Part shown: positions 1-64,000 of the stretch, piece after piece
Layout: every line of letters begins with the position of its first letter
How positions within the stretch are numbered: the first letter of the stretch is position 1
Source: a virus
IMG/VR virus record: IMGVR_UViG_3300032164_000001
Reading direction: 5' to 3' (one strand)
Length of the DNA: 64,000 nt
Program-made: the position numbers and the translations under genes
Notes under the pieces: model-generated
The model's input: only the letters and a program-made list of their open reading frames with translations
Told to the model about the DNA's origin: nothing
Databases searched by the model: none

Positions 1-933
1 GCCTGCACTCAACCTGGCATTCTTCTCCCGACTCGTCCAGTTTGGGAATGAGTTGGCACATCCACTGTAGGTGGCGTCCACCATGTACAGTGGATAGAAC
101 GCTGCACGCTTGCTGTCCCGCATCGTGCCGTAGCCCATGTAATTTACATCGGCGTTTCTCCAGCATGAGCCGTTACCTCCAGCGCCAGCATAATAATAGG
201 CAGTGGACGTCGTGCCAAACACTGCAAGCTGCTCATCGGTTGAATGCCCGATGTCATACGGTGTGACTTCGGTGACGAGAACGGCGTTGTGTATTGCTGT
301 GGTTGTGGAGTTGTGCATGAGAATGGAAACACTAGTTCCATCCGAACTAGCTGCACAGTAGAACCAAGCTGTGGCGGCGGTCGCAGAACCAATGTATCGT
401 GTGGGATGCCAGTTGCCGCCCATCGATACATAGACATCGATTCGAGGATTCGTGGCGGTCCCGTAAAGAAGTTTCAATTGCCAGGCCTTTACACTTGGAC
501 TGGCGATCGTGAAGTAGTCACTGACAGCTGGAAGTTGATAAGTAGCTGCCAACAATTTCCAGGTGAGTCCGGTCTCTACATGTGGATATTCTAGAGTAGC
601 AGAACGAAAGTCGATGGTCACAGTGTTGGCGTCGACGTAGGCCGTGATCTTGTACCAGCCTGCATTCAACGCATCGGTTGATTGTACTAAGATCCATTTA
701 CCCACGTCACCGACCACAAAAGAGGCAGCTGTGCTATCGATGAAATTCTTGTCGGTGGCGCTCAGCTGGCCATTCGACCCGGTCTTCTCCACCATGTCCC
801 ACAGGGCTGCCACATCCACCGCTGTGAATCCTATGCAGTGGCGCAGGAACAGATAGATGGCCTTCATGGCAAATGGAACACCGGTGGTCCCACCACCAGT
901 CGTTTGCAACTCTCTGATCCACAGCATCGACAT
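1..933 (-). CDS. Fibre/virion appendage protein, family B paralog (partial, runs off the window; missing from the ORF track)
   Basis: ATG at 933 with GGAG upstream; open to base 1. MSMLWIRELQ...FVVGDVGKWILV...NAGWYKITAYVDANTVTIDF aligns with 947..2197 and 3796..5061. Confidence 0.8.
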   Translation of the reverse strand, partial: MSMLWIRELQTTGGGTTGVPFAMKAIYLFLRHCIGFTAVDVAALWDMVEKTGSNGQLSATDKNFIDSTAASFVVGDVGKWILVQSTDALNAGWYKITAYVDANTVTIDFRSATLEYPHVETGLTWKLLAATYQLPAVSDYFTIASPSVKAWQLKLLYGTATNPRIDVYVSMGGNWHPTRYIGSATAATAWFYCAASSDGTSVSILMHNSTTTAIHNAVLVTEVTPYDIGHSTDEQLAVFGTTSTAYYYAGAGGNGSCWRNADVNYMGYGTMRDSKRAAFYPLYMVDATYSGCANSFPNWTSREKNARLSAG

Positions 934-946
934 GTGACTAACTCCG

Positions 947-2197
947 TCAGTACCAGATTCGGGCTGGGCCAACCCCTGGCCACGGGATCATGAAACCATT
1001 CTGCAGGACCAAGAAGTCCTTATTCGTTTGCCATGTGACAGGAAAGAAACGCTTCTGCCTGCGCTGGCTTAAGACGTTCCAGTCAACGTTCCAGCCATGT
1101 TCCGTAACGCTCTCAAAACCACACGGAATTGTCCAATGTCCTTTCACTCTACCATATAATTGATACTGACCTTCGACATTGTCGAAGTCGTGTATAAAGT
1201 ATGTGCCATACCGCACTCCCAGTCTGTCTCCGTTGCGATGATTTACCTGCGCCCCACGTGGAAATCTAGTGTACTCTAATGTATTAGTGCATCCACCGAT
1301 AGATAACTCAATCGGATAGATGTACTTCTGCGCATTGGCGGCCATGTTCCATATGCGTCCGAAACCCCAAAGATCATGTGTCCGTGTTTGCCTGGTGAGA
1401 CCAAGCCCCCAGGAAGTGGTGACATTGCCATTCAATGCGGTTAGCTCCAGTGTATCATGTCCAGTTTCCACTGGATCAATTCTTCCTACACTGATCATAT
1501 TGGTGGCCGAAGCATAATTGTTGCCGCCGTATTCCAACTGTGTGGCGAGCAAATTCAACCACTCTCCGTCATAATCACCTTCTACCGAGTACAAATTTGA
1601 TTCATTACTTCCACAAAGCAAAGCTGGTGTTTCTGCCGCACCGAGTATTTTACCATTGGCCCAAACCCCGTCAACACACACCTGTGCCGTTAGCGCAGCA
1701 CCTGAGATGGTTAATCGGATTGCCCAACCGGTTGCATGTCTGGACTGCAACGAAATGACATCTCCGTTAGTGGATGGCACCTGATAGTCATCACTTAGCA
1801 ACCACCATGTAACCGCTGAACTGGCCGTGGGGTACTCAGTTGGACCACTGGCGAAGTCTATAGTAATATTGCTTGTATCCACATACCCAGTTATCCTATA
1901 GGCTCCACCATTCTGTGGATTAGTGTCATCCCGAATGAAAATCCATGATTCCACATCAGTCGATGCAAATACGTCACCGGATGTTCTGGTGAAGTTGAAA
2001 CCAGTGCCGGTGACATCACCGACTCCAGTCTTTTGATAAGACACAAAACTTTTCCCACCAGCCACTGTCTCAGACTGAAGTGTGTAGCCCATCACTCGGT
2101 TGATGAAAAACGGAATGACTTTTTTCCAAAAAGTGCTGGTCCAGTATTTGTAATTGTAAGCGCTGCCTGGTATCTCGCGTAGCCATCTGCTGCCCAT
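947..2197 (-). CDS. Fibre/virion appendage protein, family B
   Basis: 416 aa, rich in W/G/T; close paralog of 3796..5061; lies downstream of the baseplate genes. Confidence 0.7.
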   Translation of the reverse strand: MGSRWLREIPGSAYNYKYWTSTFWKKVIPFFINRVMGYTLQSETVAGGKSFVSYQKTGVGDVTGTGFNFTRTSGDVFASTDVESWIFIRDDTNPQNGGAYRITGYVDTSNITIDFASGPTEYPTASSAVTWWLLSDDYQVPSTNGDVISLQSRHATGWAIRLTISGAALTAQVCVDGVWANGKILGAAETPALLCGSNESNLYSVEGDYDGEWLNLLATQLEYGGNNYASATNMISVGRIDPVETGHDTLELTALNGNVTTSWGLGLTRQTRTHDLWGFGRIWNMAANAQKYIYPIELSIGGCTNTLEYTRFPRGAQVNHRNGDRLGVRYGTYFIHDFDNVEGQYQLYGRVKGHWTIPCGFESVTEHGWNVDWNVLSQRRQKRFFPVTWQTNKDFLVLQNGFMIPWPGVGPARIWY

Positions 2198-2209
2198 CTG
2201 ATACTCCTT

Positions 2210-3721
2210 CTAACAACTTGACGGAAATGCGCGTTGATACCAGTTTTGTGCACCGTTCCACTTGAAGGCCACGCCGAACTGTGGATGCAACCATTCTTTA
2301 TTGGCACCAAATGCAGACATGCTCCTATTTCCGGGACTGCAACACCACACATACTTGAACTTACCACGGAGCTCCATGTGCCCAGTGGTTCTACTCTCTA
2401 GAATGAGTGGGGCCCGCCATACCTTTTTGCTGTGCATAGATATGGCGCGTCTTGCTGACTTAGACCAATTAGTATCAGCTTGCGGAGAGCAGTGAAAGTA
2501 ATTGAGATAATATGCCACGGTGGTAGTATCGTCATACGACAATCCACGAGCGGTGTAGCCAAGGGAATCTTGACCGGTACCATAGCCAATCCAAGATCGA
2601 TTTGCTTGTCCACTCTTCAGCGCTACGAAAACAACAGGTCGTGGATCAACTTTTGGCTGATAAGAATTCAATTCGCCCACATGATGCCATGAACAGTAGT
2701 GCACCTTCAGGTATGGATAGCTCTCCCATCCTCTTGGAAACTCATCATATTCATGCACCGCATAGATATTGAAGTGGTCTACATCAGCTTCAGCAAACAG
2801 TGTCTCCATGTTTATTACTGTACCAGCTTGATTGTACCACGAAGGCTCGAATATGGACGATGTATACTTGCTGTCGTTCCACGTGTGCGTGCCAGAATTC
2901 CAAGAAGCAAATGGGCTTAATATCATTTCTGGGAATGGTGGTTCGGCAGTACCATGCACTTTCATCCACAGATGAAAGTCATAAGAAATGTTCCAACTGA
3001 GCGCTGATGTCTCATCTGCTCCATCATTATTGACGTATGTAATCTGTGTTGGCCCGCCGCAGGCCGTGATCACAAAAGTGCCATTGTTGTCTGTATTCGT
3101 ACAGCCTGATAGCGTAATGCTTTTACCAACATCAGTGGCTTGAAAATTGGCTGCGGCGTCAGTCAGTGTTGCGTTGAAGCCAGTCATGGCAATGGAATCG
3201 CCAGTGCCGGCTCCAACATTCAAACCGGCGCCAGTATACCCTTTACCACCAAGAATGATTGTGTCATCCTCTGCTGGTACGTAATCAGCATGCACCTTCC
3301 ACAGCGACCAGTGTAGATTCGCATGGCCATCGGGCATGCAATCAGAGTGCGGGCCAGAGTACTTATGTAGTTGCAACGTGTACGTCGTTCCAGCGTTTCC
3401 GATGTACGCTTGTATCTTGTAGATGCCATCTCGTGCTTGATATGGAGCAGTGAAGTTCGTAATTGTCAGATACGACCCAACATCTGTAGAGGAGAACACG
3501 TAACCCGGAGACGGCAACTCGATGGTGTTGAAGCTTGTGGTTTCACCAGTGAGACCAGTGGCTGCATAATTGTCCCATTTAGTACCAATCGCCTTATCAA
3601 CTACAGACCACCCGGCTACTTTCAGGAATTCTACCAGCCAGCGTCCTGCAACTCTGCTTCCCCATAGACCGGTGGAGCCCATACCGTCCCATTGAAAACC
3701 GTTTTGGTACCGCTGCGCCAT
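2210..3721 (-). CDS. Fibre/virion appendage protein, family A
   Basis: 503 aa; close paralog of 5077..6561; carries FxxTDVG-x-LTI...NGxY/F beta repeats. Confidence 0.7.
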   Translation of the reverse strand: MAQRYQNGFQWDGMGSTGLWGSRVAGRWLVEFLKVAGWSVVDKAIGTKWDNYAATGLTGETTSFNTIELPSPGYVFSSTDVGSYLTITNFTAPYQARDGIYKIQAYIGNAGTTYTLQLHKYSGPHSDCMPDGHANLHWSLWKVHADYVPAEDDTIILGGKGYTGAGLNVGAGTGDSIAMTGFNATLTDAAANFQATDVGKSITLSGCTNTDNNGTFVITACGGPTQITYVNNDGADETSALSWNISYDFHLWMKVHGTAEPPFPEMILSPFASWNSGTHTWNDSKYTSSIFEPSWYNQAGTVINMETLFAEADVDHFNIYAVHEYDEFPRGWESYPYLKVHYCSWHHVGELNSYQPKVDPRPVVFVALKSGQANRSWIGYGTGQDSLGYTARGLSYDDTTTVAYYLNYFHCSPQADTNWSKSARRAISMHSKKVWRAPLILESRTTGHMELRGKFKYVWCCSPGNRSMSAFGANKEWLHPQFGVAFKWNGAQNWYQRAFPSSC

Positions 3722-3795
3722 TGTTCACACCCCCCGTGTAGTGCGGATGCATCGTCCGATCTCTAACGAACCAAGCATTCCACCGATCTTTTCCA

Positions 3796-5061
3796 TTATT
3801 CCCAAGTGCGGGCTGGGCCAACACCTGGCCATGGAATCATGAAGCCATTCTGCAGGACCAAGAAGTCCTTGTTCGTCTGCCAGGTGCAAGGGAAGAAACG
3901 CTTTTGCGGACGTTGGTCTAGATTCCAGTTGTAGTTCCCTGAACAACTTTCAAAAATCGGCAATGTCCAGTGTCCCTTCACCCGACCGTATAACTGATAT
4001 CGCCCTGCAATGTTGTTTTGATCCATGATGAAATAAGTGCCATAGCGCACTTCTAGTTTGTCACCCAATCGTCTATTCACCTGTGCAGTGCGAGGAAAGC
4101 GTTGCCACTCGATAGTATTGCCTAGACCACCGATTGACAACTCTACCGGGAATATATATTTCTCTGCATTGGCTGCAACATTCCAGACTCGTCCGAGACC
4201 CCAAGTATCGTTGTACCCTGCTGCCACTTGTGAAAGTCTAGAGCCGCAATAGCTGTCCGGGCCATATCCGCCATTCAACGCAGTCAATTCCAATGTATCG
4301 TGACCGGTTTCCACTGGATCTATTCTGGCCACACTGACCATGTCAGAGCGCATCCAGTTTGCATCCTGCCAGCCACTTTGTTCAACTTTTGTCACGATTA
4401 GATTGAGCCACTCGCCATCATAGTCGCCTTCGACACTGATCACGGTGGAATCATAAGGTCCATAGTGCATGGCTGTTGGAGCCGAGCTTGCACCCAGTAT
4501 TTTGCCGTCAGCCCAGTTGCCATCGACACAGACTCGTGCCCAGAAATAACGCATCCCACTTGAATTGTTGATCGTGAGGCGAATAGCCCATCCGGTTGAA
4601 TGTCTAGATTGTAAATCGACGGTGTCATTACTTGTTACTGGTACTTGATAACTCTGACTTGTGAGCCACCAGTTCACACTGGCACTGGCCGTTGGAAACT
4701 CAGTTGGTCCTCCGGCAAAGTCTATGATCACATTGTTTGGATCTACGTATCCAACTATTTGATATGCACCGCCATTCCTTGGGTTTGCATCATCACGAAT
4801 GAATAGCCATGAGTTGACATCCGTTGATGCAAATACGTCACCGGATGTTCGAGAGAAATTGAATCCAGTACCAGTCACATCGCCAACGCCTGTCTTCTGA
4901 TGAGATACAAAACTATTTCCGCCGGTCACCGTTTCCGATTGAAAAGTGTAGCCCATCACACGATATAGGAATAGAACAACGGCCTTGCACCAGAATCTAT
5001 CAGACCATGCCCTCGAACCGGTTGCACTTGCTGGTATTTCACGCAGCCATCTACTACTCAT
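3796..5061 (-). CDS. Fibre/virion appendage protein, family B
   Basis: 421 aa; AAGGAG RBS; paralog of 947..2197. Confidence 0.7.
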   Translation of the reverse strand: MSSRWLREIPASATGSRAWSDRFWCKAVVLFLYRVMGYTFQSETVTGGNSFVSHQKTGVGDVTGTGFNFSRTSGDVFASTDVNSWLFIRDDANPRNGGAYQIVGYVDPNNVIIDFAGGPTEFPTASASVNWWLTSQSYQVPVTSNDTVDLQSRHSTGWAIRLTINNSSGMRYFWARVCVDGNWADGKILGASSAPTAMHYGPYDSTVISVEGDYDGEWLNLIVTKVEQSGWQDANWMRSDMVSVARIDPVETGHDTLELTALNGGYGPDSYCGSRLSQVAAGYNDTWGLGRVWNVAANAEKYIFPVELSIGGLGNTIEWQRFPRTAQVNRRLGDKLEVRYGTYFIMDQNNIAGRYQLYGRVKGHWTLPIFESCSGNYNWNLDQRPQKRFFPCTWQTNKDFLVLQNGFMIPWPGVGPARTWE

Positions 5062-5076
5062 TTGTTACTCCTTTTT

Positions 5077-6561
5077 TCAACCAACCGTCCAGAATGCGCG
5101 CTGATACCAGTTTTGTGCACCATTCCACTTGAAGGCCACGCCGAACTGTGGATGCAGCCATTCTTTACTCGATCCGAAAGTGGACATACTCCTATTTCCG
5201 GGACTGCAACACCATACATACTTGAACTTACCACGGAGCTCCATGTGCCCAGTGGTTCTACTCTCTAGAATAAGTGGAGCCCGCCATACCTTTTTGCTGT
5301 ACGTGGATACTGATCGTCTGGCGTAGATAGTCCAGTTTGTGTTAGCTGCAGTGGAACAGTGAAAATAGTTCAGGTAGTAGGCGAGTGTGGTGGTCGCATC
5401 ATAGGACAATCCTCGAGCGGTGTATCCCGCAGAATTTTGTCCAGAGCCGTAACCGACTTGCGCCCTGTCAAAGTTGTTACCGCGCAGTGTTGCAATGACA
5501 ACCGGTCGTGGGTCAAATACAGGATGGTATGTCGTTGTCTCACCGACGTGCCACCAACCAGTGTACTGGCAACATGAAGAGTTTCGAGGGACTATGTCAT
5601 ACTCATGCACGGAATATATGTTGAAATGGTCGACATCGGCCTCAGCAAATAGTGTTATCATATTACTGTTGACCCAGTTCGGATCTGTGAGGACCGCTGT
5701 ATATCTGGAATCATTCCATGCATGCGTGCCGGCATTCCAGGAGGCAAATGGACTCAGAATCAATTCTGGAAGACCAGAATTGGTCACCGTGCGCGACTTC
5801 ATGTGTAGATGGAAGTCGTATGAGATGTTCCAGCTGAATGCCGACGTTTCATTCACTCCATCGACGTTGACGTATGTAACCTGTGTTGGACCACCACGAG
5901 CTGTTATGACGAAAGTGCCATCGTTGTCAGGATCAGAACAATTGGCAAGCGTGATGCTCTTGCCGATATCGGTGGTTTGGAAATTGGCGGTTGCGTCGGT
6001 CAGGGTTGCATCAGTGCCGGACATGGCAATGGAATCCCCGGTGCCAGCACCGACGTTGAGACCAGCTCCAGTGTAGCCTTTGCCGCCAAGCACGATCACA
6101 TCATTGTCTGCCGGCATGTAGTTGGCATGAACCTTCCACAACGACCAATGTAGATCTGCGTGACCATCCGGAACACAATCGGAATGTGGTCCTGAGTATT
6201 TATGCAATTGCAACGTGTACGTCGTTCCAACGTTTCCAACGTACGCCTGTATCATGTAGATGCCATCTCGTGCCTGATATGGAGCAGCGAAACCCGTGAT
6301 GGTTAGATAAGATCCAGCGTCTGCAGAGGAGAATGCATAGCCAGGGGACGGCAACTCGATGGTATTGAAATTGATGGTTTCACCGGTCAGGCCGGTGGCG
6401 ATGTAGTTGTCCCATCTGGTGCCTACGGCCTTGTCAACTACAGACCAGCCTGCCACCTTCAAGAACTCCACCAGCCAGCGACACATGACCTTTCCACCCA
6501 GCAAGCCGTAGGAGCTCAACATGCCATCCCACTGAAGACCATTCTGGAATCGTTGGGCCAT
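5077..6561 (-). CDS. Fibre/virion appendage protein, family A
   Basis: 494 aa; GAGGAG RBS; paralog of 2210..3721. Confidence 0.7.
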   Translation of the reverse strand: MAQRFQNGLQWDGMLSSYGLLGGKVMCRWLVEFLKVAGWSVVDKAVGTRWDNYIATGLTGETINFNTIELPSPGYAFSSADAGSYLTITGFAAPYQARDGIYMIQAYVGNVGTTYTLQLHKYSGPHSDCVPDGHADLHWSLWKVHANYMPADNDVIVLGGKGYTGAGLNVGAGTGDSIAMSGTDATLTDATANFQTTDIGKSITLANCSDPDNDGTFVITARGGPTQVTYVNVDGVNETSAFSWNISYDFHLHMKSRTVTNSGLPELILSPFASWNAGTHAWNDSRYTAVLTDPNWVNSNMITLFAEADVDHFNIYSVHEYDIVPRNSSCCQYTGWWHVGETTTYHPVFDPRPVVIATLRGNNFDRAQVGYGSGQNSAGYTARGLSYDATTTLAYYLNYFHCSTAANTNWTIYARRSVSTYSKKVWRAPLILESRTTGHMELRGKFKYVWCCSPGNRSMSTFGSSKEWLHPQFGVAFKWNGAQNWYQRAFWTVG

Positions 6562-6565
6562 CTAG

Positions 6566-6823
6566 CTACTCCTCGAAAGCGGCATAGATTCGCTGTTTGG
6601 CTCCATCTGATCCGACTACAGCATCGCCAAAGCATTCCGCATTGGTGAATCTGACCTGTACGGGTGCACCGTTGTTCTTGCTCACAGTGAGATCTACACC
6701 ACCCTCCGTGTCATCACCATAAGGCGCCAAGATCTGCCATTCATAGCTGACATTTTCCACAAACCAGCGAACTGGCATCCAGTAGTTGATTAGTTCTCTG
6801 AACTTGATCTCTCTCTCAGTCAT
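6566..6823 (-). CDS. Hypothetical protein (possible fibre chaperone)
   Basis: 85 aa; GAGGT RBS; fills the gap between fibre genes. Confidence 0.65.
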   Translation of the reverse strand: MTEREIKFRELINYWMPVRWFVENVSYEWQILAPYGDDTEGGVDLTVSKNNGAPVQVRFTNAECFGDAVVGSDGAKQRIYAAFEE

Positions 6824-6826
6824 TGA

Positions 6827-8047
6827 CTACCTCTCGTATCTGATCTGGCTGCCATGCCAGGGCATGGTGAGACCGCCGATCACATGTACATACTCGCCAT
6901 TGGCGCCGAACACGTTCAGTCTTGGATTGTCTCGTCCGGTAATCCAGGTTCTACGCAAGGCACCACGTAATTCCATGTGTCCGGTCGTCTTGCTCTCACA
7001 GACAGCGTCAAGCAGATAGTTGTCCTTGTTGTACATCGAGAATTGCCTGCGCCATTCAGCCATCCAGTGCAGATCAGCAGCGGGGCTGCAGTGCATGAAT
7101 GTCATGTTGCCGGCAACAGTTGTCAGATCGTCGTAACCCAACCAGTACCCCCGTCCATTGAGATTGGAACTAGCACCGGTGCCAATTAACGTGACAGCAT
7201 CCCCACCTGGCGTGGTGCTACCAGCATTTGAGCCTTCCCACAGGATGCACGGCTTGGGGTCTTCGGCTGTATGGTACGTGTTGATCTCACCGATGTAGAG
7301 AAAGTGGTAAGAATAGTAATCGTCTTCAGGACGAATGAAAATCACAGCTCGGTCTTTGTCGGCTGCAGCCCACACCCGGCAGTTGTCGACGTTGATCAGG
7401 CTGTTGCTCCAGTTGTCAATACCCAGGGCGGTGGTGCGCTTCGCATCACTCCAGCCAGTGCTTACAACCCAGCTGGCGAATGGACTCATGATGAGTTCGG
7501 GGAAGTAGCTATTGGAAGACCGCACCTTGATGTGTGTGTGAAAACTGTAGCCCGAAGGCCCACCACTCGTCGTGCCGGTACCCTTGACGACAGCGATGTC
7601 ATTGGCTACCGGGCAATATGTGTTGGTCGGTCGCCACAGTCGCCATGTAAGTCCGGTTGCTCCAGGCAGAATCCCACGATGGTGCACACTATCCCAGATG
7701 TCCAGTTTCACCGTTGTTGCAGAGACAACCTGATTGATACGATAGATTCCATTCCACTCTGCCTTGGAGAATCCCGTGATGGTCAAGTACGCACCAACAT
7801 CCGAAGAGGAGAACACGGCGGATACAGACTTGAACAACCACTTCTGGTAGGTGGTCTCAGTTGGGTCCTCGGCGCCATCAGTTCCAGAAGAAACAACATT
7901 GGACCAAGCTGTACCGACATAGGCGTCATGCAGTGTCCAGCCACAAATCTGTGTCAGCCATTCCACGAGCCAACGCGCAAATGTCCGGCCGCACTGCGAA
8001 GCAGTGGGAGCGGTGAGCAGCAGGCCATTGGCGTACTTGTCAGCCAT
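6827..8047 (-). CDS. Fibre/virion appendage protein, divergent family A paralog
   Basis: Shares RWLVE, PELIMSPFASW, HCSP and ESxTTGHMELRG motifs with 2210..3721 and 5077..6561. Confidence 0.7.
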   Translation of the reverse strand: MADKYANGLLLTAPTASQCGRTFARWLVEWLTQICGWTLHDAYVGTAWSNVVSSGTDGAEDPTETTYQKWLFKSVSAVFSSSDVGAYLTITGFSKAEWNGIYRINQVVSATTVKLDIWDSVHHRGILPGATGLTWRLWRPTNTYCPVANDIAVVKGTGTTSGGPSGYSFHTHIKVRSSNSYFPELIMSPFASWVVSTGWSDAKRTTALGIDNWSNSLINVDNCRVWAAADKDRAVIFIRPEDDYYSYHFLYIGEINTYHTAEDPKPCILWEGSNAGSTTPGGDAVTLIGTGASSNLNGRGYWLGYDDLTTVAGNMTFMHCSPAADLHWMAEWRRQFSMYNKDNYLLDAVCESKTTGHMELRGALRRTWITGRDNPRLNVFGANGEYVHVIGGLTMPWHGSQIRYER

Positions 8048-8050
8048 CGA

Positions 8051-9304
8051 TCAGCTCCCTTCGAAACGCAACAGCTCCATCTTGAAACCAATGCGGTGCG
8101 TACCACTCAACTTGGAGACATTTACCGCTATGTCATTGGTCATCGACGTCCGTCCCTTCACTGGAATGTAAGAGAAGTAGGACGTGTTGTCCACAGTGAC
8201 ATGACATTTCCATCGAGCACCAAGAACCTTGGCGGTGAACCCTGAACCTTCGCCTGTCACACCGTTGTGCAATAGGGCAACGTTTGGCGCGCCGGTGACC
8301 TCCTGTACGCTATCGATGCGATTTCCACCATTATTCACCTCGTGCATTGCACCAGAGATCAACACCGGTAGCCCCCAGTCATCGACGGTGAAGAAGTCGG
8401 TGGAGGTCTTCATCCCAGACAGGTCATCCGCACCGTATGCAACGCGCGGACTATACACTCCATCGCTCGCAGCGGCAAGCATGAAGTTGCTTGGCCCTTC
8501 ATCATTGTTTGGTGAAGGAGAGACAGTGATGTTCTTCACATCGAAGCAACCGGTGATGAAGCGTCGGCCATTATTGTTCGACAATGAATGACTGATCTGC
8601 AAAATCTTGCCAACGTCGGCCGATGAGAATGCACCATTCTCCAGATGAACAGTGGCTGTCGACTTGGTCATGTAGTCCAATGCGTTGCCGGTCACCTCTC
8701 GAACAAGGGGTCCATTTGGAAACTGGAACGTGTTGCACATCGTTCCGCCAACAACCTGGAGTCTTGCTGTCGAACCGGATGAACTGGCCTCGAGCTGCAG
8801 TTGCTGTTGCGCCTCTGGTCCGACAGCGCTGGCCGTGGCGTTGGTCAACTTCGGATTCATCAGACTGACAAGCTCCGGCGCGGTGTACAGGCCAGATTCT
8901 GCTGGAGAGAAGGTGACAGTGATGGTTGATCCGCCATCAACCTTGTACTTCAGGTTGTCACCGGTGTCCTCGATACGATAGATGTCTATCGCCTCGGCGA
9001 CGAGCTTCGGGTGGCCATTGAATAGTAGACCACCACGCTGCAGCAGTGGAGACCCGGTGATCACACGAGGGTCAGGCATGCCATCTGGTTGCAAGAAACC
9101 AGCTGACGGGCGAATCATGTACACGCCGGTCAGATTCATGTTCTGATAGACCTCGACGTAGTCCTCCTCATGTAACAGATGCACCTCTGGTTGCTCACTG
9201 CCAAGAATGAACGAGTACAACTCATCCTGTGGAGTATACTCTGTAGGCAGCAATCGCCCTTCATAGAGCTGGTACTTGTACACGAATGGACTAAGTTCGA
9301 TCAT
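8051..9304 (-). CDS. Tail/baseplate-associated structural protein
   Basis: 417 aa; contains a KVDGG-TITVTF...TAPELVSLMN module also seen in the sheath, plus FSSADVGK repeats. Confidence 0.6.
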   Translation of the reverse strand: MIELSPFVYKYQLYEGRLLPTEYTPQDELYSFILGSEQPEVHLLHEEDYVEVYQNMNLTGVYMIRPSAGFLQPDGMPDPRVITGSPLLQRGGLLFNGHPKLVAEAIDIYRIEDTGDNLKYKVDGGSTITVTFSPAESGLYTAPELVSLMNPKLTNATASAVGPEAQQQLQLEASSSGSTARLQVVGGTMCNTFQFPNGPLVREVTGNALDYMTKSTATVHLENGAFSSADVGKILQISHSLSNNNGRRFITGCFDVKNITVSPSPNNDEGPSNFMLAAASDGVYSPRVAYGADDLSGMKTSTDFFTVDDWGLPVLISGAMHEVNNGGNRIDSVQEVTGAPNVALLHNGVTGEGSGFTAKVLGARWKCHVTVDNTSYFSYIPVKGRTSMTNDIAVNVSKLSGTHRIGFKMELLRFEGS

Positions 9305-9309
9305 TGGCC

Positions 9310-10017
9310 TTACATCTGCCTGCTCATCTCGAACATGTCAACGAATCCACGGGACTGCGCAAGGCTCGACTGGAAGAACCAGCCACCATAGCCACCGGCA
9401 AGTGGATCTGTGCTGGATTCGACACCGAGTGCATCGTCGACGTAGTCGTCCATGCCCGGTATGGCCTGCCAGTTGGGACTGGTGCATGGATTGATAGACA
9501 GGTCATTCTTGAAGCACTTCAAGATCACGTCACCGTTGGGATTGACGATCGAGTCCAATCGCAAGTGCACCCATGTGTTCACCAGGAATGTCTCGGACGA
9601 CAACTTCAGACAAGTCTGTGAGTTCGTCGGATCGAGTCCAGCGATGGGCGCGGCCTTAGCCAGGATGATGGATGACGGGTCGTCGTTCGATAGGCCGAGC
9701 AGGTAGCCTTTGTAGCTTTCCGAAGTGCTCGTCAGGTTGATGAACAGTCCAACAGAGTAGCCCAGCACGCTACCAGCTGAAGGTCCACGCTTCATCACGC
9801 ATCTGACAGAACCTCCAGTGGCATTGTCCGAGTCATCGCGCAGTGGGGCGAACTTCGTCAGGTTGTAATACAACCCAGTGGCCATAGCGCCATCGGACAC
9901 CGAGTTGAATCCAAACGTGAAGTGCCCACCGCCATTCGGCACTGTCTGTCCGGTTGTCGCACCACGCTTGATGCTGGCCGCTGCTGCGCCAAAGATGCCA
10001 AAATCACTCTCAGCCAT
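9310..10017 (-). CDS. Virion structural protein (possible beta-sandwich/lectin-like fold)
   Basis: 235 aa, beta-rich (NTWVHLRLD, GGYGGW); located in the tail operon. Confidence 0.55.
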   Translation of the reverse strand: MAESDFGIFGAAAASIKRGATTGQTVPNGGGHFTFGFNSVSDGAMATGLYYNLTKFAPLRDDSDNATGGSVRCVMKRGPSAGSVLGYSVGLFINLTSTSESYKGYLLGLSNDDPSSIILAKAAPIAGLDPTNSQTCLKLSSETFLVNTWVHLRLDSIVNPNGDVILKCFKNDLSINPCTSPNWQAIPGMDDYVDDALGVESSTDPLAGGYGGWFFQSSLAQSRGFVDMFEMSRQM

Positions 10018-10031
10018 CGAAGGATCTCCTG

Positions 10032-11609
10032 TTATGTCAGGGTCAGCACCCAGTCTGATTCAAAAGTTTCCACATGCCCGCCATCACCATACAGAGAGAC
10101 AGAGCCACTCTGTACGATACTGGCTGTGATACTTGTGATAGCACGCAAGCCGCCCCACTTGGCGGTGAATGCATATTTTGGATCTACTGGATCCGATGTA
10201 AGGCCGAACGTGTCGATTACGGTGTTGATTGCTTCGCCACCGGCAAGGAAGACATACAGCGTCCTGGCTGTGGCATTCTCGTCCAAGAAGTTCACAGTGA
10301 GACAGCATGGATCTGGACCAATGGCTGCTGTCACCTTCATGCTTAGGTTTGGGGAGAACTGCGGTGGCACCAACAGCACTCCGTAAACACCGGATCCGGG
10401 ATTCAGAGTCCAGGTGGCAAAACTGTACGTGTGCGAGTAGAGTCCGGCCGGGAACAACTGCCTGTCGGGCGGATCTTGGTCTGACTTGAATCGCCACTCA
10501 GTGCCACTCCAGTACTTGGCCAGACCGATCTCGCAGCTCTTCCACCCTGATTCGAATGTGTCGGCGATGCCGAAGAACGTCCTATTCGTCCGAAAGACGA
10601 ATTCTCCAATAGCTGGATCCCAGAACTCTAGGACGAATCTCTCGTTTGGCCAGGAACTGCTAGAACCTGGCAAGAACCAGCCACGCTCGAATGTCTCTCC
10701 GCCATCAAGACCGACCTCGACCTGAATGTCAGACAGGTCGCTGAGCAGTTGGATGTGACCACCGGGCCATGAAGGAGCCGTGGTGTCCATCTCGACTACG
10801 TTATCCTGGCACTCCTGACGAGCCGGAGGGGGCGACAGAGGCGGCCTGGTCACCGGGTAGATGTCCGGGATAGCCCAGCCGGTTTCGAACCCCTCGTAGG
10901 TCAACGTGCCGATCACCATTGAGTCCAAGTTCGCCGGAGTGAACTCGTTCAACGCGTCGCCGTTGTCCTTGCCATAGGCCATCAGTAGACGATGTGCGTT
11001 GAATTTGGCCTTCATCGAGTTGATCAAGGTCACCATCTGTGTTTCAGTGGTGACCACGATAGCAGATGGACGATTCGGCACGTCCTCCTTGCGATGCACG
11101 CCTGGCCATTCGGAGAAGTGGCCCCTGTCACGCTTGACCTCAGTGCTGCTCCTGTCGGTGCCAGCTGGATCCCAAAGTATGGAACGGAGAGCGTTGGCTG
11201 CTATGATGGCCTCTGGCAGATTTGTTGGCTCGCTCAGAGTGATGATGTTGATCACATCCGGTGTCAGGTGAATGTGCTTGTTCGCATCGGCAGGATCCGT
11301 GAGCATCACGCGATGGTGATCATACATGTCCGCGATGTCTAAAATCAGCGCCACTTGGCTTGGCAGGTTGCCCACGGACGCATCCGGTGCGGTGACAATG
11401 TTCACTGTGTCCTGGGCGAAGTGTGTGTAGTATGGCAACCGCCAGCCATCTTCGTATTCTTCCCATGGATCCCAGGTCTCCACACCGAGCGGGCCGGTGA
11501 CGACGTTGAAGCAGCCGATTGCCTCCTCGGCGCTGTGGACGCCAACAGACCAGTCCTGCGCCATGCCTTGCATGGTGCCTGGTGTTTCAAAAGAAGGGTT
11601 GGCCATCAT
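10032..11609 (-). CDS. Baseplate-associated structural protein with ExFExGW repeats
   Basis: 525 aa; NPSFE N-terminus; five (E/D)x(F/Y)Ex(G/D)W motifs; follows baseplate J. Confidence 0.6.
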   Translation of the reverse strand: MMANPSFETPGTMQGMAQDWSVGVHSAEEAIGCFNVVTGPLGVETWDPWEEYEDGWRLPYYTHFAQDTVNIVTAPDASVGNLPSQVALILDIADMYDHHRVMLTDPADANKHIHLTPDVINIITLSEPTNLPEAIIAANALRSILWDPAGTDRSSTEVKRDRGHFSEWPGVHRKEDVPNRPSAIVVTTETQMVTLINSMKAKFNAHRLLMAYGKDNGDALNEFTPANLDSMVIGTLTYEGFETGWAIPDIYPVTRPPLSPPPARQECQDNVVEMDTTAPSWPGGHIQLLSDLSDIQVEVGLDGGETFERGWFLPGSSSSWPNERFVLEFWDPAIGEFVFRTNRTFFGIADTFESGWKSCEIGLAKYWSGTEWRFKSDQDPPDRQLFPAGLYSHTYSFATWTLNPGSGVYGVLLVPPQFSPNLSMKVTAAIGPDPCCLTVNFLDENATARTLYVFLAGGEAINTVIDTFGLTSDPVDPKYAFTAKWGGLRAITSITASIVQSGSVSLYGDGGHVETFESDWVLTLT

Positions 11610-11615
11610 TCTTCT

Positions 11616-13241
11616 CTATGGAAAGATCTGCGAGTCGGTGTCAGCGTCGTATATCTCTGGGTTGCCGACTAGTCTCGGAAATTGTACTGGAGTCAATGTG
11701 AGCGATTGTCTTCGCTGATTCAACAACAACCCGGATTGCCCCTCGTCTACCTTGCGCACGCCGTTGGTGTCACGGATGACATTGAATACATCGCTCCAGA
11801 TGAGTTCGGGCAAAGGTACATCAGTCCTGGCAAGGCCAGACCAATATGTGCCCTGCCAGCTGGCGTACTGCATCATCAACTTTGCGCCAAAGTCGATGTC
11901 TGGATTGTCCAGACCGGTTGCAAGCTGGACGGCGAAGAAGTCCTCCAGGCTGGCATAAATGGCTGCACCGACAATGGTTGGTGAGAATCCCCGGCGAATG
12001 TAAACACGTGTCTTGACACTCACATCGAGGAAGTCCGCGCTGATCACCTCGAAAGTGAATGTCACCGTCGGTGGCTTGTTGTTCATGATCTCGTTGTAGA
12101 CTTGTGTGAGCAATGTACTAGATGGAGGAGCGGGTTTGATTCGCCCCGAGGCGAGCTTGACCCCCTGGGCAACAATGCGGAGCTGTCCCGTATTCTCCGG
12201 AATGCCCACGTACTCGTTGCTCGTAGCCATCAACGCTCTGGCCACACCACGTACGGATCTGGCCGTCGTCTCGAAGTCGTCTCGAGCCACACAACGCTTC
12301 AGTAGGCGCAATGAGGCCGGCGCTTGCACTCTAGCCTCATCAACGCTGATTCTGTCAGCTCCGCCAGCAGTGGGTGCTTCATTAGCGACGGCGAGACTGG
12401 CCAGAGTTCCATCATCAAAGGCTAACGAGTCAGACATGATCGACAATTTACCGGTTTCGACGTTTCCCCTTGTTCCACCACCAACCTTGTATCCAATCTT
12501 AATCTCGCCCTGCGGTGTTGCACCTACAGATCCGTTGCCAAAACTGATATGACAGCGATCAAGTTGGTCCACCAGTGCAAGGAATACTCTGTCAGAGGAA
12601 GAATACCCCAGCAATGAATCCACCTTTGTGTAGTCACCATTAGCTGCTGTAACACCGTACAGCAGTTCTGAGTTGTCCCACTCCGCAGAATTCAGACTAT
12701 CATCCAAGTATGGATAATACATCAGGACAAATTCCTGGTTTGGTTCACCGGTGGAGAAGATGGACTCTTCCCGTCTCTCCGATTGCTCCACTGCCACTTC
12801 AACATATGAGCCACCAGCTGATATCGTTTTGCGCTCTATCGTTTGAAACAGAACAGGATCCTCAGGATCTGTTGTTTGCAGTCGTGTACCACGAGGAATT
12901 ACTAGTTGGCTGACAGGATTGATCTCCCCAACAATGAATTTTGCCGTGCCGGAGCCGGCAGCAGCGGTTGGTAGAGTGTATCCTATCAACTGTCCCAGGT
13001 GAATGAGCGAGATGCGTTGTGTGGCAATCGGTATAAAACACTCCCCGGCTTGACTGTCTTGGTAGAAGTGCAAAATGTCTCCAACATGACACATCAGTTC
13101 CATGAGTATGTTGCCAAAGTTGGAAGTATTGAAGTCTGTCCAGTCTGTGAACACGGAGCGTATCAGGCCCTGCAAGCGCATGCGTAGACTGGAGAAGTCG
13201 CGATCGGTGAAGTCTATCGAACTCGGTATGCTGGCGGTCAC
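11616..13241 (-). CDS. Baseplate J / gp6-like wedge protein
   Basis: IDFTDRDFSSLR...WTDFNTSNFG; FGNGSVGATP; YKVGGGTRGNV; GGAD; RCVARDDFE. Confidence 0.92.
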   Translation of the reverse strand: MTASIPSSIDFTDRDFSSLRMRLQGLIRSVFTDWTDFNTSNFGNILMELMCHVGDILHFYQDSQAGECFIPIATQRISLIHLGQLIGYTLPTAAAGSGTAKFIVGEINPVSQLVIPRGTRLQTTDPEDPVLFQTIERKTISAGGSYVEVAVEQSERREESIFSTGEPNQEFVLMYYPYLDDSLNSAEWDNSELLYGVTAANGDYTKVDSLLGYSSSDRVFLALVDQLDRCHISFGNGSVGATPQGEIKIGYKVGGGTRGNVETGKLSIMSDSLAFDDGTLASLAVANEAPTAGGADRISVDEARVQAPASLRLLKRCVARDDFETTARSVRGVARALMATSNEYVGIPENTGQLRIVAQGVKLASGRIKPAPPSSTLLTQVYNEIMNNKPPTVTFTFEVISADFLDVSVKTRVYIRRGFSPTIVGAAIYASLEDFFAVQLATGLDNPDIDFGAKLMMQYASWQGTYWSGLARTDVPLPELIWSDVFNVIRDTNGVRKVDEGQSGLLLNQRRQSLTLTPVQFPRLVGNPEIYDADTDSQIFP

Positions 13242-13681
13242 AGTGCAACCTCCTGTGAGACAGGACCGATAAGAACGTTATTGGCTTCCGATGCAGCGTC
13301 GGTGACGACCACCCAAGATATCTTACAAACTATTTTGTTACGCAGTGAATAATCTGCAAACGGATCGGATGAGTCAATAGATGTTTCCACTCCAAGCACA
13401 GTGATGCGTTGGTCCCAGGTTTGCAGAGCTTCTGTGATCTGACTGGCTATAGTTCCAGCAAGAGCCTGTACTGCATTTTTGTTTCTGAATGACTCTAGAT
13501 CCACACCGAATTCTGGACGCCATGGTAGTTCACCGAATTTAGTGCCAATTATCTGTGATATGCTAGAACGAACAAGCGCCTCACCCTCGGCCGAAGCGAA
13601 GTCGCTACTAGCTACACGACGGAATGGATGCACCAAACCGTTTCCTAACGTGTTGTGCCTGAACTCTGTACTTTGCCGCAT
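13238..13681 (-). CDS. Baseplate wedge gp25/GPW family protein
   Basis: VRSSISQIIGTKFGELPWRPEFG...EALQTWDQRI signature. Confidence 0.92.
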   Translation of the reverse strand: MRQSTEFRHNTLGNGLVHPFRRVASSDFASAEGEALVRSSISQIIGTKFGELPWRPEFGVDLESFRNKNAVQALAGTIASQITEALQTWDQRITVLGVETSIDSSDPFADYSLRNKIVCKISWVVVTDAASEANNVLIGPVSQEVAL

Positions 13682-13683
13682 TC

Positions 13684-14511
13684 TCAGTTTCTCACTACGA
13701 ACTCAACCAATGCCTGTGCACTGTACGGTAAGCCGAGTATCATGCTGCCAAATTGCTCTATCGTACACAAAATTGTTCGCATTGTGCGCAGCGCTGTCAC
13801 CACTGGAGCCAACTGAACGAAACCGGTTATTGCCGAGCCACCGAATGAACCCGTAGCATCGTCGAATGAGGACTTCCATTCGTCTATTTTTTCACTTGCA
13901 CCCGGCACCAGTGCGGCGATCAGGTCCAGCAAAGTGAATATCAGTCCAAGTAGTTTACCCAGCAAGGTTAGCACTTGCATGAAGGCCGTCATCTGCTGTT
14001 GCAGATTGTCCCTGGCGCACTCCGCTATGCTGAGCAGTTCAGTGTCGTTATTATGCTGCGCTTCCAGCAACGCATTCTTGATCCGAGAAGTTTCGTCATC
14101 GATGATTCTTACAATGCTCAATAGGTCTTCAACAAGTAGCCTAATGAGCTTTACCATGTCTAGTATCAGTTTTATGTATGGAAAAGGAGGCATAAGCTGT
14201 ATTAAAGCGGAGAGCGCCTTAAAAAGTTTCTCGAAGCACTTCAACAATGGTCCAGGGCTCATAGTCATAATACTCTTTGGTATTGCTGTAATGCATGCAA
14301 TGATGGCCTGTATCATGTCCAGCAGTTTGATGACACCCATGATTGGAGACAGCACTGGCGTAGAGCTATTCAAGAACCTGAGCAACATGGTGGAGGGTCT
14401 GGGCAACTTCTCTACCGAGTCGCACAGGTATTGCATTTCTCCCAATCCGGGCAACGTGAGTTTCAAGAACTCCGGTGGAGGGGGTAATTTCAAACAAATG
14501 ACGGTTGCCAT
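13684..14511 (-). CDS. Hydrophobic helical hypothetical protein within the baseplate module
   Basis: 275 aa, L/I-rich amphipathic helices; tightly packed in the operon. Confidence 0.7.
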   Translation of the reverse strand: MATVICLKLPPPPEFLKLTLPGLGEMQYLCDSVEKLPRPSTMLLRFLNSSTPVLSPIMGVIKLLDMIQAIIACITAIPKSIMTMSPGPLLKCFEKLFKALSALIQLMPPFPYIKLILDMVKLIRLLVEDLLSIVRIIDDETSRIKNALLEAQHNNDTELLSIAECARDNLQQQMTAFMQVLTLLGKLLGLIFTLLDLIAALVPGASEKIDEWKSSFDDATGSFGGSAITGFVQLAPVVTALRTMRTILCTIEQFGSMILGLPYSAQALVEFVVRN

Positions 14512-14522
14512 GTTCTTATGAC

Positions 14523-15110
14523 TCAGTAGTAGCCCAAACCGTTTCTCTGGACTGAGTTTCCCAACATTATGCCACTCGGAACCTCCAACAACGAGATCTC
14601 CATCTTCATTTCCATTGGCGTCCCGTTGTACGTGAATCTTTCGTATTCAGTATTCAATGACTCCAGTACGCCAGTGAAATGCAACTCAGCTCTGGGCCAC
14701 TCCATGCTCAGCAACCGTGGAGCCTTTCCCAGACTGCTGGGAACCAGATGGGCTTCAAACCAGTTTCTCCACTGTAGCAATGTTCTGGGATCCGGAATAT
14801 TGTTCTGCTTGGTCGGATCAGCATTTGCTCGCATGAAAAGTATGTGATAAGAGAACCACAACTCCATGGAGATCTTTCTGCTACCAGTACGCACATACTG
14901 CGCAACCTCATGCGACAAACCAATAACTTGTCTACTTGAGTAATGCGTTTGTGTGGATTCCTTGAAACTGGTTGGATTGACTATGACTCGTCTGATATCA
15001 GCCTGTCCATTACCCATGCGGGACACAAAATACATGACGCATCTTGGATCTATTCTGGGCTTGGTGAATATCCCAGAATTGGCGAATCCAACTTCAAATG
15101 CGTCAGTCAT
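14523..15110 (-). CDS. CIS-tube / tail tube initiator-like protein
   Basis: NPTSF...IGLSHEVAQYVRTGSRKISMELWF...FTGVLESLNTEYERFTYNGTP. Confidence 0.75.
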   Translation of the reverse strand: MTDAFEVGFANSGIFTKPRIDPRCVMYFVSRMGNGQADIRRVIVNPTSFKESTQTHYSSRQVIGLSHEVAQYVRTGSRKISMELWFSYHILFMRANADPTKQNNIPDPRTLLQWRNWFEAHLVPSSLGKAPRLLSMEWPRAELHFTGVLESLNTEYERFTYNGTPMEMKMEISLLEVPSGIMLGNSVQRNGLGYY

Positions 15111-15126
15111 AAGAATTCACACTCCG

Positions 15127-15741
15127 TTATATGGATAGGCCGAGCGGTGACACCGGTCTGCCCTTGATGAATACGTTCAAACCATCCGCTTGTATTGCGG
15201 GTGCGTCCAAGATAATGGCATGTTTGGCTTTCAACACAATTGATCCATCCTTTGCATCTATCTCTATCATATTGGCGCCACCAAGTGTTTGAATTATCAC
15301 CTTCTTCTCGCTCGAGGTGTCAGTTATGTAGACCTCAAAAGTATCTGTTTCTGCCAATACTCTGACGTTTGGCGCGTCATCTTTCGATTGCTGCTGCACT
15401 ATTCTAGGAGCTCCGGTTTTACCATTTCTTTTAGGATAGTGTGCACAGAAATAAAACGGTTGTTCTATTTTGCCATAAATAAAGCCCACTAGGATCGTTG
15501 CACCTTTTCTCGGCACAAAGAATCCGCCTTTCCCACCAGAGGTAGAACCGTATCCAGCCCCTGGCATGCCTATCGGAAGGGCCCAATCAGTCTCTTTGTC
15601 TACAACTCCAAACACTTTGGCCTTCACGCGTCCCATGCGTTCTGGATCGTTGTTGACCACCACTTCAGCCCAATACAGACCATGATAACCACCGGCTGAC
15701 TCCTCCGCATCGCTCTCGGTAGGAAAACCCATTTCTGACAT
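15127..15741 (-). CDS. Baseplate central spike (gpV/gp5 OB-fold)
   Basis: GLYWAEVVVNNDPERMGRVKAKV...WALP...GGFFVPRKG..ILVGFIYG. Confidence 0.9.
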   Translation of the reverse strand: MSEMGFPTESDAEESAGGYHGLYWAEVVVNNDPERMGRVKAKVFGVVDKETDWALPIGMPGAGYGSTSGGKGGFFVPRKGATILVGFIYGKIEQPFYFCAHYPKRNGKTGAPRIVQQQSKDDAPNVRVLAETDTFEVYITDTSSEKKVIIQTLGGANMIEIDAKDGSIVLKAKHAIILDAPAIQADGLNVFIKGRPVSPLGLSI

Positions 15742-17133
15742 CTACCTGCCTCGCAGTTGATTGCGCCCGCCAGTGGCTCGGACTAGTGGTGTTCCAGGCA
15801 TAGGCCTCGGCTTGCTACTGCCTTTACGTCCCGGCCTCGGCTTTTTCTGTACAAACTTGAAATTGCCGATCTTTCCCATCACACGAACTTGTCTACAAAC
15901 CAAGGCCAGCATCGACTTCGCCTGACCCAACACATCAGTGAAAAACGTCATATGAGCAGGACAGCCACCTCCGGCTCGCTTCTTGCCACGCAACGAGAAA
16001 CCAGTTGTGTATCCATCGGCATCGATGCGATGCTCCACCTCATGAGCGATCCACATGCCATCAACGATGGGGCCGAAGTTGCCAAGCAGAACGGCGCAGC
16101 CCTCGGTCACCAGAGGATTGCCAACAACGGCCATCTTTATTGACCACTTGTTATTTGTTGACTCGTACAACCGCTTCACTGTTGCTTCCATCAATTTGGT
16201 GGACACAGTTGTAACCAAGTCTTTAGGATTTACTGTGTCCGGTAACTTCCCGGAGTTGTGTCCAGACTTGCCTATTGGTAACGAAATGCCTGCCAATGAA
16301 TTGGCCTGTCGTAGGGAATCAAGCAAAAAGCCTACGACGGCGCCCTTGTAAGGATCGTAACTGGTGCCATGGACAGAGTTGACATTCATGGCATAGTCTC
16401 CTTCAACGCTCATGGACAGAACGTCTGGCCCCATAGCATAGTTGAAGACTTCGACAGCTGTTTGCTTCCAACCCGGGCGGTGGAATCTGAACTCATCCTC
16501 TGTTGCCGAAAGATAGAACCCGCGCTCCACAGCCAATTTGCGCATATATTGCAACATGGTCTCACCAGTTGGTATCTGCGCCAAATTCACCATGGACTCG
16601 TTAGGACTTCCTGAGTTCATCAGGCTCAGCCCGGGTTGTATGAAGGTCTGTCTGTCAGTGTATCCAGCAGACTTGGCTAGCCTACGCATGGCATCTGATA
16701 TGCGCATTGGACCGGATGCCATGAATTTGTCATTTTCTGGCTTCAGGTGCAACTGTGGACGCTGCAGTTGCATCTCCATCACTACCGTGCCATATGCATC
16801 AGGCCTGGCAGACATTGGCGTCTGGCCAGAATCTGGTAGGCAGTTGGCCCTTACGCTTTTGATGGGTCCAACAAATCTGGTCGACATGCGCCCTTCGTAG
16901 CCAAAACGAATGCCTAGTTTCAATCCAGTGGCCAAAACCAATGGGTTGAAAAGTGAGCCGTCGGAGTTGTCGAACTCCATGTTGATTACTGGCAGCTTGC
17001 CTTTACCCTGTTTAGAAATGAATTGGAACTTAACCAGCGATTGCTCTAATGCAGCAGCAGATAAAGACTTGAGACCGCCAAGGACCTCGATCTTCACTAT
17101 CGGCTTTAGCGAGTCAATGCCAGCGAGTCCCAT
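15742..17133 (-). CDS. Baseplate hub (late control D/gp27-like)
   Basis: GIRFGYEG; GETMLQYMRKLAVERGF; VVGNP...G...GMWIAHEVEHRIDADGYTT. Confidence 0.85.
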   Translation of the reverse strand: MGLAGIDSLKPIVKIEVLGGLKSLSAAALEQSLVKFQFISKQGKGKLPVINMEFDNSDGSLFNPLVLATGLKLGIRFGYEGRMSTRFVGPIKSVRANCLPDSGQTPMSARPDAYGTVVMEMQLQRPQLHLKPENDKFMASGPMRISDAMRRLAKSAGYTDRQTFIQPGLSLMNSGSPNESMVNLAQIPTGETMLQYMRKLAVERGFYLSATEDEFRFHRPGWKQTAVEVFNYAMGPDVLSMSVEGDYAMNVNSVHGTSYDPYKGAVVGFLLDSLRQANSLAGISLPIGKSGHNSGKLPDTVNPKDLVTTVSTKLMEATVKRLYESTNNKWSIKMAVVGNPLVTEGCAVLLGNFGPIVDGMWIAHEVEHRIDADGYTTGFSLRGKKRAGGGCPAHMTFFTDVLGQAKSMLALVCRQVRVMGKIGNFKFVQKKPRPGRKGSSKPRPMPGTPLVRATGGRNQLRGR

Positions 17134-17136
17134 GAT

Positions 17137-17493
17137 TCAAAATGCTCCGGCTTGTCCATCCGTCACGGACATCAGCCAAGATTGCACGGTATCCGGTGCA
17201 GGTACCACAATCCACGAACCCGGTTCAAGTCTAACCGTTGGATCATTGATCGGCTCCGGTTGAAAGTCTGCTATGATCCACCATAGGTCTGCAGCGTCGG
17301 GAAAGGCGTTATAGTAGCGCGAGGCAATGTTATGCAGAGTATCACCCAATAGCACCTTGTGCAGTATTTCGTCATAACCACCGAAATATGATATCCTTGG
17401 ACGAAGCGACAAGTACAGTACATTGTCATCACGTCTGATTATCGTAGCGTGCTTGTACCTGGATTGCTCATCAAACATCTTATTGTCAATCAA
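17137..17493 (-). CDS. LysM-domain baseplate protein (tail X/gp53-like)
   Basis: HKVLLGDTLHNIASRYY...LWWIIADF...LEPGSWIVVP. Confidence 0.88.
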   Translation of the reverse strand: MIDNKMFDEQSRYKHATIIRRDDNVLYLSLRPRISYFGGYDEILHKVLLGDTLHNIASRYYNAFPDAADLWWIIADFQPEPINDPTVRLEPGSWIVVPAPDTVQSWLMSVTDGQAGAF

Positions 17494-20359
17494 CCCAGTG
17501 CGTGATCATAACCGCCGGAATGACGGTTCTTCCACGTGTTGCTCTTGTTTCAGATAGAAGAGGAGCCGGAACGAGCGCTGAGGCCGGCTTGCTCATAATC
17601 CGCAGCATCTCCTTGGTGTGATCTTCCGTTTGCGTGATTCCTCTCACAACAGCCCCATCTAGATCAACTTTAGTTGATTTAACTGCTGCTGGAGTGGTAG
17701 TCGGAAGTATGGGTTTTCCGATTGCTGCTCCGGTCTGTATTTCCAAGTTCTTCATCAATACGTCGAGCACCGTCTTCTGTTGCACCAATTGAAGATTTCC
17801 TCTATCCAGCAAATCTCCTGTTGCCTTCAACCAGTTCACATCTTTCTGTGTTCGCAGACCATATGTTTGTTGTCCCTGCGTCAAGGTGCTATACAGCGAA
17901 CGCACAGCATCTCCCAAATATGGTGCAACTGTCTCCTCTGTGAGCATGCCGACCTGTTGCATTAGTTTGACCTGTGGCCCGACGCCGGTCTTCTCTAGGG
18001 CCCTAGTCCGCAATGCCATTGTAGACTCAGCTATTCTTCCATATGCCGGCAATTCCTTCCCCATTGCGGCCCAGGTGTCTTGCAGCGATTGTCCACCGCC
18101 TACACCCAAAGATACCAAGAGTTGCGTCGCCCTTCTTAACTCGTTAGTAGGGTTGACAGCTGACTCTAGAGCCTTAGAAAGTGCTTCCAAGGATTTTATC
18201 GCCTTGTCTTCTCCAGGGAGCATGGATTGAATAACGAGCTGAAGAAATTTTGCGTTCTCTAGCGCTACAGCCTGCTGTTCCACGTCTGGTCTCTTGCCAG
18301 CGACGATCATCCTCTTGATCTCCGCCACCGGCTCATACATTTGACGAAGTGCGGCCATCGAAGTTCCAGGCATTTGCATGTGTGGGGGAAGAGCAGCCAT
18401 CTTCTCCAACATCTTTGGTATTACATCAAACGCCGTGCCTGGAGCTAGTGGTACTTTCGCCTTTTCAATCGCCTCTAGTTTAGACACCACCTGTGTTATG
18501 GCGGCAATGTTGATTGCAAACTCGTTTTGAATTCTGGAAGACTCCTTCAACGCAAGGGAATAGGTGGCAGCAGATTGTCCAAGTGCGATCTTCTCTCCTT
18601 CCAATTTGGAGGCCGTGGCGCCAAACAAGAATTTCTTCAAGTATGGCCAGAATGTGGCAACTAGACCAATAGCCAAGCCAATTGGTCCGAGGAATGATAA
18701 AAACATGCGTCTGAGGCTCCAGCCAGCAATGGATGCAGCAGCACCCACACCCTTAATGGCACTGGTCAGTACTGGCACGGATAGGGTCACTAGCTTTAAC
18801 TTTGCAAGAACCCACACCAGCGCTATGCCAATTCTACCAGATATCAACCAGCCAAATGCTGCACCGATCAAGGCTCCAGATGCAGCTATGCTGGCGAGAG
18901 GAACTAAAATCGCGACAAGAGTTCCACCAAGATATGTGGCTCCAGTTGCTATGACCTGGAGTACTTTCCCCCACCACGTACCGCTAGCAATGCCCTCACG
19001 TATTGCGGATACGAGCCACGCCGCTTTATCTGCGAGAAAACCGACAACTCCAGCCAATGGCTTGAATACGGTACCAAGCAAGTTGCTACCCGCCTCAGCC
19101 AACCTGGCCAGTTGTGCCGACAACGGTTTCATAGCCTCTTCATTGGCCTTTCTCAACACGTAAGCGGAATTGCGCATTTCATCTTGGGTGTACTTCCATG
19201 CCTCCGCACCATACAGCACTGCCCCGGACTGACTCAACATGCCCTGATTCATGGCTTGAATGTTGGCCATGATGGGCTTCACAGCCCTGTCTCCAAAGGC
19301 CTGACGGATGCTATCGGAAACATAGGTCATGTCTCCACCATACTTGTCCGCAGCAGCAGCCAATGAGATCATGAAGTCAGTAACAGATTCGAACGAACCA
19401 CCGCTTGCAGCGATGACACCCAGATTCCGTTCGAGCCCGGATCGCACCTTCGGGTCTGTCAAACGACCCATGGCCGTCTTCAATCCAGTGGCTGCCTCTT
19501 CAGATCTAAGACCAGCCCTGATTGCAATGGCATAAGCTGGAGCAATGTCCTCGAAGTTTGAACCAACAAGACTGGCAGCAACGCCGAGCTTTCCCATGCC
19601 ACCGGTCAGCTTGTCCATAGGTACCCCAACGGCTCTGGATAGTGCTACCAGTTTGTTCAATGTGGGTTCCAGAGCACTGGCCTGTAGATGAAATGCGCCC
19701 ATGGTTACCGCAGCCAACTCCGCCGCCTTCTTTACATCCTTACCCATATACGTTTGGGCCATCATCAATACTGGCAATAATGACTCGGTTGTCGCCTTTA
19801 CATCACGCACTGTGAGATTTAACGTCTTTGCTGCTTCAATGGCCTCTGGCGGTGTGAACACAGTGCGTTCTGCCGCAGTCATTGCAGACCGTGTCAGTAT
19901 GTCGATCTGCTCTGCGCCGAGCCCTGTAGCCACCTTGAGGTCAGTCATGGCCGTCTCAAGGTCCATCGCCGGCTTGATGCCGGCAGCAATAAAACCAGCT
20001 GCTCTCTGGGCGACGATCAGCGTGTTGTAGGCCCCGGCCAAAGTGGCAAATGCTCCCTTACCGGCCTCGGCTTTCCTGGTCACGCCATTGAGACTGTCAC
20101 CAACCATGATGTTGGCTGCAGCAACAGCGTTGGCCACCGGGGTTAGCGAATTGGCCAACTGCGCCGCAACTGATTGTAACGAACTCAGCGTCTGCTGAAC
20201 AGCCGCAGAATTCTTAGCTGTGCCCTTAGACGAACGTTCCACTCTGCCAAATGACTTGGAGATCGAATCCAACGATGTCGACACCTTGCTGGCAATAGAC
20301 GAAAGATTGTCTACGCCCCTGAAGGTGAACGTGATGGTGTTGGCAACGTTTCTCGCCAT
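17486..20359 (-). CDS. Tail tape measure protein (TP901-family core)
   Basis: 957 aa, Ala-rich helical; AMDLETAM, TVFTPPEA, EAATGLKTAMGRL; hydrophobic central segment. Confidence 0.92.
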   Translation of the reverse strand: MARNVANTITFTFRGVDNLSSIASKVSTSLDSISKSFGRVERSSKGTAKNSAAVQQTLSSLQSVAAQLANSLTPVANAVAAANIMVGDSLNGVTRKAEAGKGAFATLAGAYNTLIVAQRAAGFIAAGIKPAMDLETAMTDLKVATGLGAEQIDILTRSAMTAAERTVFTPPEAIEAAKTLNLTVRDVKATTESLLPVLMMAQTYMGKDVKKAAELAAVTMGAFHLQASALEPTLNKLVALSRAVGVPMDKLTGGMGKLGVAASLVGSNFEDIAPAYAIAIRAGLRSEEAATGLKTAMGRLTDPKVRSGLERNLGVIAASGGSFESVTDFMISLAAAADKYGGDMTYVSDSIRQAFGDRAVKPIMANIQAMNQGMLSQSGAVLYGAEAWKYTQDEMRNSAYVLRKANEEAMKPLSAQLARLAEAGSNLLGTVFKPLAGVVGFLADKAAWLVSAIREGIASGTWWGKVLQVIATGATYLGGTLVAILVPLASIAASGALIGAAFGWLISGRIGIALVWVLAKLKLVTLSVPVLTSAIKGVGAAASIAGWSLRRMFLSFLGPIGLAIGLVATFWPYLKKFLFGATASKLEGEKIALGQSAATYSLALKESSRIQNEFAINIAAITQVVSKLEAIEKAKVPLAPGTAFDVIPKMLEKMAALPPHMQMPGTSMAALRQMYEPVAEIKRMIVAGKRPDVEQQAVALENAKFLQLVIQSMLPGEDKAIKSLEALSKALESAVNPTNELRRATQLLVSLGVGGGQSLQDTWAAMGKELPAYGRIAESTMALRTRALEKTGVGPQVKLMQQVGMLTEETVAPYLGDAVRSLYSTLTQGQQTYGLRTQKDVNWLKATGDLLDRGNLQLVQQKTVLDVLMKNLEIQTGAAIGKPILPTTTPAAVKSTKVDLDGAVVRGITQTEDHTKEMLRIMSKPASALVPAPLLSETRATRGRTVIPAVMITHWVD

Positions 20360-20361
20360 GG

Positions 20362-20637
20362 CTATCGCTTACTGGACACCTTTCTGTACTCAGCGATCTC
20401 ACGCTCTCGTTGCTCACTCAGCAGTTCCAACAATACATTCCTATGTGTCACGGGTAGCTCCATGGCCTCACTCCACGATATCTGCAACGAAGATAGCTCT
20501 GGAGGACTCAGGCACAGGGAGAACATGACTTCTAACCATCCTCGCTCACCGGTGAAAGGGAAAAGCGCTTCCGGTTCGAGAAGAACCCCGCCTCGAAAGG
20601 GAGAATCATCTGCTGCAATCTGTAGCAGTGCGGACAC
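20362..20637 (-). CDS. Tail assembly chaperone, -1 frameshift extension (lambda gpT-like)
   Basis: Lies in the -1 frame overlapping the 3' end of 20532..21287, immediately before the tape measure; SWSEAMELPVTHR. Confidence 0.7.
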   Translation of the reverse strand: MSALLQIAADDSPFRGGVLLEPEALFPFTGERGWLEVMFSLCLSPPELSSLQISWSEAMELPVTHRNVLLELLSEQREREIAEYRKVSSKR

Positions 20638-21287
20638 TCGATGTCGAACATGGTGTCCACTCCACCTTCAATATCATCCAAGGCATCCCAAAGAGAATCT
20701 GCTTCACGAGAGCTCATGTCTTCCACAGCCATCAAGACTTCCCGCCAGTGCGTCTTGCCATTCCACTCTACTATTCGCCTGGCAAGATGGTAGGAAAGCG
20801 TCTTGCTCTCATCCTTGATCGATGTAGACAGAAACTCCTCGTCCGCACCACGTAGAAGACGACACTTCACCTGATTGCCGCCTGGCAGTGAAATGACTAG
20901 CGGCTCTCCTGTTTTGACATGTTGTATTCCTTCCGGAGAGACGGGTTTTACATCCAACTCGTTGAGCTTCACCGTCCAGTTGAAGTGCTGCCTGCAACCA
21001 GCACACGTGGTACGGAAATCGTACGAATCTCCAACGGAGGCGATCCGCAACTGGATCAACAGGTGGGTTCTATCTGAAGATAGCGCGTTGCTCCAGTCTG
21101 GCTTGCCATCCGTCATGGTATAAGGGCCAGCTTCTTGTGTCTCTAGCCAACAGGAGTCAAGAAGGGCGGTGAGCGTCTTACCCGCCCTGGCCAACTTTCG
21201 ATTGGTGAAGAGCTGCTCTTCCTTGACCTTCATCTCCCTTAACACACCACGCAGCCCAGATGGACATGTCACTTCTACGGTATTCAT
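20532..21287 (-). CDS. Tail assembly chaperone / T4 gp26-like hub assembly protein
   Basis: Between tube and tape measure; DR..LLIQLRIASVG; CAGC and CPHC zinc pairs. Confidence 0.8.
   Translation of the reverse strand: MNTVEVTCPSGLRGVLREMKVKEEQLFTNRKLARAGKTLTALLDSCWLETQEAGPYTMTDGKPDWSNALSSDRTHLLIQLRIASVGDSYDFRTTCAGCRQHFNWTVKLNELDVKPVSPEGIQHVKTGEPLVISLPGGNQVKCRLLRGADEEFLSTSIKDESKTLSYHLARRIVEWNGKTHWREVLMAVEDMSSREADSLWDALDDIEGGVDTMFDIECPHCYRLQQMILPFEAGFFSNRKRFSLSPVSEDG
20595..20601 (-). other. -1 ribosomal frameshift slippery site C CCU UUC
   Basis: X XXY YYZ heptamer in the correct frame of 20532..21287 and inside the overlap with the -1 ORF. Confidence 0.7.
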
Positions 21288-21312
21288 CTCTTTACCTCGT
21301 CGTCTTTACCTC

Positions 21313-21332
21313 GGCACGGGTCATCCCGTGCC
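21313..21332 (-). terminator. Hairpin after the tail tube gene
   Basis: GGCACGGG-4 nt-CCCGTGCC; no U-tract, so possibly an mRNA-stabilising or attenuating stem. Confidence 0.45.
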
Positions 21333-21335
21333 AGC

Positions 21336-21833
21336 TCACGCTCGCGACAGTTCGAACCAGTCGAACGTCAACGTGAGTGATTCGATCACAGCCTCGTCCG
21401 CCGTGGCATCCCACTCCCCCGCCACGAACTTTTGTGGCCAGCAATGAAACAGATCCCAGACGCAGAGCTCGGTCTGGCCATCACGGTCCATCTGATAGAC
21501 TGTCGCATTGCGCATGTAGGAATCCGTCTTTGCTCCAACTCCTCTGGTTGGAAACTCCCCTCGTGAGGCATTCACCGTCAAGATCATCCAGTCGTAGAAC
21601 GCTCTCGACGTGCTGGCGCCTCGTTCCAGTGTCACGTCAGCGAAAGTGACACGACCTGGAAGTTTCCAAGGGATGATTGAGCCCCCTTCCCAGTACTCGA
21701 TCTTTGCCACCTCGGCACTGAGCTCGGAGCACTTCTGAAAACCAGCAGAGATGCCCGGGCCGATGTCAACCAGAAATTGGTGCTTGGGGAAATACTCACG
21801 CTGGGTGCCCAGCATCTTGATGTCAGCAGGCAT
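21336..21833 (-). CDS. Tail tube protein (T4 gp19-like)
   Basis: AGFQKCSELSAEV..IEYWEGG...KLPGRVTFADVTLERG...CWPQKF...IESLTL. Confidence 0.95.
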   Translation of the reverse strand: MPADIKMLGTQREYFPKHQFLVDIGPGISAGFQKCSELSAEVAKIEYWEGGSIIPWKLPGRVTFADVTLERGASTSRAFYDWMILTVNASRGEFPTRGVGAKTDSYMRNATVYQMDRDGQTELCVWDLFHCWPQKFVAGEWDATADEAVIESLTLTFDWFELSRA

Positions 21834-21875
21834 TTTGTTCTACCTCCAAGTTACCTCTGCAATGGAGTCCCGTTG

Positions 21876-24122
21876 CTATTGCGCCGTGAAGCCGAGTTCG
21901 GCCTCAAGCGCCCTGGTGTCCTTCACAACTCTGATGACGATGAACTCGGCTGGCGAGTTCGTCGCCAATCCAACGCGGACGACAAGTTGCCCGGCGCGCA
22001 CGACGGACGGAGGATTCAGTGCTTCACTCACGTCAACGAAGAAAGCAGTTGCTGGATCGTCGGAGGCAAAAGCACCACGACGCATCCATCCATGAAGCAG
22101 TGCGTACACTTCTTTGTAGACCTGCCTACGAAGCGTTGGCGTGTTGTTTCGATGCCTGACCCACTGCAAGCCAGAGTACAGCTGGGACTCGACATAGGAG
22201 ACGCCGCGTCGTTCGCCAACACTGGGAAAGTTCCCAGTAGCCTTCAGCGTGCGAGCGCCGTCAACAAAAATCCCATATCCGCGAAGATATGAGATCGGAT
22301 TGATCCGCAGTGGAAAGATGCGATCTCGCACGCTCTCGAACTTGACCGTCTCGTTCTCTAGTCCAACCACTCCGTACGGTTTTCCACCGTCTGTGCCGGC
22401 AGGCTGATAGAATGGACCCTCTGTGAAGGATGCATCGTCTCTGGCCATAATGCCGGCGATGAAACCGGATGGCGCGACGGTGATCGTCTGCACGTTCGAG
22501 CCATAGACGACCTTGGACGGATTCGCGATGACCAGCCGTGGCCAGTACAAAGCAGCATTCTCTGTCACCCCTTCAGAGCCAAGATTGGCTTGTTGCGTTC
22601 TGACACCAGCATCGGACAAGTCGGCCTGTGGATCAAGAATAGCAAACACGAGCTTGTTGCGTACGATTTCACAGTACTGGATCATGGCCTTTTGCACGGC
22701 CATGGTGCCAATGTCTGGAATGGACAAGATGGTCAAGTCGTCTGCCGAATCAAGGGCATACATGCCAGTCTTGAGTGTTTCATCACCGATGTAATCAGTG
22801 TCCGTCAGACTCGTCAGGCCGTCGTTGCCACCGGAGAGTGACAATCCGGAGGTGTTGGCAGGAACGCGTTGCGTTGCCGTGCCAGTGGCTGATAGGTCAT
22901 CGGCTTCAAAATACCAGGAACCTGTACCGGTGGCATTCACCACCGTCTCAACATATCTGGCGGCCGTGGTGTCCATGGATACATTTGGGAAGGCCTCGAT
23001 CACATCGATGCCCCGAATCACGTTCAGATTGAATTCGGCAGCGTTGCCCGACGTGGCCGCAGTGACCTGCGCCTTCAGACTGTTGGCATAGGCACCAGGC
23101 GTCTTGCCCCACACCTTCAGTGTGCTCTGTGTCGCCGAGTCCGAGCCCGTGTGCAATGTCGTGTCAAGACCAAGAACCGTCTCAACCGTCGAGGAGCTCT
23201 TCACCTGCAGCGTCGAAGCGACGCCGGTGTCAACGGTGGAAATCTTCACGGCACCGGACACAGAGACAATGGCCACGCCGCCGCCGCTGGTCCATGCAGC
23301 CTCGACAACCGTCTCGACCTCGGAGATCGTGACGGCTTTGATGTTGGACACATTGCCGGTGCCTTGTGCCTCACTGAGTGAGAAGGCGAGGATGGCATTG
23401 GCCGAGCCGCCGGTGATTTCGACGTAGGAGCCAGTGCCACGCCGGTCGGACTCGATGCTGACCTTGGTGTGACCTGTGGCCAGCTTGGCCTTGGCCCCAT
23501 AGATCTGTGCATTGACAGCAATGACAACTTCCTCCGCCGTGGCCGCAGCTGGAACAGCGAAGTATGTATTTGGGAAGGTGAGCGTCTGCACGACGTCGCG
23601 GTCGATCTTCACTGTCAATGCTTCGTCACCGCCGGCGGAGAAGTCATACGTCTCGGCGTTGGCACAGGCCACAGATGCTGGAGTGGCGGTGAAGGTCGCT
23701 GTCTGATCAGCCAGGCCATCGACGCTGCCGACCAGTGTGTCATTGGCTGTCATCACCCATGGACCAGTCGTCATGCCCTGTACGACAGCAGGACTGGCGG
23801 AGATAGCATTTGTCGGTAAAGTCACAGAGGCCTTCACCGCCGTGGCCACGCCACCTGCATAGTGACATGTGCGAACCACGTAGCACTGCCGACCACCCTG
23901 CAGGTAGAAGGCGCGAACGGCGAGAGCCAATTCTCGCCCAGCGATCATTCCTCCAAAATTCTGCTCGTACTCCGAGTAGGACCCGAGCAATGTGGCTGTT
24001 CCTATGGCCCCGCGTTCCGCAATGCCCACGATACCATAGACAGCACTTGGCGCCGATGGAAAACCTCGGATAATCGGCTCCTCTTCAGTGATTACTATCT
24101 TCGATGAAAGCAGCTCTGGCAT
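21876..24122 (-). CDS. Contractile tail sheath protein with inserted domains
   Basis: GIVGIAERG; LSGGNDG; AALYWP; APSGFIAG; RINPI; DGARTL; VRAGQLVVRVGLATNSPAEFIVIR. Confidence 0.97.
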   Translation of the reverse strand: MPELLSSKIVITEEEPIIRGFPSAPSAVYGIVGIAERGAIGTATLLGSYSEYEQNFGGMIAGRELALAVRAFYLQGGRQCYVVRTCHYAGGVATAVKASVTLPTNAISASPAVVQGMTTGPWVMTANDTLVGSVDGLADQTATFTATPASVACANAETYDFSAGGDEALTVKIDRDVVQTLTFPNTYFAVPAAATAEEVVIAVNAQIYGAKAKLATGHTKVSIESDRRGTGSYVEITGGSANAILAFSLSEAQGTGNVSNIKAVTISEVETVVEAAWTSGGGVAIVSVSGAVKISTVDTGVASTLQVKSSSTVETVLGLDTTLHTGSDSATQSTLKVWGKTPGAYANSLKAQVTAATSGNAAEFNLNVIRGIDVIEAFPNVSMDTTAARYVETVVNATGTGSWYFEADDLSATGTATQRVPANTSGLSLSGGNDGLTSLTDTDYIGDETLKTGMYALDSADDLTILSIPDIGTMAVQKAMIQYCEIVRNKLVFAILDPQADLSDAGVRTQQANLGSEGVTENAALYWPRLVIANPSKVVYGSNVQTITVAPSGFIAGIMARDDASFTEGPFYQPAGTDGGKPYGVVGLENETVKFESVRDRIFPLRINPISYLRGYGIFVDGARTLKATGNFPSVGERRGVSYVESQLYSGLQWVRHRNNTPTLRRQVYKEVYALLHGWMRRGAFASDDPATAFFVDVSEALNPPSVVRAGQLVVRVGLATNSPAEFIVIRVVKDTRALEAELGFTAQ

Positions 24123-24161
24123 TGCTAGCCTCCCAAGTCTTGGTGGCGGTTGTGAAACACA

Positions 24162-25133
24162 CTACCACAAAGGAATTGTTTCCACCAGAGTTCCCATTGG
24201 TCTCTGCACCTGCAATCCTGCTTGCTCTACGGTCCCCCAAACTCTGTAATAGGGTGGCAAGTACAGAATTGGCACACGCCTTATCTCCAATTTTGTCGAG
24301 AAGTTGTGCAAATTGGCGTTGAAGATTCCAGTTCCAGGGGACGGTTCGTCTGTCATGACCATGGGAAGCCGAACCTCGGAACCGGATGGAACGTCGCCGG
24401 ATATTACCATATATGGGTTGCGCCAAACCACCTTCCGTACAGCCGACATCAGGGTTATGAATTCTGTCTGTGAGTCGGAATTGCCAAGAAGCGTGTAGCG
24501 CAATGTGTGCATTATCGGATTTGGCCACACAAGTGCGGTGCCGTCCGGTTGAACCTCTGTAATAGATTCGTTCTCCCATCCATAGGCATCCGGAAATATC
24601 TCCGGGCCCAAGGCATAAATCGACGGAACACCTGCCTGTGCAACCTCCACTCCATCAGAGGAGAAGTCGGTGTGCGTGCGCGGACTGGCATTGACTAACA
24701 CCTCACGCTTCATCAAGTACAACAAACGACGCGTGATCCGTGTAATCGGAGACTCTGCACCCAGAGTTGGCTTCCTCAGATCCTCTCTGGTGTATGTGAA
24801 CGCTGCCGTCCTTGTCACCGACTCGCCAGGGATTGGTTCTAGGTTGTCATTCAGGTTCTGAACAGTGACAGACGTCGCAGGGTACACATCCAGATCGACG
24901 TCTCCGTCATACGCTGGAGCCAGCGCGTCAAGCCGTCCGGCGGTAAAGACGAGAACCAGGCCACTAGCTATGGATCCGAACAGAACACTAACGTAGCAGT
25001 TGTCTCGACCCTGCACTACACCAGACGATGGAGGAGTGTACAATCTGAAATTTGTGCCGGTGATCGATACAAGTTCTCCACCACCGGCCGGGCCGGTAAC
25101 AGGAGCAATGGTTGCAATCGTTGGCACTGCCAT
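24162..25133 (-). CDS. IPT/TIG-domain tail completion/terminator-like protein
   Basis: N-terminal PTIATIAPVTGPAGGGELVSITGTNF (IPT/TIG); directly upstream of the sheath gene. Confidence 0.7.
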   Translation of the reverse strand: MAVPTIATIAPVTGPAGGGELVSITGTNFRLYTPPSSGVVQGRDNCYVSVLFGSIASGLVLVFTAGRLDALAPAYDGDVDLDVYPATSVTVQNLNDNLEPIPGESVTRTAAFTYTREDLRKPTLGAESPITRITRRLLYLMKREVLVNASPRTHTDFSSDGVEVAQAGVPSIYALGPEIFPDAYGWENESITEVQPDGTALVWPNPIMHTLRYTLLGNSDSQTEFITLMSAVRKVVWRNPYMVISGDVPSGSEVRLPMVMTDEPSPGTGIFNANLHNFSTKLEIRRVPILYLPPYYRVWGTVEQAGLQVQRPMGTLVETIPLW

Positions 25134-25145
25134 GGTTATGCCTCG

Positions 25146-25778
25146 CTACGGCTTGCCAAACATAGAGTCCAATGCCAGATTCAAGTACTCTACAGCCTTG
25201 CCAGCCAAGGCATTGAAAGTTTGCTCCCAAAGTGGACGAGCAGGAGACCATACCGTGATGTAACGTCCAAAGCCACCCTTTGGTAGGTGATAAGTAGGCT
25301 TCTTCGTTATCTCACCGTATAGCACTAGCAGGTATGCACTCATTCTGAACGTTACCGGCACCGTTCTGGTAAACCCTGTCTCCTGCATAGCAGCTATTTC
25401 ATCCAATGTAACGTAGCCGCCGCCAGAGAATGCAGACACCTTGCCTTCTTCAACACCGACCACATATGTCAGGTCAGAGTCTTTCATCCAGGCAATTGAC
25501 TTGGCCAGCTCACCACTTCTGTGTAAAGTGCGAGAACTACGATATGCAAGAATTGGCGGTCTCTCGGCCCCCTGTACCTTGCCGATTCTCCTCTTGGCTA
25601 ACGTGGAAGACGCCAGACCTGGAGTCACTCTACCAGAAGTTATATTGCTACGTAGCTCTTGAACCGCCTCTTTGGCCAAGGACTTCAACGCCCAGTCCAA
25701 ACTCTTCTTGGCACCTTTAAACCGCTTTACCGACTCGCGGGCCAAGTCCATTCCATCCATTGCCATGTCGACAAGCAT
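25146..25778 (-). CDS. Neck/tail completion (virion morphogenesis) protein
   Basis: LASSTLAKR, LHRSGELAKSI, IAAMQETG, PARP motifs. Confidence 0.75.
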   Translation of the reverse strand: MLVDMAMDGMDLARESVKRFKGAKKSLDWALKSLAKEAVQELRSNITSGRVTPGLASSTLAKRRIGKVQGAERPPILAYRSSRTLHRSGELAKSIAWMKDSDLTYVVGVEEGKVSAFSGGGYVTLDEIAAMQETGFTRTVPVTFRMSAYLLVLYGEITKKPTYHLPKGGFGRYITVWSPARPLWEQTFNALAGKAVEYLNLALDSMFGKP

Positions 25779-26308
25779 CAGACCACAACCTCACGATCTG
25801 AAAGAAAGGCAATGAACAGATCTGTACCATCAACACCGAAGCCGAATGAAGCCGGTTGCAGTTCTACAATGAAAAGTCCGGGGGCTTTGACTGGAACTGT
25901 AGGCACGCCGACTTTTCGAGTCGACTCAATCGATGACACGCGATCGTTACGACCGATGAGTGGCTCCTTGTTGCCGGAGTCGAACAACTTCATTCGCTTC
26001 AAATCTGTTCTGTGAAATACAAGTTGAATACCATTCTGTGAATCCACGCCCGGGGGTTGTTGATTCAACCGTTCGAAGCGATTCATCTCCACCTGGCATG
26101 GGATGCGAACCGCTGGGTATTCACTGCGTGCATTGTCCCGTATGGTCTTTCCTTGCCGCCTGGCGTCAAATGTGATCGGCTCTCTGAAGTCTTTGTCGTA
26201 TCCAGTGGACTGCCCGGAGTATGGATGAAGAGAAGCAGTGGCAGGCACATTCAGTCGATGCACGACCGCTATAGACTTCTCGAGAAGCAGTGGCACACTG
26301 AATGCCAT
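25778..26308 (-). CDS. Head closure-like protein
   Basis: GYDKDFREP...IPCQVE; follows the adaptor gene. Confidence 0.6.
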   Translation of the reverse strand: MAFSVPLLLEKSIAVVHRLNVPATASLHPYSGQSTGYDKDFREPITFDARRQGKTIRDNARSEYPAVRIPCQVEMNRFERLNQQPPGVDSQNGIQLVFHRTDLKRMKLFDSGNKEPLIGRNDRVSSIESTRKVGVPTVPVKAPGLFIVELQPASFGFGVDGTDLFIAFLSDREVVV

Positions 26309-27366
26309 TACCCGGCAACTCCTACATGAGTCGGACGGCAGTAGCCAAGAATGATGTTGTCCAGTCTAGGATCGCCTGTCATGCTCGAACTTGCAGAGCC
26401 ACTCGTTCCACTGGTGTCGAATGCAATCTGTTGATCTCTCGTCTTTGCCATCTTGACCCGCCCTGGATTCTGCAGCATCGGATCTTGCCCGAGCGGGTCC
26501 TGCAGTTGACGATAGGCCAATCCCAGGATGACCTCCTGAAGCTGCTGTGGCACCTGGCCAAACGGGCCACCATCCGGGTCCGTGTAGCCAAATGCGCCAG
26601 TGATCAACACGTTCTTTGCCCCCTGTGGGAACAAAGACACGGTTGGTTGTTCATCATCCACAATGCCAACGATGGTGATCTTTGGATTTTCCCTGTCATC
26701 CGGCGACAGCAGATACGACAGATGCCGATTGAAGATGCGAATGGTGCTTGAGTCAAGGACGTACTCGGTGATTTGCTCGGCGTACACACTCGCAGACTCG
26801 ACAGCGAGCTCGCCCACACCGACGATCGGCTGGTCGAGCCAGAGCTGCTTGCTCTCTGGACGAACACTGTGCCTCAGGGTCATATACCGTGGGAAGAAGA
26901 AGCGCCCCGTGAGCCGCTCCACCACTCGCGATGCCGCCTCCAGCGCACGCTGGCGTTGCTCAACGGAGAAATCCGCCAACGCTTCGATATTGGAATCGGC
27001 GTAGGAGACGTACCTTGAGCTCACCCTGAAGGCCTTGGGGTCTAACACTTCAAAGGTGTAAGCCGTCACGGACTCGTCAGCACTGCCATTTGCCCTGTAG
27101 TACCACACTATCTCATGAGCACCGACTTCAACCGAGACGGCCTCAGTGTCAAATGGGGCAACATAGTAGCCAAGTGCCTTCCTGCAGCCGCCCTCGGCAC
27201 AATCATCGAGGCTCATGCGAGCGGAATGAACCTTGGAACCGGTAGGGACGAAGAAGACCTCAAAGCGAAGGGAGTGCAGGTCTACAAGAAAACCATCCTC
27301 TTGGTAGAAAAAGGGGAGCAGCGGGTTGTTACAGGAGGAAGCATCCCCCTTCACAATACCGGGCAT
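26308..27366 (-). CDS. Head-tail adaptor/connector protein
   Basis: ALEAASRVVERLTGRFF; FPQGAKNVLITGAFGY; TGDPRLDNIILGY. Confidence 0.75.
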   Translation of the reverse strand: MPGIVKGDASSCNNPLLPFFYQEDGFLVDLHSLRFEVFFVPTGSKVHSARMSLDDCAEGGCRKALGYYVAPFDTEAVSVEVGAHEIVWYYRANGSADESVTAYTFEVLDPKAFRVSSRYVSYADSNIEALADFSVEQRQRALEAASRVVERLTGRFFFPRYMTLRHSVRPESKQLWLDQPIVGVGELAVESASVYAEQITEYVLDSSTIRIFNRHLSYLLSPDDRENPKITIVGIVDDEQPTVSLFPQGAKNVLITGAFGYTDPDGGPFGQVPQQLQEVILGLAYRQLQDPLGQDPMLQNPGRVKMAKTRDQQIAFDTSGTSGSASSSMTGDPRLDNIILGYCRPTHVGVAG

Positions 27367-27741
27367 TCAGCCCTCCCGCGGGCAAGTGGAGCGAATGGCT
27401 TTCTTCAACCGCCTGACACAATCAGAGTGCCGTGCGCTCTCCGAGTTCGTGTACTCGACAGACAAGCGATGGATGTCATCCTTTGTCGCAAGGAACGTGA
27501 ACTTGTACTTCGCTGGCTGCCCATTCTTCTTGAAGCCCTCTTCCACCATCTCTGCCACGGGCAAGTCCAGCATGAGACAGTACGCGGCGAAGTCTAAGTC
27601 AAACACATCCACTGTGCCATCGCTGTGCGCACGATAGGACAGAGCATAGCTGAGAAGTTGCCGCGTGGTCTCTCTCCCAGAAGGATCTCTTCCTGAGGTT
27701 TCCCTCGTCGGGTCGTTGTATCTTTGCATGTCCTGCATCAT
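27367..27741 (-). CDS. DUF5659-like protein
   Basis: DLDFAAYCL...KFTF motif. Confidence 0.55.
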   Translation of the reverse strand: MMQDMQRYNDPTRETSGRDPSGRETTRQLLSYALSYRAHSDGTVDVFDLDFAAYCLMLDLPVAEMVEEGFKKNGQPAKYKFTFLATKDDIHRLSVEYTNSESARHSDCVRRLKKAIRSTCPREG

Positions 27742-28265
27742 TCGTTCGACCCGGGCGGCTTCGTCACCGGCATGGGAATGTCAGCCGTTGTGATGGCACC
27801 AAAGTTTTTCTCGGCCTGGATGGCCCTCCTGCCACCCGCTCTTCCTGTCGGAATGGCCGCCGCGCGACTGTTGTCCACCAGTGGTGAGGGCATGACATCC
27901 GTTGCGGTGATGGGTGGCGGTGCGATCGACGGAGCATCAAGGTTGATGGTCGGCGGGGCCTCGTAGCCCTTTGGCAACGAGATCGTCGCCGTCAAGGCAC
28001 CAATCGCTGCAAGGAACTTGTCCTGCTCTCCACGCTCGGTGGCCAGCTTCTGCGATTCGTCGCAGATCTGAAACAGTGGCTGTGACCGTGGGTCCGAGTG
28101 CACTTGTCGCAGCTCTGAGAGCTCATCAGCCAAAGCCTGGCTCACCTCATACCACGTGGGGCGTTCACCACCGCGGAACATGTATCCACGGTAGGTGTAT
28201 CCCTGCACAGTGATCCCAACACGCGGATTCGCTGGCAGAAGACGAACGAAAACCTTGTCTGACAT
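27738..28265 (-). CDS. Hypothetical virion-operon protein
   Basis: 175 aa; GAGGTAAAG RBS; ATGA overlap with the next gene. Confidence 0.7.
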   Translation of the reverse strand: MSDKVFVRLLPANPRVGITVQGYTYRGYMFRGGERPTWYEVSQALADELSELRQVHSDPRSQPLFQICDESQKLATERGEQDKFLAAIGALTATISLPKGYEAPPTINLDAPSIAPPPITATDVMPSPLVDNSRAAAIPTGRAGGRRAIQAEKNFGAITTADIPMPVTKPPGSNE

Positions 28266-28285
28266 TTCTTTACCTCATTTTGTTT

Positions 28286-28313
28286 TGGCAGGGAGTCCGA
28301 AGACTCCCTGCCA
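28286..28313 (-). terminator. 12-bp stem with cUUCGg tetraloop after the capsid and decoration genes
   Basis: TGGCAGGGAGTC-TTCG-GACTCCCTGCCA on the minus strand. Confidence 0.65.
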
Positions 28314-28321
28314 TTTTCGCA

Positions 28322-28663
28322 TCAGATGCAGGTGACGAGCAACGTCACACTGACACCGGTCGTGAGATCCGCCTGTGCGATCTCGACACCGGTCGAGGCC
28401 AGTGTGAAGTACAACTTGTCGGCTGCCACATCATACGTGGGGAACATGTCAACCGTGGTTGCATTGGCCGACTTCAGCGGAGTCCCACGGACGACGGAGA
28501 CAACCGTCACATCGCGTTTCACGTATGCGCGAACAAAGGCCTGGAAGGCGGTGTAGCCACCAGCCGGATAGGCCGCATCGGCCACGAAGACCATCTTGAT
28601 GATATCGATTGGAGCCGAAGCAGACTTCTTCAGCTGCGTGACGGTGGGAGTACCGAGTGCCAT
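28322..28663 (-). CDS. Capsid decoration/minor head protein
   Basis: 113 aa directly after the major capsid gene; DAAYPAGGY motif; GGAGG RBS. Confidence 0.65.
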   Translation of the reverse strand: MALGTPTVTQLKKSASAPIDIIKMVFVADAAYPAGGYTAFQAFVRAYVKRDVTVVSVVRGTPLKSANATTVDMFPTYDVAADKLYFTLASTGVEIAQADLTTGVSVTLLVTCI

Positions 28664-28677
28664 TGTATCTCCTCCAT

Positions 28678-28697
28678 GACGAGCCGTTAGGCTCGTC
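28678..28697 (-). other. Hairpin between major capsid and decoration genes
   Basis: GACGAGCC-4 nt-GGCTCGTC. Confidence 0.45.
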
Positions 28698-28748
28698 GCT
28701 CAGGGCAAACGAAGAGTCAACTACTTCAACATCAACCGCAAGAGTTGC

Positions 28749-29672
28749 TTACGAACCCTTGACGTTGATCGCCTTCACCACGGCGTACGGCTCGGCCAGC
28801 TTCACGTCGAAGCGCACCGTGCAGACGATGATGACAACACCGGCCGAGATATCCTCGTCCACCTTCAGCTTGATGGTCCTGAGGATGCCAACGTAGATCC
28901 CCTCCGGGTCGCACAGCAGGCCATGCGTGTTGTTGCTGCCATCGACAGGGAACTCGGGAACGGAGTGCACTGGCATGTCGGCGTACACCGTCTTGTCCGA
29001 CATCGTGATCATTGCATCGCCGAGCGGTGTCGCCCTGTCTGCAAGGGAATCACGGTAGTCGATCCGGGCTTGCCTGTTTGTGAAGTACTGGAGGTTGCCC
29101 ATCTCTGCGAACTCGTCTGGCATCATCCGGTACATGTCACGCAGAATGGTCTTCGACAGTTTGGCACTGCCGGCGTTGACCGACCACACGTTTGTCTGCT
29201 CAAAGATGCCATTCAGCTTTGCCAGAACCGGATCCGCCGACGCGGTATTTCCGTTGACGCAGACCCATTCCATGTCACGGCCGATGGCCTTCGTGAGCTC
29301 CTGCATGAGGGTATCACGGAACACACCGCGCTCGATCTGGTCCTCGAGCACTTCGTCTGACAGCCTGACCTCGGCCTTGAACAGCTGGGCATCCAGCGTG
29401 AACATGCCAAGGGCTGGCTTCGCCCACGCCGCACTCGGCAGGGCAGTGGCTTCCTGACCGGCTCGCAGCACACGGGTGGCGAACCGCATCTTGTCTCGCT
29501 CCTCCTTGAAGTTCTTCATCGGGGTGACCGTGCAGAGCTTCAGGATGACTGGCTGCTTGATCGCGAGCTGGATGAAGGTGTCGGCTTGGTCTGGCTGCAA
29601 TACACCACCAGACGTGAAGTCCGCGACAGCGAGCTCAGCCTTCTGAAGGAGGGTCCTGTTTTCCGTCGACAT
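28749..29672 (-). CDS. Major capsid protein (HK97 fold, XkdG-like)
   Basis: GGVLQPDQADTFI; KAEVRLSDEVLEDQIE; DME..VNG; RFDVKLAE; AGGAGG RBS. Confidence 0.92.
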   Translation of the reverse strand: MSTENRTLLQKAELAVADFTSGGVLQPDQADTFIQLAIKQPVILKLCTVTPMKNFKEERDKMRFATRVLRAGQEATALPSAAWAKPALGMFTLDAQLFKAEVRLSDEVLEDQIERGVFRDTLMQELTKAIGRDMEWVCVNGNTASADPVLAKLNGIFEQTNVWSVNAGSAKLSKTILRDMYRMMPDEFAEMGNLQYFTNRQARIDYRDSLADRATPLGDAMITMSDKTVYADMPVHSVPEFPVDGSNNTHGLLCDPEGIYVGILRTIKLKVDEDISAGVVIIVCTVRFDVKLAEPYAVVKAINVKGS

Positions 29673-29738
29673 TTGCTATCCTCCTGGATTTGTTTTTTCT
29701 CGAGCTTTCTCTTTCGCCCGGGCTGACTCCCGCCTCGC

Positions 29739-31277
29739 TCAGTTCTCGCCCTTGGCGCGCTTTGTCAGCGCCTCGCGATAGGCGGGGGAGTTGTAGTTGT
29801 TTGGGAACAACAGAGAACCTGTACTGGAAGCAGGCGGCTCGCCTGCTGAAGCTGGGGCCGGAACGGTTCCACGCGCCTTCGCCACGAGAGCCTGCAGCTC
29901 TCCGATTTGCTTCTGCATGCTCTGCATCTTGGCCAGCAACTCCTCGACCGGAGGAGCCACAGGCGGATCGCCTGCTGATGGATTGACAACCGGCGGCTCG
30001 ATGACCGGCTCGATGACTGGCTTGACAATCGGCTCCGTCGGTAGAAGTTGATGCTTGTGCAACTGCTCCTCGAAGCTGCTCAGGAATTGGTCCGCGTTGA
30101 GAAGCATGCCGAGCTCACTCAGCTCCAGGTCGTCTGACTTCTTGACCTTGGGGTACTTCTCGACAAGCCCCTGAAGCAGAATCGAGATCTGCTTGAGCTC
30201 CTTCATGGCCCGAGGCTCATTGAAGTTGGCCTGTTGGGCCTTCTGCGACAGAGAAAGAGCACGCTCCGCCACCTCACGCAGCGTGACCGCGAACTTGTTC
30301 TTGGCCTTCTCGGTGTGCACGGTGAGCTTCTCGGCCAGTGCATCCACGATGGACCGGACAGCTGCGATCTCCGCTGCAATCGGCTCGGCGACGGAATCCG
30401 TCGCAGCCTCACCAGCCACCTTCGCCACGATGCCCAGCTGCTCCGCGATAGCACGGAACATGGCAGCACAAGCTGGAAGAGCCTCTTCCATGTCAACGTC
30501 GGCGGCGGATACGCCTTCCGGCAACGTCGGAGCGGTTTCACTCTTGCTGATCTTGAAGCTCTCGGCGAGAGTCTTGATCTTCCCGGCGAAGGCCTTCACG
30601 GCCTCGACGAGTGCAAGGCCAGTCAGTGATGCCATGCCAAGTGCCTCCTCGGCGACTTCACGCAGCATAGGTCCCGGGCAAGTCGTCGGTGGTTCCACGA
30701 CTGGCGGCGGAGGAGGTTGACCACCCTCGGACTTCGCAGCCGGAGCGGGAGTTTGCTGATCTGGTGCCGGTTTGCCTTGCTCGGGCGCAGGAGACGGGTA
30801 CTTCTTCATAACACCCTTCAGCAACTCGATGAGTGCTGTAGCCTCGGCGTACACCTTCTTCATGTCCACCTTGACACCCTCTTGCTCCAGTGCTTGGCAG
30901 ATCGACATGCCCTTCTCGGCCACCTCGCGAAACACGGCCGAAATGGCGGAGGCAGCCTTGTCGACGTCATTCTGGCCATCGGAATCCTGGCCGCCGTCGT
31001 TTTTGAGCTGAGAAACCAGTTCTCCGATCTGCCCCGTCAAACCCTCCAGGGCAACGGCAGCCCTCTCGAGGTCCGACGCTGTCTCAGGGTTGTGCAGATC
31101 TCCGCCGGCACCCTGGACGAGCTCCGGCTCCAGGTTCTGCGTCGTCATTGCTTCCTCCTTGAAGACGATGAATTTTCGCTTGTTAGCGGCTCTGTCTACC
31201 AAATCGACCTTGTACGGCTCGATTTCTCGTAGGCGGCGACGCTTGATTCGTTTTCCTGTGTCACTGTTGAATGCCAA
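29739..31277 (-). CDS. Scaffold-like protein carrying the XkdF N-terminal motif
   Basis: Probable TTG start at 31277 after AGGTGG (track start 31409 has no RBS); RRLREIEPYKVDLVDRAANKRKFIVFK followed by acidic helical and Pro-rich segments; directly before the capsid gene. Confidence 0.75.
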   Translation of the reverse strand: MAFNSDTGKRIKRRRLREIEPYKVDLVDRAANKRKFIVFKEEAMTTQNLEPELVQGAGGDLHNPETASDLERAAVALEGLTGQIGELVSQLKNDGGQDSDGQNDVDKAASAISAVFREVAEKGMSICQALEQEGVKVDMKKVYAEATALIELLKGVMKKYPSPAPEQGKPAPDQQTPAPAAKSEGGQPPPPPVVEPPTTCPGPMLREVAEEALGMASLTGLALVEAVKAFAGKIKTLAESFKISKSETAPTLPEGVSAADVDMEEALPACAAMFRAIAEQLGIVAKVAGEAATDSVAEPIAAEIAAVRSIVDALAEKLTVHTEKAKNKFAVTLREVAERALSLSQKAQQANFNEPRAMKELKQISILLQGLVEKYPKVKKSDDLELSELGMLLNADQFLSSFEEQLHKHQLLPTEPIVKPVIEPVIEPPVVNPSAGDPPVAPPVEELLAKMQSMQKQIGELQALVAKARGTVPAPASAGEPPASSTGSLLFPNNYNSPAYREALTKRAKGEN

Positions 31278-31310
31278 GTGCCCACCTGTGCCACTTGTTG
31301 CGCCACTGCT

Positions 31311-31340
31311 ATTCTTCAGGCACACAGAAGCAAAAGTCAA
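31311..31340 (-). promoter_or_regulatory. Possible sigma70-like promoter for scaffold and capsid genes
   Basis: TTGACT-N18-AAGAAT upstream of 31277. Confidence 0.35.
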
Positions 31341-31487
31341 GAGAGATATTTGACTATTTGCTTGCACCAATTGACACAAAGCAGATGATAAACAGTGCAG
31401 GTGTGCCACAGGTGGGCATTAGATGTGCGCTAGATGTGTGCCAAATGCGCCCGAAGATGCACCAAGTGGGCAACAAGTATTTGTAAT

Positions 31488-34400
31488 CTAAGCAGCAATG
31501 TCCAAGGCTAAAGCCGAACCCTCTATGCTCCATCCTGTCAATTTGCCTTGCTTGATTGCTTGCCACAAATCGTTGTCCAGAACCCGCGCGGCCATGAGCC
31601 AGGTTCCTTTTTTCACGAATTGAGCGTCCACCAGCATGTCGACCGGTGCGACATAGCTCTCCAACACACGAATCTTGACTGCCTCAAGTGGCCCACCTCG
31701 ATGCATGAGACCGATGTGCTGCGCTTGCTCCATGAAGTAGTAAGCAGCTTTCCGAACCGTCTCCTCATCATAGATGTCGCCCTGCGAATCGTACTCGTTC
31801 GGAACGAGCACTACGCCAAGCACGTAGCGCTCCTCGTCGGTCTTCACGATCTGCACGTGTCTCGAGCCACATGCATCCTTGGCTATCGCATCGGAAACTT
31901 CGTCTGAGGATTTCTTCAGTTCTCCACTACCTAGCAGGTCATGGACTTCCTGCAGAGTAGAAGGAGCTTGATCAGTCACATCGATAACGGATGGAGTGAA
32001 CCCACGCAGGCGCTTCTTGTCCGGATTAGATTCGTCCCAGAGGATCTCAGTGACCTCGATGCGAATCGTGTCTCCAGTCTTTACATTCAACTTTGAATTG
32101 AAACTGCGGCCCATCTTCACATACGTCTTGCCGTTCAACTCCACGGGTTCGACCCACGTCTTTGCATCCTCCTGACTGACAGGGCCCACGGCGTAGAAAA
32201 AGTTGAAGACTCCAGGCGAATCCTTCACCGGATGCGCATCCCAGACTATCCCCCTGATTTCTCGGATCATCTTCAACTTCGCCATGGAATCTGTCTCACG
32301 CAGCGTGACAGTACCCTCGGCGTACTTGAGCATTGCCCCCTCGGAACCTGGAATCTCCCGAGCCCACTTCAAAGCTGGTTCCATCTCCTCCTCGGAATGA
32401 ACCAACCTCGACTCGGTGAGCAGCAGTCGCTCGAGCTCCCTCTTTGACATGAACTCATGCAGCAGCTCGAGCCGTGTGCGCAGTGGTAGCACCACCACGT
32501 TGCCCCTTGTCGGATGGTATAAGATGTCAAAAAGTTGCACGCGGACATTGACGTCATTTGCTGCTGAAGCACCACGAAACGTGGCAAGCTCACGTCGAGG
32601 CACAGGGGCACCGGAATCGTCGACGGCCATAAACTCGCCATCCAGGATGTACGGACCAGGAATGGTCTCGAGCTCTTTCTTCAAACCGGGAAGGTGATCG
32701 AGAAAGTTGGAGATTGGCGTCTTTCGATCCCAGATGTCCTCGGAGATAGCCAACAGACGTCCTTCGCCATCTCGTTGAATCGACACACGAAATCCATTCC
32801 ATTTCGGCTGCACGTAGATGCCAGTCTTCAGCATCTCATCGGTGGCAAAGTCCGCATAGAGCCGGTCCATGTCGTTCGACCTGAACTCGTTGCTAGGCCT
32901 CGGTGCGGCCTTCATCGGCTTGTAAATGGCCAACGGCCTGAGGCGTTCTCTATCGTGTGTCTTGTCGTCACCGGGTTTGATGTCAGCCGGATCCCACACC
33001 TGTACATTGGTCAGCTTCTCTCCACCAGCCAGAGTGATCGTTGCAATCTTCTCCTCTTTATTGACAGAGCTCGCTTCCTCACTGAGCGCATGCACATGGC
33101 CTGTCGGCTTGTCATGAGGATGACCCTTGGCCGGCTGTACCTTGCCATTCACGACTGCATGCGTATGTGGCACGGCTTTGGCCGCAGCGCCGTCGCTGAT
33201 GACCGTCTCCGTTGTGTGACCATTTCCCTCACCGTCGACAATGGCCTGGTGGCTGTGCTTGTGACTTCGTCCTGCTTCACCCGTTGTACAACGCGCTGTG
33301 GACCGCTTGATTGGCTCTCCCACACCCTCACTGTGCTCCCAGATCCAGACTGTTCCCTCTCCTTCTTCGGCTCGCAGAATGATCAACCCACTGAATTCGC
33401 CTGGAAGGTTCTTGCCTTGCAGCTTGAACTTCTTGAAGGCGCGGCTGTCTTCCAGAAACTCGATGGTTCCTGTATGAAGAACACTGATCGACGACTCGGT
33501 GTCCTTCGTCGGGTTCAGATTCAATCCACCGTAGCTGGTGCCGGGCTTCACTTCGCCTTCGAGCTTCATCAGCTCTGCAGCTGCGCTCCCACTGGCCGTC
33601 TGATGCAAGGCCGTCACGCGTTGGTTCGAAGAGGGATCTTCTAGGAGCTGGAAGTCCTCGACGGACGCTCCTCGTCGAATGAAGAGATGGTAGATCTGTC
33701 TGGTCGGCGCCGCCCGGATAACCATCGCTCCCTTCCATCGTTGCCAAGAAAGAGTGAAAGGCGCACTGCCCAATGACATGCTGCTCACTGCTGTTTTCTC
33801 TTGACTCACGGGCTCAATTCGATCTAAAATACGGGAGGTTTGGGTGGGGTGAGGTTTATGTATGGGGGGTGTGGGGGGATTCCTCAGCGATATTGCAAAC
33901 TTGTCATACGCCCTTTCCACCGCCAGTAGGCTGTTCTCAGTTTCTTCTGATTTGCAGTAATCCCGGAAACTCCTTTCTTGCTCTAAGTCCAGCTTGTGAT
34001 GAGTTGCAATAGCATCGAGCGCGGTCTCGGGTTGTGGCCTGTACAGGTAGTACTTCGTGACGACGCGCTTGAACTGAGAGTCGACGAGCTTGATGTTCTC
34101 CTCGGTGAAGAAGTGCACATCGACGAGGGCATCGCGGATCTGCAGGCGCTCCTTCTCTTCTGTTGCCCGCCAGTACTGAAACTCCTTCGGCACGACGGAC
34201 TTGAGACCTGGTGGCAGGTAGGCCCAGCCCTTGGGTGGAATACGCTTCACGTTGACGGCTCGACGCTTCAAGACCGATGGCAGAAGTGACTTGGCGAACA
34301 TGGCCGTCCAGAACGGCACGCCTTCGGGCTGCTTGCGACCGGCCTCCACGTCTGGGTCCGTGGGCTTTCCCCCTTCGGAGACGAGCAATCTGAAAGTGAG

Positions 34401-37088
34401 CAAGCCGGAGAACTTGGGGTCCTTCTCGCAGAAGTACTCGTGGAAGTACGGCGTGCGCTCACCCCAGGACACTTGAGGCCTGGCCGTGATAACCATGAAC
34501 CCCTTTTCATTCCTCGTCGCACCCACGCTCCCTGGTTCAAAACCCTCTTCCACATCGAGCCACTGCTTGGGCTCCGGCGCCTTCGTTGCGGCATAGACCC
34601 GGTGTGGAGCTCGCAGGGGCTTGTTCCAGTCGGAGCCATCGATGGCGAAGGAGGAGACGATCTTCTTGGCCTCAGCGAGTGTCTCCGGCTTTGCGATCTT
34701 GCCCTTGATGGCATCCGCGGCCGTGTAGCCAATGAGGTAGCCATTCGCAGCGATCCTGATGTCCATGTGAACCGAGGCACCCCTGACGTGATGCTGCACG
34801 ACCGCCGGAAACGGTTTCTCCGTCGGTGGCAACTTCAAGAAGGGGTCCTGCTTGGCAATGAGCTCTTCGAGTTCTTCGACCAGTATCTCGGCATCACGCA
34901 TCTCGACGATCGTGTTGTAGTCCTCCCGCCTGCGCACGACCAAGTCATAGATGGGCAAATGGGCAGTGAAAGGCCCCACTCCGGCGAAGTCATCTTTCTC
35001 CAGCGCACCGCCATGGAATGACATGCGCTGGCCGATCTCCGCCGGCATCATGCGTCCGAGACGGAACTTCAGGATGTGAGCGGTTGCCTCGTCGAGCGGC
35101 CCACGAAGCAGCACATCGATGTCGTTCTTCGTCACGCCGTTGTTGGCAATGGAGCCCACGACCGAAACGACCGGACTGCGTAGCAAGAACTCTTCATGGA
35201 AGTGCGGCAGAAGCTCCTCCAGCTTCAACTCTGGCAGCTCCCCTGCGCTCCCCGGATGAATCGGGGCGTAGCGCTGACTCGGCCCGGCCTTGTAGAGCCC
35301 GGCCAGCTCCGGCGCATTCTCGATGTCAATCCCTCTCCGCTTGCATTCATCGAGGATGAACTTGAGCGCGTTCTCCACATCTTCCTTGGGCATGCTGTCC
35401 ACACTCGTGCGCCCCTCGGTGTATTCGGTCTCGAGCACCGTCTTGGCCGTGGCGTAGAGCTGCAATAGTTCCTCACTTGACAGCTGACGCAAGATGTCCG
35501 GAGTGAGCCCTCGAAAAGAGAGAAACGGCTTCTCTTCCTGCTTGCTTTGGGCGGGTTCTCGTGGTTGGCCTGCTGTCGACCCGTCTGTCGGTTCTTGTGG
35601 TTGACGTACTGTTGACTTGCTCAGAGCCTGTGGGAGCTCGATGACCGGGCCGTATCGACGGGCGGAGACGATGCGCTTCAGCTTCAGCGGCGGGTTGAAG
35701 GCCGCCACAAGCTTCATGGACATGTAGTAGATCGGAGTCTCGGTGGAGAACTCCTCACGAGAGAACTTGTCGATGCCATCTCGCATGTCATCCGGCATCT
35801 TCGAGAGATCGGCATACTCGACAGGTGCATCCAGAGTGATGACACCCCACACGTACTGGGCATCGGCCTTGGTCGGAGCCACCTCGTTGAGCAAGAACTG
35901 CCGCTGACCAGTTCGTCCTGTGCGTTGAAGTCTAGACAGCACGCCTGTAGACTGTTCCTTACGCAACCTTGCAATGTTGAAGGCTGCATCTGGCGTCTTC
36001 AGAGTGGAAAGCTTTCCCTTTGGCTGCTCGGCCTTCTCTACAAATTGAATCTCGTCCGAATGGATGAGACCACCGTCCGCGTCGTAGAGCGCATCGACGT
36101 GATGAAGGATGGCCTTGTGGAGAGTAGCCCCCTCCTGTACGAACTTGTCCTCGAGGGCCAAGAAGCCCTCGAGGCATGCAATGGCGTCCTCTGATAGCAC
36201 CAAGATGCGCGTCTCGGCTGGCAAAAACTCTCGGGCCATTCTGAGCTGCGTGATGAGCTTCTCTGCCAGGATGAAGATGTTCTCAAGCGAAGCAGCAACC
36301 GGCTTCTCGGTGAATGGCACCTCGGAGTAATCCTCGACGAGAGTCGAACCGACAACAACCACCGTGCGAAGCAGTGCGGTGTTGAGCTGCTCGGGCTCCA
36401 TGAGATGAATGGCTTGCTCGACGAAGGACGGGGCCACCTTGGCGAACGTGAGCGCCAGTGACAGCACATTGCCCAGGACCTGCAACTGCTGTTCCGTCGT
36501 AATCTCACTCCAATCAGCCTGTTTGCGCTCCGTGGCAACTGCTTGCTCCGCAACCGGATGCTTCCAGGGTTTGAGCTCGTCGAAGGCCTCGAGTTTCACC
36601 ACCGTATAGGCATACAGCCTGCGGCTGCGTGGCCACCAGCTCTTGCGCTCCTCCTCGGAGATCTTGTGCTGGTCGCTGAGCCTGCGAAACTGTGCAATGG
36701 AGATCGGCTTCGCCGCACCCAATTCCATCACGCCGTAGATGAACTGCTTGTCGCCAAAGTGCAGACGCTCCCCTGCAACATCGAGTTGCCTCGAGTGCAC
36801 GATGAGCCTCTTCTCACCACGTCGTACCGCTTCCGCATGGGGCTCGACCATGCGACGGAGTGGATCTGACTTCGCCGAACGCAGGAGCGTTGTGAGGTTC
36901 TGCAAGTTGTCGACAAGCTGCTCGAGCTCTTTCTTCGAATTCATCGTTCGATCCTCCATGGATGATCGCGGTCTGAGATGCTTTGGAGACGATGGACTCC
37001 CCGTCGATTGACGCCTGAGGATGCTTTCCAGATTGCGGGCTCCCCATTTGTCGGTGTTGGGGATCGGGGCTCGACCCGAACTGTGCAT
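31488..37088 (-). CDS. Giant multidomain protein: 2x ASCH-like, nucleotidyltransferase, LigD-type phosphoesterase(s), His-rich segment, ATP-dependent ligase, XkdF-type prohead protease
   Basis: NTase GSIANNGVTKNDID; PE VVQHHVRGASVHMDIR; ligase QPKWNGFR, ILDGEF, LFDILY, EGAMLK, AKLK; protease YVLGVVLVPNEYDSQGD...KKGTWL...LWQAIKQGKLTGWSIEG. Alternative start at 36944 (GGAGG RBS). Confidence 0.88.
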   Translation of the reverse strand: MHSSGRAPIPNTDKWGARNLESILRRQSTGSPSSPKHLRPRSSMEDRTMNSKKELEQLVDNLQNLTTLLRSAKSDPLRRMVEPHAEAVRRGEKRLIVHSRQLDVAGERLHFGDKQFIYGVMELGAAKPISIAQFRRLSDQHKISEEERKSWWPRSRRLYAYTVVKLEAFDELKPWKHPVAEQAVATERKQADWSEITTEQQLQVLGNVLSLALTFAKVAPSFVEQAIHLMEPEQLNTALLRTVVVVGSTLVEDYSEVPFTEKPVAASLENIFILAEKLITQLRMAREFLPAETRILVLSEDAIACLEGFLALEDKFVQEGATLHKAILHHVDALYDADGGLIHSDEIQFVEKAEQPKGKLSTLKTPDAAFNIARLRKEQSTGVLSRLQRTGRTGQRQFLLNEVAPTKADAQYVWGVITLDAPVEYADLSKMPDDMRDGIDKFSREEFSTETPIYYMSMKLVAAFNPPLKLKRIVSARRYGPVIELPQALSKSTVRQPQEPTDGSTAGQPREPAQSKQEEKPFLSFRGLTPDILRQLSSEELLQLYATAKTVLETEYTEGRTSVDSMPKEDVENALKFILDECKRRGIDIENAPELAGLYKAGPSQRYAPIHPGSAGELPELKLEELLPHFHEEFLLRSPVVSVVGSIANNGVTKNDIDVLLRGPLDEATAHILKFRLGRMMPAEIGQRMSFHGGALEKDDFAGVGPFTAHLPIYDLVVRRREDYNTIVEMRDAEILVEELEELIAKQDPFLKLPPTEKPFPAVVQHHVRGASVHMDIRIAANGYLIGYTAADAIKGKIAKPETLAEAKKIVSSFAIDGSDWNKPLRAPHRVYAATKAPEPKQWLDVEEGFEPGSVGATRNEKGFMVITARPQVSWGERTPYFHEYFCEKDPKFSGLLTFRLLVSEGGKPTDPDVEAGRKQPEGVPFWTAMFAKSLLPSVLKRRAVNVKRIPPKGWAYLPPGLKSVVPKEFQYWRATEEKERLQIRDALVDVHFFTEENIKLVDSQFKRVVTKYYLYRPQPETALDAIATHHKLDLEQERSFRDYCKSEETENSLLAVERAYDKFAISLRNPPTPPIHKPHPTQTSRILDRIEPVSQEKTAVSSMSLGSAPFTLSWQRWKGAMVIRAAPTRQIYHLFIRRGASVEDFQLLEDPSSNQRVTALHQTASGSAAAELMKLEGEVKPGTSYGGLNLNPTKDTESSISVLHTGTIEFLEDSRAFKKFKLQGKNLPGEFSGLIILRAEEGEGTVWIWEHSEGVGEPIKRSTARCTTGEAGRSHKHSHQAIVDGEGNGHTTETVISDGAAAKAVPHTHAVVNGKVQPAKGHPHDKPTGHVHALSEEASSVNKEEKIATITLAGGEKLTNVQVWDPADIKPGDDKTHDRERLRPLAIYKPMKAAPRPSNEFRSNDMDRLYADFATDEMLKTGIYVQPKWNGFRVSIQRDGEGRLLAISEDIWDRKTPISNFLDHLPGLKKELETIPGPYILDGEFMAVDDSGAPVPRRELATFRGASAANDVNVRVQLFDILYHPTRGNVVVLPLRTRLELLHEFMSKRELERLLLTESRLVHSEEEMEPALKWAREIPGSEGAMLKYAEGTVTLRETDSMAKLKMIREIRGIVWDAHPVKDSPGVFNFFYAVGPVSQEDAKTWVEPVELNGKTYVKMGRSFNSKLNVKTGDTIRIEVTEILWDESNPDKKRLRGFTPSVIDVTDQAPSTLQEVHDLLGSGELKKSSDEVSDAIAKDACGSRHVQIVKTDEERYVLGVVLVPNEYDSQGDIYDEETVRKAAYYFMEQAQHIGLMHRGGPLEAVKIRVLESYVAPVDMLVDAQFVKKGTWLMAARVLDNDLWQAIKQGKLTGWSIEGSALALDIAA
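33801..33870 (+). promoter_or_regulatory. Sigma70-like promoter plus G-rich element, copy 1 (antisense within the giant gene)
   Basis: TTGACT(33801)-N18-TAAAAT(33825), then a 40-mer matching 61457..61496 at 33/40 positions. Confidence 0.65.
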
Positions 37089-37552
37089 CAGGTTGGAGTC
37101 CAGATCCGAGATCCCGGGGCCAGTGGCTCGTAGACCTGTCCGTCAAGCTCGCAGCGCAGGGCCTTGCCCATCAGGTCGAGCGTCTGTGTGACCGAGTAGT
37201 CCATGTCACCTCGAGCACGACGGAACCACTTCTCGCAGATGGCAAAACGGCGACGTACCTCGTCGTGCGTCGGACGCACCGTGGAGAACGGTTTCCGTCG
37301 CTGGTCCTCCCCGAATGAGCGCCAGATGCTGTTCTCGATGGCCTCGAAGACCAGGCGCAGGTCTGCGTCGCTCCGCATGAGAGAGGCGAAAGGTTTCGAG
37401 TCGCCCTGGATCTGAGGTACACCCTGCTCCATGAGCTTCATCGTGGCTTGATACTTTTCCTCGAAATCTTGCTCCTCCTGAAGGATTCGCTCCCTCTCCT
37501 CATCGGTCTGGGGCTCCGGTTCGTTCATCGTGTCTTCCTTTACCTCAGGCAT
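37088..37552 (-). CDS. Hypothetical protein
   Basis: 154 aa; GAGGAG RBS; between portal and giant gene with TGATG coupling. Confidence 0.75.
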   Translation of the reverse strand: MPEVKEDTMNEPEPQTDEERERILQEEQDFEEKYQATMKLMEQGVPQIQGDSKPFASLMRSDADLRLVFEAIENSIWRSFGEDQRRKPFSTVRPTHDEVRRRFAICEKWFRRARGDMDYSVTQTLDLMGKALRCELDGQVYEPLAPGSRIWTPT

Positions 37553-37557
37553 TGCGT

Positions 37558-39342
37558 CTACTCCTCGTCTGCAAAGCCGCCACCGCCCAGTGGCTGCAGG
37601 GGCATACCAGCCCTGTGCATGGCGGACAGCGGGATGACTCTGTCAGAACTCACTGCAACGTCCTGCGCCGTTTCCTCTTCTGCTGGCCGTGTGACAAGCG
37701 GAATGGGCGAGGAGCCAATGCCCAGGTCGTCAGCGGTCGACCCGGTGTGTAACTGCGCAAGAACGAAGGGCAGAGGCTTATTTGTCCAGTCCTCGGAAAT
37801 CTCTTCGAAGGCTCGGTTGAAGATGTCGGCGGCGAGCTCGCGGGCCTCAACCGGAAGCAGGATTCCTGCCTTGACCATGTTGGTCACCATGTCAGACATG
37901 GCTTCCGGGTCCCGGACGATTGGAGAGTTGGACCTGAAGATCCAGAACGTGATGCCTAGATCCGGAAAGATTCTCCGGTTGACGACAGAGTCAAGCACTT
38001 CTCGCTCTGGTTCGAACACCTGCTCTTCGGCAAGCTTCATCGAGGCGTAGGCCACCGAGCGATTCAACTGCTTGTCATCCCCTCGAAGAATTCTGGGCAG
38101 GCGGAAGGACCGAGCCACCTTTTCCTCATTCCTGACATCATAGTTCTGGAAGAGGGCATCCGACTGCTGTGCATCGCGGAGTGGGACGAACATCACCCTG
38201 GGAACTTGTCGTGGGCCAGAGTCTCCGACGGAGCGCTGGCTCTCGGCCTCGAGCACCAGGATGCGATGCGTGCTTCGCTTGCCCTTGAGATGCTCGTCGA
38301 TGAACTCCTCGATTCGTGTCGTGACGCCCTTGCCCAACCGTCCGCCTGACACGAGAAGAGCGAGTGGAGGAACGACGTTGTTCTTGAAGTAGTTGTAGTT
38401 CACCTCTTCGAGCTCTCTGTTACCAAGGACTCCAGGAAGGTTGGCGATCCAGCGCGAGACACCGTAGTCCGAGGCCGGGGTGAAGATGGTGAAGTGCAGC
38501 ATCTCCGACGCTGGTAGAGCCGTCGGCTCCTCAATCCGCAAGCCCTCCGGAGAGTCATACACTTTCCCCGTGCTGCGAGAGATGATTCGGGGATCGCCCA
38601 GCTCCTTGAAGTAGACACGTCGGCCATGCCGTCCAATCTTGAAATAGCGACGGAAGTAGATCGGCACTTCGTAAGTGCGCCATGTGATGTCCGTGACACG
38701 CACCTTCTCCTTCACCAGGGTTGGCTCTTCGTCTTCCTCACAGAGGCGCACGTGCAACGGGTTCACATAGTAGATGTTGACGATCTCACTGAGGCTGTTA
38801 CGCACAACTTCCCAGAACGCGTTGCCGATGACTTCCAGGTCTTGTCTCGTCCGACGACGCAGTTCGATGAAGGAGAAGAGCGGACAGACAAAGGAAAAGA
38901 AGGCCTTGAGCCTGGAGTACTCGAGTCTCGCTGTCCGACGGAGAAGCTCGATGCGGGCATCGACCTCGACCTCCGTCGGTTCGACAACGGCCTCCAGCAC
39001 CTCGCCCTTTTCGTGCGCATCCAGCGTGCGCTCGTAGAGAATGGCATCTGCGATGCGACCACGGGCGGATTTGGACGCCAGATCAATGGTTGGCAGAAGA
39101 TGGTGGCCAAAAGACTCGATGTTGGTCACATAGGCATCAACGTTGGGCCGCAGAATCGATGACTGCTCGAACAGCTTGTAAAGTCTCTCGAAATCGTAAG
39201 GGGGTGTCAGAACACCGGCCTCTTCGTCCTTCTTCACCAGGAAATCTATAAGTTCTGTGCCCTTCCGCTCTGCCTTGCCGAGCACGGTGGCCTTAATCGC
39301 TGAAACCTTTCTGGTTTTCGCTACGCTTTTATTAGTTGCCAC
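37558..39342 (-). CDS. Portal protein (PBSX/XkdE-like)
   Basis: TPPYDFERL; DLEVIGNAFWEVVRN; EMLHF; YGVSRW; NYNYFKNNVVP; SFRLP. Probable GTG start at 39342 after AGGAG. Confidence 0.93.
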   Translation of the reverse strand: MATNKSVAKTRKVSAIKATVLGKAERKGTELIDFLVKKDEEAGVLTPPYDFERLYKLFEQSSILRPNVDAYVTNIESFGHHLLPTIDLASKSARGRIADAILYERTLDAHEKGEVLEAVVEPTEVEVDARIELLRRTARLEYSRLKAFFSFVCPLFSFIELRRRTRQDLEVIGNAFWEVVRNSLSEIVNIYYVNPLHVRLCEEDEEPTLVKEKVRVTDITWRTYEVPIYFRRYFKIGRHGRRVYFKELGDPRIISRSTGKVYDSPEGLRIEEPTALPASEMLHFTIFTPASDYGVSRWIANLPGVLGNRELEEVNYNYFKNNVVPPLALLVSGGRLGKGVTTRIEEFIDEHLKGKRSTHRILVLEAESQRSVGDSGPRQVPRVMFVPLRDAQQSDALFQNYDVRNEEKVARSFRLPRILRGDDKQLNRSVAYASMKLAEEQVFEPEREVLDSVVNRRIFPDLGITFWIFRSNSPIVRDPEAMSDMVTNMVKAGILLPVEARELAADIFNRAFEEISEDWTNKPLPFVLAQLHTGSTADDLGIGSSPIPLVTRPAEEETAQDVAVSSDRVIPLSAMHRAGMPLQPLGGGGFADEE

Positions 39343-39400
39343 CTGATGTATCTCCTGCAAGTTGATGCTACTGTGCCACCCACGTGACACGATTTGCGCC

Positions 39401-39429
39401 ATGATAGACAGTCTTTGCTGGACAGTCAA
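39401..39429 (-). promoter_or_regulatory. Sigma70-like promoter of the portal/morphogenesis operon
   Basis: TTGACT-N17-TATCAT on the minus strand, ~60 nt upstream of the portal start. Confidence 0.6.
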
Positions 39430-39506
39430 ACCCAAAATGTGGCAGCATGTGAAGCGTCAACCATTCCGCGCAAGCCAAATAGAAGTCAGCGGAGGCAATT
39501 CAAACC

Positions 39507-39959
39507 ATGACTGACGTCCTCGCCACCACAGAAAAGCCGGTTTCCATCTACCAAGAGATGAAAGCTACCAGCAACTTCGGAGGTCTCACTCCAAAGGATG
39601 GTGCCGTAGCCCTCACCCCAACCTTTCTAATCGACGTTTACACGTTCGCGGCTGGTACCGAAGGAGGGCTGTTTTCCCCTTCTGTTGCACTGTACAGTTT
39701 CGAAAAGCGCGATCCGTTGAGTCTGATCGGCGTGGAGCTCAAGCTGGCTGATCAAGCCTCCTGGCTGGTCGAGCTTGAAAGCGCCGCTGGGAAGTCTGTC
39801 ATCATCTACTCGGGCACGAATGAGACACAGTTTTCCCGTGGCAGGGATGGAAGCCTTTACACACTACTGTGGGGTGACAAACTCAAGGTCACAACGGTTG
39901 GGGCCACTTTGGCCATGTCCTGCACGATCAAGCTCGCGCCGTATTACTTGGCACACTGA
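39507..39959 (+). CDS. Hypothetical protein (first gene of the divergent block)
   Basis: 150 aa; GGAGG RBS. Confidence 0.75.
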   Translation: MTDVLATTEKPVSIYQEMKATSNFGGLTPKDGAVALTPTFLIDVYTFAAGTEGGLFSPSVALYSFEKRDPLSLIGVELKLADQASWLVELESAAGKSVIIYSGTNETQFSRGRDGSLYTLLWGDKLKVTTVGATLAMSCTIKLAPYYLAH

Positions 39960-39993
39960 AATTACTGATTGGCTGCAGGAGCTTGCAGTGCAT

Positions 39994-40242
39994 ATGCAAG
40001 AAATTCTTGGCAAAGCCGCAGCCGCGTTGTACGCTGCAAGACTAAGACAAGACAAACAGAAAAGTGGCAGGCCGAATGGTTCTTGCTGCATCCACCAGAG
40101 CGAATCACAGAGCAGAAGACAGGTCACTTGCAGCAAACAGTCAATCCTACCTGAACCCAGTTTCAAATACAATTCGGTACATCTGCAACAACACCCGAGC
40201 AGAGGCAGTGCATCTGCAGCAATGCGTGGAGCCCACGCTTGA
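39994..40242 (+). CDS. Possible small hypothetical protein
   Basis: MQEILGKAAAALY...; its stop overlaps the next TTG start; atypical composition. Confidence 0.3.
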   Translation: MQEILGKAAAALYAARLRQDKQKSGRPNGSCCIHQSESQSRRQVTCSKQSILPEPSFKYNSVHLQQHPSRGSASAAMRGAHA

Positions 40243-40655
40243 TCTTACAGCCCACCACCACCGCTGGGCGAAGAGCTACCGAAGGTGTACTGACTTGTGC
40301 TTGCGAACCGGAGGATTCGGTCAACGATTGTGTGTACATTGCAGGTGCACCTGTGGGCGGAAAGCCTTACGTTCGCCGCTGCGACATCCAGAACTCCTCG
40401 AAGATTCCTGCTGTTGGAATCATTTACCAAAAGACTGGACCCAGCACCTGCCTGGTGAAGACACAGGGCCTTGTTCCGATTTCCTTCAGCTTGTCCCCAG
40501 GAGCTCGTTATTTCGTGGGTTCCGGAGGACAACCAACCAATGTGGTGCCAAGTCTCTCTGCACCATTCTGGTACATCCAGTATGTCGGCATGGCGACGTC
40601 GACCAGCCAACTTTTGTGCGAGCTCTCGTCACCCACAAAACGCGTAACAGATTGA
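40239..40655 (+). CDS. Capsid cement/head-fibre-like domain protein
   Basis: VNDCVYI...PAVGII...LSPGARYFV, similar to the C-terminus of 41391..43160. Confidence 0.6.
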   Translation: MILQPTTTAGRRATEGVLTCACEPEDSVNDCVYIAGAPVGGKPYVRRCDIQNSSKIPAVGIIYQKTGPSTCLVKTQGLVPISFSLSPGARYFVGSGGQPTNVVPSLSAPFWYIQYVGMATSTSQLLCELSSPTKRVTD

Positions 40656-40671
40656 TCAGCACGAGGTACAG

Positions 40672-41127
40672 ATGAAATCCATGAAAGCCGCAAGCAGAAG
40701 AAAGCAATGCACTCATCCTGGTTGCCGGAAGTTGCAGCAACCCGGCAAGGACACGTGTGAGGCTCATGGGCCAAATGGTGTCAAAAAGGCGCGCATGGCG
40801 GAGGACGACCGTCCAGTGCTCGATGCCATCATCCGAATGACAGAAATCGAACGACTCAACCTTGTGAAGGTTGAAACAGAGTGCGTGAATTTCATCCTCC
40901 AGATCAGAAATCACGACCTGGAGACAGAAGAGGTAAAGAGGAAGTTCACCGAGCAGTTGCACTCCAGGTCAACTCTCAGAACACAGCTCATGACTATGGC
41001 CGAAGCCAAAAAGAACGAACAACAGCTAACTGTCAAGGAGATCTCCGAAAAGTACAAGATGGATCCACAGCGGATGACTTACGACGGAGAAAGCGGTGTG
41101 ATCCGCGAGTTAGCAAAAGAGTCGTAG
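40672..41127 (+). CDS. Zinc-finger plus coiled-coil protein
   Basis: CTHPGC...CEAHG followed by heptad-like helices; GAGGT RBS. Confidence 0.7.
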   Translation: MKSMKAASRRKQCTHPGCRKLQQPGKDTCEAHGPNGVKKARMAEDDRPVLDAIIRMTEIERLNLVKVETECVNFILQIRNHDLETEEVKRKFTEQLHSRSTLRTQLMTMAEAKKNEQQLTVKEISEKYKMDPQRMTYDGESGVIRELAKES

Positions 41128-41390
41128 TCCTTTGGAGCACAATATGCTTCACGCATTTGGCAGCAGACCGAAGTCGCTCTACGGCGGAGCTACATGGTTG
41201 GCTGCTGGTACATATTGTAGAGGTATAGAGAAAGTAAAGACAGAAAAGAACAATGGAGGTGCCAGCCGAGTAGCAACAGCGATTGAAGAGAAGGCCAATG
41301 TAGTAGAAGTGAACTGTAGCCCCAACTGGCTGTCATTCAAAAAGGATTTCCAAAATGCCATGGGGTGACCCTATCGGAGGAGGTTTATCC

Positions 41391-43160
41391 TTGTCTCTAC
41401 GCAAACCGCTTTTCATGGATCCAACCGAGGGTTTCCACGAGGAACTCTCTCTTACCAGTGGTGACGTTCTCAACGTCTCCGGTATCACATTGCCCCCAGA
41501 GGGTAGTGGTGGTCTCGGCATCGACATGGGTGACAACAAAGTCACCAACATGGCGACCCCGACCGACGGGGCCGATGCAGCCACAAAGGAGTACGTGGAT
41601 GCGATCGCCAGGGGCCTCGATCCCCATGAGGCAGTCAGGGCCAAGACAGCCTGCAAGCTCGGCTCGCAAGCTCGTAGGGTTGGCAGTGGCGGTACAGGCT
41701 ACACTGGACTTGTCCAGAACGACACCATCACCCTCACCATCGATGGCGGCACTCCAGATGTCATCACCATCGGCGCCACTCCTCCGACCACCCTGGCTGG
41801 ACTGATCACCGAGATCAACACCCAGTACGGTTCGACCGTTGCCTACGCTGGTGCGACCAACCAGATCGATCTCCGCAGCGCGTCTTTCCTTGGTGTGAAT
41901 TCGATAGTCGCTGTTTCGGCTATCACGGGCAACTGGAACACCGAGGCCGGTATCACCGCTGGTAGCACTACCGGCGCGGTCTTCGTTGCCGCTGGAACAG
42001 GTGGCAGTCACACCCTGGAGTCGCCGGTTGTCGGCGCTTTCATGAACGGCTGCATCGACGGTATCACGCTGCTTGCCGATGAGCGTGTCCTTGTCACGTG
42101 GCAGGGTGGTGGTGATAGCACTGTTCATTTGGACAACGGTCTCTACATGGTCGCCACGCTCGGTGACGTCGCCGCGAAGCTCAAGCTCCAGCGTGTCGCA
42201 GACTGCGACACGGTTGCAGCCGGTGAGCTGTGGTCGGGTTGCTATGCCTGGGTCACCGATGGTCTCACGCTGAAGGACACGGGTTGGAGTGAGGTCACCG
42301 ACCTGACAGGGCTGACCATCGACGTTGACGCAACGAACAAGTGGGGGCAGGTCAGCGGTGCTGCGAGCTACACGTACGATCAAGGCTTGATCAAGAACAT
42401 CAGCTCCATCCAGGTGGACCTCGATAGCGGTGCAGATCTTCAGGGTGCTGGCGCTCCCACTCTCGCCAGGAAGTCCGGTTTGGAGTTCAGTGCTGACACT
42501 TCCGGTGGCAAGCTGCGAGTCGCTGTGGCCCCCAATGGCGGTCTCCAGCGTTACCAGACCACGCCTTTTGGTCTGGAGATCAAGCTCTACGCTCCGGGTG
42601 GAGTCAACACGTTGGCTCTCGATGGCAGTGGCGGCGGTCTCAGTGTCCTTGGTGTTCCTGACCTATTCACCATTGGCACCACCGCTACCAGTCAGACTCC
42701 CGGAACCGGCGTGGTGACCGCCGCCAACCTCAACACCCTGACAGCAGGTGCCACCAGCGATGCCGACGCCCTGCACACCCATCCCGCCATCACTCCTGAT
42801 TCAGCGGAGAGGGTGGAGATACCGATGGATGGTACAGGCGGATCCGTCGGTGTGGGTGACCCGGTCTACATCAGTGCCTCCGAGAAGATCAACGAGGCTG
42901 ACACCACGGACGCCAAGGCCAAGGTCATTGGCGTGGCTCGTGATGTGACCACAATCTCCGCGATCAAAGTTGTTGTGGCTGGTGTCGCCGTTGGTGTTCT
43001 CTCTGGCGCGGCCCCTGGCGCACCTTACTACCTGGCGACAGGTGGAGGGCTCACGACCGCTCTTCCAGGGGCTGGCAAGCGCGTGATTCAGTGTGGAATG
43101 GCCTGGAAGAACACGGACCTGTTCGTTCGTATCGTCGATTTCGGCAAGAAAGCTGCCTGA
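41391..43160 (+). CDS. Head/tail fibre protein with C-terminal cement-like domain
   Basis: TTG start after GGAGGAGG; IDMGDNKVTNMATPTDGADAATKEYVD; IDGITL...RVLV...NGLY; VGVGDPVYIS. Confidence 0.75.
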   Translation: MSLRKPLFMDPTEGFHEELSLTSGDVLNVSGITLPPEGSGGLGIDMGDNKVTNMATPTDGADAATKEYVDAIARGLDPHEAVRAKTACKLGSQARRVGSGGTGYTGLVQNDTITLTIDGGTPDVITIGATPPTTLAGLITEINTQYGSTVAYAGATNQIDLRSASFLGVNSIVAVSAITGNWNTEAGITAGSTTGAVFVAAGTGGSHTLESPVVGAFMNGCIDGITLLADERVLVTWQGGGDSTVHLDNGLYMVATLGDVAAKLKLQRVADCDTVAAGELWSGCYAWVTDGLTLKDTGWSEVTDLTGLTIDVDATNKWGQVSGAASYTYDQGLIKNISSIQVDLDSGADLQGAGAPTLARKSGLEFSADTSGGKLRVAVAPNGGLQRYQTTPFGLEIKLYAPGGVNTLALDGSGGGLSVLGVPDLFTIGTTATSQTPGTGVVTAANLNTLTAGATSDADALHTHPAITPDSAERVEIPMDGTGGSVGVGDPVYISASEKINEADTTDAKAKVIGVARDVTTISAIKVVVAGVAVGVLSGAAPGAPYYLATGGGLTTALPGAGKRVIQCGMAWKNTDLFVRIVDFGKKAA

Positions 43161-43210
43161 TTTCGAGCACTTAGGCTTCTAGTTCTTGAAGTGGTGCTTG
43201 AGGTTCTGGA

Positions 43211-43243
43211 AGGGTGGGGCTGGATTTGTTCTGGCCCCACCCT
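43211..43243 (+). terminator. GC-rich hairpin after the fibre gene
   Basis: AGGGTGGGGC...GCCCCACCCT followed by CCCTTTC. Confidence 0.5.
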
Positions 43244-43259
43244 CCCTTTCCTGGAGTAG

Positions 43260-43601
43260 ATGTTGGCGCTCGACCGAGTCAAACCTCTGAAGCTCGAGAG
43301 CATCGACACAGGTGGCGATGACGACGATCAGTTCCCTACATCTCTTGACCCCACTGAGGACTTAGTAGAGTGCGCTGGGATTGTTTTTGATGATGCCTCC
43401 CATGTCGATGAGAGCACAGTCATCACTCGCAGCAACAAGGACATGATCTTCAAGGATGGGTTCAACCCAAGCTATGTTACACTTACACAACTTCTCGAGG
43501 GCGTGGGGGCACGGGATAACCGCTATTTGGTTTTCAAAGTTGATGGCGGAACGGTGTACACTACAGCTGGAGATGTAGTTGAAAAGGCGACCGACCCATG
43601 A
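43260..43601 (+). CDS. Hypothetical virion protein
   Basis: 113 aa; GGAG RBS; ATGA coupling. Confidence 0.7.
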   Translation: MLALDRVKPLKLESIDTGGDDDDQFPTSLDPTEDLVECAGIVFDDASHVDESTVITRSNKDMIFKDGFNPSYVTLTQLLEGVGARDNRYLVFKVDGGTVYTTAGDVVEKATDP

Positions 43602-44119
43602 GCACTGGGCTGCACAAAGACCTAGAGATTCTGGAAATCCATCGAGTCCAATGCCTGGAGTATGCGAACTCCACACTGCGCGAGGGGGCGACAGGACTGG
43701 TGGCTGCGGACGTGGGTAGGGTGAGTCGGCAGACAGACGACGATACCTTCTGGCTGCTTACCGACCACAGCCCCGTGACGTGGGTTCAGCTAGGTGCTGC
43801 TTCGGGCATCTCCGAGGCCCAACACAAGGCTCTGCGGCACCTGATACATTTTATATCTTCCGGCCCCGCTGAAGGGTTTGCCAGTGGAGCATACCAAGAA
43901 ACAACGGGTACCGTCTTCCCAACCGCTGTGATTTGGTATGATAAAGCCGGAGTTGGAAAGAAGAAGATCGTTGAGAAGACCATTGCGTGGACCGGAGTGA
44001 ATCCAACTACCATCACCTGGAAGATATACGACGCGGCTGAGACGTTGCTCGCCACGGTCACAGATACGGTGAGCTACTCTGGCGTGTTCGAGACCAGCAG
44101 AACGAGGGCAATCTCATGA
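43598..44119 (+). CDS. Hypothetical virion protein
   Basis: 173 aa; translationally coupled on both sides. Confidence 0.7.
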   Translation: MSTGLHKDLEILEIHRVQCLEYANSTLREGATGLVAADVGRVSRQTDDDTFWLLTDHSPVTWVQLGAASGISEAQHKALRHLIHFISSGPAEGFASGAYQETTGTVFPTAVIWYDKAGVGKKKIVEKTIAWTGVNPTTITWKIYDAAETLLATVTDTVSYSGVFETSRTRAIS

Positions 44120-46908
44120 GTGACTCCCCAGCTTCGATCCTTCACAACACGAGTGGAACAGAGATTGCCACTGCCAGCAATCCGGTGCGTGTGGACCCGA
44201 CAGGTACCACGGCGCAACCAGTCACCCAAAGCACCGCCAGCAACCTCAAGACCCAAGTGGATGGGCAAGGCACAGCTGGTTCACCAGCTGGTGGGGTGGT
44301 CTCCGTTCAAGGTGTGGCTAGTGGGACTGTGCTTCCGGTTTCAGACGGGGGTGGAACGCTCACCGTAGATGGTACAGTTACCGCCAATATCGGCACCGGC
44401 GGGAATCTGGCTCTCGACGCCACCCTCACGGGCGGAACGCAGAAGGCCATTGTCCGAGGTGGGGCCAAGGGTGCCATCTCAGCAGCTGATGTCACTTCCA
44501 CAGCAGAGGGGACTGACCATCAAGCCCTCGACGTTCAGGTCATGCACGGAGGCGCGGCTGTCAACCCTACAGCCATTAGGGCATTGACCAGCTCCGATGT
44601 GGTGACAGCCACCCAAGGTACAGCAGCTGCCACTGCAGGAGCCTGGCCTGCCAAAGTGACTGACGGAACCAACGTCTCGGCAGTCAAAGCCGCAAGCACT
44701 CCTGCTGCAGCAACAGACCCTGCCCTTGTAGTGGCGATCAGTCCCAACAACACACCGATTCTGCCGAACGGGGCAGCGACCTCAACGCTGCAGACCACTG
44801 GCAACACATCTCTAGGAAACCTGGACACCAAGACTCCTGCGCTTGGTCAAGCCGCCATGGCTGCCAGTCAGCCTGTGGTGATTGCCAGCAACCAGACTGC
44901 TGTTCCTGTAACTGGATCTTTCTCCTCGAGTGTGGTTCCCAATGGCACCCCTGTCACGGGAACAATTACTGCTCTCAACGGAACCGTACAGGCTGCGGCT
45001 GAAGGGTGGGAGAGCATCAATGTTGTTATCACAGGGACATGGAATGCGCAGCTAGTATTTGAGGTATCTAGTGATAGTGGTAGTACGTGGCTCCAAGCTG
45101 CTTTCATTGGCACTGCTGCGCCCAACCCAAATCCTGTTCTGTTGTATGCGCTAACCGCCAATGGTACCTATCAGGGAGTAGGAAACTCTGCTTGCACCCA
45201 TGTGAGAGTACGCGCCGCTGCATTTACTTCTGGCACGGTGTCAGTGCGAATTGTTCTTGCATCCAATAGACAAGCCGTACCTCTTACGCGCTCTTTAATG
45301 CAACAAAACGTGGTGGCGTCATCGAACAACAACTCTACTGCGAATCTGGCGGCTGGTGCATCCTTCACCGGCACTGCTGAGAACACATTGGGAGTGGTAG
45401 GAATCCTGGTCAACCTCAAGGCCGATCAGTCGATTTTGGTGAAACTGCAGCAGAGTCCGGATAGCACCAACTGGGATCACGAAACTGAGTTCACGGTGAT
45501 GGCTGGTGTGGGTGACAACCGCACGTACCAGGCGACGGCTTCATACTTCCGCATAATTCTTACCAACGTCGGCAATGCCACGACTACCTATCTGCGACTT
45601 CAGGTGACACTGTGCCCTGTGGCTGAGGCTCTGCCTCCAAGTCTTACGCCCAACCGCAAGCTCAGTTTGGCTGCCATGACCACTAGTTGGGCGCCAGACC
45701 CCAGCAGCCATCAGGACAATCCACAAAATCGTGCGCTACGGATGGACGTGGATAGGAACCTCAACACTCGTTCCCGTGTGCTAACGGATGAAGCCAGTTT
45801 CCGGGATGATTTCACTGGAACTGCCATATACAGCGATAAGACTGGAACATACTACTTCACCAACGGCAGTAAAGTTGTCACTGGTGTTGGCACGGCATTT
45901 TTGACCGAGCTGAATAAACAACATCACATCAAGCAGTCCACACACGCCGACTCGGCCTATGCTCTTGTGGATGACGTCAAGAATGACACCTACCTGGAGC
46001 TGATTGAGCCCTATACGGGCGCTACAGCTTCAGGTACAGGCAGAGCTTCGTTCTGGAAGTACACCATTGGCTCGGGTGCCTCGATTACTCAGACCGGCTC
46101 TGAAATCCTGCTCGCCTCGGGTACTACCAGTGGCTCTCGGGTCCACGCCCACAGAGGTGGAGATTACCTCCCCTACGTGATCGGGTTCAAGGCTAGAGTC
46201 ACTCAGCGCATTGCTAATCAGATCATTACTATGGGACTGGGAGACAGTGAGTACGACACCGCTGAGAACCAAGCGATGCTGGTCTTTGATGGAACCACGA
46301 ATACTACAGTCAAGCTCAGAACCAGTTCGTCAGCAGCAGATGTGGAGATCACTACTGCCACACTACCTGATGGACTGGTGTCGAGCACCTCTGCGTACTA
46401 CCAGTTGGAGGTGACAGGTTCCAAGGTCACGCTGTTTTGCAACGATGTGAAGCTGATTGAACACAAGCTGCACATCCCTGGTCCCTACGCCCCGATGGAC
46501 TGTCACGCGGACATGCACAACACAGGGGTAGCTGGTAGCACAACAACCCTGGCTCTTGATACCTACTTCTTTAACAACTTTGATAGGGTTGAAATTGCCG
46601 GTTCGAGCAAAGGCGATCCGTTCTCGACCAAGGAGATGCGGGCGTCCGTATCTACCGTGACTTCTGTAGCTGCTGCGGTTGCAGACACTTTATTGCTAGC
46701 AGCCAACCCCAACCGTCTTGGGGCAACTGTGGTAAACGACGGCACCTCGATTTTGTACTTGAAGTTCGGGAGTGGTGCGAGCGCCACATCGTACACTGTA
46801 CGTATGACCTCTTATGCCTACTATGAAGTGCCATTCGGTTACACGGGTCGAATCAACGGATATTGGGCTGCTGCAAACGGAAATGCCAGAGTGACCGAGG
46901 TCCAATAG
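44116..46908 (+). CDS. Long fibre/spike-like structural protein
   Basis: 930 aa; T/A/G/S-rich N-terminal repeats followed by beta-rich domains. Confidence 0.7.
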   Translation: MSDSPASILHNTSGTEIATASNPVRVDPTGTTAQPVTQSTASNLKTQVDGQGTAGSPAGGVVSVQGVASGTVLPVSDGGGTLTVDGTVTANIGTGGNLALDATLTGGTQKAIVRGGAKGAISAADVTSTAEGTDHQALDVQVMHGGAAVNPTAIRALTSSDVVTATQGTAAATAGAWPAKVTDGTNVSAVKAASTPAAATDPALVVAISPNNTPILPNGAATSTLQTTGNTSLGNLDTKTPALGQAAMAASQPVVIASNQTAVPVTGSFSSSVVPNGTPVTGTITALNGTVQAAAEGWESINVVITGTWNAQLVFEVSSDSGSTWLQAAFIGTAAPNPNPVLLYALTANGTYQGVGNSACTHVRVRAAAFTSGTVSVRIVLASNRQAVPLTRSLMQQNVVASSNNNSTANLAAGASFTGTAENTLGVVGILVNLKADQSILVKLQQSPDSTNWDHETEFTVMAGVGDNRTYQATASYFRIILTNVGNATTTYLRLQVTLCPVAEALPPSLTPNRKLSLAAMTTSWAPDPSSHQDNPQNRALRMDVDRNLNTRSRVLTDEASFRDDFTGTAIYSDKTGTYYFTNGSKVVTGVGTAFLTELNKQHHIKQSTHADSAYALVDDVKNDTYLELIEPYTGATASGTGRASFWKYTIGSGASITQTGSEILLASGTTSGSRVHAHRGGDYLPYVIGFKARVTQRIANQIITMGLGDSEYDTAENQAMLVFDGTTNTTVKLRTSSSAADVEITTATLPDGLVSSTSAYYQLEVTGSKVTLFCNDVKLIEHKLHIPGPYAPMDCHADMHNTGVAGSTTTLALDTYFFNNFDRVEIAGSSKGDPFSTKEMRASVSTVTSVAAAVADTLLLAANPNRLGATVVNDGTSILYLKFGSGASATSYTVRMTSYAYYEVPFGYTGRINGYWAAANGNARVTEVQ

Positions 46909-46911
46909 CAC

Positions 46912-47346
46912 ATGGGTCTCTATCCGCCAGTTCCAGAAGTGGGAGGAATAGTGCAGACAGCATCTGCACTACTGGCGGTGAATACCACTACCACTTCGAT
47001 CACCTATGTCGACTTGCTGACGGTTACTCTCACAACCGTGGGGGCATCTCGGTTGGAGATCTACGCTAGCCTGTCGACTTCCAATGCTGTGAGCCGTGCG
47101 GGCACGAATCAGGACTATTTTAGATTGACGGTGGACTCAACCGTGCTGATAGAGGGTGGCAGTGAGCAGTGGACAGTCACAGAAGCCAGTGCATTGTTCT
47201 GTGTAACTGACGTGCTATCGGCAGGATCGCACACTGTGCATTTGCAGTGGTGCACCGACACAGGAGGAACACTTCGTTGTAGTGCTGGTACCATAGTTGC
47301 CCAACCTGAACACGCCTCACTCGTAGTGGTAGAGACGACAGGGTAA
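46912..47346 (+). CDS. Small beta-sandwich virion protein, paralog 1 of 3
   Basis: TTTTSITYVDLL...FRLTVD...AGSHTVHLQW...TLRC. Confidence 0.7.
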   Translation: MGLYPPVPEVGGIVQTASALLAVNTTTTSITYVDLLTVTLTTVGASRLEIYASLSTSNAVSRAGTNQDYFRLTVDSTVLIEGGSEQWTVTEASALFCVTDVLSAGSHTVHLQWCTDTGGTLRCSAGTIVAQPEHASLVVVETTG

Positions 47347-47350
47347 TCCT

Positions 47351-47773
47351 GTGCCCCTATTTCCACCCTTACCCACCATAGCAACTCAGACCATTTATAC
47401 ACCCTTGACCGTGGACACTACTACCACGTCTACGAGCTATGTCAACCTGTTAACACAAAACATTGTCATTCAGGAAGGTAGCTACCTTCTCATTCGGTCC
47501 TCTTTCTCGAGTTCGGATAGCAGCTCGGCTGCTGGCCAGAACTACTTTCGTGTGACCGTTGATGACACCGATTATGGCTATGCCGGAGCTGAAATCTTCA
47601 CCTGCATTCAATCAGGATCGATTGTTTTAAAAGTTGGCCCGCTGACCGCAGGTAACCACATAGTCAACCTAGATTGGCAAACAGCAGCAGGAAATACACT
47701 TCGGTGTCGCCCAGTCACACAGGCTGAGCAGGCAAGTATTGTCACCACCGAGGTTACGGACAGGGAAACCTGA
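47351..47773 (+). CDS. Small beta-sandwich virion protein, paralog 2 of 3
   Basis: TTTTSTSYVNLL...FRVTVD...AGNHIVNLDW...TLRCRP. Confidence 0.7.
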   Translation: MPLFPPLPTIATQTIYTPLTVDTTTTSTSYVNLLTQNIVIQEGSYLLIRSSFSSSDSSSAAGQNYFRVTVDDTDYGYAGAEIFTCIQSGSIVLKVGPLTAGNHIVNLDWQTAAGNTLRCRPVTQAEQASIVTTEVTDRET

Positions 47774-48198
47774 TGCCATTATTGCTCCCCAAGGTTGGCG
47801 ACCCAAACGTGGTGCAGTCGGTCACTACTAGACTGACTTCTGATTCGACTACCACTTCCACAACATATGCCGTTCTGCTCTCACTACCGATTACCACCGT
47901 GGGCAGCACAAACCTGTTGATCTGGTTAAGCTACTGCATGAGCTTCACGCCCAGTGTCTCAAACGACTTTCGGATGCAATTGAGAATAGACACAGCGGCG
48001 ATTCTCTATGCAGGTGAAGAAGAATTTACCACCGCGCAATCAGGAGCAATAGTGCACCGAGCGACCGGCTTGTCTGCCGCAGCGCACACTGTAGATCTGC
48101 GGTGGAGAATTGGCGCGGCTGGTGAAGGAACCCTACGTTGCAGGCCTTCAGTGTCTCCTGAAGGTCTGTCTATCTTTGCAATGGAAGTGTTGGTCTAG
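47773..48198 (+). CDS. Small beta-sandwich virion protein, paralog 3 of 3
   Basis: STTTSTTYAVLL...AAAHTVDLRW...TLRCRP. Confidence 0.7.
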   Translation: MPLLLPKVGDPNVVQSVTTRLTSDSTTTSTTYAVLLSLPITTVGSTNLLIWLSYCMSFTPSVSNDFRMQLRIDTAAILYAGEEEFTTAQSGAIVHRATGLSAAAHTVDLRWRIGAAGEGTLRCRPSVSPEGLSIFAMEVLV

Positions 48199-48210
48199 GA
48201 GAACAGTCAC

Positions 48211-49128
48211 ATGTCCACATACACCTATTCGATTCAGAGCGACTTCCCGAATCATGCTGTTTCCTCCGACCGTCTGACTTCGGAGATCTCGGACAGTGCC
48301 ATTGTGACCGCTCTGGATCACATCGATACCTCGGGCGACAGTTGTCACGTCGTATTCAAGGCGGAGCTGTCCAGTGGAGATGAGCAAACCCTGGACGGAT
48401 TGGTGGCGGCTCACTCGGGTGAGGCTCTGCCATCCAGTGGCATGCTTGTCTCGCTCGCTGGCCCCAAACAAGTAGACGGTTCGCCCTACTTCAGCCCATG
48501 TATGTTCCCATCTGGCGTCTATCTCTACATCACAGGAGCCGGTGACGGAACGGAGCGAGGCAATGGACAAGCGTTCCAACTCTCCTCAGAGACAGAAGAG
48601 AACAAGGTAGTGGAGTTCGGCTTTCTGGACTGGGTGCTGGTTGCCGGTGGTGGAGTGCTGGTCAAGGGTGCACAACTTGGAGATCACGCCACCATGGAGG
48701 TCTACTGCCCTGCAACACCAGTAGTGCCCAATGGCGGCAACACCGGCAACTGCAACGTGGTGGATGGGATCATTGTCCCTGCGGCCGGAAACGGCAGCTA
48801 CGATGTCAACCTAGCGCAGGCCAATCCTGTTCTGACTCCTCTCAAGAATGGTTATTGGGAGTGGGATTTCCCACTCACGGGCAAGGGCACGGTCACCCTG
48901 GGTGCACCAGGTCAAGCCGGGGCACATCTCATTGCTGCCGACTACCCCCTGACCAAGTTCATCAACAAGACTCCACTCCGCGACGGTCACATGGACTTCA
49001 CCATCTCGGCCATCGAGCCCAAGATCTTGTTGCCGCATTGGAAGGGCAAGGTAACTGTGCACAACGCGGGGCACACGGGTCTGGAGGTAGCTTGGTACCT
49101 CACCACTGCCAGGGTGCAAACAATATGA
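48211..49128 (+). CDS. Hypothetical virion protein
   Basis: 305 aa; AGGAG RBS. Confidence 0.7.
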   Translation: MSTYTYSIQSDFPNHAVSSDRLTSEISDSAIVTALDHIDTSGDSCHVVFKAELSSGDEQTLDGLVAAHSGEALPSSGMLVSLAGPKQVDGSPYFSPCMFPSGVYLYITGAGDGTERGNGQAFQLSSETEENKVVEFGFLDWVLVAGGGVLVKGAQLGDHATMEVYCPATPVVPNGGNTGNCNVVDGIIVPAAGNGSYDVNLAQANPVLTPLKNGYWEWDFPLTGKGTVTLGAPGQAGAHLIAADYPLTKFINKTPLRDGHMDFTISAIEPKILLPHWKGKVTVHNAGHTGLEVAWYLTTARVQTI

Positions 49129-49469
49129 GTGCCATAACATTCATCACCTTAACCCCAACTTTCGACTTGTGGTCAATCATCCACTTCGGTTTCTGGGCTT
49201 TCGTAGGTAGCTCGATTGGGGCCATGTGGGAACCTCCTCTGTGGGTGCATTTGGTCTACACCTTGGTAGGCAGTTACGTCTGGGAAGGAATAGAGTTTCC
49301 ACTCCAGCGCAAGTTCCCTCACAAATGGGGATATAGATTGGAATCACCCCTCAATTCCTTCGTTGGAGATCCGATTAGCAACTTACTAGGAGCTGCTTTC
49401 GGTTGGTTCGTGGTAGCTTACTACCGCAAGCATTGGTGGATCTGGAGAAAACAACTTGGACCCAAGTGA
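49125..49469 (+). CDS. Membrane protein (DUF2585/VanZ-like)
   Basis: ATG at 49125 (ATGA overlap); DLWSIIH...WEGIE...ESPLNSFVGD with three hydrophobic helices. Confidence 0.65.
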   Translation: MSAITFITLTPTFDLWSIIHFGFWAFVGSSIGAMWEPPLWVHLVYTLVGSYVWEGIEFPLQRKFPHKWGYRLESPLNSFVGDPISNLLGAAFGWFVVAYYRKHWWIWRKQLGPK

Positions 49470-50103
49470 AACGGAAACGCCTAGTCAGAGAATTACGCTG
49501 GATATGCCCATGGTGCGGGCACATCTGGATGTCAAAGCCAGCAGTACGAAGCTGCTGCGTTTGCGGAGCTTTGATAGACGAGAGGGGCTGGGCGTTACGA
49601 TTGGATTCTCCACCACCAACAAGTTCATCAGTCGATTCATCAGGTGGATCACCAGAGCAAAAGTCAGTCATGCGTGGATTGGTTTCAACGACTCCACGTT
49701 AGGGCAACGCATGGTCATGCAAGCAGAACGTTGGGGCTACGAGGTCAGACCTTGGACCAAGTGGCTGACTCAAAACAAGTGGATAGCCGAATTCGAGATA
49801 CCACAAGAACATGCTGTTATCTCTTTGCAGTTCATGGTCAGTTTCTTGGGAAGTGACTACGATTTCACGTCTGCCCTACTGTTGGGTCTGAAGCGCTGGT
49901 TTGGCCGATGGTTTAAACGCCCAACTCAGAGTCCAACCAAACTCATGTGCTCAGAAGGTGTAGTGAGGTTTTTGCAATTTGGTCAATACGAGTTCGCGAC
50001 CGGGTTGGACCCTGAAGCGACCTCACCCGGAGAACTTCTGGACCTAGTAGCCAACAAAGGTTTGCCAAGGCTGGCAGAACCGAACAGAACTTCGAAACCC
50101 TAA
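49456..50103 (+). CDS. Permuted papain-like NlpC/P60 enzyme (YiiX/YebB family)
   Basis: ISRFIRWIT...SHAWI (His) precedes G.DYDF and LMCSEGV (Cys); TSPGEL. Confidence 0.78.
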   Translation: MDPSETETPSQRITLDMPMVRAHLDVKASSTKLLRLRSFDRREGLGVTIGFSTTNKFISRFIRWITRAKVSHAWIGFNDSTLGQRMVMQAERWGYEVRPWTKWLTQNKWIAEFEIPQEHAVISLQFMVSFLGSDYDFTSALLLGLKRWFGRWFKRPTQSPTKLMCSEGVVRFLQFGQYEFATGLDPEATSPGELLDLVANKGLPRLAEPNRTSKP

Positions 50104-50115
50104 GGAGACCTCATC

Positions 50116-51648
50116 ATGGCAATCGACCAAGAGTGGACAAGTGTTTACCCAACCGGGTTGGATTCCAACAGCTCCATGCCGGACCTGGGAGACCACACCC
50201 ACAACACCAGGTGGAGCCAGTGGCAAGCTCTGAGAAATGCTGTTAAAGAGCTGGAAGCCCAGGTGGGCTCAGACTCGCTAGAATCTTCTTCCTTGCGTGC
50301 CAACCGAGCTACTACCACGACCGGGGTGTTCCACGTCTACGCCAACGGCTCAACTGGTAACGACTCGAACTCGGGGTTGGACGTGGACCACCCCAAGTTA
50401 ACATTACAAGCGGTCTTCAACCTGATTCCAGACATAGTCAAGCACAACACTTGTGTACACTTGGCCGGTACTTTCAACGAGTTTGGCATCGTTAACTTTG
50501 CAAAAACTCGGGAAGGCTATGCAGGTGCCTCGACTCCCATAATTCTAATAGACGGTGGAGACACCACCACTGTTGTGGATGACAATGGAGGAAACCACTA
50601 TACAACTATCGCTGGCACTTCTACATCGCAACTGGTTGTATCTGGTACTCCCTGGACAACAGACCAACGTTACGGTTACTGGATCAAAATCCTGACCGGT
50701 CCTGCTGCGGGTGAAATTCGCTCGATCTTCAAGAACGTCACTGACACAATATACCCAGCTAGATACTTCACTAGCGCTCCGGGAACTGGGGCGACTTTTG
50801 ACATCGTTAGACCCACAACTACTCTCAGTGCTTCATCTACCACTTCATACATTTTGTTGTGTAACACAACAAGACCAGCTGTTAGAATACAGAGATTATA
50901 CTGCAGTGGAAGCAAAGTTTCTTTCTATTCGCTAGGTAACCTAGACCTTTGTTTGTCCAGCTTGGTATTGAATACAACAGCTTCTTCTGCGTGGAGTGCC
51001 ACGAGCGATGTGAGTATTGCTGTCCAGGTAAATGTATACAACAACTCTTCATTTGTCTTAGACACATCGAACAAGACTGGAGTTAGTGTTCCAGGTTCAT
51101 CAACTCTGGACTTTAGTGGATGTGGGCGTGTCAATTTACCTATGCTCCTAAGTCGAAACGTTGAACTGGCTGGGTGTGGCTTCTCCAATCTATGGCAAGG
51201 TAGTCGGATACGAGGGAAACTGACATTGACTGATTGTGCCAATGGTTGCGGAGAAGGTACTCCACAGTTTCAAAACACTACTAGTCCTGGCTGCCAAGTC
51301 ACAACGGTGGGAGACTCCAGTGGTGTCGGTGTACTTTTGAAGAACACAAGAGTAACAATTCATAACATCAACATTAGCAACAACACCTCGCATGGCATTG
51401 AAGCAGTTAAGAGTCATGTAGAATTCACAGGTGCTTGTACTGGGTCTGGCAACGGGGGCGCTGGTGTCTACGCCCACAGTGGCTCCGTAGTCCACATCAA
51501 ACACGGTGCAGCCCCAACCTTGACCGGTACCGTGGGTGATCTTGCAGTGTCCAGTCCAACAGCACAAGAAAGTACTTGGGCGGCCATCGACGCTGGTACC
51601 CCAGTTGCAATTGCGGCTGAGATGACCATGGCTAAGGAAGTGGTGTAA
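50116..51648 (+). CDS. Tailspike/fibre-like beta-helix protein, paralog 1 of 3
   Basis: VYANGSTGNDSNSGL...PKLTLQAVF..IPDIVKHN; C-terminal ISNN..HGI beta-helix rungs. Confidence 0.7.
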   Translation: MAIDQEWTSVYPTGLDSNSSMPDLGDHTHNTRWSQWQALRNAVKELEAQVGSDSLESSSLRANRATTTTGVFHVYANGSTGNDSNSGLDVDHPKLTLQAVFNLIPDIVKHNTCVHLAGTFNEFGIVNFAKTREGYAGASTPIILIDGGDTTTVVDDNGGNHYTTIAGTSTSQLVVSGTPWTTDQRYGYWIKILTGPAAGEIRSIFKNVTDTIYPARYFTSAPGTGATFDIVRPTTTLSASSTTSYILLCNTTRPAVRIQRLYCSGSKVSFYSLGNLDLCLSSLVLNTTASSAWSATSDVSIAVQVNVYNNSSFVLDTSNKTGVSVPGSSTLDFSGCGRVNLPMLLSRNVELAGCGFSNLWQGSRIRGKLTLTDCANGCGEGTPQFQNTTSPGCQVTTVGDSSGVGVLLKNTRVTIHNINISNNTSHGIEAVKSHVEFTGACTGSGNGGAGVYAHSGSVVHIKHGAAPTLTGTVGDLAVSSPTAQESTWAAIDAGTPVAIAAEMTMAKEVV

Positions 51649-51653
51649 CTATC

Positions 51654-52988
51654 ATGGCAAAAATAACCGATTTCGCAACCGTAACCACCAAGACACTCCA
51701 GGTCTACGCAAATGGGTCGACTGGCAACGACTCCAACGACGGATTGACTGTTGGTACACCCAAGTTGACCTTGGGTGCTGTGTTCGCACTTGTGCCGGAC
51801 ATAGTTAAGCACAACGTCTGCGTCAACCTGGCAGGTACGCTCACAGATTGGGGTGCAATCACTTTGTCGAGAACTGCCCTCGCGTGGCTTTTTGTTGATG
51901 GCGGGACCAACACGACTACCCTTGCAGGTCCCTACACAGCCGACATTCACGAGACTTACTCTATAGGATTGACCACAGCAGGTTGGACAGCCAACGCCTA
52001 CAGGGGTTATTCGGTCAAGGTCACGTCTGGTGCATGCAATGGCGAAATAAGGACCATTCAGTCGCACACTACTACCACCATCACTCCCACCCAGAACTTC
52101 TCCACAGATCCGGGCGCAGCTACGTTTGTCATCGTTCGACCAACCACCACCCTCAGTGCCAGCTCTACTGAATCTGGGCTGACGATATCAAACTTGGGTG
52201 ACGGCGTTGGTCGGATCACTGTACAGAACATCTACCTGACAGGTTCCAAAGCACAGCTAAGTGCATACAATAGTTGTGGTGAAGTGGCATTTGCCAATGT
52301 TGTTTCCGACTCAACCAAACAACCTCCAATTGTAGCCAACTGGCTAAACCTCTTGCTGTTCTCGTCCAATGTTTACAACACGACCACCTTTCCCTTTACC
52401 CTTAACACACTGTATCACACAGGTGTAACAGTGCGAGGGAACTGGAGCACCAGTCTGACTGCTTCCGTGTACCACGTGCAAGACTTCTATGTGTACGGGG
52501 GCCTTTTGAATTGTCTGGACTGCAATAGTTGTGGTAGTGTGTTCATGACACAAGGTTGGAAGATATCCGGTATGTACTTGTGGCACAACCTGCGAGTCGC
52601 TCTAATGAGTGCTAGCGGCTTTGCAAAAGGGGAGGCTAGTGGCTGCTCCAATGCTGCAGGTTTACAAATCAGACGCAGCTTCGTCACCATTTACGACTAT
52701 GTGAACATATCCAGCAACGGTGCCCAAGGAATGGTTGTAGACTTGGGCTCGATAGTACAAATCTACACGGCTACTGCTGCCCTGAGCGGTTCTGGCAACG
52801 TGGGCTGGGGTGTGCTTTGTGACTATGACGCCACGGTGCTCTACTACAACACAATCACCCCAACTTTGACTGGAGCTAGTGGAGAGGTGTACACCGCTAC
52901 TGGGGCTGGAACAGCAACTTGGGCGCAGATTGCTGCTGGAACAATTCTGTCGGGTGCTACCTACAAGTGCTTGGTTCGCAAGTACTGA
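51654..52988 (+). CDS. Tailspike/fibre-like beta-helix protein, paralog 2 of 3
   Basis: First ~62 aa identical to 53009..54334. Confidence 0.72.
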   Translation: MAKITDFATVTTKTLQVYANGSTGNDSNDGLTVGTPKLTLGAVFALVPDIVKHNVCVNLAGTLTDWGAITLSRTALAWLFVDGGTNTTTLAGPYTADIHETYSIGLTTAGWTANAYRGYSVKVTSGACNGEIRTIQSHTTTTITPTQNFSTDPGAATFVIVRPTTTLSASSTESGLTISNLGDGVGRITVQNIYLTGSKAQLSAYNSCGEVAFANVVSDSTKQPPIVANWLNLLLFSSNVYNTTTFPFTLNTLYHTGVTVRGNWSTSLTASVYHVQDFYVYGGLLNCLDCNSCGSVFMTQGWKISGMYLWHNLRVALMSASGFAKGEASGCSNAAGLQIRRSFVTIYDYVNISSNGAQGMVVDLGSIVQIYTATAALSGSGNVGWGVLCDYDATVLYYNTITPTLTGASGEVYTATGAGTATWAQIAAGTILSGATYKCLVRKY

Positions 52989-53008
52989 CACCCACTTAGG
53001 AGAGACCA

Positions 53009-54334
53009 TTGGCAAAAATAACCGATTTCGCAACCGTAACCACCAAGACACTCCAGGTCTACGCAAATGGGTCGACTGGCAACGACTCCAACGACGGCTT
53101 GACTGTTGGTACGCCTAAGTTGACCTTGGGGGCCGTGTTCGCCTTGGTACCAGACATAGTCAAACACAACGTGTGTGTGAACCTGGCTGGTACTTTCAAT
53201 GAACCAGGTGACATCAATTTTTCCCGCATGATTCAAGACACTGGTTTCCTGTTGGTTGATGGTGGGTCCACAACCACTACCCTTGCTGGACCCTACACAG
53301 CTAACATCCATGAGACCTACTCCATTGGGCTCACCACGGCTGGTTGGACGGTAGACGCCCACAAGGGTTACACAGTTTCCGTTACGTCTGGCCCGTGCAA
53401 TGGTGAGAAGCGCACCATTCAGAGCAACACCGCCACCACCATAACACCGGTCAAGGATTTTAGTGCAGATCCCGGAGCTGCTACCTTCGTGATCGAAAGG
53501 CCGACTACCACCATCAGTGCTTCCAGTGCTGACGCGATATTGAAATTGGCGATGTACAGCAACGCGGTAACTCGGATGGCATTCAGACTACAACGCCTGT
53601 ACATGTCCGGAACCAAAGCTGCTTTGCAATATCAGGGAATGTGCAGAGCTTTCATCACCAACTTCATATCCGATTCTACTGCAGCCAGCGGCTTCTACCC
53701 GTCTTCGTTTACGGGTCTCGGCAACGTTCGACAGAACCCCGCTACTTTTGCTGATATCGCGGATACCATAGAGTATGTCGGATTCTGCAACAGGGTAGCA
53801 GCAACAAATCTCTATAGCGCCGCGTGCTATTTTTATGGTTGCTACTTTGCCGTTCTAACTGCAACCGGTTGCACTAACCTGGTGTATCTAGCTGCGGGAA
53901 CTAGAATCAATGGGGGCGCCTTTGCTTTTCAATTGACTTCTAGTCGGGCGTGGATAGCCAGTGCTGCTGGTTACGCTAAAGTCAAGATCGGTGGGGCCTC
54001 CACCTATGGTGTCTATGCAGGGGAGCAATCCTACATCTGGTTTGGAGATTATGTGGAACTGAGTAATAACTCTTACGTTGGTCTAATGCTCATCAACTCA
54101 ACAGGCTGGATAGGTGGGACTACTTCGAAGCTTGCTGGCAGTAGCAATGGTAGTTGGGGTGCTTACATCGATGTTGGTGGAAGACTGTTTTTGACCAGCG
54201 GTGCTACACCAACCTTGACTGGCACAAGTGGGGAATGCGCTATCCCAACTGGTACTGGTGCCACTTGGGTGAATATCAATGGTGGCACCGTTCTTAGCGA
54301 TGCAGCCTATGCTGCACTGGTTCGCAAGTACTAA
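53009..54334 (+). CDS. Tailspike/fibre-like beta-helix protein, paralog 3 of 3
   Basis: TTG start after AGGAG; same N-terminus and LVRKY C-terminus as paralog 2. Confidence 0.72.
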   Translation: MAKITDFATVTTKTLQVYANGSTGNDSNDGLTVGTPKLTLGAVFALVPDIVKHNVCVNLAGTFNEPGDINFSRMIQDTGFLLVDGGSTTTTLAGPYTANIHETYSIGLTTAGWTVDAHKGYTVSVTSGPCNGEKRTIQSNTATTITPVKDFSADPGAATFVIERPTTTISASSADAILKLAMYSNAVTRMAFRLQRLYMSGTKAALQYQGMCRAFITNFISDSTAASGFYPSSFTGLGNVRQNPATFADIADTIEYVGFCNRVAATNLYSAACYFYGCYFAVLTATGCTNLVYLAAGTRINGGAFAFQLTSSRAWIASAAGYAKVKIGGASTYGVYAGEQSYIWFGDYVELSNNSYVGLMLINSTGWIGGTTSKLAGSSNGSWGAYIDVGGRLFLTSGATPTLTGTSGECAIPTGTGATWVNINGGTVLSDAAYAALVRKY

Positions 54335-54351
54335 CACACAGGAGAAACCTC

Positions 54352-54585
54352 ATGAACAAGCCGTATGTTTGTCACAATTGCTCAACCGAGTTCGATCTGT
54401 GGCCACTCCCAGAACTCCCAGAGCCACCGCCAGGTGGTCCGGGTGCGCCTTTTCCGGAGCAGACCATGCCAACGCTCATCAAAGTCAAGTGTCCTGGTTG
54501 CTATAACAACGGTTACACCAGCACTGACAAGATGATCTACACGGTGAACTTGGAGACCATGGAATTGGTGTCTGAAGGACTGTGA
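54352..54585 (+). CDS. Small zinc-ribbon protein
   Basis: CHNC...CPGC; AGGAG RBS. Confidence 0.7.
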   Translation: MNKPYVCHNCSTEFDLWPLPELPEPPPGGPGAPFPEQTMPTLIKVKCPGCYNNGYTSTDKMIYTVNLETMELVSEGL

Positions 54586-54615
54586 GACTCACCACGTGCC
54601 AGTGCAGATTAGGAT

Positions 54616-55119
54616 ATGAAGATGCCTGCTGATAAAGACCTGCTGTATCAAATTGCCACGGATGTCGGTGAGACGCGAGCGGGAGTCGACAATCTCAAGG
54701 AGCAATTCGAAGGGACTGTCGGCAAGGGCGAATGCACACAACGGCACGTAGTCGTCGCACAATCCATTGAGTCGCTGAAGAAAGAACTGGTGGCCGAATT
54801 CAAGAAGGGCACCGGCCAGGCGCATCCTGCTATCACGGACAAGATGCTCGAGAAGAAGCGCAACGCCGTTATGTTCTGGATTGCAATGATTACTGGCATA
54901 GGGACCATTGGTAGTGGCGTTGTGCTCGGAGCATGGAAGGTATTCGACTTCATGAGTCAGGTGCAACAGGGGCTGAAGCAGTCGCAACAGGAGATCCGAA
55001 CGGAGATCAAGGCAAACAAGGCGGGCGGCAAACCTCGAGTGATATACGTGACCGTTCCGGCTCTTCCGGACATGGGAATCAAGCCCAGACCAGCGGTGCG
55101 TCCCAGAACCAAACGGTGA
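54616..55119 (+). CDS. Single-TM coiled-coil protein (holin/antiholin-like)
   Basis: AVMFWIAMITGIGTIGSGVVLGAW transmembrane segment; basic C-terminus. Confidence 0.55.
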   Translation: MKMPADKDLLYQIATDVGETRAGVDNLKEQFEGTVGKGECTQRHVVVAQSIESLKKELVAEFKKGTGQAHPAITDKMLEKKRNAVMFWIAMITGIGTIGSGVVLGAWKVFDFMSQVQQGLKQSQQEIRTEIKANKAGGKPRVIYVTVPALPDMGIKPRPAVRPRTKR

Positions 55120-55138
55120 AATGGCTTAGGATGAAACC

Positions 55139-55465
55139 ATGTCCAGGTTCGAAACAGTTGAGGTGTTCGCCGGTTTTGTGCTAGACGTGCATGGAGATGT
55201 CTTCTCCGCACGATTCAGAAGCATCACACGCCCAGGGGTTGAAGAGGAGGGGGAAATCCCATTGGTGGAGATTGCCGAGAAGGACCGAAAGAATGTGGTG
55301 CCCGGGGCCTGGTTCAAGTGGCACATTGCCTTCTATGAGGACGAACTTAAACTGCGTGCATCTTTCTTTCGCTTCAGTGAAGATACTTGGAGTGCGACAG
55401 AGCTCGCCACCGCACACGAGCTCGCGGTGAAGATGTTGCACTCGATTGACGGAATGGGCAAATGA
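55139..55465 (+). CDS. Hypothetical protein
   Basis: 108 aa; ATGA coupling to the next gene. Confidence 0.7.
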   Translation: MSRFETVEVFAGFVLDVHGDVFSARFRSITRPGVEEEGEIPLVEIAEKDRKNVVPGAWFKWHIAFYEDELKLRASFFRFSEDTWSATELATAHELAVKMLHSIDGMGK

Positions 55466-55896
55466 GTCTTGTCGAATACACATTGATCAGAACCAATCGA
55501 GGGCTACTGACTCTCGGACAACTCAGAAGAATGCCAGACTTGACAGGTCATCTGGCTGTGACAAAGTTGCATGAGTGCTCAATCATCAGTTGCAAGAGCA
55601 ATGGTGTCGAACCCACACTCCGTGTGCTGATCGAGAACGGCATGACGTTGCGTGGGACGGCAGACCAGATGGTGCGCCTGATAGCGAGGGATGAATCGAC
55701 ATGTAGTTGGAAACGACTGGACACCCTGTTCGAGAATGACATGGTTGCATTCATGACTTCGACCTGTAAAGGTGTGCCAAGCTTTCGAGGAATGGCGGTG
55801 ATCAATGTACGAGAGGCCGACGAGATGGAAGTATTCGATTTAGAAGTTTCTGCGAAACAGATGATTGCAAATGGCATCTTAGTGAAAGCAAAGTAG
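55462..55896 (+). CDS. Stand-alone degenerate intein/Hint domain protein
   Basis: Block A SLVEYTLIRTNRG; block B NGMTLRGTADQ; WKRLDTL; block F EVFDLEV; block G MIANGILVKAK. Confidence 0.8.
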   Translation: MSLVEYTLIRTNRGLLTLGQLRRMPDLTGHLAVTKLHECSIISCKSNGVEPTLRVLIENGMTLRGTADQMVRLIARDESTCSWKRLDTLFENDMVAFMTSTCKGVPSFRGMAVINVREADEMEVFDLEVSAKQMIANGILVKAK

Positions 55897-55907
55897 CACT
55901 TGAAGAC

Positions 55908-58900
55908 ATGCCAGCCACCGATTACGGCATTGTAGAATCTGATGCTCAGCAGGTACAAGTTACCTCGGCTTGGCTGATACGTTGTATTCCTGGCAGTGAA
56001 GAATCTATTCTTTTTCGCTCAGACGAGAACGTCGCAATCTTAACCGAGCTTGAATTCGATCAACAACAAGTAGAGACATATTCTGCCACATGGCTCGAGC
56101 AGTACCATCCCGGTTCGGTTGAATCTATTCTTTTTCGCTCAGACGAGAACGTCGCAATCTTAACCGAGCTTGAATTCGATCAACAACAACGGAGTGTCGA
56201 GGCCGTCCCCTGGCTGGATTCCGGGATGGCAACGCTCGAACCGTCCATTGACATGGCTCAGGCCCAGGGCAGCGAGCCGTTCATCGATCTTGTGCGCACC
56301 ACACCAGTGACCGGCGCAGTAGAAGTCGGTGTCGGTTCGCCAATCATTCTATACGTAGCCGATCGTATTGCCAAGCGCGAAGTACCAGTAGAACTCATAG
56401 CAGCCAACGAATACACATCCACTCCCACACCTGCACACGGTGTTGCAGATCTCAAGACCACTATCAGGGTGAAGATCGGTGAGGGAACGTGGGCAACCAT
56501 CTACTCTTCCGGCTCCGCGCAGGGCGGATGGACTGTGGCCGCACAGACAGACCTGCTATATCAAGGTTACAAATACACACTGACGCCACCAACCCCTTTT
56601 CCACCAAACACGCCTATCGTCTTCGGCGTGGACATGGAGGACCAGGATCGCAATTTCGCCCATGACGAGACATATGGATTCACTACGGCCAAAGCCGTAT
56701 CAGCCACGGATTATGGTGTTGTAGAAGTAGATTTTCAACAACAAACAGAATACACTGCGCCATGGCTATTGGCACAAGGGCCAAATGCCGAGGAATCCAT
56801 CTTTTACCGTATAGACGAAATCATAGACAATCTGGTTGAATCTGAATTCGACCAGCAGCAGTTGGAGGTCTATACGGCGCCATGGCTTGAGAACTGCTTA
56901 CCTGGAAGTATCGAGTCTACACTATTCCGTATAGACGAAATCATAGACAATCTGGTTGAATCTGAATTCGACCAGCAGCAGCAAGGTCAAGAGGTGCCGC
57001 CGTGGGTTCCGTTATTCGACACATTCGAACTCATCACTGCCACTGCTCCGGTTCAACTCAGTGAGCCATTTGTTGATTACACTCGCACACTACCAGTATC
57101 CGGCGCGGCAAATGTCCAAACAGACTCTACAATCGTATTGTATGTAGCAGACAAGATCGCCAAGCGCGAATCACACATAGAACTGGTTGCAGCAGACATC
57201 TATAGTTACACGCCGGAGCCAGCTCGTGGTATAGCAGACCTGAAGACAGTTATTAGAGTGAAGTATGGCTCTGGTGCGTGGGTCACCATTTACTCCAACG
57301 GTGCAGCACAAAGTGGTTGGACAGTAGACAAGCAAGTAGATCAGTTCTATCAAGGATACAAGTACACTCTCACGCCCGGCGCAGCCTTCCCAAACCTCAC
57401 ATCCGTCCTCTTTGCAATTACCATGGAGGACCAAGATCACAACTTTGCATGCGATGAGAGCTATGGATTCACCACAGTAAGATACATACCGGCTACGGAC
57501 TATGGAGTTGTGGAACTAGATGCCTGCCAGGGAACCGAATCTCAACCATGGCTGATGGTATGCACACCAGGCAGCGAGCAGCCAATATTCCACGAGATAA
57601 CTTCCGATTTACTACCGGCACAATTTGACCATCAGCAGCAACAGCAAGAAGTGCCACTGTGGGCCCCACAATTCGAATCGTTTGAAGTAGCTTCCATTGT
57701 GGCCCCTGCACAGGGCAGCGAGCCATTCATTGACTACACCCGCACGTGGCCACAGACAGGTACACTTGATGTGCAGCCAAGCTCATCGATCGTACTCTAT
57801 GTCGCAGATCGCATAGCCAAGCGTGAAACCCATGTACTGCTTGTTGAAGCAGATGAATTCGCCAGCACGCCTGAGCCAGCACGTGGCATAGCAGACCTGA
57901 AGACGGTTATCAGAGTGAAGTATGGCTCTGGGACATGGACAACTGTTTACTTTTCTGGCTCCGCACAAAACGGTTGGACAGTAGACAAACAGACGGACCT
58001 GCTGTATAAAGGTTACAAGTACATACTCACACCACCGGTAGCCTTTCCAGACTTCACTCAGATTCGCTTCGGTGTGAGCGCAGAAGACCAGGATAGAAAT
58101 TTCTCGTATGATGAGACATATAACTTCAGCACAACCGAAAGTTTCACATATGGCTCATGCAGCCTGGGGATGGAAATGACAACAGTTTACATCAAGACCG
58201 GCGACAAAGAGCCACTACAGGCCATGGTTGTGGATACTGACGGAATACCGACGATCGGGCTGATTGACGTGAAGGCCAAGATTCGTCGGCTGTCCGATGG
58301 CCTGTACTACGACTGGACAGACAACCGGTTCAAGGCCGGAGTCAGTGTTGCAAAACTGATGGAGGCGCTGTCCGAGGTGTCATCCATCTACTTCAAGGGC
58401 GAGTACATCCTGAACACAGTCGATCATCCCATGGGGTGGGACACAGCGAAGATCGCCAACGTCAACGCTGATGATGTTTATCACGTCACGGTGGACCAAG
58501 ACGGTGCACGGACGGCCGGCAATCTCCCACAGATCGGGGAAATCAAGGCCGGCCGTTGGGTCGACATGTTGAATGCGCAAGTCTCTACACGTGCAACACC
58601 CGACGATGTGGAGACACGGGCGACGACAGTGATCCGTGACTTCGGCCTCGACCACCTCGTGTCGGTCAACCCCGGCATTGTGCCCCCAGCGGCCAACACG
58701 TACATCAGGCAGATCCTGGACAAAGAGAACCAGATACTGGCTGGTAGTAACTCTTGCAACGTGAAACAGAGCTTTGCCTACGATCCAGCACTTGACCTCA
58801 TCACTGGCCAGCTCTGGGTCGAGAAGAACAACCGTGTCAACGACGACACGATCTCCATGACCATGAGTTGGTATGACGAGGATGGAAACTTCGTCTTCAG

Positions 58901-59054
58901 CGCGGCTGGCGTGCCCGACCTGCAGGGTGTCTACAAGGTGAGCAAGACCACTCCTGGTCTGGTGCGCAACCGGTCCTATTACACGGTTGTCACTGCCAAC
59001 TTGCCGGAGATCGGCACCGTCACCAGTGCCAAGGGCACATTCACGGTGGGTTGA
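55908..59054 (+). CDS. Large structural protein with three ~260-aa internal repeats
   Basis: Three copies of ATDYG.VE...SEPF.D...LYVAD.IAKRE...ADLKT.IRVK...GYKY.LTP...EDQD.NF. Confidence 0.8.
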   Translation: MPATDYGIVESDAQQVQVTSAWLIRCIPGSEESILFRSDENVAILTELEFDQQQVETYSATWLEQYHPGSVESILFRSDENVAILTELEFDQQQRSVEAVPWLDSGMATLEPSIDMAQAQGSEPFIDLVRTTPVTGAVEVGVGSPIILYVADRIAKREVPVELIAANEYTSTPTPAHGVADLKTTIRVKIGEGTWATIYSSGSAQGGWTVAAQTDLLYQGYKYTLTPPTPFPPNTPIVFGVDMEDQDRNFAHDETYGFTTAKAVSATDYGVVEVDFQQQTEYTAPWLLAQGPNAEESIFYRIDEIIDNLVESEFDQQQLEVYTAPWLENCLPGSIESTLFRIDEIIDNLVESEFDQQQQGQEVPPWVPLFDTFELITATAPVQLSEPFVDYTRTLPVSGAANVQTDSTIVLYVADKIAKRESHIELVAADIYSYTPEPARGIADLKTVIRVKYGSGAWVTIYSNGAAQSGWTVDKQVDQFYQGYKYTLTPGAAFPNLTSVLFAITMEDQDHNFACDESYGFTTVRYIPATDYGVVELDACQGTESQPWLMVCTPGSEQPIFHEITSDLLPAQFDHQQQQQEVPLWAPQFESFEVASIVAPAQGSEPFIDYTRTWPQTGTLDVQPSSSIVLYVADRIAKRETHVLLVEADEFASTPEPARGIADLKTVIRVKYGSGTWTTVYFSGSAQNGWTVDKQTDLLYKGYKYILTPPVAFPDFTQIRFGVSAEDQDRNFSYDETYNFSTTESFTYGSCSLGMEMTTVYIKTGDKEPLQAMVVDTDGIPTIGLIDVKAKIRRLSDGLYYDWTDNRFKAGVSVAKLMEALSEVSSIYFKGEYILNTVDHPMGWDTAKIANVNADDVYHVTVDQDGARTAGNLPQIGEIKAGRWVDMLNAQVSTRATPDDVETRATTVIRDFGLDHLVSVNPGIVPPAANTYIRQILDKENQILAGSNSCNVKQSFAYDPALDLITGQLWVEKNNRVNDDTISMTMSWYDEDGNFVFSAAGVPDLQGVYKVSKTTPGLVRNRSYYTVVTANLPEIGTVTSAKGTFTVG
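56001..56189 (+). repeat. Exact 69-bp direct repeat (56001-56069 and 56121-56189)
   Basis: Identical sequence at a 120-bp period, in frame. Confidence 0.95.
56807..56981 (+). repeat. Exact 55-bp direct repeat (56807-56861 and 56927-56981)
   Basis: Identical sequence at a 120-bp period, in frame. Confidence 0.95.
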
Positions 59055-59067
59055 CGAGAACGAACTG

Positions 59068-59574
59068 ATGTACTTGATGACCTACAGCAGTGACGTCTCC
59101 CAGGGCCTACACATGGCCGGAAGTGCCTACGTACCAGATTCGATGATCACCACTTCCGATGTGGAAGTGCAGCAACTGTATGTGCAGGTCTACGTAGCCG
59201 TCTACTACGACGCCTGCAGAAAGCTCATCGTCGGCCCTGATGCACGGCTGCTCATCGAGATCTTACCCGACATGCTGATGGCGTTGCGGATCGATCCTGA
59301 CGTCGTTCAGCACCTGTTCGACAGTGGCTACGCTTCGACCGAGCTGGCCATCGGACCAGACGCCTTCGCCAGAGTGGAGCTCAGCCTGACGGAACGTGGC
59401 CTGAGAGTGGGTCCACAAGCAGAGGCTCAAATCCAGATCATGCCGGATGGATCGGCGCAAATAAGTATTTCACCCGACTGTCTTGTCAAGCTACAATCTG
59501 GCGGAGGCGGCAAAGTGTTGCAGGTCGGACCGGATGCAATAGCCAAACTCATCATCGACGTCTGTGGAGACTGA
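59068..59574 (+). CDS. Hypothetical protein with ~10-aa (L/I)x(V/I)xPD repeats
   Basis: LIVGPD, IEILPD, LRIDPD, LAIGPD, LRVGPQ, IQIMPD, ISISPD, LQVGPD. Confidence 0.65.
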   Translation: MYLMTYSSDVSQGLHMAGSAYVPDSMITTSDVEVQQLYVQVYVAVYYDACRKLIVGPDARLLIEILPDMLMALRIDPDVVQHLFDSGYASTELAIGPDAFARVELSLTERGLRVGPQAEAQIQIMPDGSAQISISPDCLVKLQSGGGGKVLQVGPDAIAKLIIDVCGD

Positions 59575-59575
59575 C

Positions 59576-59974
59576 ATGAGCGCACAGTACGACATCACGG
59601 CGGATTATCTGATAAAGTCCGGGTTCCGACCGATTCATGCTGGGGATGACTACGATCACTTCTTCACCGTGGAGAGACCACCGGGTACGGCGCTGTCACT
59701 CGCATTGGCCAAGATCTGGTTCACCATCAAGGAGGACGCCGTCGACTCTGATGCCGAGGCCAAGCTCCAGTACACAACAGACAGCGCGGACGAGATCGAG
59801 ATCACGGCTCCTGCCACCGGTGCATTCACTATTCATCTGGCAGCAGCCGATACAGAGAATCTGGCCGGAACCTGGCAGTACGACGTACAGGTCAAGTTGA
59901 GCACAGCGAAGATCATCACCATCGCTCGAGGGTTCATCGAGTTCCTGCCGCACATCACGTACGCCAGGAGCTGA
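59576..59974 (+). CDS. BppU N-terminal-like structural protein
   Basis: IHAGDD...IWFTIK...G.FTIHL...DTENL.G.WQYDVQV; GGAG RBS. Confidence 0.7.
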   Translation: MSAQYDITADYLIKSGFRPIHAGDDYDHFFTVERPPGTALSLALAKIWFTIKEDAVDSDAEAKLQYTTDSADEIEITAPATGAFTIHLAAADTENLAGTWQYDVQVKLSTAKIITIARGFIEFLPHITYARS

Positions 59975-60001
59975 ATTCGTTTCTTCGAAAAGGAGAAAAC
60001 C

Positions 60002-60529
60002 ATGAGAGCAAGAAACGCAGTGGCAGTGCTGACAACAGTGTGGTTCATCACGGCAGTTGCCCTCGCTCAGGAGAAGAAAGAAGCGGTGAAGGCTGTACCG
60101 GTGAAGACGACAGTGAAGGCTCCGGCAAAAACTGACCCGGCGATTCCAACTGCCCCGGTTGCCGTAAAGGAAGCGGTGACGGTGAAGACTCCAACCACAC
60201 AGCCTGTGTCCTCCGACGACGCAGGTGGCATCCTGGGAGCGATCCTCGCTGCAGCGAAAGGAGGCAAGTGGGCCTTGATGGTTGGATTCATCGTGATGCT
60301 CCTCACGTGGCTCGTTAACAAGATTCTCCGAGGGAAGATCCCTTCAGCGGTGATGCCATGGTTAGCTATCGGCCTGTCAATGATCGCAGCGGTCGCGTTC
60401 TCACTGAGTACGGGAGCTGGATGGCTGAACGCGTTCATCGTCGGAGTGCAATCCGGTTTGATCGCGGCCGGCAGCTGGAGTGCCTTCGGCAAGTACCTAC
60501 CGGTGATTGGCAAACCGGAGGTGAAATAA
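60002..60529 (+). CDS. Multi-TM membrane protein, putative holin
   Basis: Signal-like N-terminus, Pro/Thr linker and three hydrophobic helices; AAGGAG RBS. Confidence 0.6.
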   Translation: MRARNAVAVLTTVWFITAVALAQEKKEAVKAVPVKTTVKAPAKTDPAIPTAPVAVKEAVTVKTPTTQPVSSDDAGGILGAILAAAKGGKWALMVGFIVMLLTWLVNKILRGKIPSAVMPWLAIGLSMIAAVAFSLSTGAGWLNAFIVGVQSGLIAAGSWSAFGKYLPVIGKPEVK

Positions 60530-60531
60530 AC

Positions 60532-60867
60532 ATGTCATGGTGGCGACAGAACTGGCGAATCGGCGTCGGACTCATCGCCGCCGGTCTCGGCTGCATTGTA
60601 GTGCTCGTGCTCTGGATCATGAAACGAGGAAAGGAGGCCGAGGAGCTCCGTGCAAAGCTCGCCATGATGAACACCACCTTGAAGGTAGCAGGCCTGGAGG
60701 CCGACAAGAAGGCTCGAGGCAAGGAGCTTGAACAGAACAGCGTGGAGTCTGTCAAGCTCGACGCCAGGATCGTACAGGCCAAGAAGGACACCGTGGCCAA
60801 GGTACAATCGGTCAAGGAGATGTCAGATGCTGAAGTCATCGAGGCGTTCAAGAAACTCGGCTACTGA
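60532..60867 (+). CDS. Putative i-spanin-like protein
   Basis: N-terminal TM followed by coiled coil; GGAGG RBS. Confidence 0.55.
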   Translation: MSWWRQNWRIGVGLIAAGLGCIVVLVLWIMKRGKEAEELRAKLAMMNTTLKVAGLEADKKARGKELEQNSVESVKLDARIVQAKKDTVAKVQSVKEMSDAEVIEAFKKLGY

Positions 60868-61294
60868 AGTGCTGATCGTTACTGCATTACTCTGCCTGAG
60901 CGCACCGGTTTGGGCGCAGACCGAAGCGCCTGCAGCTCCTCTTGGCTCACAGCCCTACACGTTGCATGGTGTGGACGGCTTGTGGTTTCCCATGACGTCG
61001 GCTCGCAAGCTGCTCACGGATGTGTTGAAGGGCTCAGAGATGGAGCAGACGCTGAAGCTGATCGAGCAGCGCCTACAGTTCGAGAAGGACCGCAGCGAGC
61101 TCCTGAACCGCAACGTGAAGACCATCGAGCAGATCGCTGTCCAGTGGAAGGGCACCGCCGAGGCGCAAGCCAAGCAACTAGCCACAGCAATCCCATGGTG
61201 GAGGCACCCCTACCTCTGGACAGCCGTCGGATTCGTCGTCGGAACCGGCGTGACCGTCGGCCTCACCTTCGCGGCCCAACGGGCCACGAATTAA
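60827..61294 (+). CDS. Exported coiled-coil protein with C-terminal anchor (spanin partner-like)
   Basis: AGGAG RBS; overlaps the preceding gene; signal peptide ending PVWA/Q; C-terminal hydrophobic helix. Confidence 0.55.
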   Translation: MLKSSRRSRNSATEVLIVTALLCLSAPVWAQTEAPAAPLGSQPYTLHGVDGLWFPMTSARKLLTDVLKGSEMEQTLKLIEQRLQFEKDRSELLNRNVKTIEQIAVQWKGTAEAQAKQLATAIPWWRHPYLWTAVGFVVGTGVTVGLTFAAQRATN

Positions 61295-61315
61295 GAGCAC
61301 TCTTCCTTCAATCCA

Positions 61316-61396
61316 CTTCTCTCTTCTCCCTTCTCTTCCTCCTTCTCCCTTCTCTTCCTCCTTCTCCCTTCTCTTCCTACTTCTCCTTCCTCTTCT
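61316..61396 (+). repeat. Polypyrimidine tract with three 19-bp tandem repeats
   Basis: CTTCTCCCTTCTCTTCCTC at 61323, 61342 and 61361 (last base A) plus a degenerate fourth copy; one purine in 81 nt. Confidence 0.92.
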
Positions 61397-61425
61397 AGGA
61401 ATAGCCGTTTCCCCGCATAATTGTC

Positions 61426-61496
61426 TTGACAGTTCCACATTGCATAATATAGAATGACGGGTGGTTGGGGTGGGTTAAGGTTTGTATATAGGGGGT
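61426..61496 (+). promoter_or_regulatory. Sigma70-like promoter plus G-rich element, copy 2
   Basis: TTGACA(61426)-N18-TAGAAT(61450), then ACGGGTGGTTGGGGTGGGTTAAGGTTTGTATATAGGGGGT. Confidence 0.7.
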
Positions 61497-61536
61497 TGTT
61501 AAATGAATCCAAGAGCTTGCGTCAGCACTGAATCAT

Positions 61537-61752
61537 CTAGTAATAGTTTTTGACTTCGGAGACGGCTTGAACGGTCTGGAGATCTACGTAGACTGGCGTC
61601 GAGCGATGAGCGAACTTGTCGCTGTCGAGAATGAGAAGCCCGTCGTCGTCCAATCGGTTGAAGAAACCGACGATCACGTGCTGGGCCATCAGAGTCAACT
61701 TGATCTCAGTGCCAGGTCGCAGACCGATTTTCCGAAAGAGCTCAGCAGTCAT
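61537..61752 (-). CDS. Small protein, possible Sm/LSm-like fold
   Basis: ATGA-coupled start at 61752; GTEIKLTL...IVGFFNRLDDDGLLIL...VYVDLQTVQAV. Confidence 0.55.
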   Translation of the reverse strand: MTAELFRKIGLRPGTEIKLTLMAQHVIVGFFNRLDDDGLLILDSDKFAHRSTPVYVDLQTVQAVSEVKNYY

Positions 61753-62180
61753 TTGCCCCACTCCGGGCAGTTCTTCATCACCCACTCGGCCGGGTCGCTC
61801 ACGATGACCTTCGCAGCCAGATAGCAGGTCCAGACCTCGTAGTCGCGAATCACGACCTCGCAGAGCGCTTTGGCCGCTTGCCGCATGGCCTCCGTTGGCT
61901 CCGTTCGCTCACCCTCCGGGTCGCCGTACTCCTCGTCGAGATACTCCAGGGCCTGCTCGAGAATGAGCTCCGGTTCGAGATCGGAGATAGAGAGCGCTCT
62001 GCTTCGCATGGCCACGAGCTCAAGCGTGGCCGGAAGGGAATCACATGCATCAAGAGCGGCCTCGATGGCTTCCTCCAGCTCGGTGTGAGAGTAGCGTTCC
62101 TCGTCCGGAGGACCCCAGTAGCAGTCGGAGAACTCCTCCAGGTCAGCCTTGGTCATGTCGTTGTATGAAAAAGTCTTCAT
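61749..62180 (-). CDS. Acidic hypothetical protein
   Basis: 143 aa; GAGGAG RBS; translationally coupled. Confidence 0.75.
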   Translation of the reverse strand: MKTFSYNDMTKADLEEFSDCYWGPPDEERYSHTELEEAIEAALDACDSLPATLELVAMRSRALSISDLEPELILEQALEYLDEEYGDPEGERTEPTEAMRQAAKALCEVVIRDYEVWTCYLAAKVIVSDPAEWVMKNCPEWGK

Positions 62181-62398
62181 CGGTCGACTCCTCTATGGCG
62201 TATGTCTATACGAAGAACTTCCTTGGCTTCATAACATGTGGCAAACGGTCCGTGTAGCATTTGGCCGTCAAAGAAATACCATCCAGGCAGATCGTATCCT
62301 AGAGCTTGCCACGAAGCCAAATCCGTCATCGTCAGGCTATCGCTAAGAATGAACACTGTATTGTCATGCAGTCCTAGCTCCTGTCTCGTCATGTGCAT
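62177..62398 (-). CDS. Hypothetical protein
   Basis: 73 aa; GWYF...HGPFAT motif; translationally coupled. Confidence 0.65.
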   Translation of the reverse strand: MHMTRQELGLHDNTVFILSDSLTMTDLASWQALGYDLPGWYFFDGQMLHGPFATCYEAKEVLRIDIRHRGVDR

Positions 62399-62401
62399 AC
62401 T

Positions 62402-62557
62402 TCACCCATTTCTCCTGCGTTCACCCTCGGACCTGCCGGTGTCTTCTTTGCGCCGATCGTAGCACTTGCTGCAATACGGCACGAGGACCAGCTTGGTGGG
62501 ATGCACATCGAGGTAGTGCTTCGTGTTCTCCTTGCAGGTAAGGCAGTATTTGATCAC
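62402..62557 (-). CDS. Small zinc-ribbon protein (51 aa, not in the ORF track)
   Basis: GTG overlapping the thyX stop; MIKYCLTC...YCSKC. Confidence 0.6.
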   Translation of the reverse strand: MIKYCLTCKENTKHYLDVHPTKLVLVPYCSKCYDRRKEDTGRSEGERRRNG

Positions 62558-63339
62558 GACAGCAGGTGACCGGAATGCGAGTGTAGGTCCTCAAGAATGA
62601 CCGGGATGGTTTTTTGGAAGTACTCAAACACTTGTTTTGCAAGTAGCTTGATCTCCCATTGCGCGTGCTCGTCCATGCGCATCTTGAAGAAGTGTCTCCA
62701 CTCTCGAAGATTGAAAGTGGTGTACACTTCCGTCTTGGTTGCATTTGGCAGAATGCTTCGTGCATCCTCTGCCGGAGTTCCCATTTCTCTCAATTGTTGG
62801 TATGTGCGATACGCACTAATGGCATCCAGTAGCATCACGCCAAGCGGAGATCGAATGTTTACACCCTCAGCCAACTTGCCCGGAGGTGCGATAACCAGCC
62901 TTTCACATACGACACCTTCGTCGGCTACATCTATTTCGCTTGGTGCGAGGAAGACAGAACTGCCCGCAGGAACATGACCAATCGTTGGTGGAACAATCAC
63001 CTTTAGACTACAGTCTGCGCTATCACCGGAGTAGTCACAAAATCTTTGTGATTCTTGCGTATAGGCTGCAATCCTATGCCTGACTAGTTGATGGGACATG
63101 GAGCGCGAGCCAACGAAACACACGGTGAAAGAAGCATGCTCCAGAATGCTATCGTGGCCCCATTGAATGGCCACCTTTCGTATGAAAGGTTCTGCACTGC
63201 CAGACTTGATGCGTCCTTCGCTCTTGTGTGAAACACGCCCGCATTCCTCAATCAACAGTAATGCACGGCTCGCCCACTCCGGATCAATTCGTGGCGTGAT
63301 CAATTCCACATGCGGTTCCACTATCTGTAGCTTCTCCAT
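62554..63339 (-). CDS. thyX: Flavin-dependent thymidylate synthase
   Basis: GHDSILEH; SRSMSHQLVRHRIAAYTQESQR (RHRX7S); EDARSILPNATKT; NLREWRHF; HAQWEI; GGAGG RBS before 63339. Confidence 0.97.
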   Translation of the reverse strand: MEKLQIVEPHVELITPRIDPEWASRALLLIEECGRVSHKSEGRIKSGSAEPFIRKVAIQWGHDSILEHASFTVCFVGSRSMSHQLVRHRIAAYTQESQRFCDYSGDSADCSLKVIVPPTIGHVPAGSSVFLAPSEIDVADEGVVCERLVIAPPGKLAEGVNIRSPLGVMLLDAISAYRTYQQLREMGTPAEDARSILPNATKTEVYTTFNLREWRHFFKMRMDEHAQWEIKLLAKQVFEYFQKTIPVILEDLHSHSGHLLS

Positions 63340-63880
63340 TATGTCCTCCATTCACGTTGTTATCTACTGCTGGCCTGGCACCAGATGCGCAAGCAAAATG
63401 CATGATGTTTTCGGCATTCTTGAAGAAGGCCGGACCGCTGCCGCCCCAGTCGCATGAGACAACACAGCCACTGGACTCATGCCATGAGAACCGCTTGCCG
63501 CAGACAGTGCATCTGGAGAACAGCCAGCGCTTCGCCTGCTGCAGTGGATGAACCTGTATCTTCCAGTGATGGACGTGCCACTTGGGGTGCCTCCACCACG
63601 GGCGGCCGAGCTTATCGCGCCACTGCCACCAAACGAACTTGACAGCCTCCTGCGCTTCGGGGGAAAGCATTTTCAGCTCGTCGACAATCCCTGGCCACCA
63701 GCCGTTCTGCTTGGTCAGCCTTGCGCCAAACCAGTCGCAGGAGTCATCGGAACCATCTGTCTCCGGATCGACATGCCAGATGGTAATCCAGCTCGGCCAA
63801 TACCATTTCTTGTTCGCCCAATTTCTCCGCTCAGGCCATGGGCGGCGAATCTCGAAGGCGACGGTCATCGGATCATGCAT
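63284..63880 (-). CDS. Trp-rich hypothetical protein with CxxC
   Basis: 198 aa; GGAA/GAGG upstream; overlaps the thyX start. Confidence 0.7.
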   Translation of the reverse strand: MHDPMTVAFEIRRPWPERRNWANKKWYWPSWITIWHVDPETDGSDDSCDWFGARLTKQNGWWPGIVDELKMLSPEAQEAVKFVWWQWRDKLGRPWWRHPKWHVHHWKIQVHPLQQAKRWLFSRCTVCGKRFSWHESSGCVVSCDWGGSGPAFFKNAENIMHFACASGARPAVDNNVNGGHNGEATDSGTACGIDHATN

Positions 63881-64000
63881 TGGAGGTTCATTCCTCTTCA
63901 GGTCGTGAGTATCGCGACACCGGTGAGGCGCCAGACGAAGTGTCGTAGGAAATGCAACACGTGGGATGCCCCTGAGGAGAGAAAGAGCAGACGGACCCTG

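Follow-up and report, generated by a model that had tools for sequence, protein, structure and literature searches.

A head-module polyprotein with LigD-type phosphoesterase, nucleotidyltransferase, ligase and prohead protease domains: a candidate virion-loaded DNA repair kit

Gene and domain map

What are domains resembling those of bacterial end joining doing in one chain with a prohead protease, among the head genes of a tailed virus? The question is raised by a 64,000-nucleotide stretch of viral DNA (IMG/VR record IMGVR_UViG_3300032164_000001), the window to which all coordinates below refer. An 1866-codon open reading frame (ORF) occupies 31488..37088 on its minus strand as a single uninterrupted frame. 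The gene itself probably spans 31488..36944 (minus strand, 1818 aa), since a GGAGG ribosome-binding site upstream of Met49 (36944) and the database gene call, whose 1818-aa product begins at this Met, agree. Residue numbers below are those of the longest ORF.

The neighbouring portal, scaffold and capsid genes, also on the minus strand, confirmed the first-pass annotation, which had placed a single ORF between portal and scaffold/capsid genes. The operon runs from the portal protein (37558..39435; PF04860, E 2.5e-18) through a 154-aa gene, the polyprotein gene, a probable scaffold gene named from its position and without a family match (29739..31409) and the major capsid protein gene (28749..29672) to the tail genes, including a tail sheath gene at 21876-24122. 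The source virus is a contractile-tailed phage (myovirus). Its DNA is present in many sediment metagenomes, possibly from one campaign; near relatives lie in a Myxococcales bin and distant relatives in archaeal bins.

An assembly chimera, named at the outset as an outcome that would overturn the finding, or a chance read-through has a virtually nil probability. Contigs from other runs overlap the junctions (29500-34196 and 33392-35325) with zero differences, a JGI contig is a near-copy (97% identity in the first phosphoesterase domain), dozens of full-length homologues exist, and the complete order nucleotidyltransferase, two phosphoesterase units, ligase and protease recurs in 49 of the 173 proteins collected.

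Pfam detected only the ligase and the XkdF protease in the whole protein, the isolated ASCH, nucleotidyltransferase (NTase) and phosphoesterase (PE) segments gave zero Pfam matches, and phmmer with the whole protein against the PDB gave none. The remaining folds come from two AlphaFold2 models built on family alignments, one without the second PE unit (yielding PE1 and the first ASCH domain), the other yielding PE2 and the NTase. The anatomy listed in the first-pass annotation stood, except that two parts had been overlooked, a ferritin-like bundle separating the two ASCH domains and a helical domain that precedes the NTase. All the segments described next lie on the minus strand.

The N-terminal part holds the two predicted ASCH/PUA-like repeats. 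The first (aa 73-183, 36540..36872) matches ZmASCH 5guq (VIA Z 12.0) and 2dp9 (Foldseek E 5e-5); the second, divergent one (aa 353-488, 35625..36032) aligns to the first with 96% probability (hhalign, E 2.5e-9). Between them lies the four-helix ferritin-like bundle (aa 192-329, 36102..36515; Z ~11 to ferritin/Dps bundles, a common arrangement). The small helical domain that follows (aa 518-598, 35295..35537) has a conserved ED..NA...E..RRG pattern and zero Pfam family matches; it was found in 67 homologues, usually directly before the NTase.

The minimal Pol-beta-superfamily NTase (aa 600-738, 34875..35291; Atlas lead NTP_transf_2) has a middling fold match (Z 5.5 to the minimal NTases 8xeh/1no5, MNT structures), backed by near-invariant G and DxD residues. 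Behind it lies PE1, a LigD-phosphoesterase-fold barrel (aa 759-932) that carries the metal triad and, with a conserved family-specific C-terminal extension, covers 34020..34856; its model superposes on the archaeal LigD-PE 3p4h with Z 12.1 (rmsd 1.8 Å, 116 aa). The second barrel, PE2 (33321..33767), which had been called a degenerate PE-like unit, matches 3p4h even without its metal ligands (Z 14.0, rmsd 2.1 Å, 115 aa) and gave a profile match to 3p43 (E 0.001). Profile alignment to the PE domain of a genome-derived LigD (hhalign) reached 94% for PE1 and 96% for PE2, reversed controls staying at or below 0.3%. The per-segment check thus supported both the PE and the NTase folds, the latter more weakly.

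A His-rich segment with HxH motifs (33060..33281), patchy and seen in close relatives only, is a probable metal-binding insert. The ATP-dependent ligase adenylation module (32250..33053, PF01068; DNA_ligase_A_M E=2e-16 over aa 1417-1606) has motifs I (KxNGxR), III, IIIa, IV and V intact. After it comes a conserved domain with 146 homologues (31905..32249), a putative OB fold whose hhalign probabilities to single ligase OB-domain sequences were 0.2% and 17%. An XkdF-type prohead protease (Peptidase_S78_2, 31512..31850) ends the chain, with E=1e-26 and 93.6 bits against a cut-off of 24 (aa 1747-1859) and the invariant His and Ser. The claimed motifs of the NTase (35115-35156), PE (34755-34796) and ligase motif I (32781-32810) were located where expected.

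Several other elements of the window deserve mention. Antisense to the gene, the PE1-PE2 linker contains a sigma-70-like promoter (10/12 match) and, behind it, a G-rich 47-nt element (33801-33876, plus strand); a second copy of the element, differing at 14 positions, stands behind a comparable promoter at 61426-61502 (plus strand). The repeat is the notable part, because the regional promoter count is at chance level; the element was not found in the related loci compared. A flavin-dependent thymidylate synthase gene (ThyX) lies at 62554-63351 (minus strand), and a 1048-aa ORF at 55908-59054 (plus strand), without a match in a family search, contains exact repeats of 69 and 55 nt, spaced 120 nt apart, as well as longer ones of 192 nt. 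Tandem paralogous blocks at 947-6561 (minus strand) and 50116-54334 (plus strand), with periods of 2.85 kb and 1.36 kb and 70-87% identity, are probably tail-fibre or receptor-binding genes.

Active sites and likely activities

The catalytic residues of most of the predicted enzymes are conserved across the family. The G[SG]-x-DxD motif and third Asp of the NTase are kept at G in 134, D in 132, D/E in 134 and the third Asp in 109 of 135 rows. Of the ligase residues, K, E, E and K are kept in 119, 120, 116 and 121 of 125 rows, and the catalytic His and Ser of XkdF in 111/111 each. In PE1 the equivalents of His42, His48, Asp50 and Arg52 are present in 160, 159, 162 and 164 of 165 rows (~97%), and that of Gln40 is Gln in 138/165. 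Two further LigD positions are replaced. The one corresponding to His84 is Glu in the window protein (Gln in 67, Glu in 60 and His in 19 of the 165 rows), and Trp stands for Tyr88 in 161/165; His84 and Tyr88 are both essential in Pseudomonas aeruginosa LigD (PMC8656161). Because the metal triad and Arg52 are kept while His84 and Tyr88 are replaced, PE1 is probably a metal enzyme with changed specificity, and not a proven 3'-phosphatase. PE2, whose metal triad is absent from the window protein and kept in 10/126 homologues, is, judged from its residues, catalytically dead here.

How far, then, does the chain resemble LigD, of which it had been proposed to be an analogue? The shared features are the PE fold with its His/His/Asp triad and Arg, as in bacterial NHEJ LigD and archaeal stand-alone LigD-PE (3n9b, 3p4h, 3p43, 5dmp), and an ATP-dependent ligase in the same chain. 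The phage polyprotein differs in having two PE units, replacements at His84 and Tyr88, a fused prohead protease and a minimal Pol-beta NTase in place of the primase-type POL domain; a primase-type (AEP) polymerase domain was not found, all globular segments being assigned to other folds. No Ku was seen within the 64-kb window of the roughly 180-kb source contig. The analogy therefore survives in part: the PE fold, metal triad and ligase hold, and the substitutions and the repeated loss of the ligase described below do not fit it. The polyprotein shares part of LigD's way of working without being a LigD.

The ASCH-like domains and the KxNG form of ligase motif I had also raised the alternative of RNA or tRNA repair. 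In such a reading ligase, PE and NTase would mend RNA that host anticodon nucleases have cleaved. RNA binding is within the range of ASCH domains, 2H and RNase-Z-like metallo-beta-lactamase (MBL) domains occur as cargo in relatives, one of 32 scanned members has a Pfam RNA_ligase match, and LigD PE, a 3'-phosphodiesterase, acts on ribonucleotide ends (PMC3300020). Against this, the best PDB matches of the ligase profile are all DNA ligases, and the motif I Asn is shared with a proven DNA ligase, that of ASFV (PMC6344480), so KxNG is no argument for RNA. The Arg of KxDGxR is kept in 90/125 sequences, the methylase and uracil-DNA glycosylase (UDG) cargo is DNA-directed, and ASCH domains bind dsDNA too (8yfi and 9kyl, among the Foldseek matches). 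We regard RNA repair as quite improbable. The Asn varies with architecture: KxNG is found in 59/75 protease-bearing members and KxDG in 49/50 protease-less ones.

Family, ligase loss and additional cargo

A query with the NTase and PE1 retrieved 903 clusters at 50% identity, and the module is found in hundreds of viruses of bacteria and archaea, all uncultured. Among 50,697 phage records the only homologue is AJP62006 of the ANMV-1 virus, annotated 'ATP-dependent DNA ligase', which sits in the head module. It is a true homologue with NTase, ligase, PE1 and PE2, adjoining a portal-like gene; it differs from the window protein in its ligase-first order and lack of a protease, and the record carries no annotation for its NTase and PE domains. 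In the same genome (KP703175), AJP62005 (1913-3193), annotated 'MutT-like phage hydrolase', is portal-like by eye, and AJP62007 (5868-9368) is a Cys-rich repeat protein with a MuF-like motif at its end, also by eye.

In a PE1 tree (FastTree), a ligase-first clade mostly lacks XkdF and a PE-first clade almost always has it; domain order changes state once and XkdF presence six times. About 50 members lack XkdF, and those whose neighbourhoods were fetched still adjoin portal or capsid genes. The head-module position thus held in every neighbourhood fetched, with or without a fused protease, and the idea that the protease fusion is what places the module in the head cluster did not survive.

The ligase has been lost repeatedly. 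Its presence changes state 25 times among the XkdF-bearing rows of the PE1 tree, where 34 such members in scattered positions either lack it or retain its C-terminal domain alone, so that end joining is not the constant core. The term 'complete machine', applied to the module at first, consequently does not suit the family, many lineages dispensing with the ligase. A search with the ligase region among proteins shorter than 1026 aa gave six matches, most or all apparently fragments and none a clear intact form without PE1. The members that lost the ligase keep the PE1 catalytic residues (31/33, 30/33, 32/33 and 33/33) and those of the NTase (18-19/20).

Relatives carry extra inserts. A Dam-type methylase occurs in 14 of the 32 proteins scanned, and Dcm, UDG, PNK3P, SAM decarboxylase, 2H, MBL/Apyc1-like and Tad3 domains were also found. 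The Tad3 (anti-Thoeris) domain is inserted in members P0012 and P0182, in P0012 between the NTase and PE1, which suggests virion-delivered Tad3. Members P0188-P0191 hold a UDG domain alongside the ligase and XkdF, so that a single chain carries a base-excision-like set.

This variation bears on a reading in which the chain is packaged and processed but serves as a rack of counter-defence proteins rather than a repair pathway: PE1 would hydrolyse or bind a nucleotide signal or cap the genome end, the NTase would nucleotidylate a HEPN toxin or some other host protein, and the part of the ligase would be that of an optional passenger. It accommodates the altered second shell of PE1 (invariant Lys and Trp), the retention of PE1 and NTase residues through repeated ligase loss, the Tad3, Apyc1-like MBL and 2H cargo and the proximity of the NTase to MNT antitoxin structures. 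However, NTase, PE1, PE2 and ligase stay associated in both deep clades although the domain order has changed, which suggests a shared pathway, and the constancy of PE1 is partly a product of the NTase-PE1 search seed. We consider a pure counter-defence role somewhat unlikely.

Head processing and a model for the packaged chain

Whether the polyprotein is processed in the head can be asked of its linkers. HK97-type proteases cleave after Lys, Lys-specific cleavage is also seen in A511, and prohead proteases act inside procapsids. Candidate Lys cut sites, picked by eye, lie in the linkers (31844..36035, minus strand) at K352 (36035), K600 (35291), K746 (34853), K1098 (33797), K1347 (33050), K1726 (31913) and K1749 (31844). 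We scored a Lys followed by a small residue within 14 aa before each domain against three control windows each. In XkdF-bearing proteins the motif precedes PE1 in 82/109 (8-13 in control windows), the NTase in 39/86 and PE2 in 55/82 (controls for all three domains, 6-15).

In the deep XkdF-less clade the motif occurs in 17/84 and does not peak at any position. In the ligase-first group with its own, separate XkdF fusion, where a different domain lies upstream of PE1, the motif is nonetheless present (23/40, p=7e-5 versus the deep clade); as the pattern was defined after data inspection and the rows are phylogenetically related, such p-values are overstated. Capsid proteins of four XkdF-bearing phages have the motif near residue 11 (in the window, Lys11 then Ala-Glu, a candidate cut motif shared with the polyprotein linkers), whereas an XkdF-less virus has Gln there. 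One XkdF-less member with Lys linkers adjoins a separate S78 protease gene. As a single cut motif of the whole XkdF-less clade, Gln/Glu/Asp is weakly supported (Gln 18/179).

These patterns suggest that the prohead protease processes the polyprotein and frees each domain; because the linkers carry apparent prohead-protease cut sites, the enzymes are probably released within the capsid. Given the post hoc pattern and the related rows, processing is a strong inference short of proof. Packaging with processing, which is common to the incoming-DNA reading, the counter-defence rack and action confined to packaging, appears likely to us. The earlier idea that a LigD analogue is carried into heads by way of the protease accordingly gains indirect support for its capsid association, from the head-module position and the linker motif.

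We propose that the gene encodes a polyvalent protein processed in the head, with a core serving to protect or repair incoming DNA, a reading to which we assign a probability of about 0.5. In this model a single chain is made from the late head operon. It would enter the procapsid, where the prohead protease, fused here and a separate gene in some relatives, would cut after Lys in each linker, probably cutting the capsid N-terminus likewise, and release the ASCH, NTase, PE and ligase parts into the head as separate units. Ejected together with the genome, these could protect the incoming DNA ahead of all phage gene expression. PE1, as a phosphoesterase that depends on metal and has an altered specificity, would clean blocked 3' ends; the minimal NTase would attach a nucleotide either to a protein or to the end of a DNA; the ligase would seal nicks or breaks left by host nucleases or base excision; and the ASCH domains and dead PE2 might replace the DNA-binding domain absent from the short ligase. 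Relatives attach further anti-defence cargo to the same chain.

The folds, catalytic residues, head-module position and linker Lys motif argue for this incoming-DNA reading, as do the mostly DNA-directed or anti-defence cargo and the DNA ligases among the best PDB matches; head-packaged, injected enzymes and C-terminal assemblin-like peptidases provide precedent (PMC5512222, PMC9503650). Against it, PE1 lacks the His84/Tyr88 pair required by LigD catalysis (PMC8656161), characterised minimal NTases mostly modify proteins (PMC5512222), and folded domains of 130-380 aa must traverse portal and tail.

A further reading confines the enzymes to the producer cell, where, within or alongside the procapsid, they would seal nicks and heal terminase-cut ends during packaging without being ejected. 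The constant genomic position and the processing signature fit such action too, and no ejection signal was identified. The anti-defence cargo and methylases nevertheless fit arrival in a new host better (PMC5512222 on P1 DarB), and portal passage would better explain the proteolytic freeing of every domain. Action confined to the producer cell therefore seems unlikely.

Several known systems resemble the chain. It combines several biochemically disparate domains in a virion-gene context, as do the polyvalent proteins that Iyer et al. 2017 described from phages and conjugative elements (PMC5512222). Both are large multi-enzyme chains in late/head clusters with predicted proteolytic release and injection, an assemblin-like peptidase always C-terminal, and methylase, 2H and minimal Pol-beta NTase cargo. 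They differ in that the hub there is a zincin metallopeptidase and the NTases come from firmicute conjugative elements; the main text of that paper does not mention LigD or ASCH, and treats ligases only as RNA ligases unlinked to polyvalent proteins. Phage P1 DarA/DarB/DdrB and T4 Alt are likewise head-packaged enzymes, some processed, that act on arrival (PMC5512222), but their domains are unrelated and include no ligase or PE.

Nudix, ART and 2H enzymes are fused to head proteins or to a capsid-processing serine peptidase (PMC9503650, where LigD is unmentioned), and in KX456208 and related cultured Lactococcus phages the XkdF protease gene is annotated DNA methyltransferase (PHROG 1530, apparently a fusion). 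In these cases, too, the protease carries an enzyme passenger, but one passenger only; here a conserved four-part module with variable cargo is older than the fusion. Iyer et al. had already set out the general principle as a prediction (2017 and 2022). A literature search, with most subscription papers out of reach, found only the general Iyer/Aravind papers, no description of this fusion or family and no account of a ligase packaged along with end-healing domains.

Methylases, ADP-ribosyltransferases and polymerases are known to be delivered by virions. To these the present family may add, as we tentatively propose with somewhat less than even confidence, a virion-loaded DNA end-healing and sealing kit, cut by the protease and injected so that nuclease damage is mended or ends are joined ahead of expression. 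In this proposal its LigD-PE variant would have a new chemistry, the chain would double as a rack for Tad3, Apyc1-like, 2H and methylase domains, and the kit would be carried by hundreds of tailed viruses of bacteria and archaea, all uncultured. The family is nearly invisible to annotation because Pfam detects the ligase and protease alone. Its predicted cut sites define precise limits for expressed fragments and for virion proteomics, and the cultured Lactococcus phages are a convenient system in which to study cargo borne by the protease. Proteins delivered by the virion act in the sole interval when the phage expresses nothing, and the variable inserts constitute a list of candidate anti-defence proteins for that pre-expression interval.

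Follow-up and report, generated by a model that had tools for sequence, protein, structure and literature searches.

Promoters that lie within genes and read antisense to them are common in bacteria and phages, and whether or not they are mostly noise is debated. In phage T4 the promoter of the replication origin oriF has been suggested to serve the uvsY mRNA as well, as an 'overlapping uvsY promoter/replication origin', and the late gene 34 contains oriG, which is also called ori(34). A promoter paired with an A+T-rich DNA unwinding element defines the R-loop origins of T4, and at oriF the promoter's transcripts have been shown to form an R-loop (PMC3016281). Early antisense RNAs run over the structural genes of phage PAK_P3, where they are proposed to hold down the late genes (PMC4933390). 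T4-type phages also carry PeSLs, elements of ~100 bp with a strong sigma70-like promoter and a stem-loop terminator, which are present in many copies, are homogenised within genomes and sit between non-essential genes in hyperplastic regions (PMC2839356, PMC4122927). Finally, ColE1 RNA II and mitochondrial CSB II provide examples of promoter-driven RNAs with G runs that may form a stable hybrid with the C-rich template.

The locus described here was read in a window of 64,000 nucleotides (the whole stretch of DNA that was analysed, from virus record IMGVR_UViG_3300032164_000001), which belongs to a myovirus-like phage of roughly 180 kb (contig 180,372 bp). The original prediction was of a hidden antisense promoter with a G-rich element inside a giant gene, together with a second copy at 61426. 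Direct reading confirms the promoter and the G-rich 40-mer at both places, here called site 1 and site 2, with the following anatomy.

33789-33800, plus strand: T-rich tract (TGCTGTTTTCTC) upstream of site 1, where the minus strand encodes ...E-K-T...
33801-33830, plus strand: putative sigma70-type promoter of site 1, TTGACT-N18-TAAAAT, antisense to the giant gene
33801-33806, plus strand: -35 hexamer of site 1, TTGACT
33825-33830, plus strand: -10 hexamer of site 1, TAAAAT, 18 nt after the -35
33831-33870, plus strand: G-rich 40-mer of site 1, directly after the -10
33831-33879, plus strand: leader of site 1, G-rich and C-poor, consisting of the 40-mer and an extra GTGGGGGGA tail
61426-61431, plus strand: -35 hexamer of site 2, TTGACA
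61450-61455, plus strand: -10 hexamer of site 2, TAGAAT, after an 18-nt spacer and followed by one extra G
61457-61496, plus strand: 40-mer of site 2, the whole copy spanning 61426-61496

Each site has at least four runs of three or more G, in agreement with the four G-tracts claimed for it, and the GTGGGGGGA tail is unique to site 1 among the copies. The T-rich tract is possibly UP-like, and the start of transcription at site 1 is predicted at ~33836-33838. The two 40-mers are identical at 33 of 40 positions without gaps. Chance or low complexity is excluded as the source of this likeness, because the runner-up ungapped match to either 40-mer, with both strands of the entire window searched, reaches 23/40, because 200,000 composition-preserving shuffles gave at best 28 and never 33, and because the composition-aware binomial P is 2.5e-8; the shuffling comparison named with the original prediction as a possible refutation thus leaves it standing. 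The promoter of site 1 matches the consensus at 10 of 12 positions, where shuffles average 0.2 such sites, and its leader scores E = 4e-20 (nhmmer) against the profile of the family described below. The promoter spacers had been said to differ, which is correct for this pair of sites and incorrect for the family, in that AATTCGATC, which makes up the 3' half of the spacer at site 1, reappears in two further copies.

The genes that surround the two sites, several of which provide the phage context, are arranged as follows.

31488-37088, minus strand: giant virion gene of 1866 codons, with site 1 in a hypervariable linker
37558-39435, minus strand: portal gene
39401-39429, minus strand: predicted sigma70-like promoter TTGACT-17-TATCAT at the head of the portal/giant-gene operon
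39.5 to 61.3 kb, plus strand: block of tail-fibre and holin genes
from 61.5 kb, minus strand: ThyX/dNMP-kinase block
minus strand: tail sheath and tape-measure genes

The giant gene encodes an ATP-dependent DNA ligase domain (PF01068, 2e-16) and, at its C-terminus, an XkdF-type prohead protease (PF14550, 1.2e-26). Site 1 falls in the minus-strand frame of the open reading frame 31488-37088, where it is read as the peptide ...LRNPPTPPIHKPHPTQTSRILDRIEPVSQEK... / ...NPPTPPIHKPHPTQTSRILDRIEPVSQEK..., and by position its plus-strand start is inside, and antisense to, this structural gene. The linker that holds it is proline-rich and filled with indels, lies between two conserved blocks and is unalignable among relatives. 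The domains on either side of the linker had been labelled 'PE-like', an identity that finds no support in Pfam (no match at E <= 1) or in a sequence search of the PDB (no meaningful match). Site 1 and the promoter at 39429-39401 are the two best sigma70-like sites within 33.8-39.6 kb, and they face each other at a distance of 5.6 kb; the latter would be the convergent partner of site 1. Site 2 occupies a convergent intergenic gap of ~220 bp between the final plus-strand gene (end 61294) and the ThyX/dNMP-kinase operon, whose last gene borders the gap from the minus strand and whose 3' end the site faces. Three further strain contigs share the sequence of site 2 without change, and a G-to-T substitution in a G run marks one strain. 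No terminator that would bound an antisense RNA was found, and no terminator-like hairpin was seen at either site.

The element is not confined to these two positions. Further copies were read from the near-identical strain contig JGI Ga0315287_10000679 (loci L003, L007 and L008), bringing the number in this phage to five, two in the window and three just outside it, all on the same strand. The three outside the window are placed as follows.

L007:12834: cassette copy 5' of a TSCPD-domain gene, 120 nt from its ATG; the gene comes with a Shine-Dalgarno of its own
L007:15768: cassette copy 70 nt 5' of a 67-aa gene, in a divergent gap
L008:16530: cassette copy at the end of a plus-strand operon, facing a minus-strand DsrC-like gene, in the geometry of site 2

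Two of the five copies thus serve ordinary co-oriented genes and three point antisense. Because two copies lie directly 5' of co-oriented genes, the element is, as judged from its sequence, a repeated cassette of promoter and 5' leader. The idea of a dedicated G-rich RNA gene in two copies is not supported, as the cassette is present in many copies of which some would drive ordinary co-oriented genes. The conserved block extends from the T-rich tract 5' of the -35 to ~50 nt beyond the -10, and four of the five copies have an 18-nt spacer.

Searched with a profile built from the five copies, the giant gene of L001 (49% protein identity) gave a weak match on its antisense strand. Relatives were gathered by alignment-based search, plus one via exact protein look-up, and in seven other phages the ortholog of the ligase/XkdF-protease gene (protein identity 44-63%) contains a homologous cassette, every time antisense and every time within a hypervariable linker. 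The conservation in relatives that the original prediction called for is therefore present, and its hidden antisense promoter holds up as a promoter-like element that is homologous to the copy at 61426 and conserved throughout a clade. The promoter elements of the seven relatives are listed here.

L001: -35 TTGACC, spacer 17, -10 TAGACT
L009: -35 TTGACA, spacer 17, -10 TATCGT
L010: -35 TTGACG, spacer 17, -10 CATCCT
L169: -35 TTGACC, spacer 17, -10 TATCAT
L012: -35 TTGACC, spacer 17, -10 TATCCT
L025: -35 TTGACC, spacer 17, -10 TATCCT
L089: -35 TTGACT, spacer 17, -10 TAAGCT

The L012 cassette, which was outside the training set of the profile, is recovered at E = 1.3e-8. In an alignment of 14 sequences (A7) TTGAC is invariant, as are the -10 positions A-11 and T-7; all 14 cassettes have a T-rich tract 5' of the -35, and a core GGCGG-(T/G)-GGG-N-GGG follows the -10. 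Over the family the spacer ranges from 17 to 18 nt, inside the 16-18 nt of sigma70 promoters, and -35 and -10 agree with that class as well. With a consensus -35 and a usable -10, the cassette is most likely a working promoter class of the clade, as far as its predicted elements can indicate. The linker that directly follows the conserved TKYYLY block is its place in most of the phages, L001 and L169 (protein P0008) carry it one linker further on, and the peptide footprints of P0010 and P0012 belong to yet other architectures. The cassette marks a clade, since it is missing from giant-gene relatives at greater distance and from two complete phages of 113-118 kb. The INPHARED phage DNA collection gave no match to either site region, and a search of IMG/VR for the locus with a single protein found nothing where the alignment-based search succeeded. 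Exact-pattern scans of IMG/VR and a metagenome collection with 23 bases had no matches, the metagenome blank being unreliable as the JGI contigs L003-L005 match exactly. A scan with the pattern TTTTTCTTGACN{24,28}GGCGGKKGG retrieved the L009 contig, already known, and apart from it just two intergenic matches that are unrelated.

The overlap of the cassette with coding sequence allows selection on the DNA to be told apart from selection on the protein. On the coding strand TTGACN and the T tract are read as x-Gln-Glu/Asp-Lys, and the C-rich complement of the leader encodes a Pro-rich peptide. In all five phages tested the Gln at the -35 is encoded by CAA, which accounts for 6-37% of Gln codons in these GC-rich genes, and the Lys at the T tract by AAA, which accounts for 4-42% of Lys codons. 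Before this Gln the five phages have S, G, C or R, each time with NGT as the codon, such that the -35 is free to vary at its least important base and the two bases that belong to TTGAC are fixed; a residue that varies in a codon that does not indicates selection on the DNA. From codon usage the joint probability of the pattern is 2e-13, a value that overstates independence because the phages share ancestry. The linker around the cassette has diverged beyond alignment despite the fixed codons. Rare codons keep the arrangement in at least eight related phages, so that the cassette is no chance match but a regulatory element under maintenance, and the footprint of purifying selection is clear. 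The suggestion that the protein accommodates the DNA element in its linker is borne out by the rare codons that hold the -35 and the upstream T tract in eight phages, five of them covered by the codon test. At site 1 rare synonymous codons hold the promoter letters even as the encoded residue changes, in proteins that are only 44-63% identical, and the cassette offers a clean case of dual coding, in which one strand encodes a protein linker and the other carries a promoter and leader.

The favoured explanation, which we hold with evenly balanced confidence, is that site 1 is a maintained sigma70-type promoter with a G-rich leader that would give rise to an antisense transcript against the portal/giant-gene operon. 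Host RNA polymerase would fire from site 1 at the start predicted above, and by the simplest mechanism, convergent transcription, the RNA would run against the operon, whose facing promoter is 5.6 kb off, so that antisense pairing or collision of polymerases may damp or time the expression of the operon. Site 2 would likewise act on the 3' end of the convergent ThyX operon, and the copy at L008:16530 on the 3' end of the operon convergent to it. The G-rich leader would be a module common to all transcripts of the promoter class; its candidate roles are a binding site for a protein or the ribosome, 5' stability, Rho resistance and R-loop formation, and its presence hints at a factor or property that recognises it. 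The antisense RNAs of PAK_P3 and PAK_P4 resemble this arrangement in having a promoter inside and antisense to a virion gene (PMC4933390), and the repression of late genes proposed for them fits the convergent geometry of site 1. They were found by RNA-seq, with no conserved promoter architecture reported, whereas site 1 is known from sequence alone; unlike them, site 1 has clade-wide conservation, a leader shared with other copies, and overprinting of a coding linker by rare codons. An early timing of the promoter class is no more than putative, and counting against the antisense reading are the sigma70-like promoter that the structural operon itself appears to have and the lack of a terminator to define the antisense RNA. 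Site 2, moreover, opposes nucleotide-metabolism genes and not late genes, and is therefore a misfit with a simple scheme in which late genes are silenced early. A more far-reaching proposal is doubtful, namely that the antisense cassette is an obligatory control point of the clade whose G-rich RNA or R-loop would gate the gene for the packaged repair enzyme and protease, or would start replication in the head-gene module, the leader being the recognition site of a co-evolving, clade-specific factor.

Among the alternatives to an antisense transcript, the idea that the G-rich transcript stays hybridised to its C-rich template, and either primes replication or marks a start of recombination or replication, is suggested by the leader itself. 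The conserved feature of the leader is a stretch of ~25 nt, G-clustered and C-poor, that comes directly behind the start and gives way to a short AT-rich patch, and the G clusters immediately past the start on the non-template strand are kept in all 18 family members. The conservation of position within one gene across the clade is also consistent with this idea, as is the precedent of T4 oriF and oriG, in which, as in the cassette, a promoter is joined to a downstream element, there one that forms a persistent R-loop (PMC3016281). The T4 origins, however, need an A+T-rich unwinding element of tens of bp after the promoter, and the cassette lacks it, the downstream 40-50 nt being 29-51% G with an AT-rich part of only ~10 nt after the G block. 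The promoters of oriF and oriG are MotA-dependent middle promoters, whereas the cassette has full -35 and -10 hexamers, a G-rich leader and many copies, and five verified copies in one genome are many for origins. Like ColE1 RNA II and CSB II, the cassette combines a promoter with a G-run RNA capable in principle of a stable hybrid with its template; unlike them, it has no evident origin, RNase H site or folded domain of the RNA II type, and the arrangement that would allow a G-quadruplex is not conserved in the family. Canonical G4 motifs (four GGG runs with loops <=12 nt) are absent from both window copies and from 17 of the 18 members, so that the G-quadruplex put forward in the original prediction is weakened, and two-tetrad (GG) motifs are universal in the 18. 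No switch in composition skew was found at site 1 or site 2. An R-loop or primer is thus unlikely, and the antisense reading fits the geometry better.

RNAalifold found no consensus structure or pairs in the leaders. When sequences are folded singly, the G block of some relatives pairs with a C-rich arm downstream of it, at ~2-3 sd below shuffles; a conserved 5' hairpin is not claimed, given the lack of consensus pairs. A leader peptide was likewise considered and rejected, as the short open reading frames from a conserved ATG/TTG vary in frame and length between copies. Rfam 15 had no match at gathering score anywhere in the window, and a tRNA scan of the window found nothing.

The distribution of leader sequences bears on another improbable alternative, in which the cassette is portable and has no specific role in the giant gene, being spread and homogenised by recombination, tolerated by the linker and refreshed by gene conversion. 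Mean leader identity is 79% within genomes vs 64% between genomes, and for the site 1 leader the values are 80-88% against the copies of its own phage and <=70% against any elsewhere. Either recombination homogenises the copies or a common trans-acting partner co-evolves with them. A block of ~100 bp conserved in many copies per genome, more alike in its leaders within genomes than between them, is what a portable cassette would produce; the giant-gene linkers are indel hotspots, and at least two different ones hold the cassette. PeSLs mediate shuffling as cassettes with a sigma70 promoter, and they share with the present cassette its length, strong sigma70-like promoter, multiple copies and homogenisation (PMC2839356, PMC4122927). 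In contrast to PeSLs, the cassette has no accompanying stem-loop terminator, has a G-rich leader, and keeps one copy inside a core structural gene. A tolerated passenger would be expected to be lost in some lineages over protein divergence of 40-55%, yet the cassette is retained in 8/8 clade phages examined, in one orientation and reading frame, and recombination between an intragenic and an intergenic copy would usually be lethal.

The weakest alternative, and a very improbable one, is that the peptide motif P-x-P-P-T-A-(V/I)-(Q/H)-x7-x-Q-E-K is what is conserved, as a prohead-protease site of the S/A/G-x-E type or a polyproline pause, with the likeness to a promoter incidental: the footprint does have a fixed seven-residue spacing in six proteins (P0003, P0004, P0005, P0008, P0010 and P0012), the window's protein has the x-Q-E-K end, with the upstream peptide altered by the one-base shift of its 18-nt spacer, and the giant protein bears a protease domain of its own, but the same sequence occurs in non-coding intergenic copies, the residue before Gln varies where NGT is fixed, the Gln and Lys codons are always rare, and the longer spacer of the window's copy shifts the frame of the leader while the DNA motif stays. 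Since the motif is also found in non-coding copies, and the spacer shift changes the peptide and leaves the DNA motif as it is, the peptide footprint is best seen as a shadow of the DNA element. The core of the leader, read as P-P-T-A, is uninformative in this respect because its codons are common.

The clade-wide signature of promoter and leader is of help in annotating the transcription units of uncultured large phages. Covariance-model searches of the IMG/VR records of three relatives recovered additional intergenic copies, each with the leader flavour of its own phage, and the relatives carry three to four cassette copies. One of these, L175 of the L009 phage, reads TTGACA-18-TACCCT-GGATGGCGGGTGGGTGGGCG... 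and lies 5' of an open reading frame of ~480 codons.

Exact matches to the 23-base cassette pattern are present in the JGI contigs Ga0315287_10000679, Ga0315290_10006794 and Ga0315273_10025996, and the exact-pattern scan of metagenome contigs came back blank despite these three, so a blank in that scan does not signify absence. The copies and neighboring elements considered here are as follows.

L008:5953-6003, the same stretch as L007:15824-15874 (L007 and L008 are loci on Ga0315287_10000679, from a near-identical strain of the window's phage): 16-codon ORF in the cassette leader upstream of a 67-aa gene
L176:1575-1610, minus strand: cassette copy in the IMG/VR record of L009, a locus of a relative phage
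Window 61323-61395: pyrimidine-only tandem repeat, 3.8 copies of a 19-nt unit, CTTCTCCCTTCTCTTCCTC

The 16-codon ORF starts at the conserved TTG of the cassette leader, and its terminal TGA overlaps the ATG of the 67-aa gene (ATGA). Because of this overlap, the sequence suggests translational coupling of the leader ORF with the 67-aa gene. A TTG-started ORF with an ATGA overlap is absent from the other cassette copies. The L176 copy begins immediately 3' of a sequence with a tRNA T-arm-like end (GGTTCGAACCC), and a tRNA gene may lie directly upstream of it.

At the intergenic site 2, one of the four strain contigs (L006) carries a G-to-T change in the second G run, converting GGGG to GTGG (L006:5292-5387, equivalent to window 61415-61510); just one other difference occurs within 480 bp. 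The same intergenic gap also holds the pyrimidine-only repeat, directly upstream of site 2, in which CCTCC strings resemble the anti-Shine-Dalgarno sequence. A 49-aa ORF annotated by the JGI gene callers on the complement of the repeat is probably spurious.

The family of the giant gene, which encodes a ligase/XkdF-type prohead protease, is strongly modular across proteins P0002-P0030, including columns 505-550 and 1100-1200 of their alignment (A1). Some members have an extra domain, which is an N6-adenine methylase (PF02086) in certain cases and a metallo-beta-lactamase fold (PF12706) in others. A zinc-ribbon-like CxxC...CxxC insert is present in two relatives, and P0004 has an additional Cys-rich insert located in the cassette-bearing linker.

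In the near-identical strain (L008), accessory genes lie about 10-25 kb past the window's right end, among them genes for PTH2, a TSCPD-domain protein, a ThiF/E1-like protein, a DsrC-like protein and MazG.
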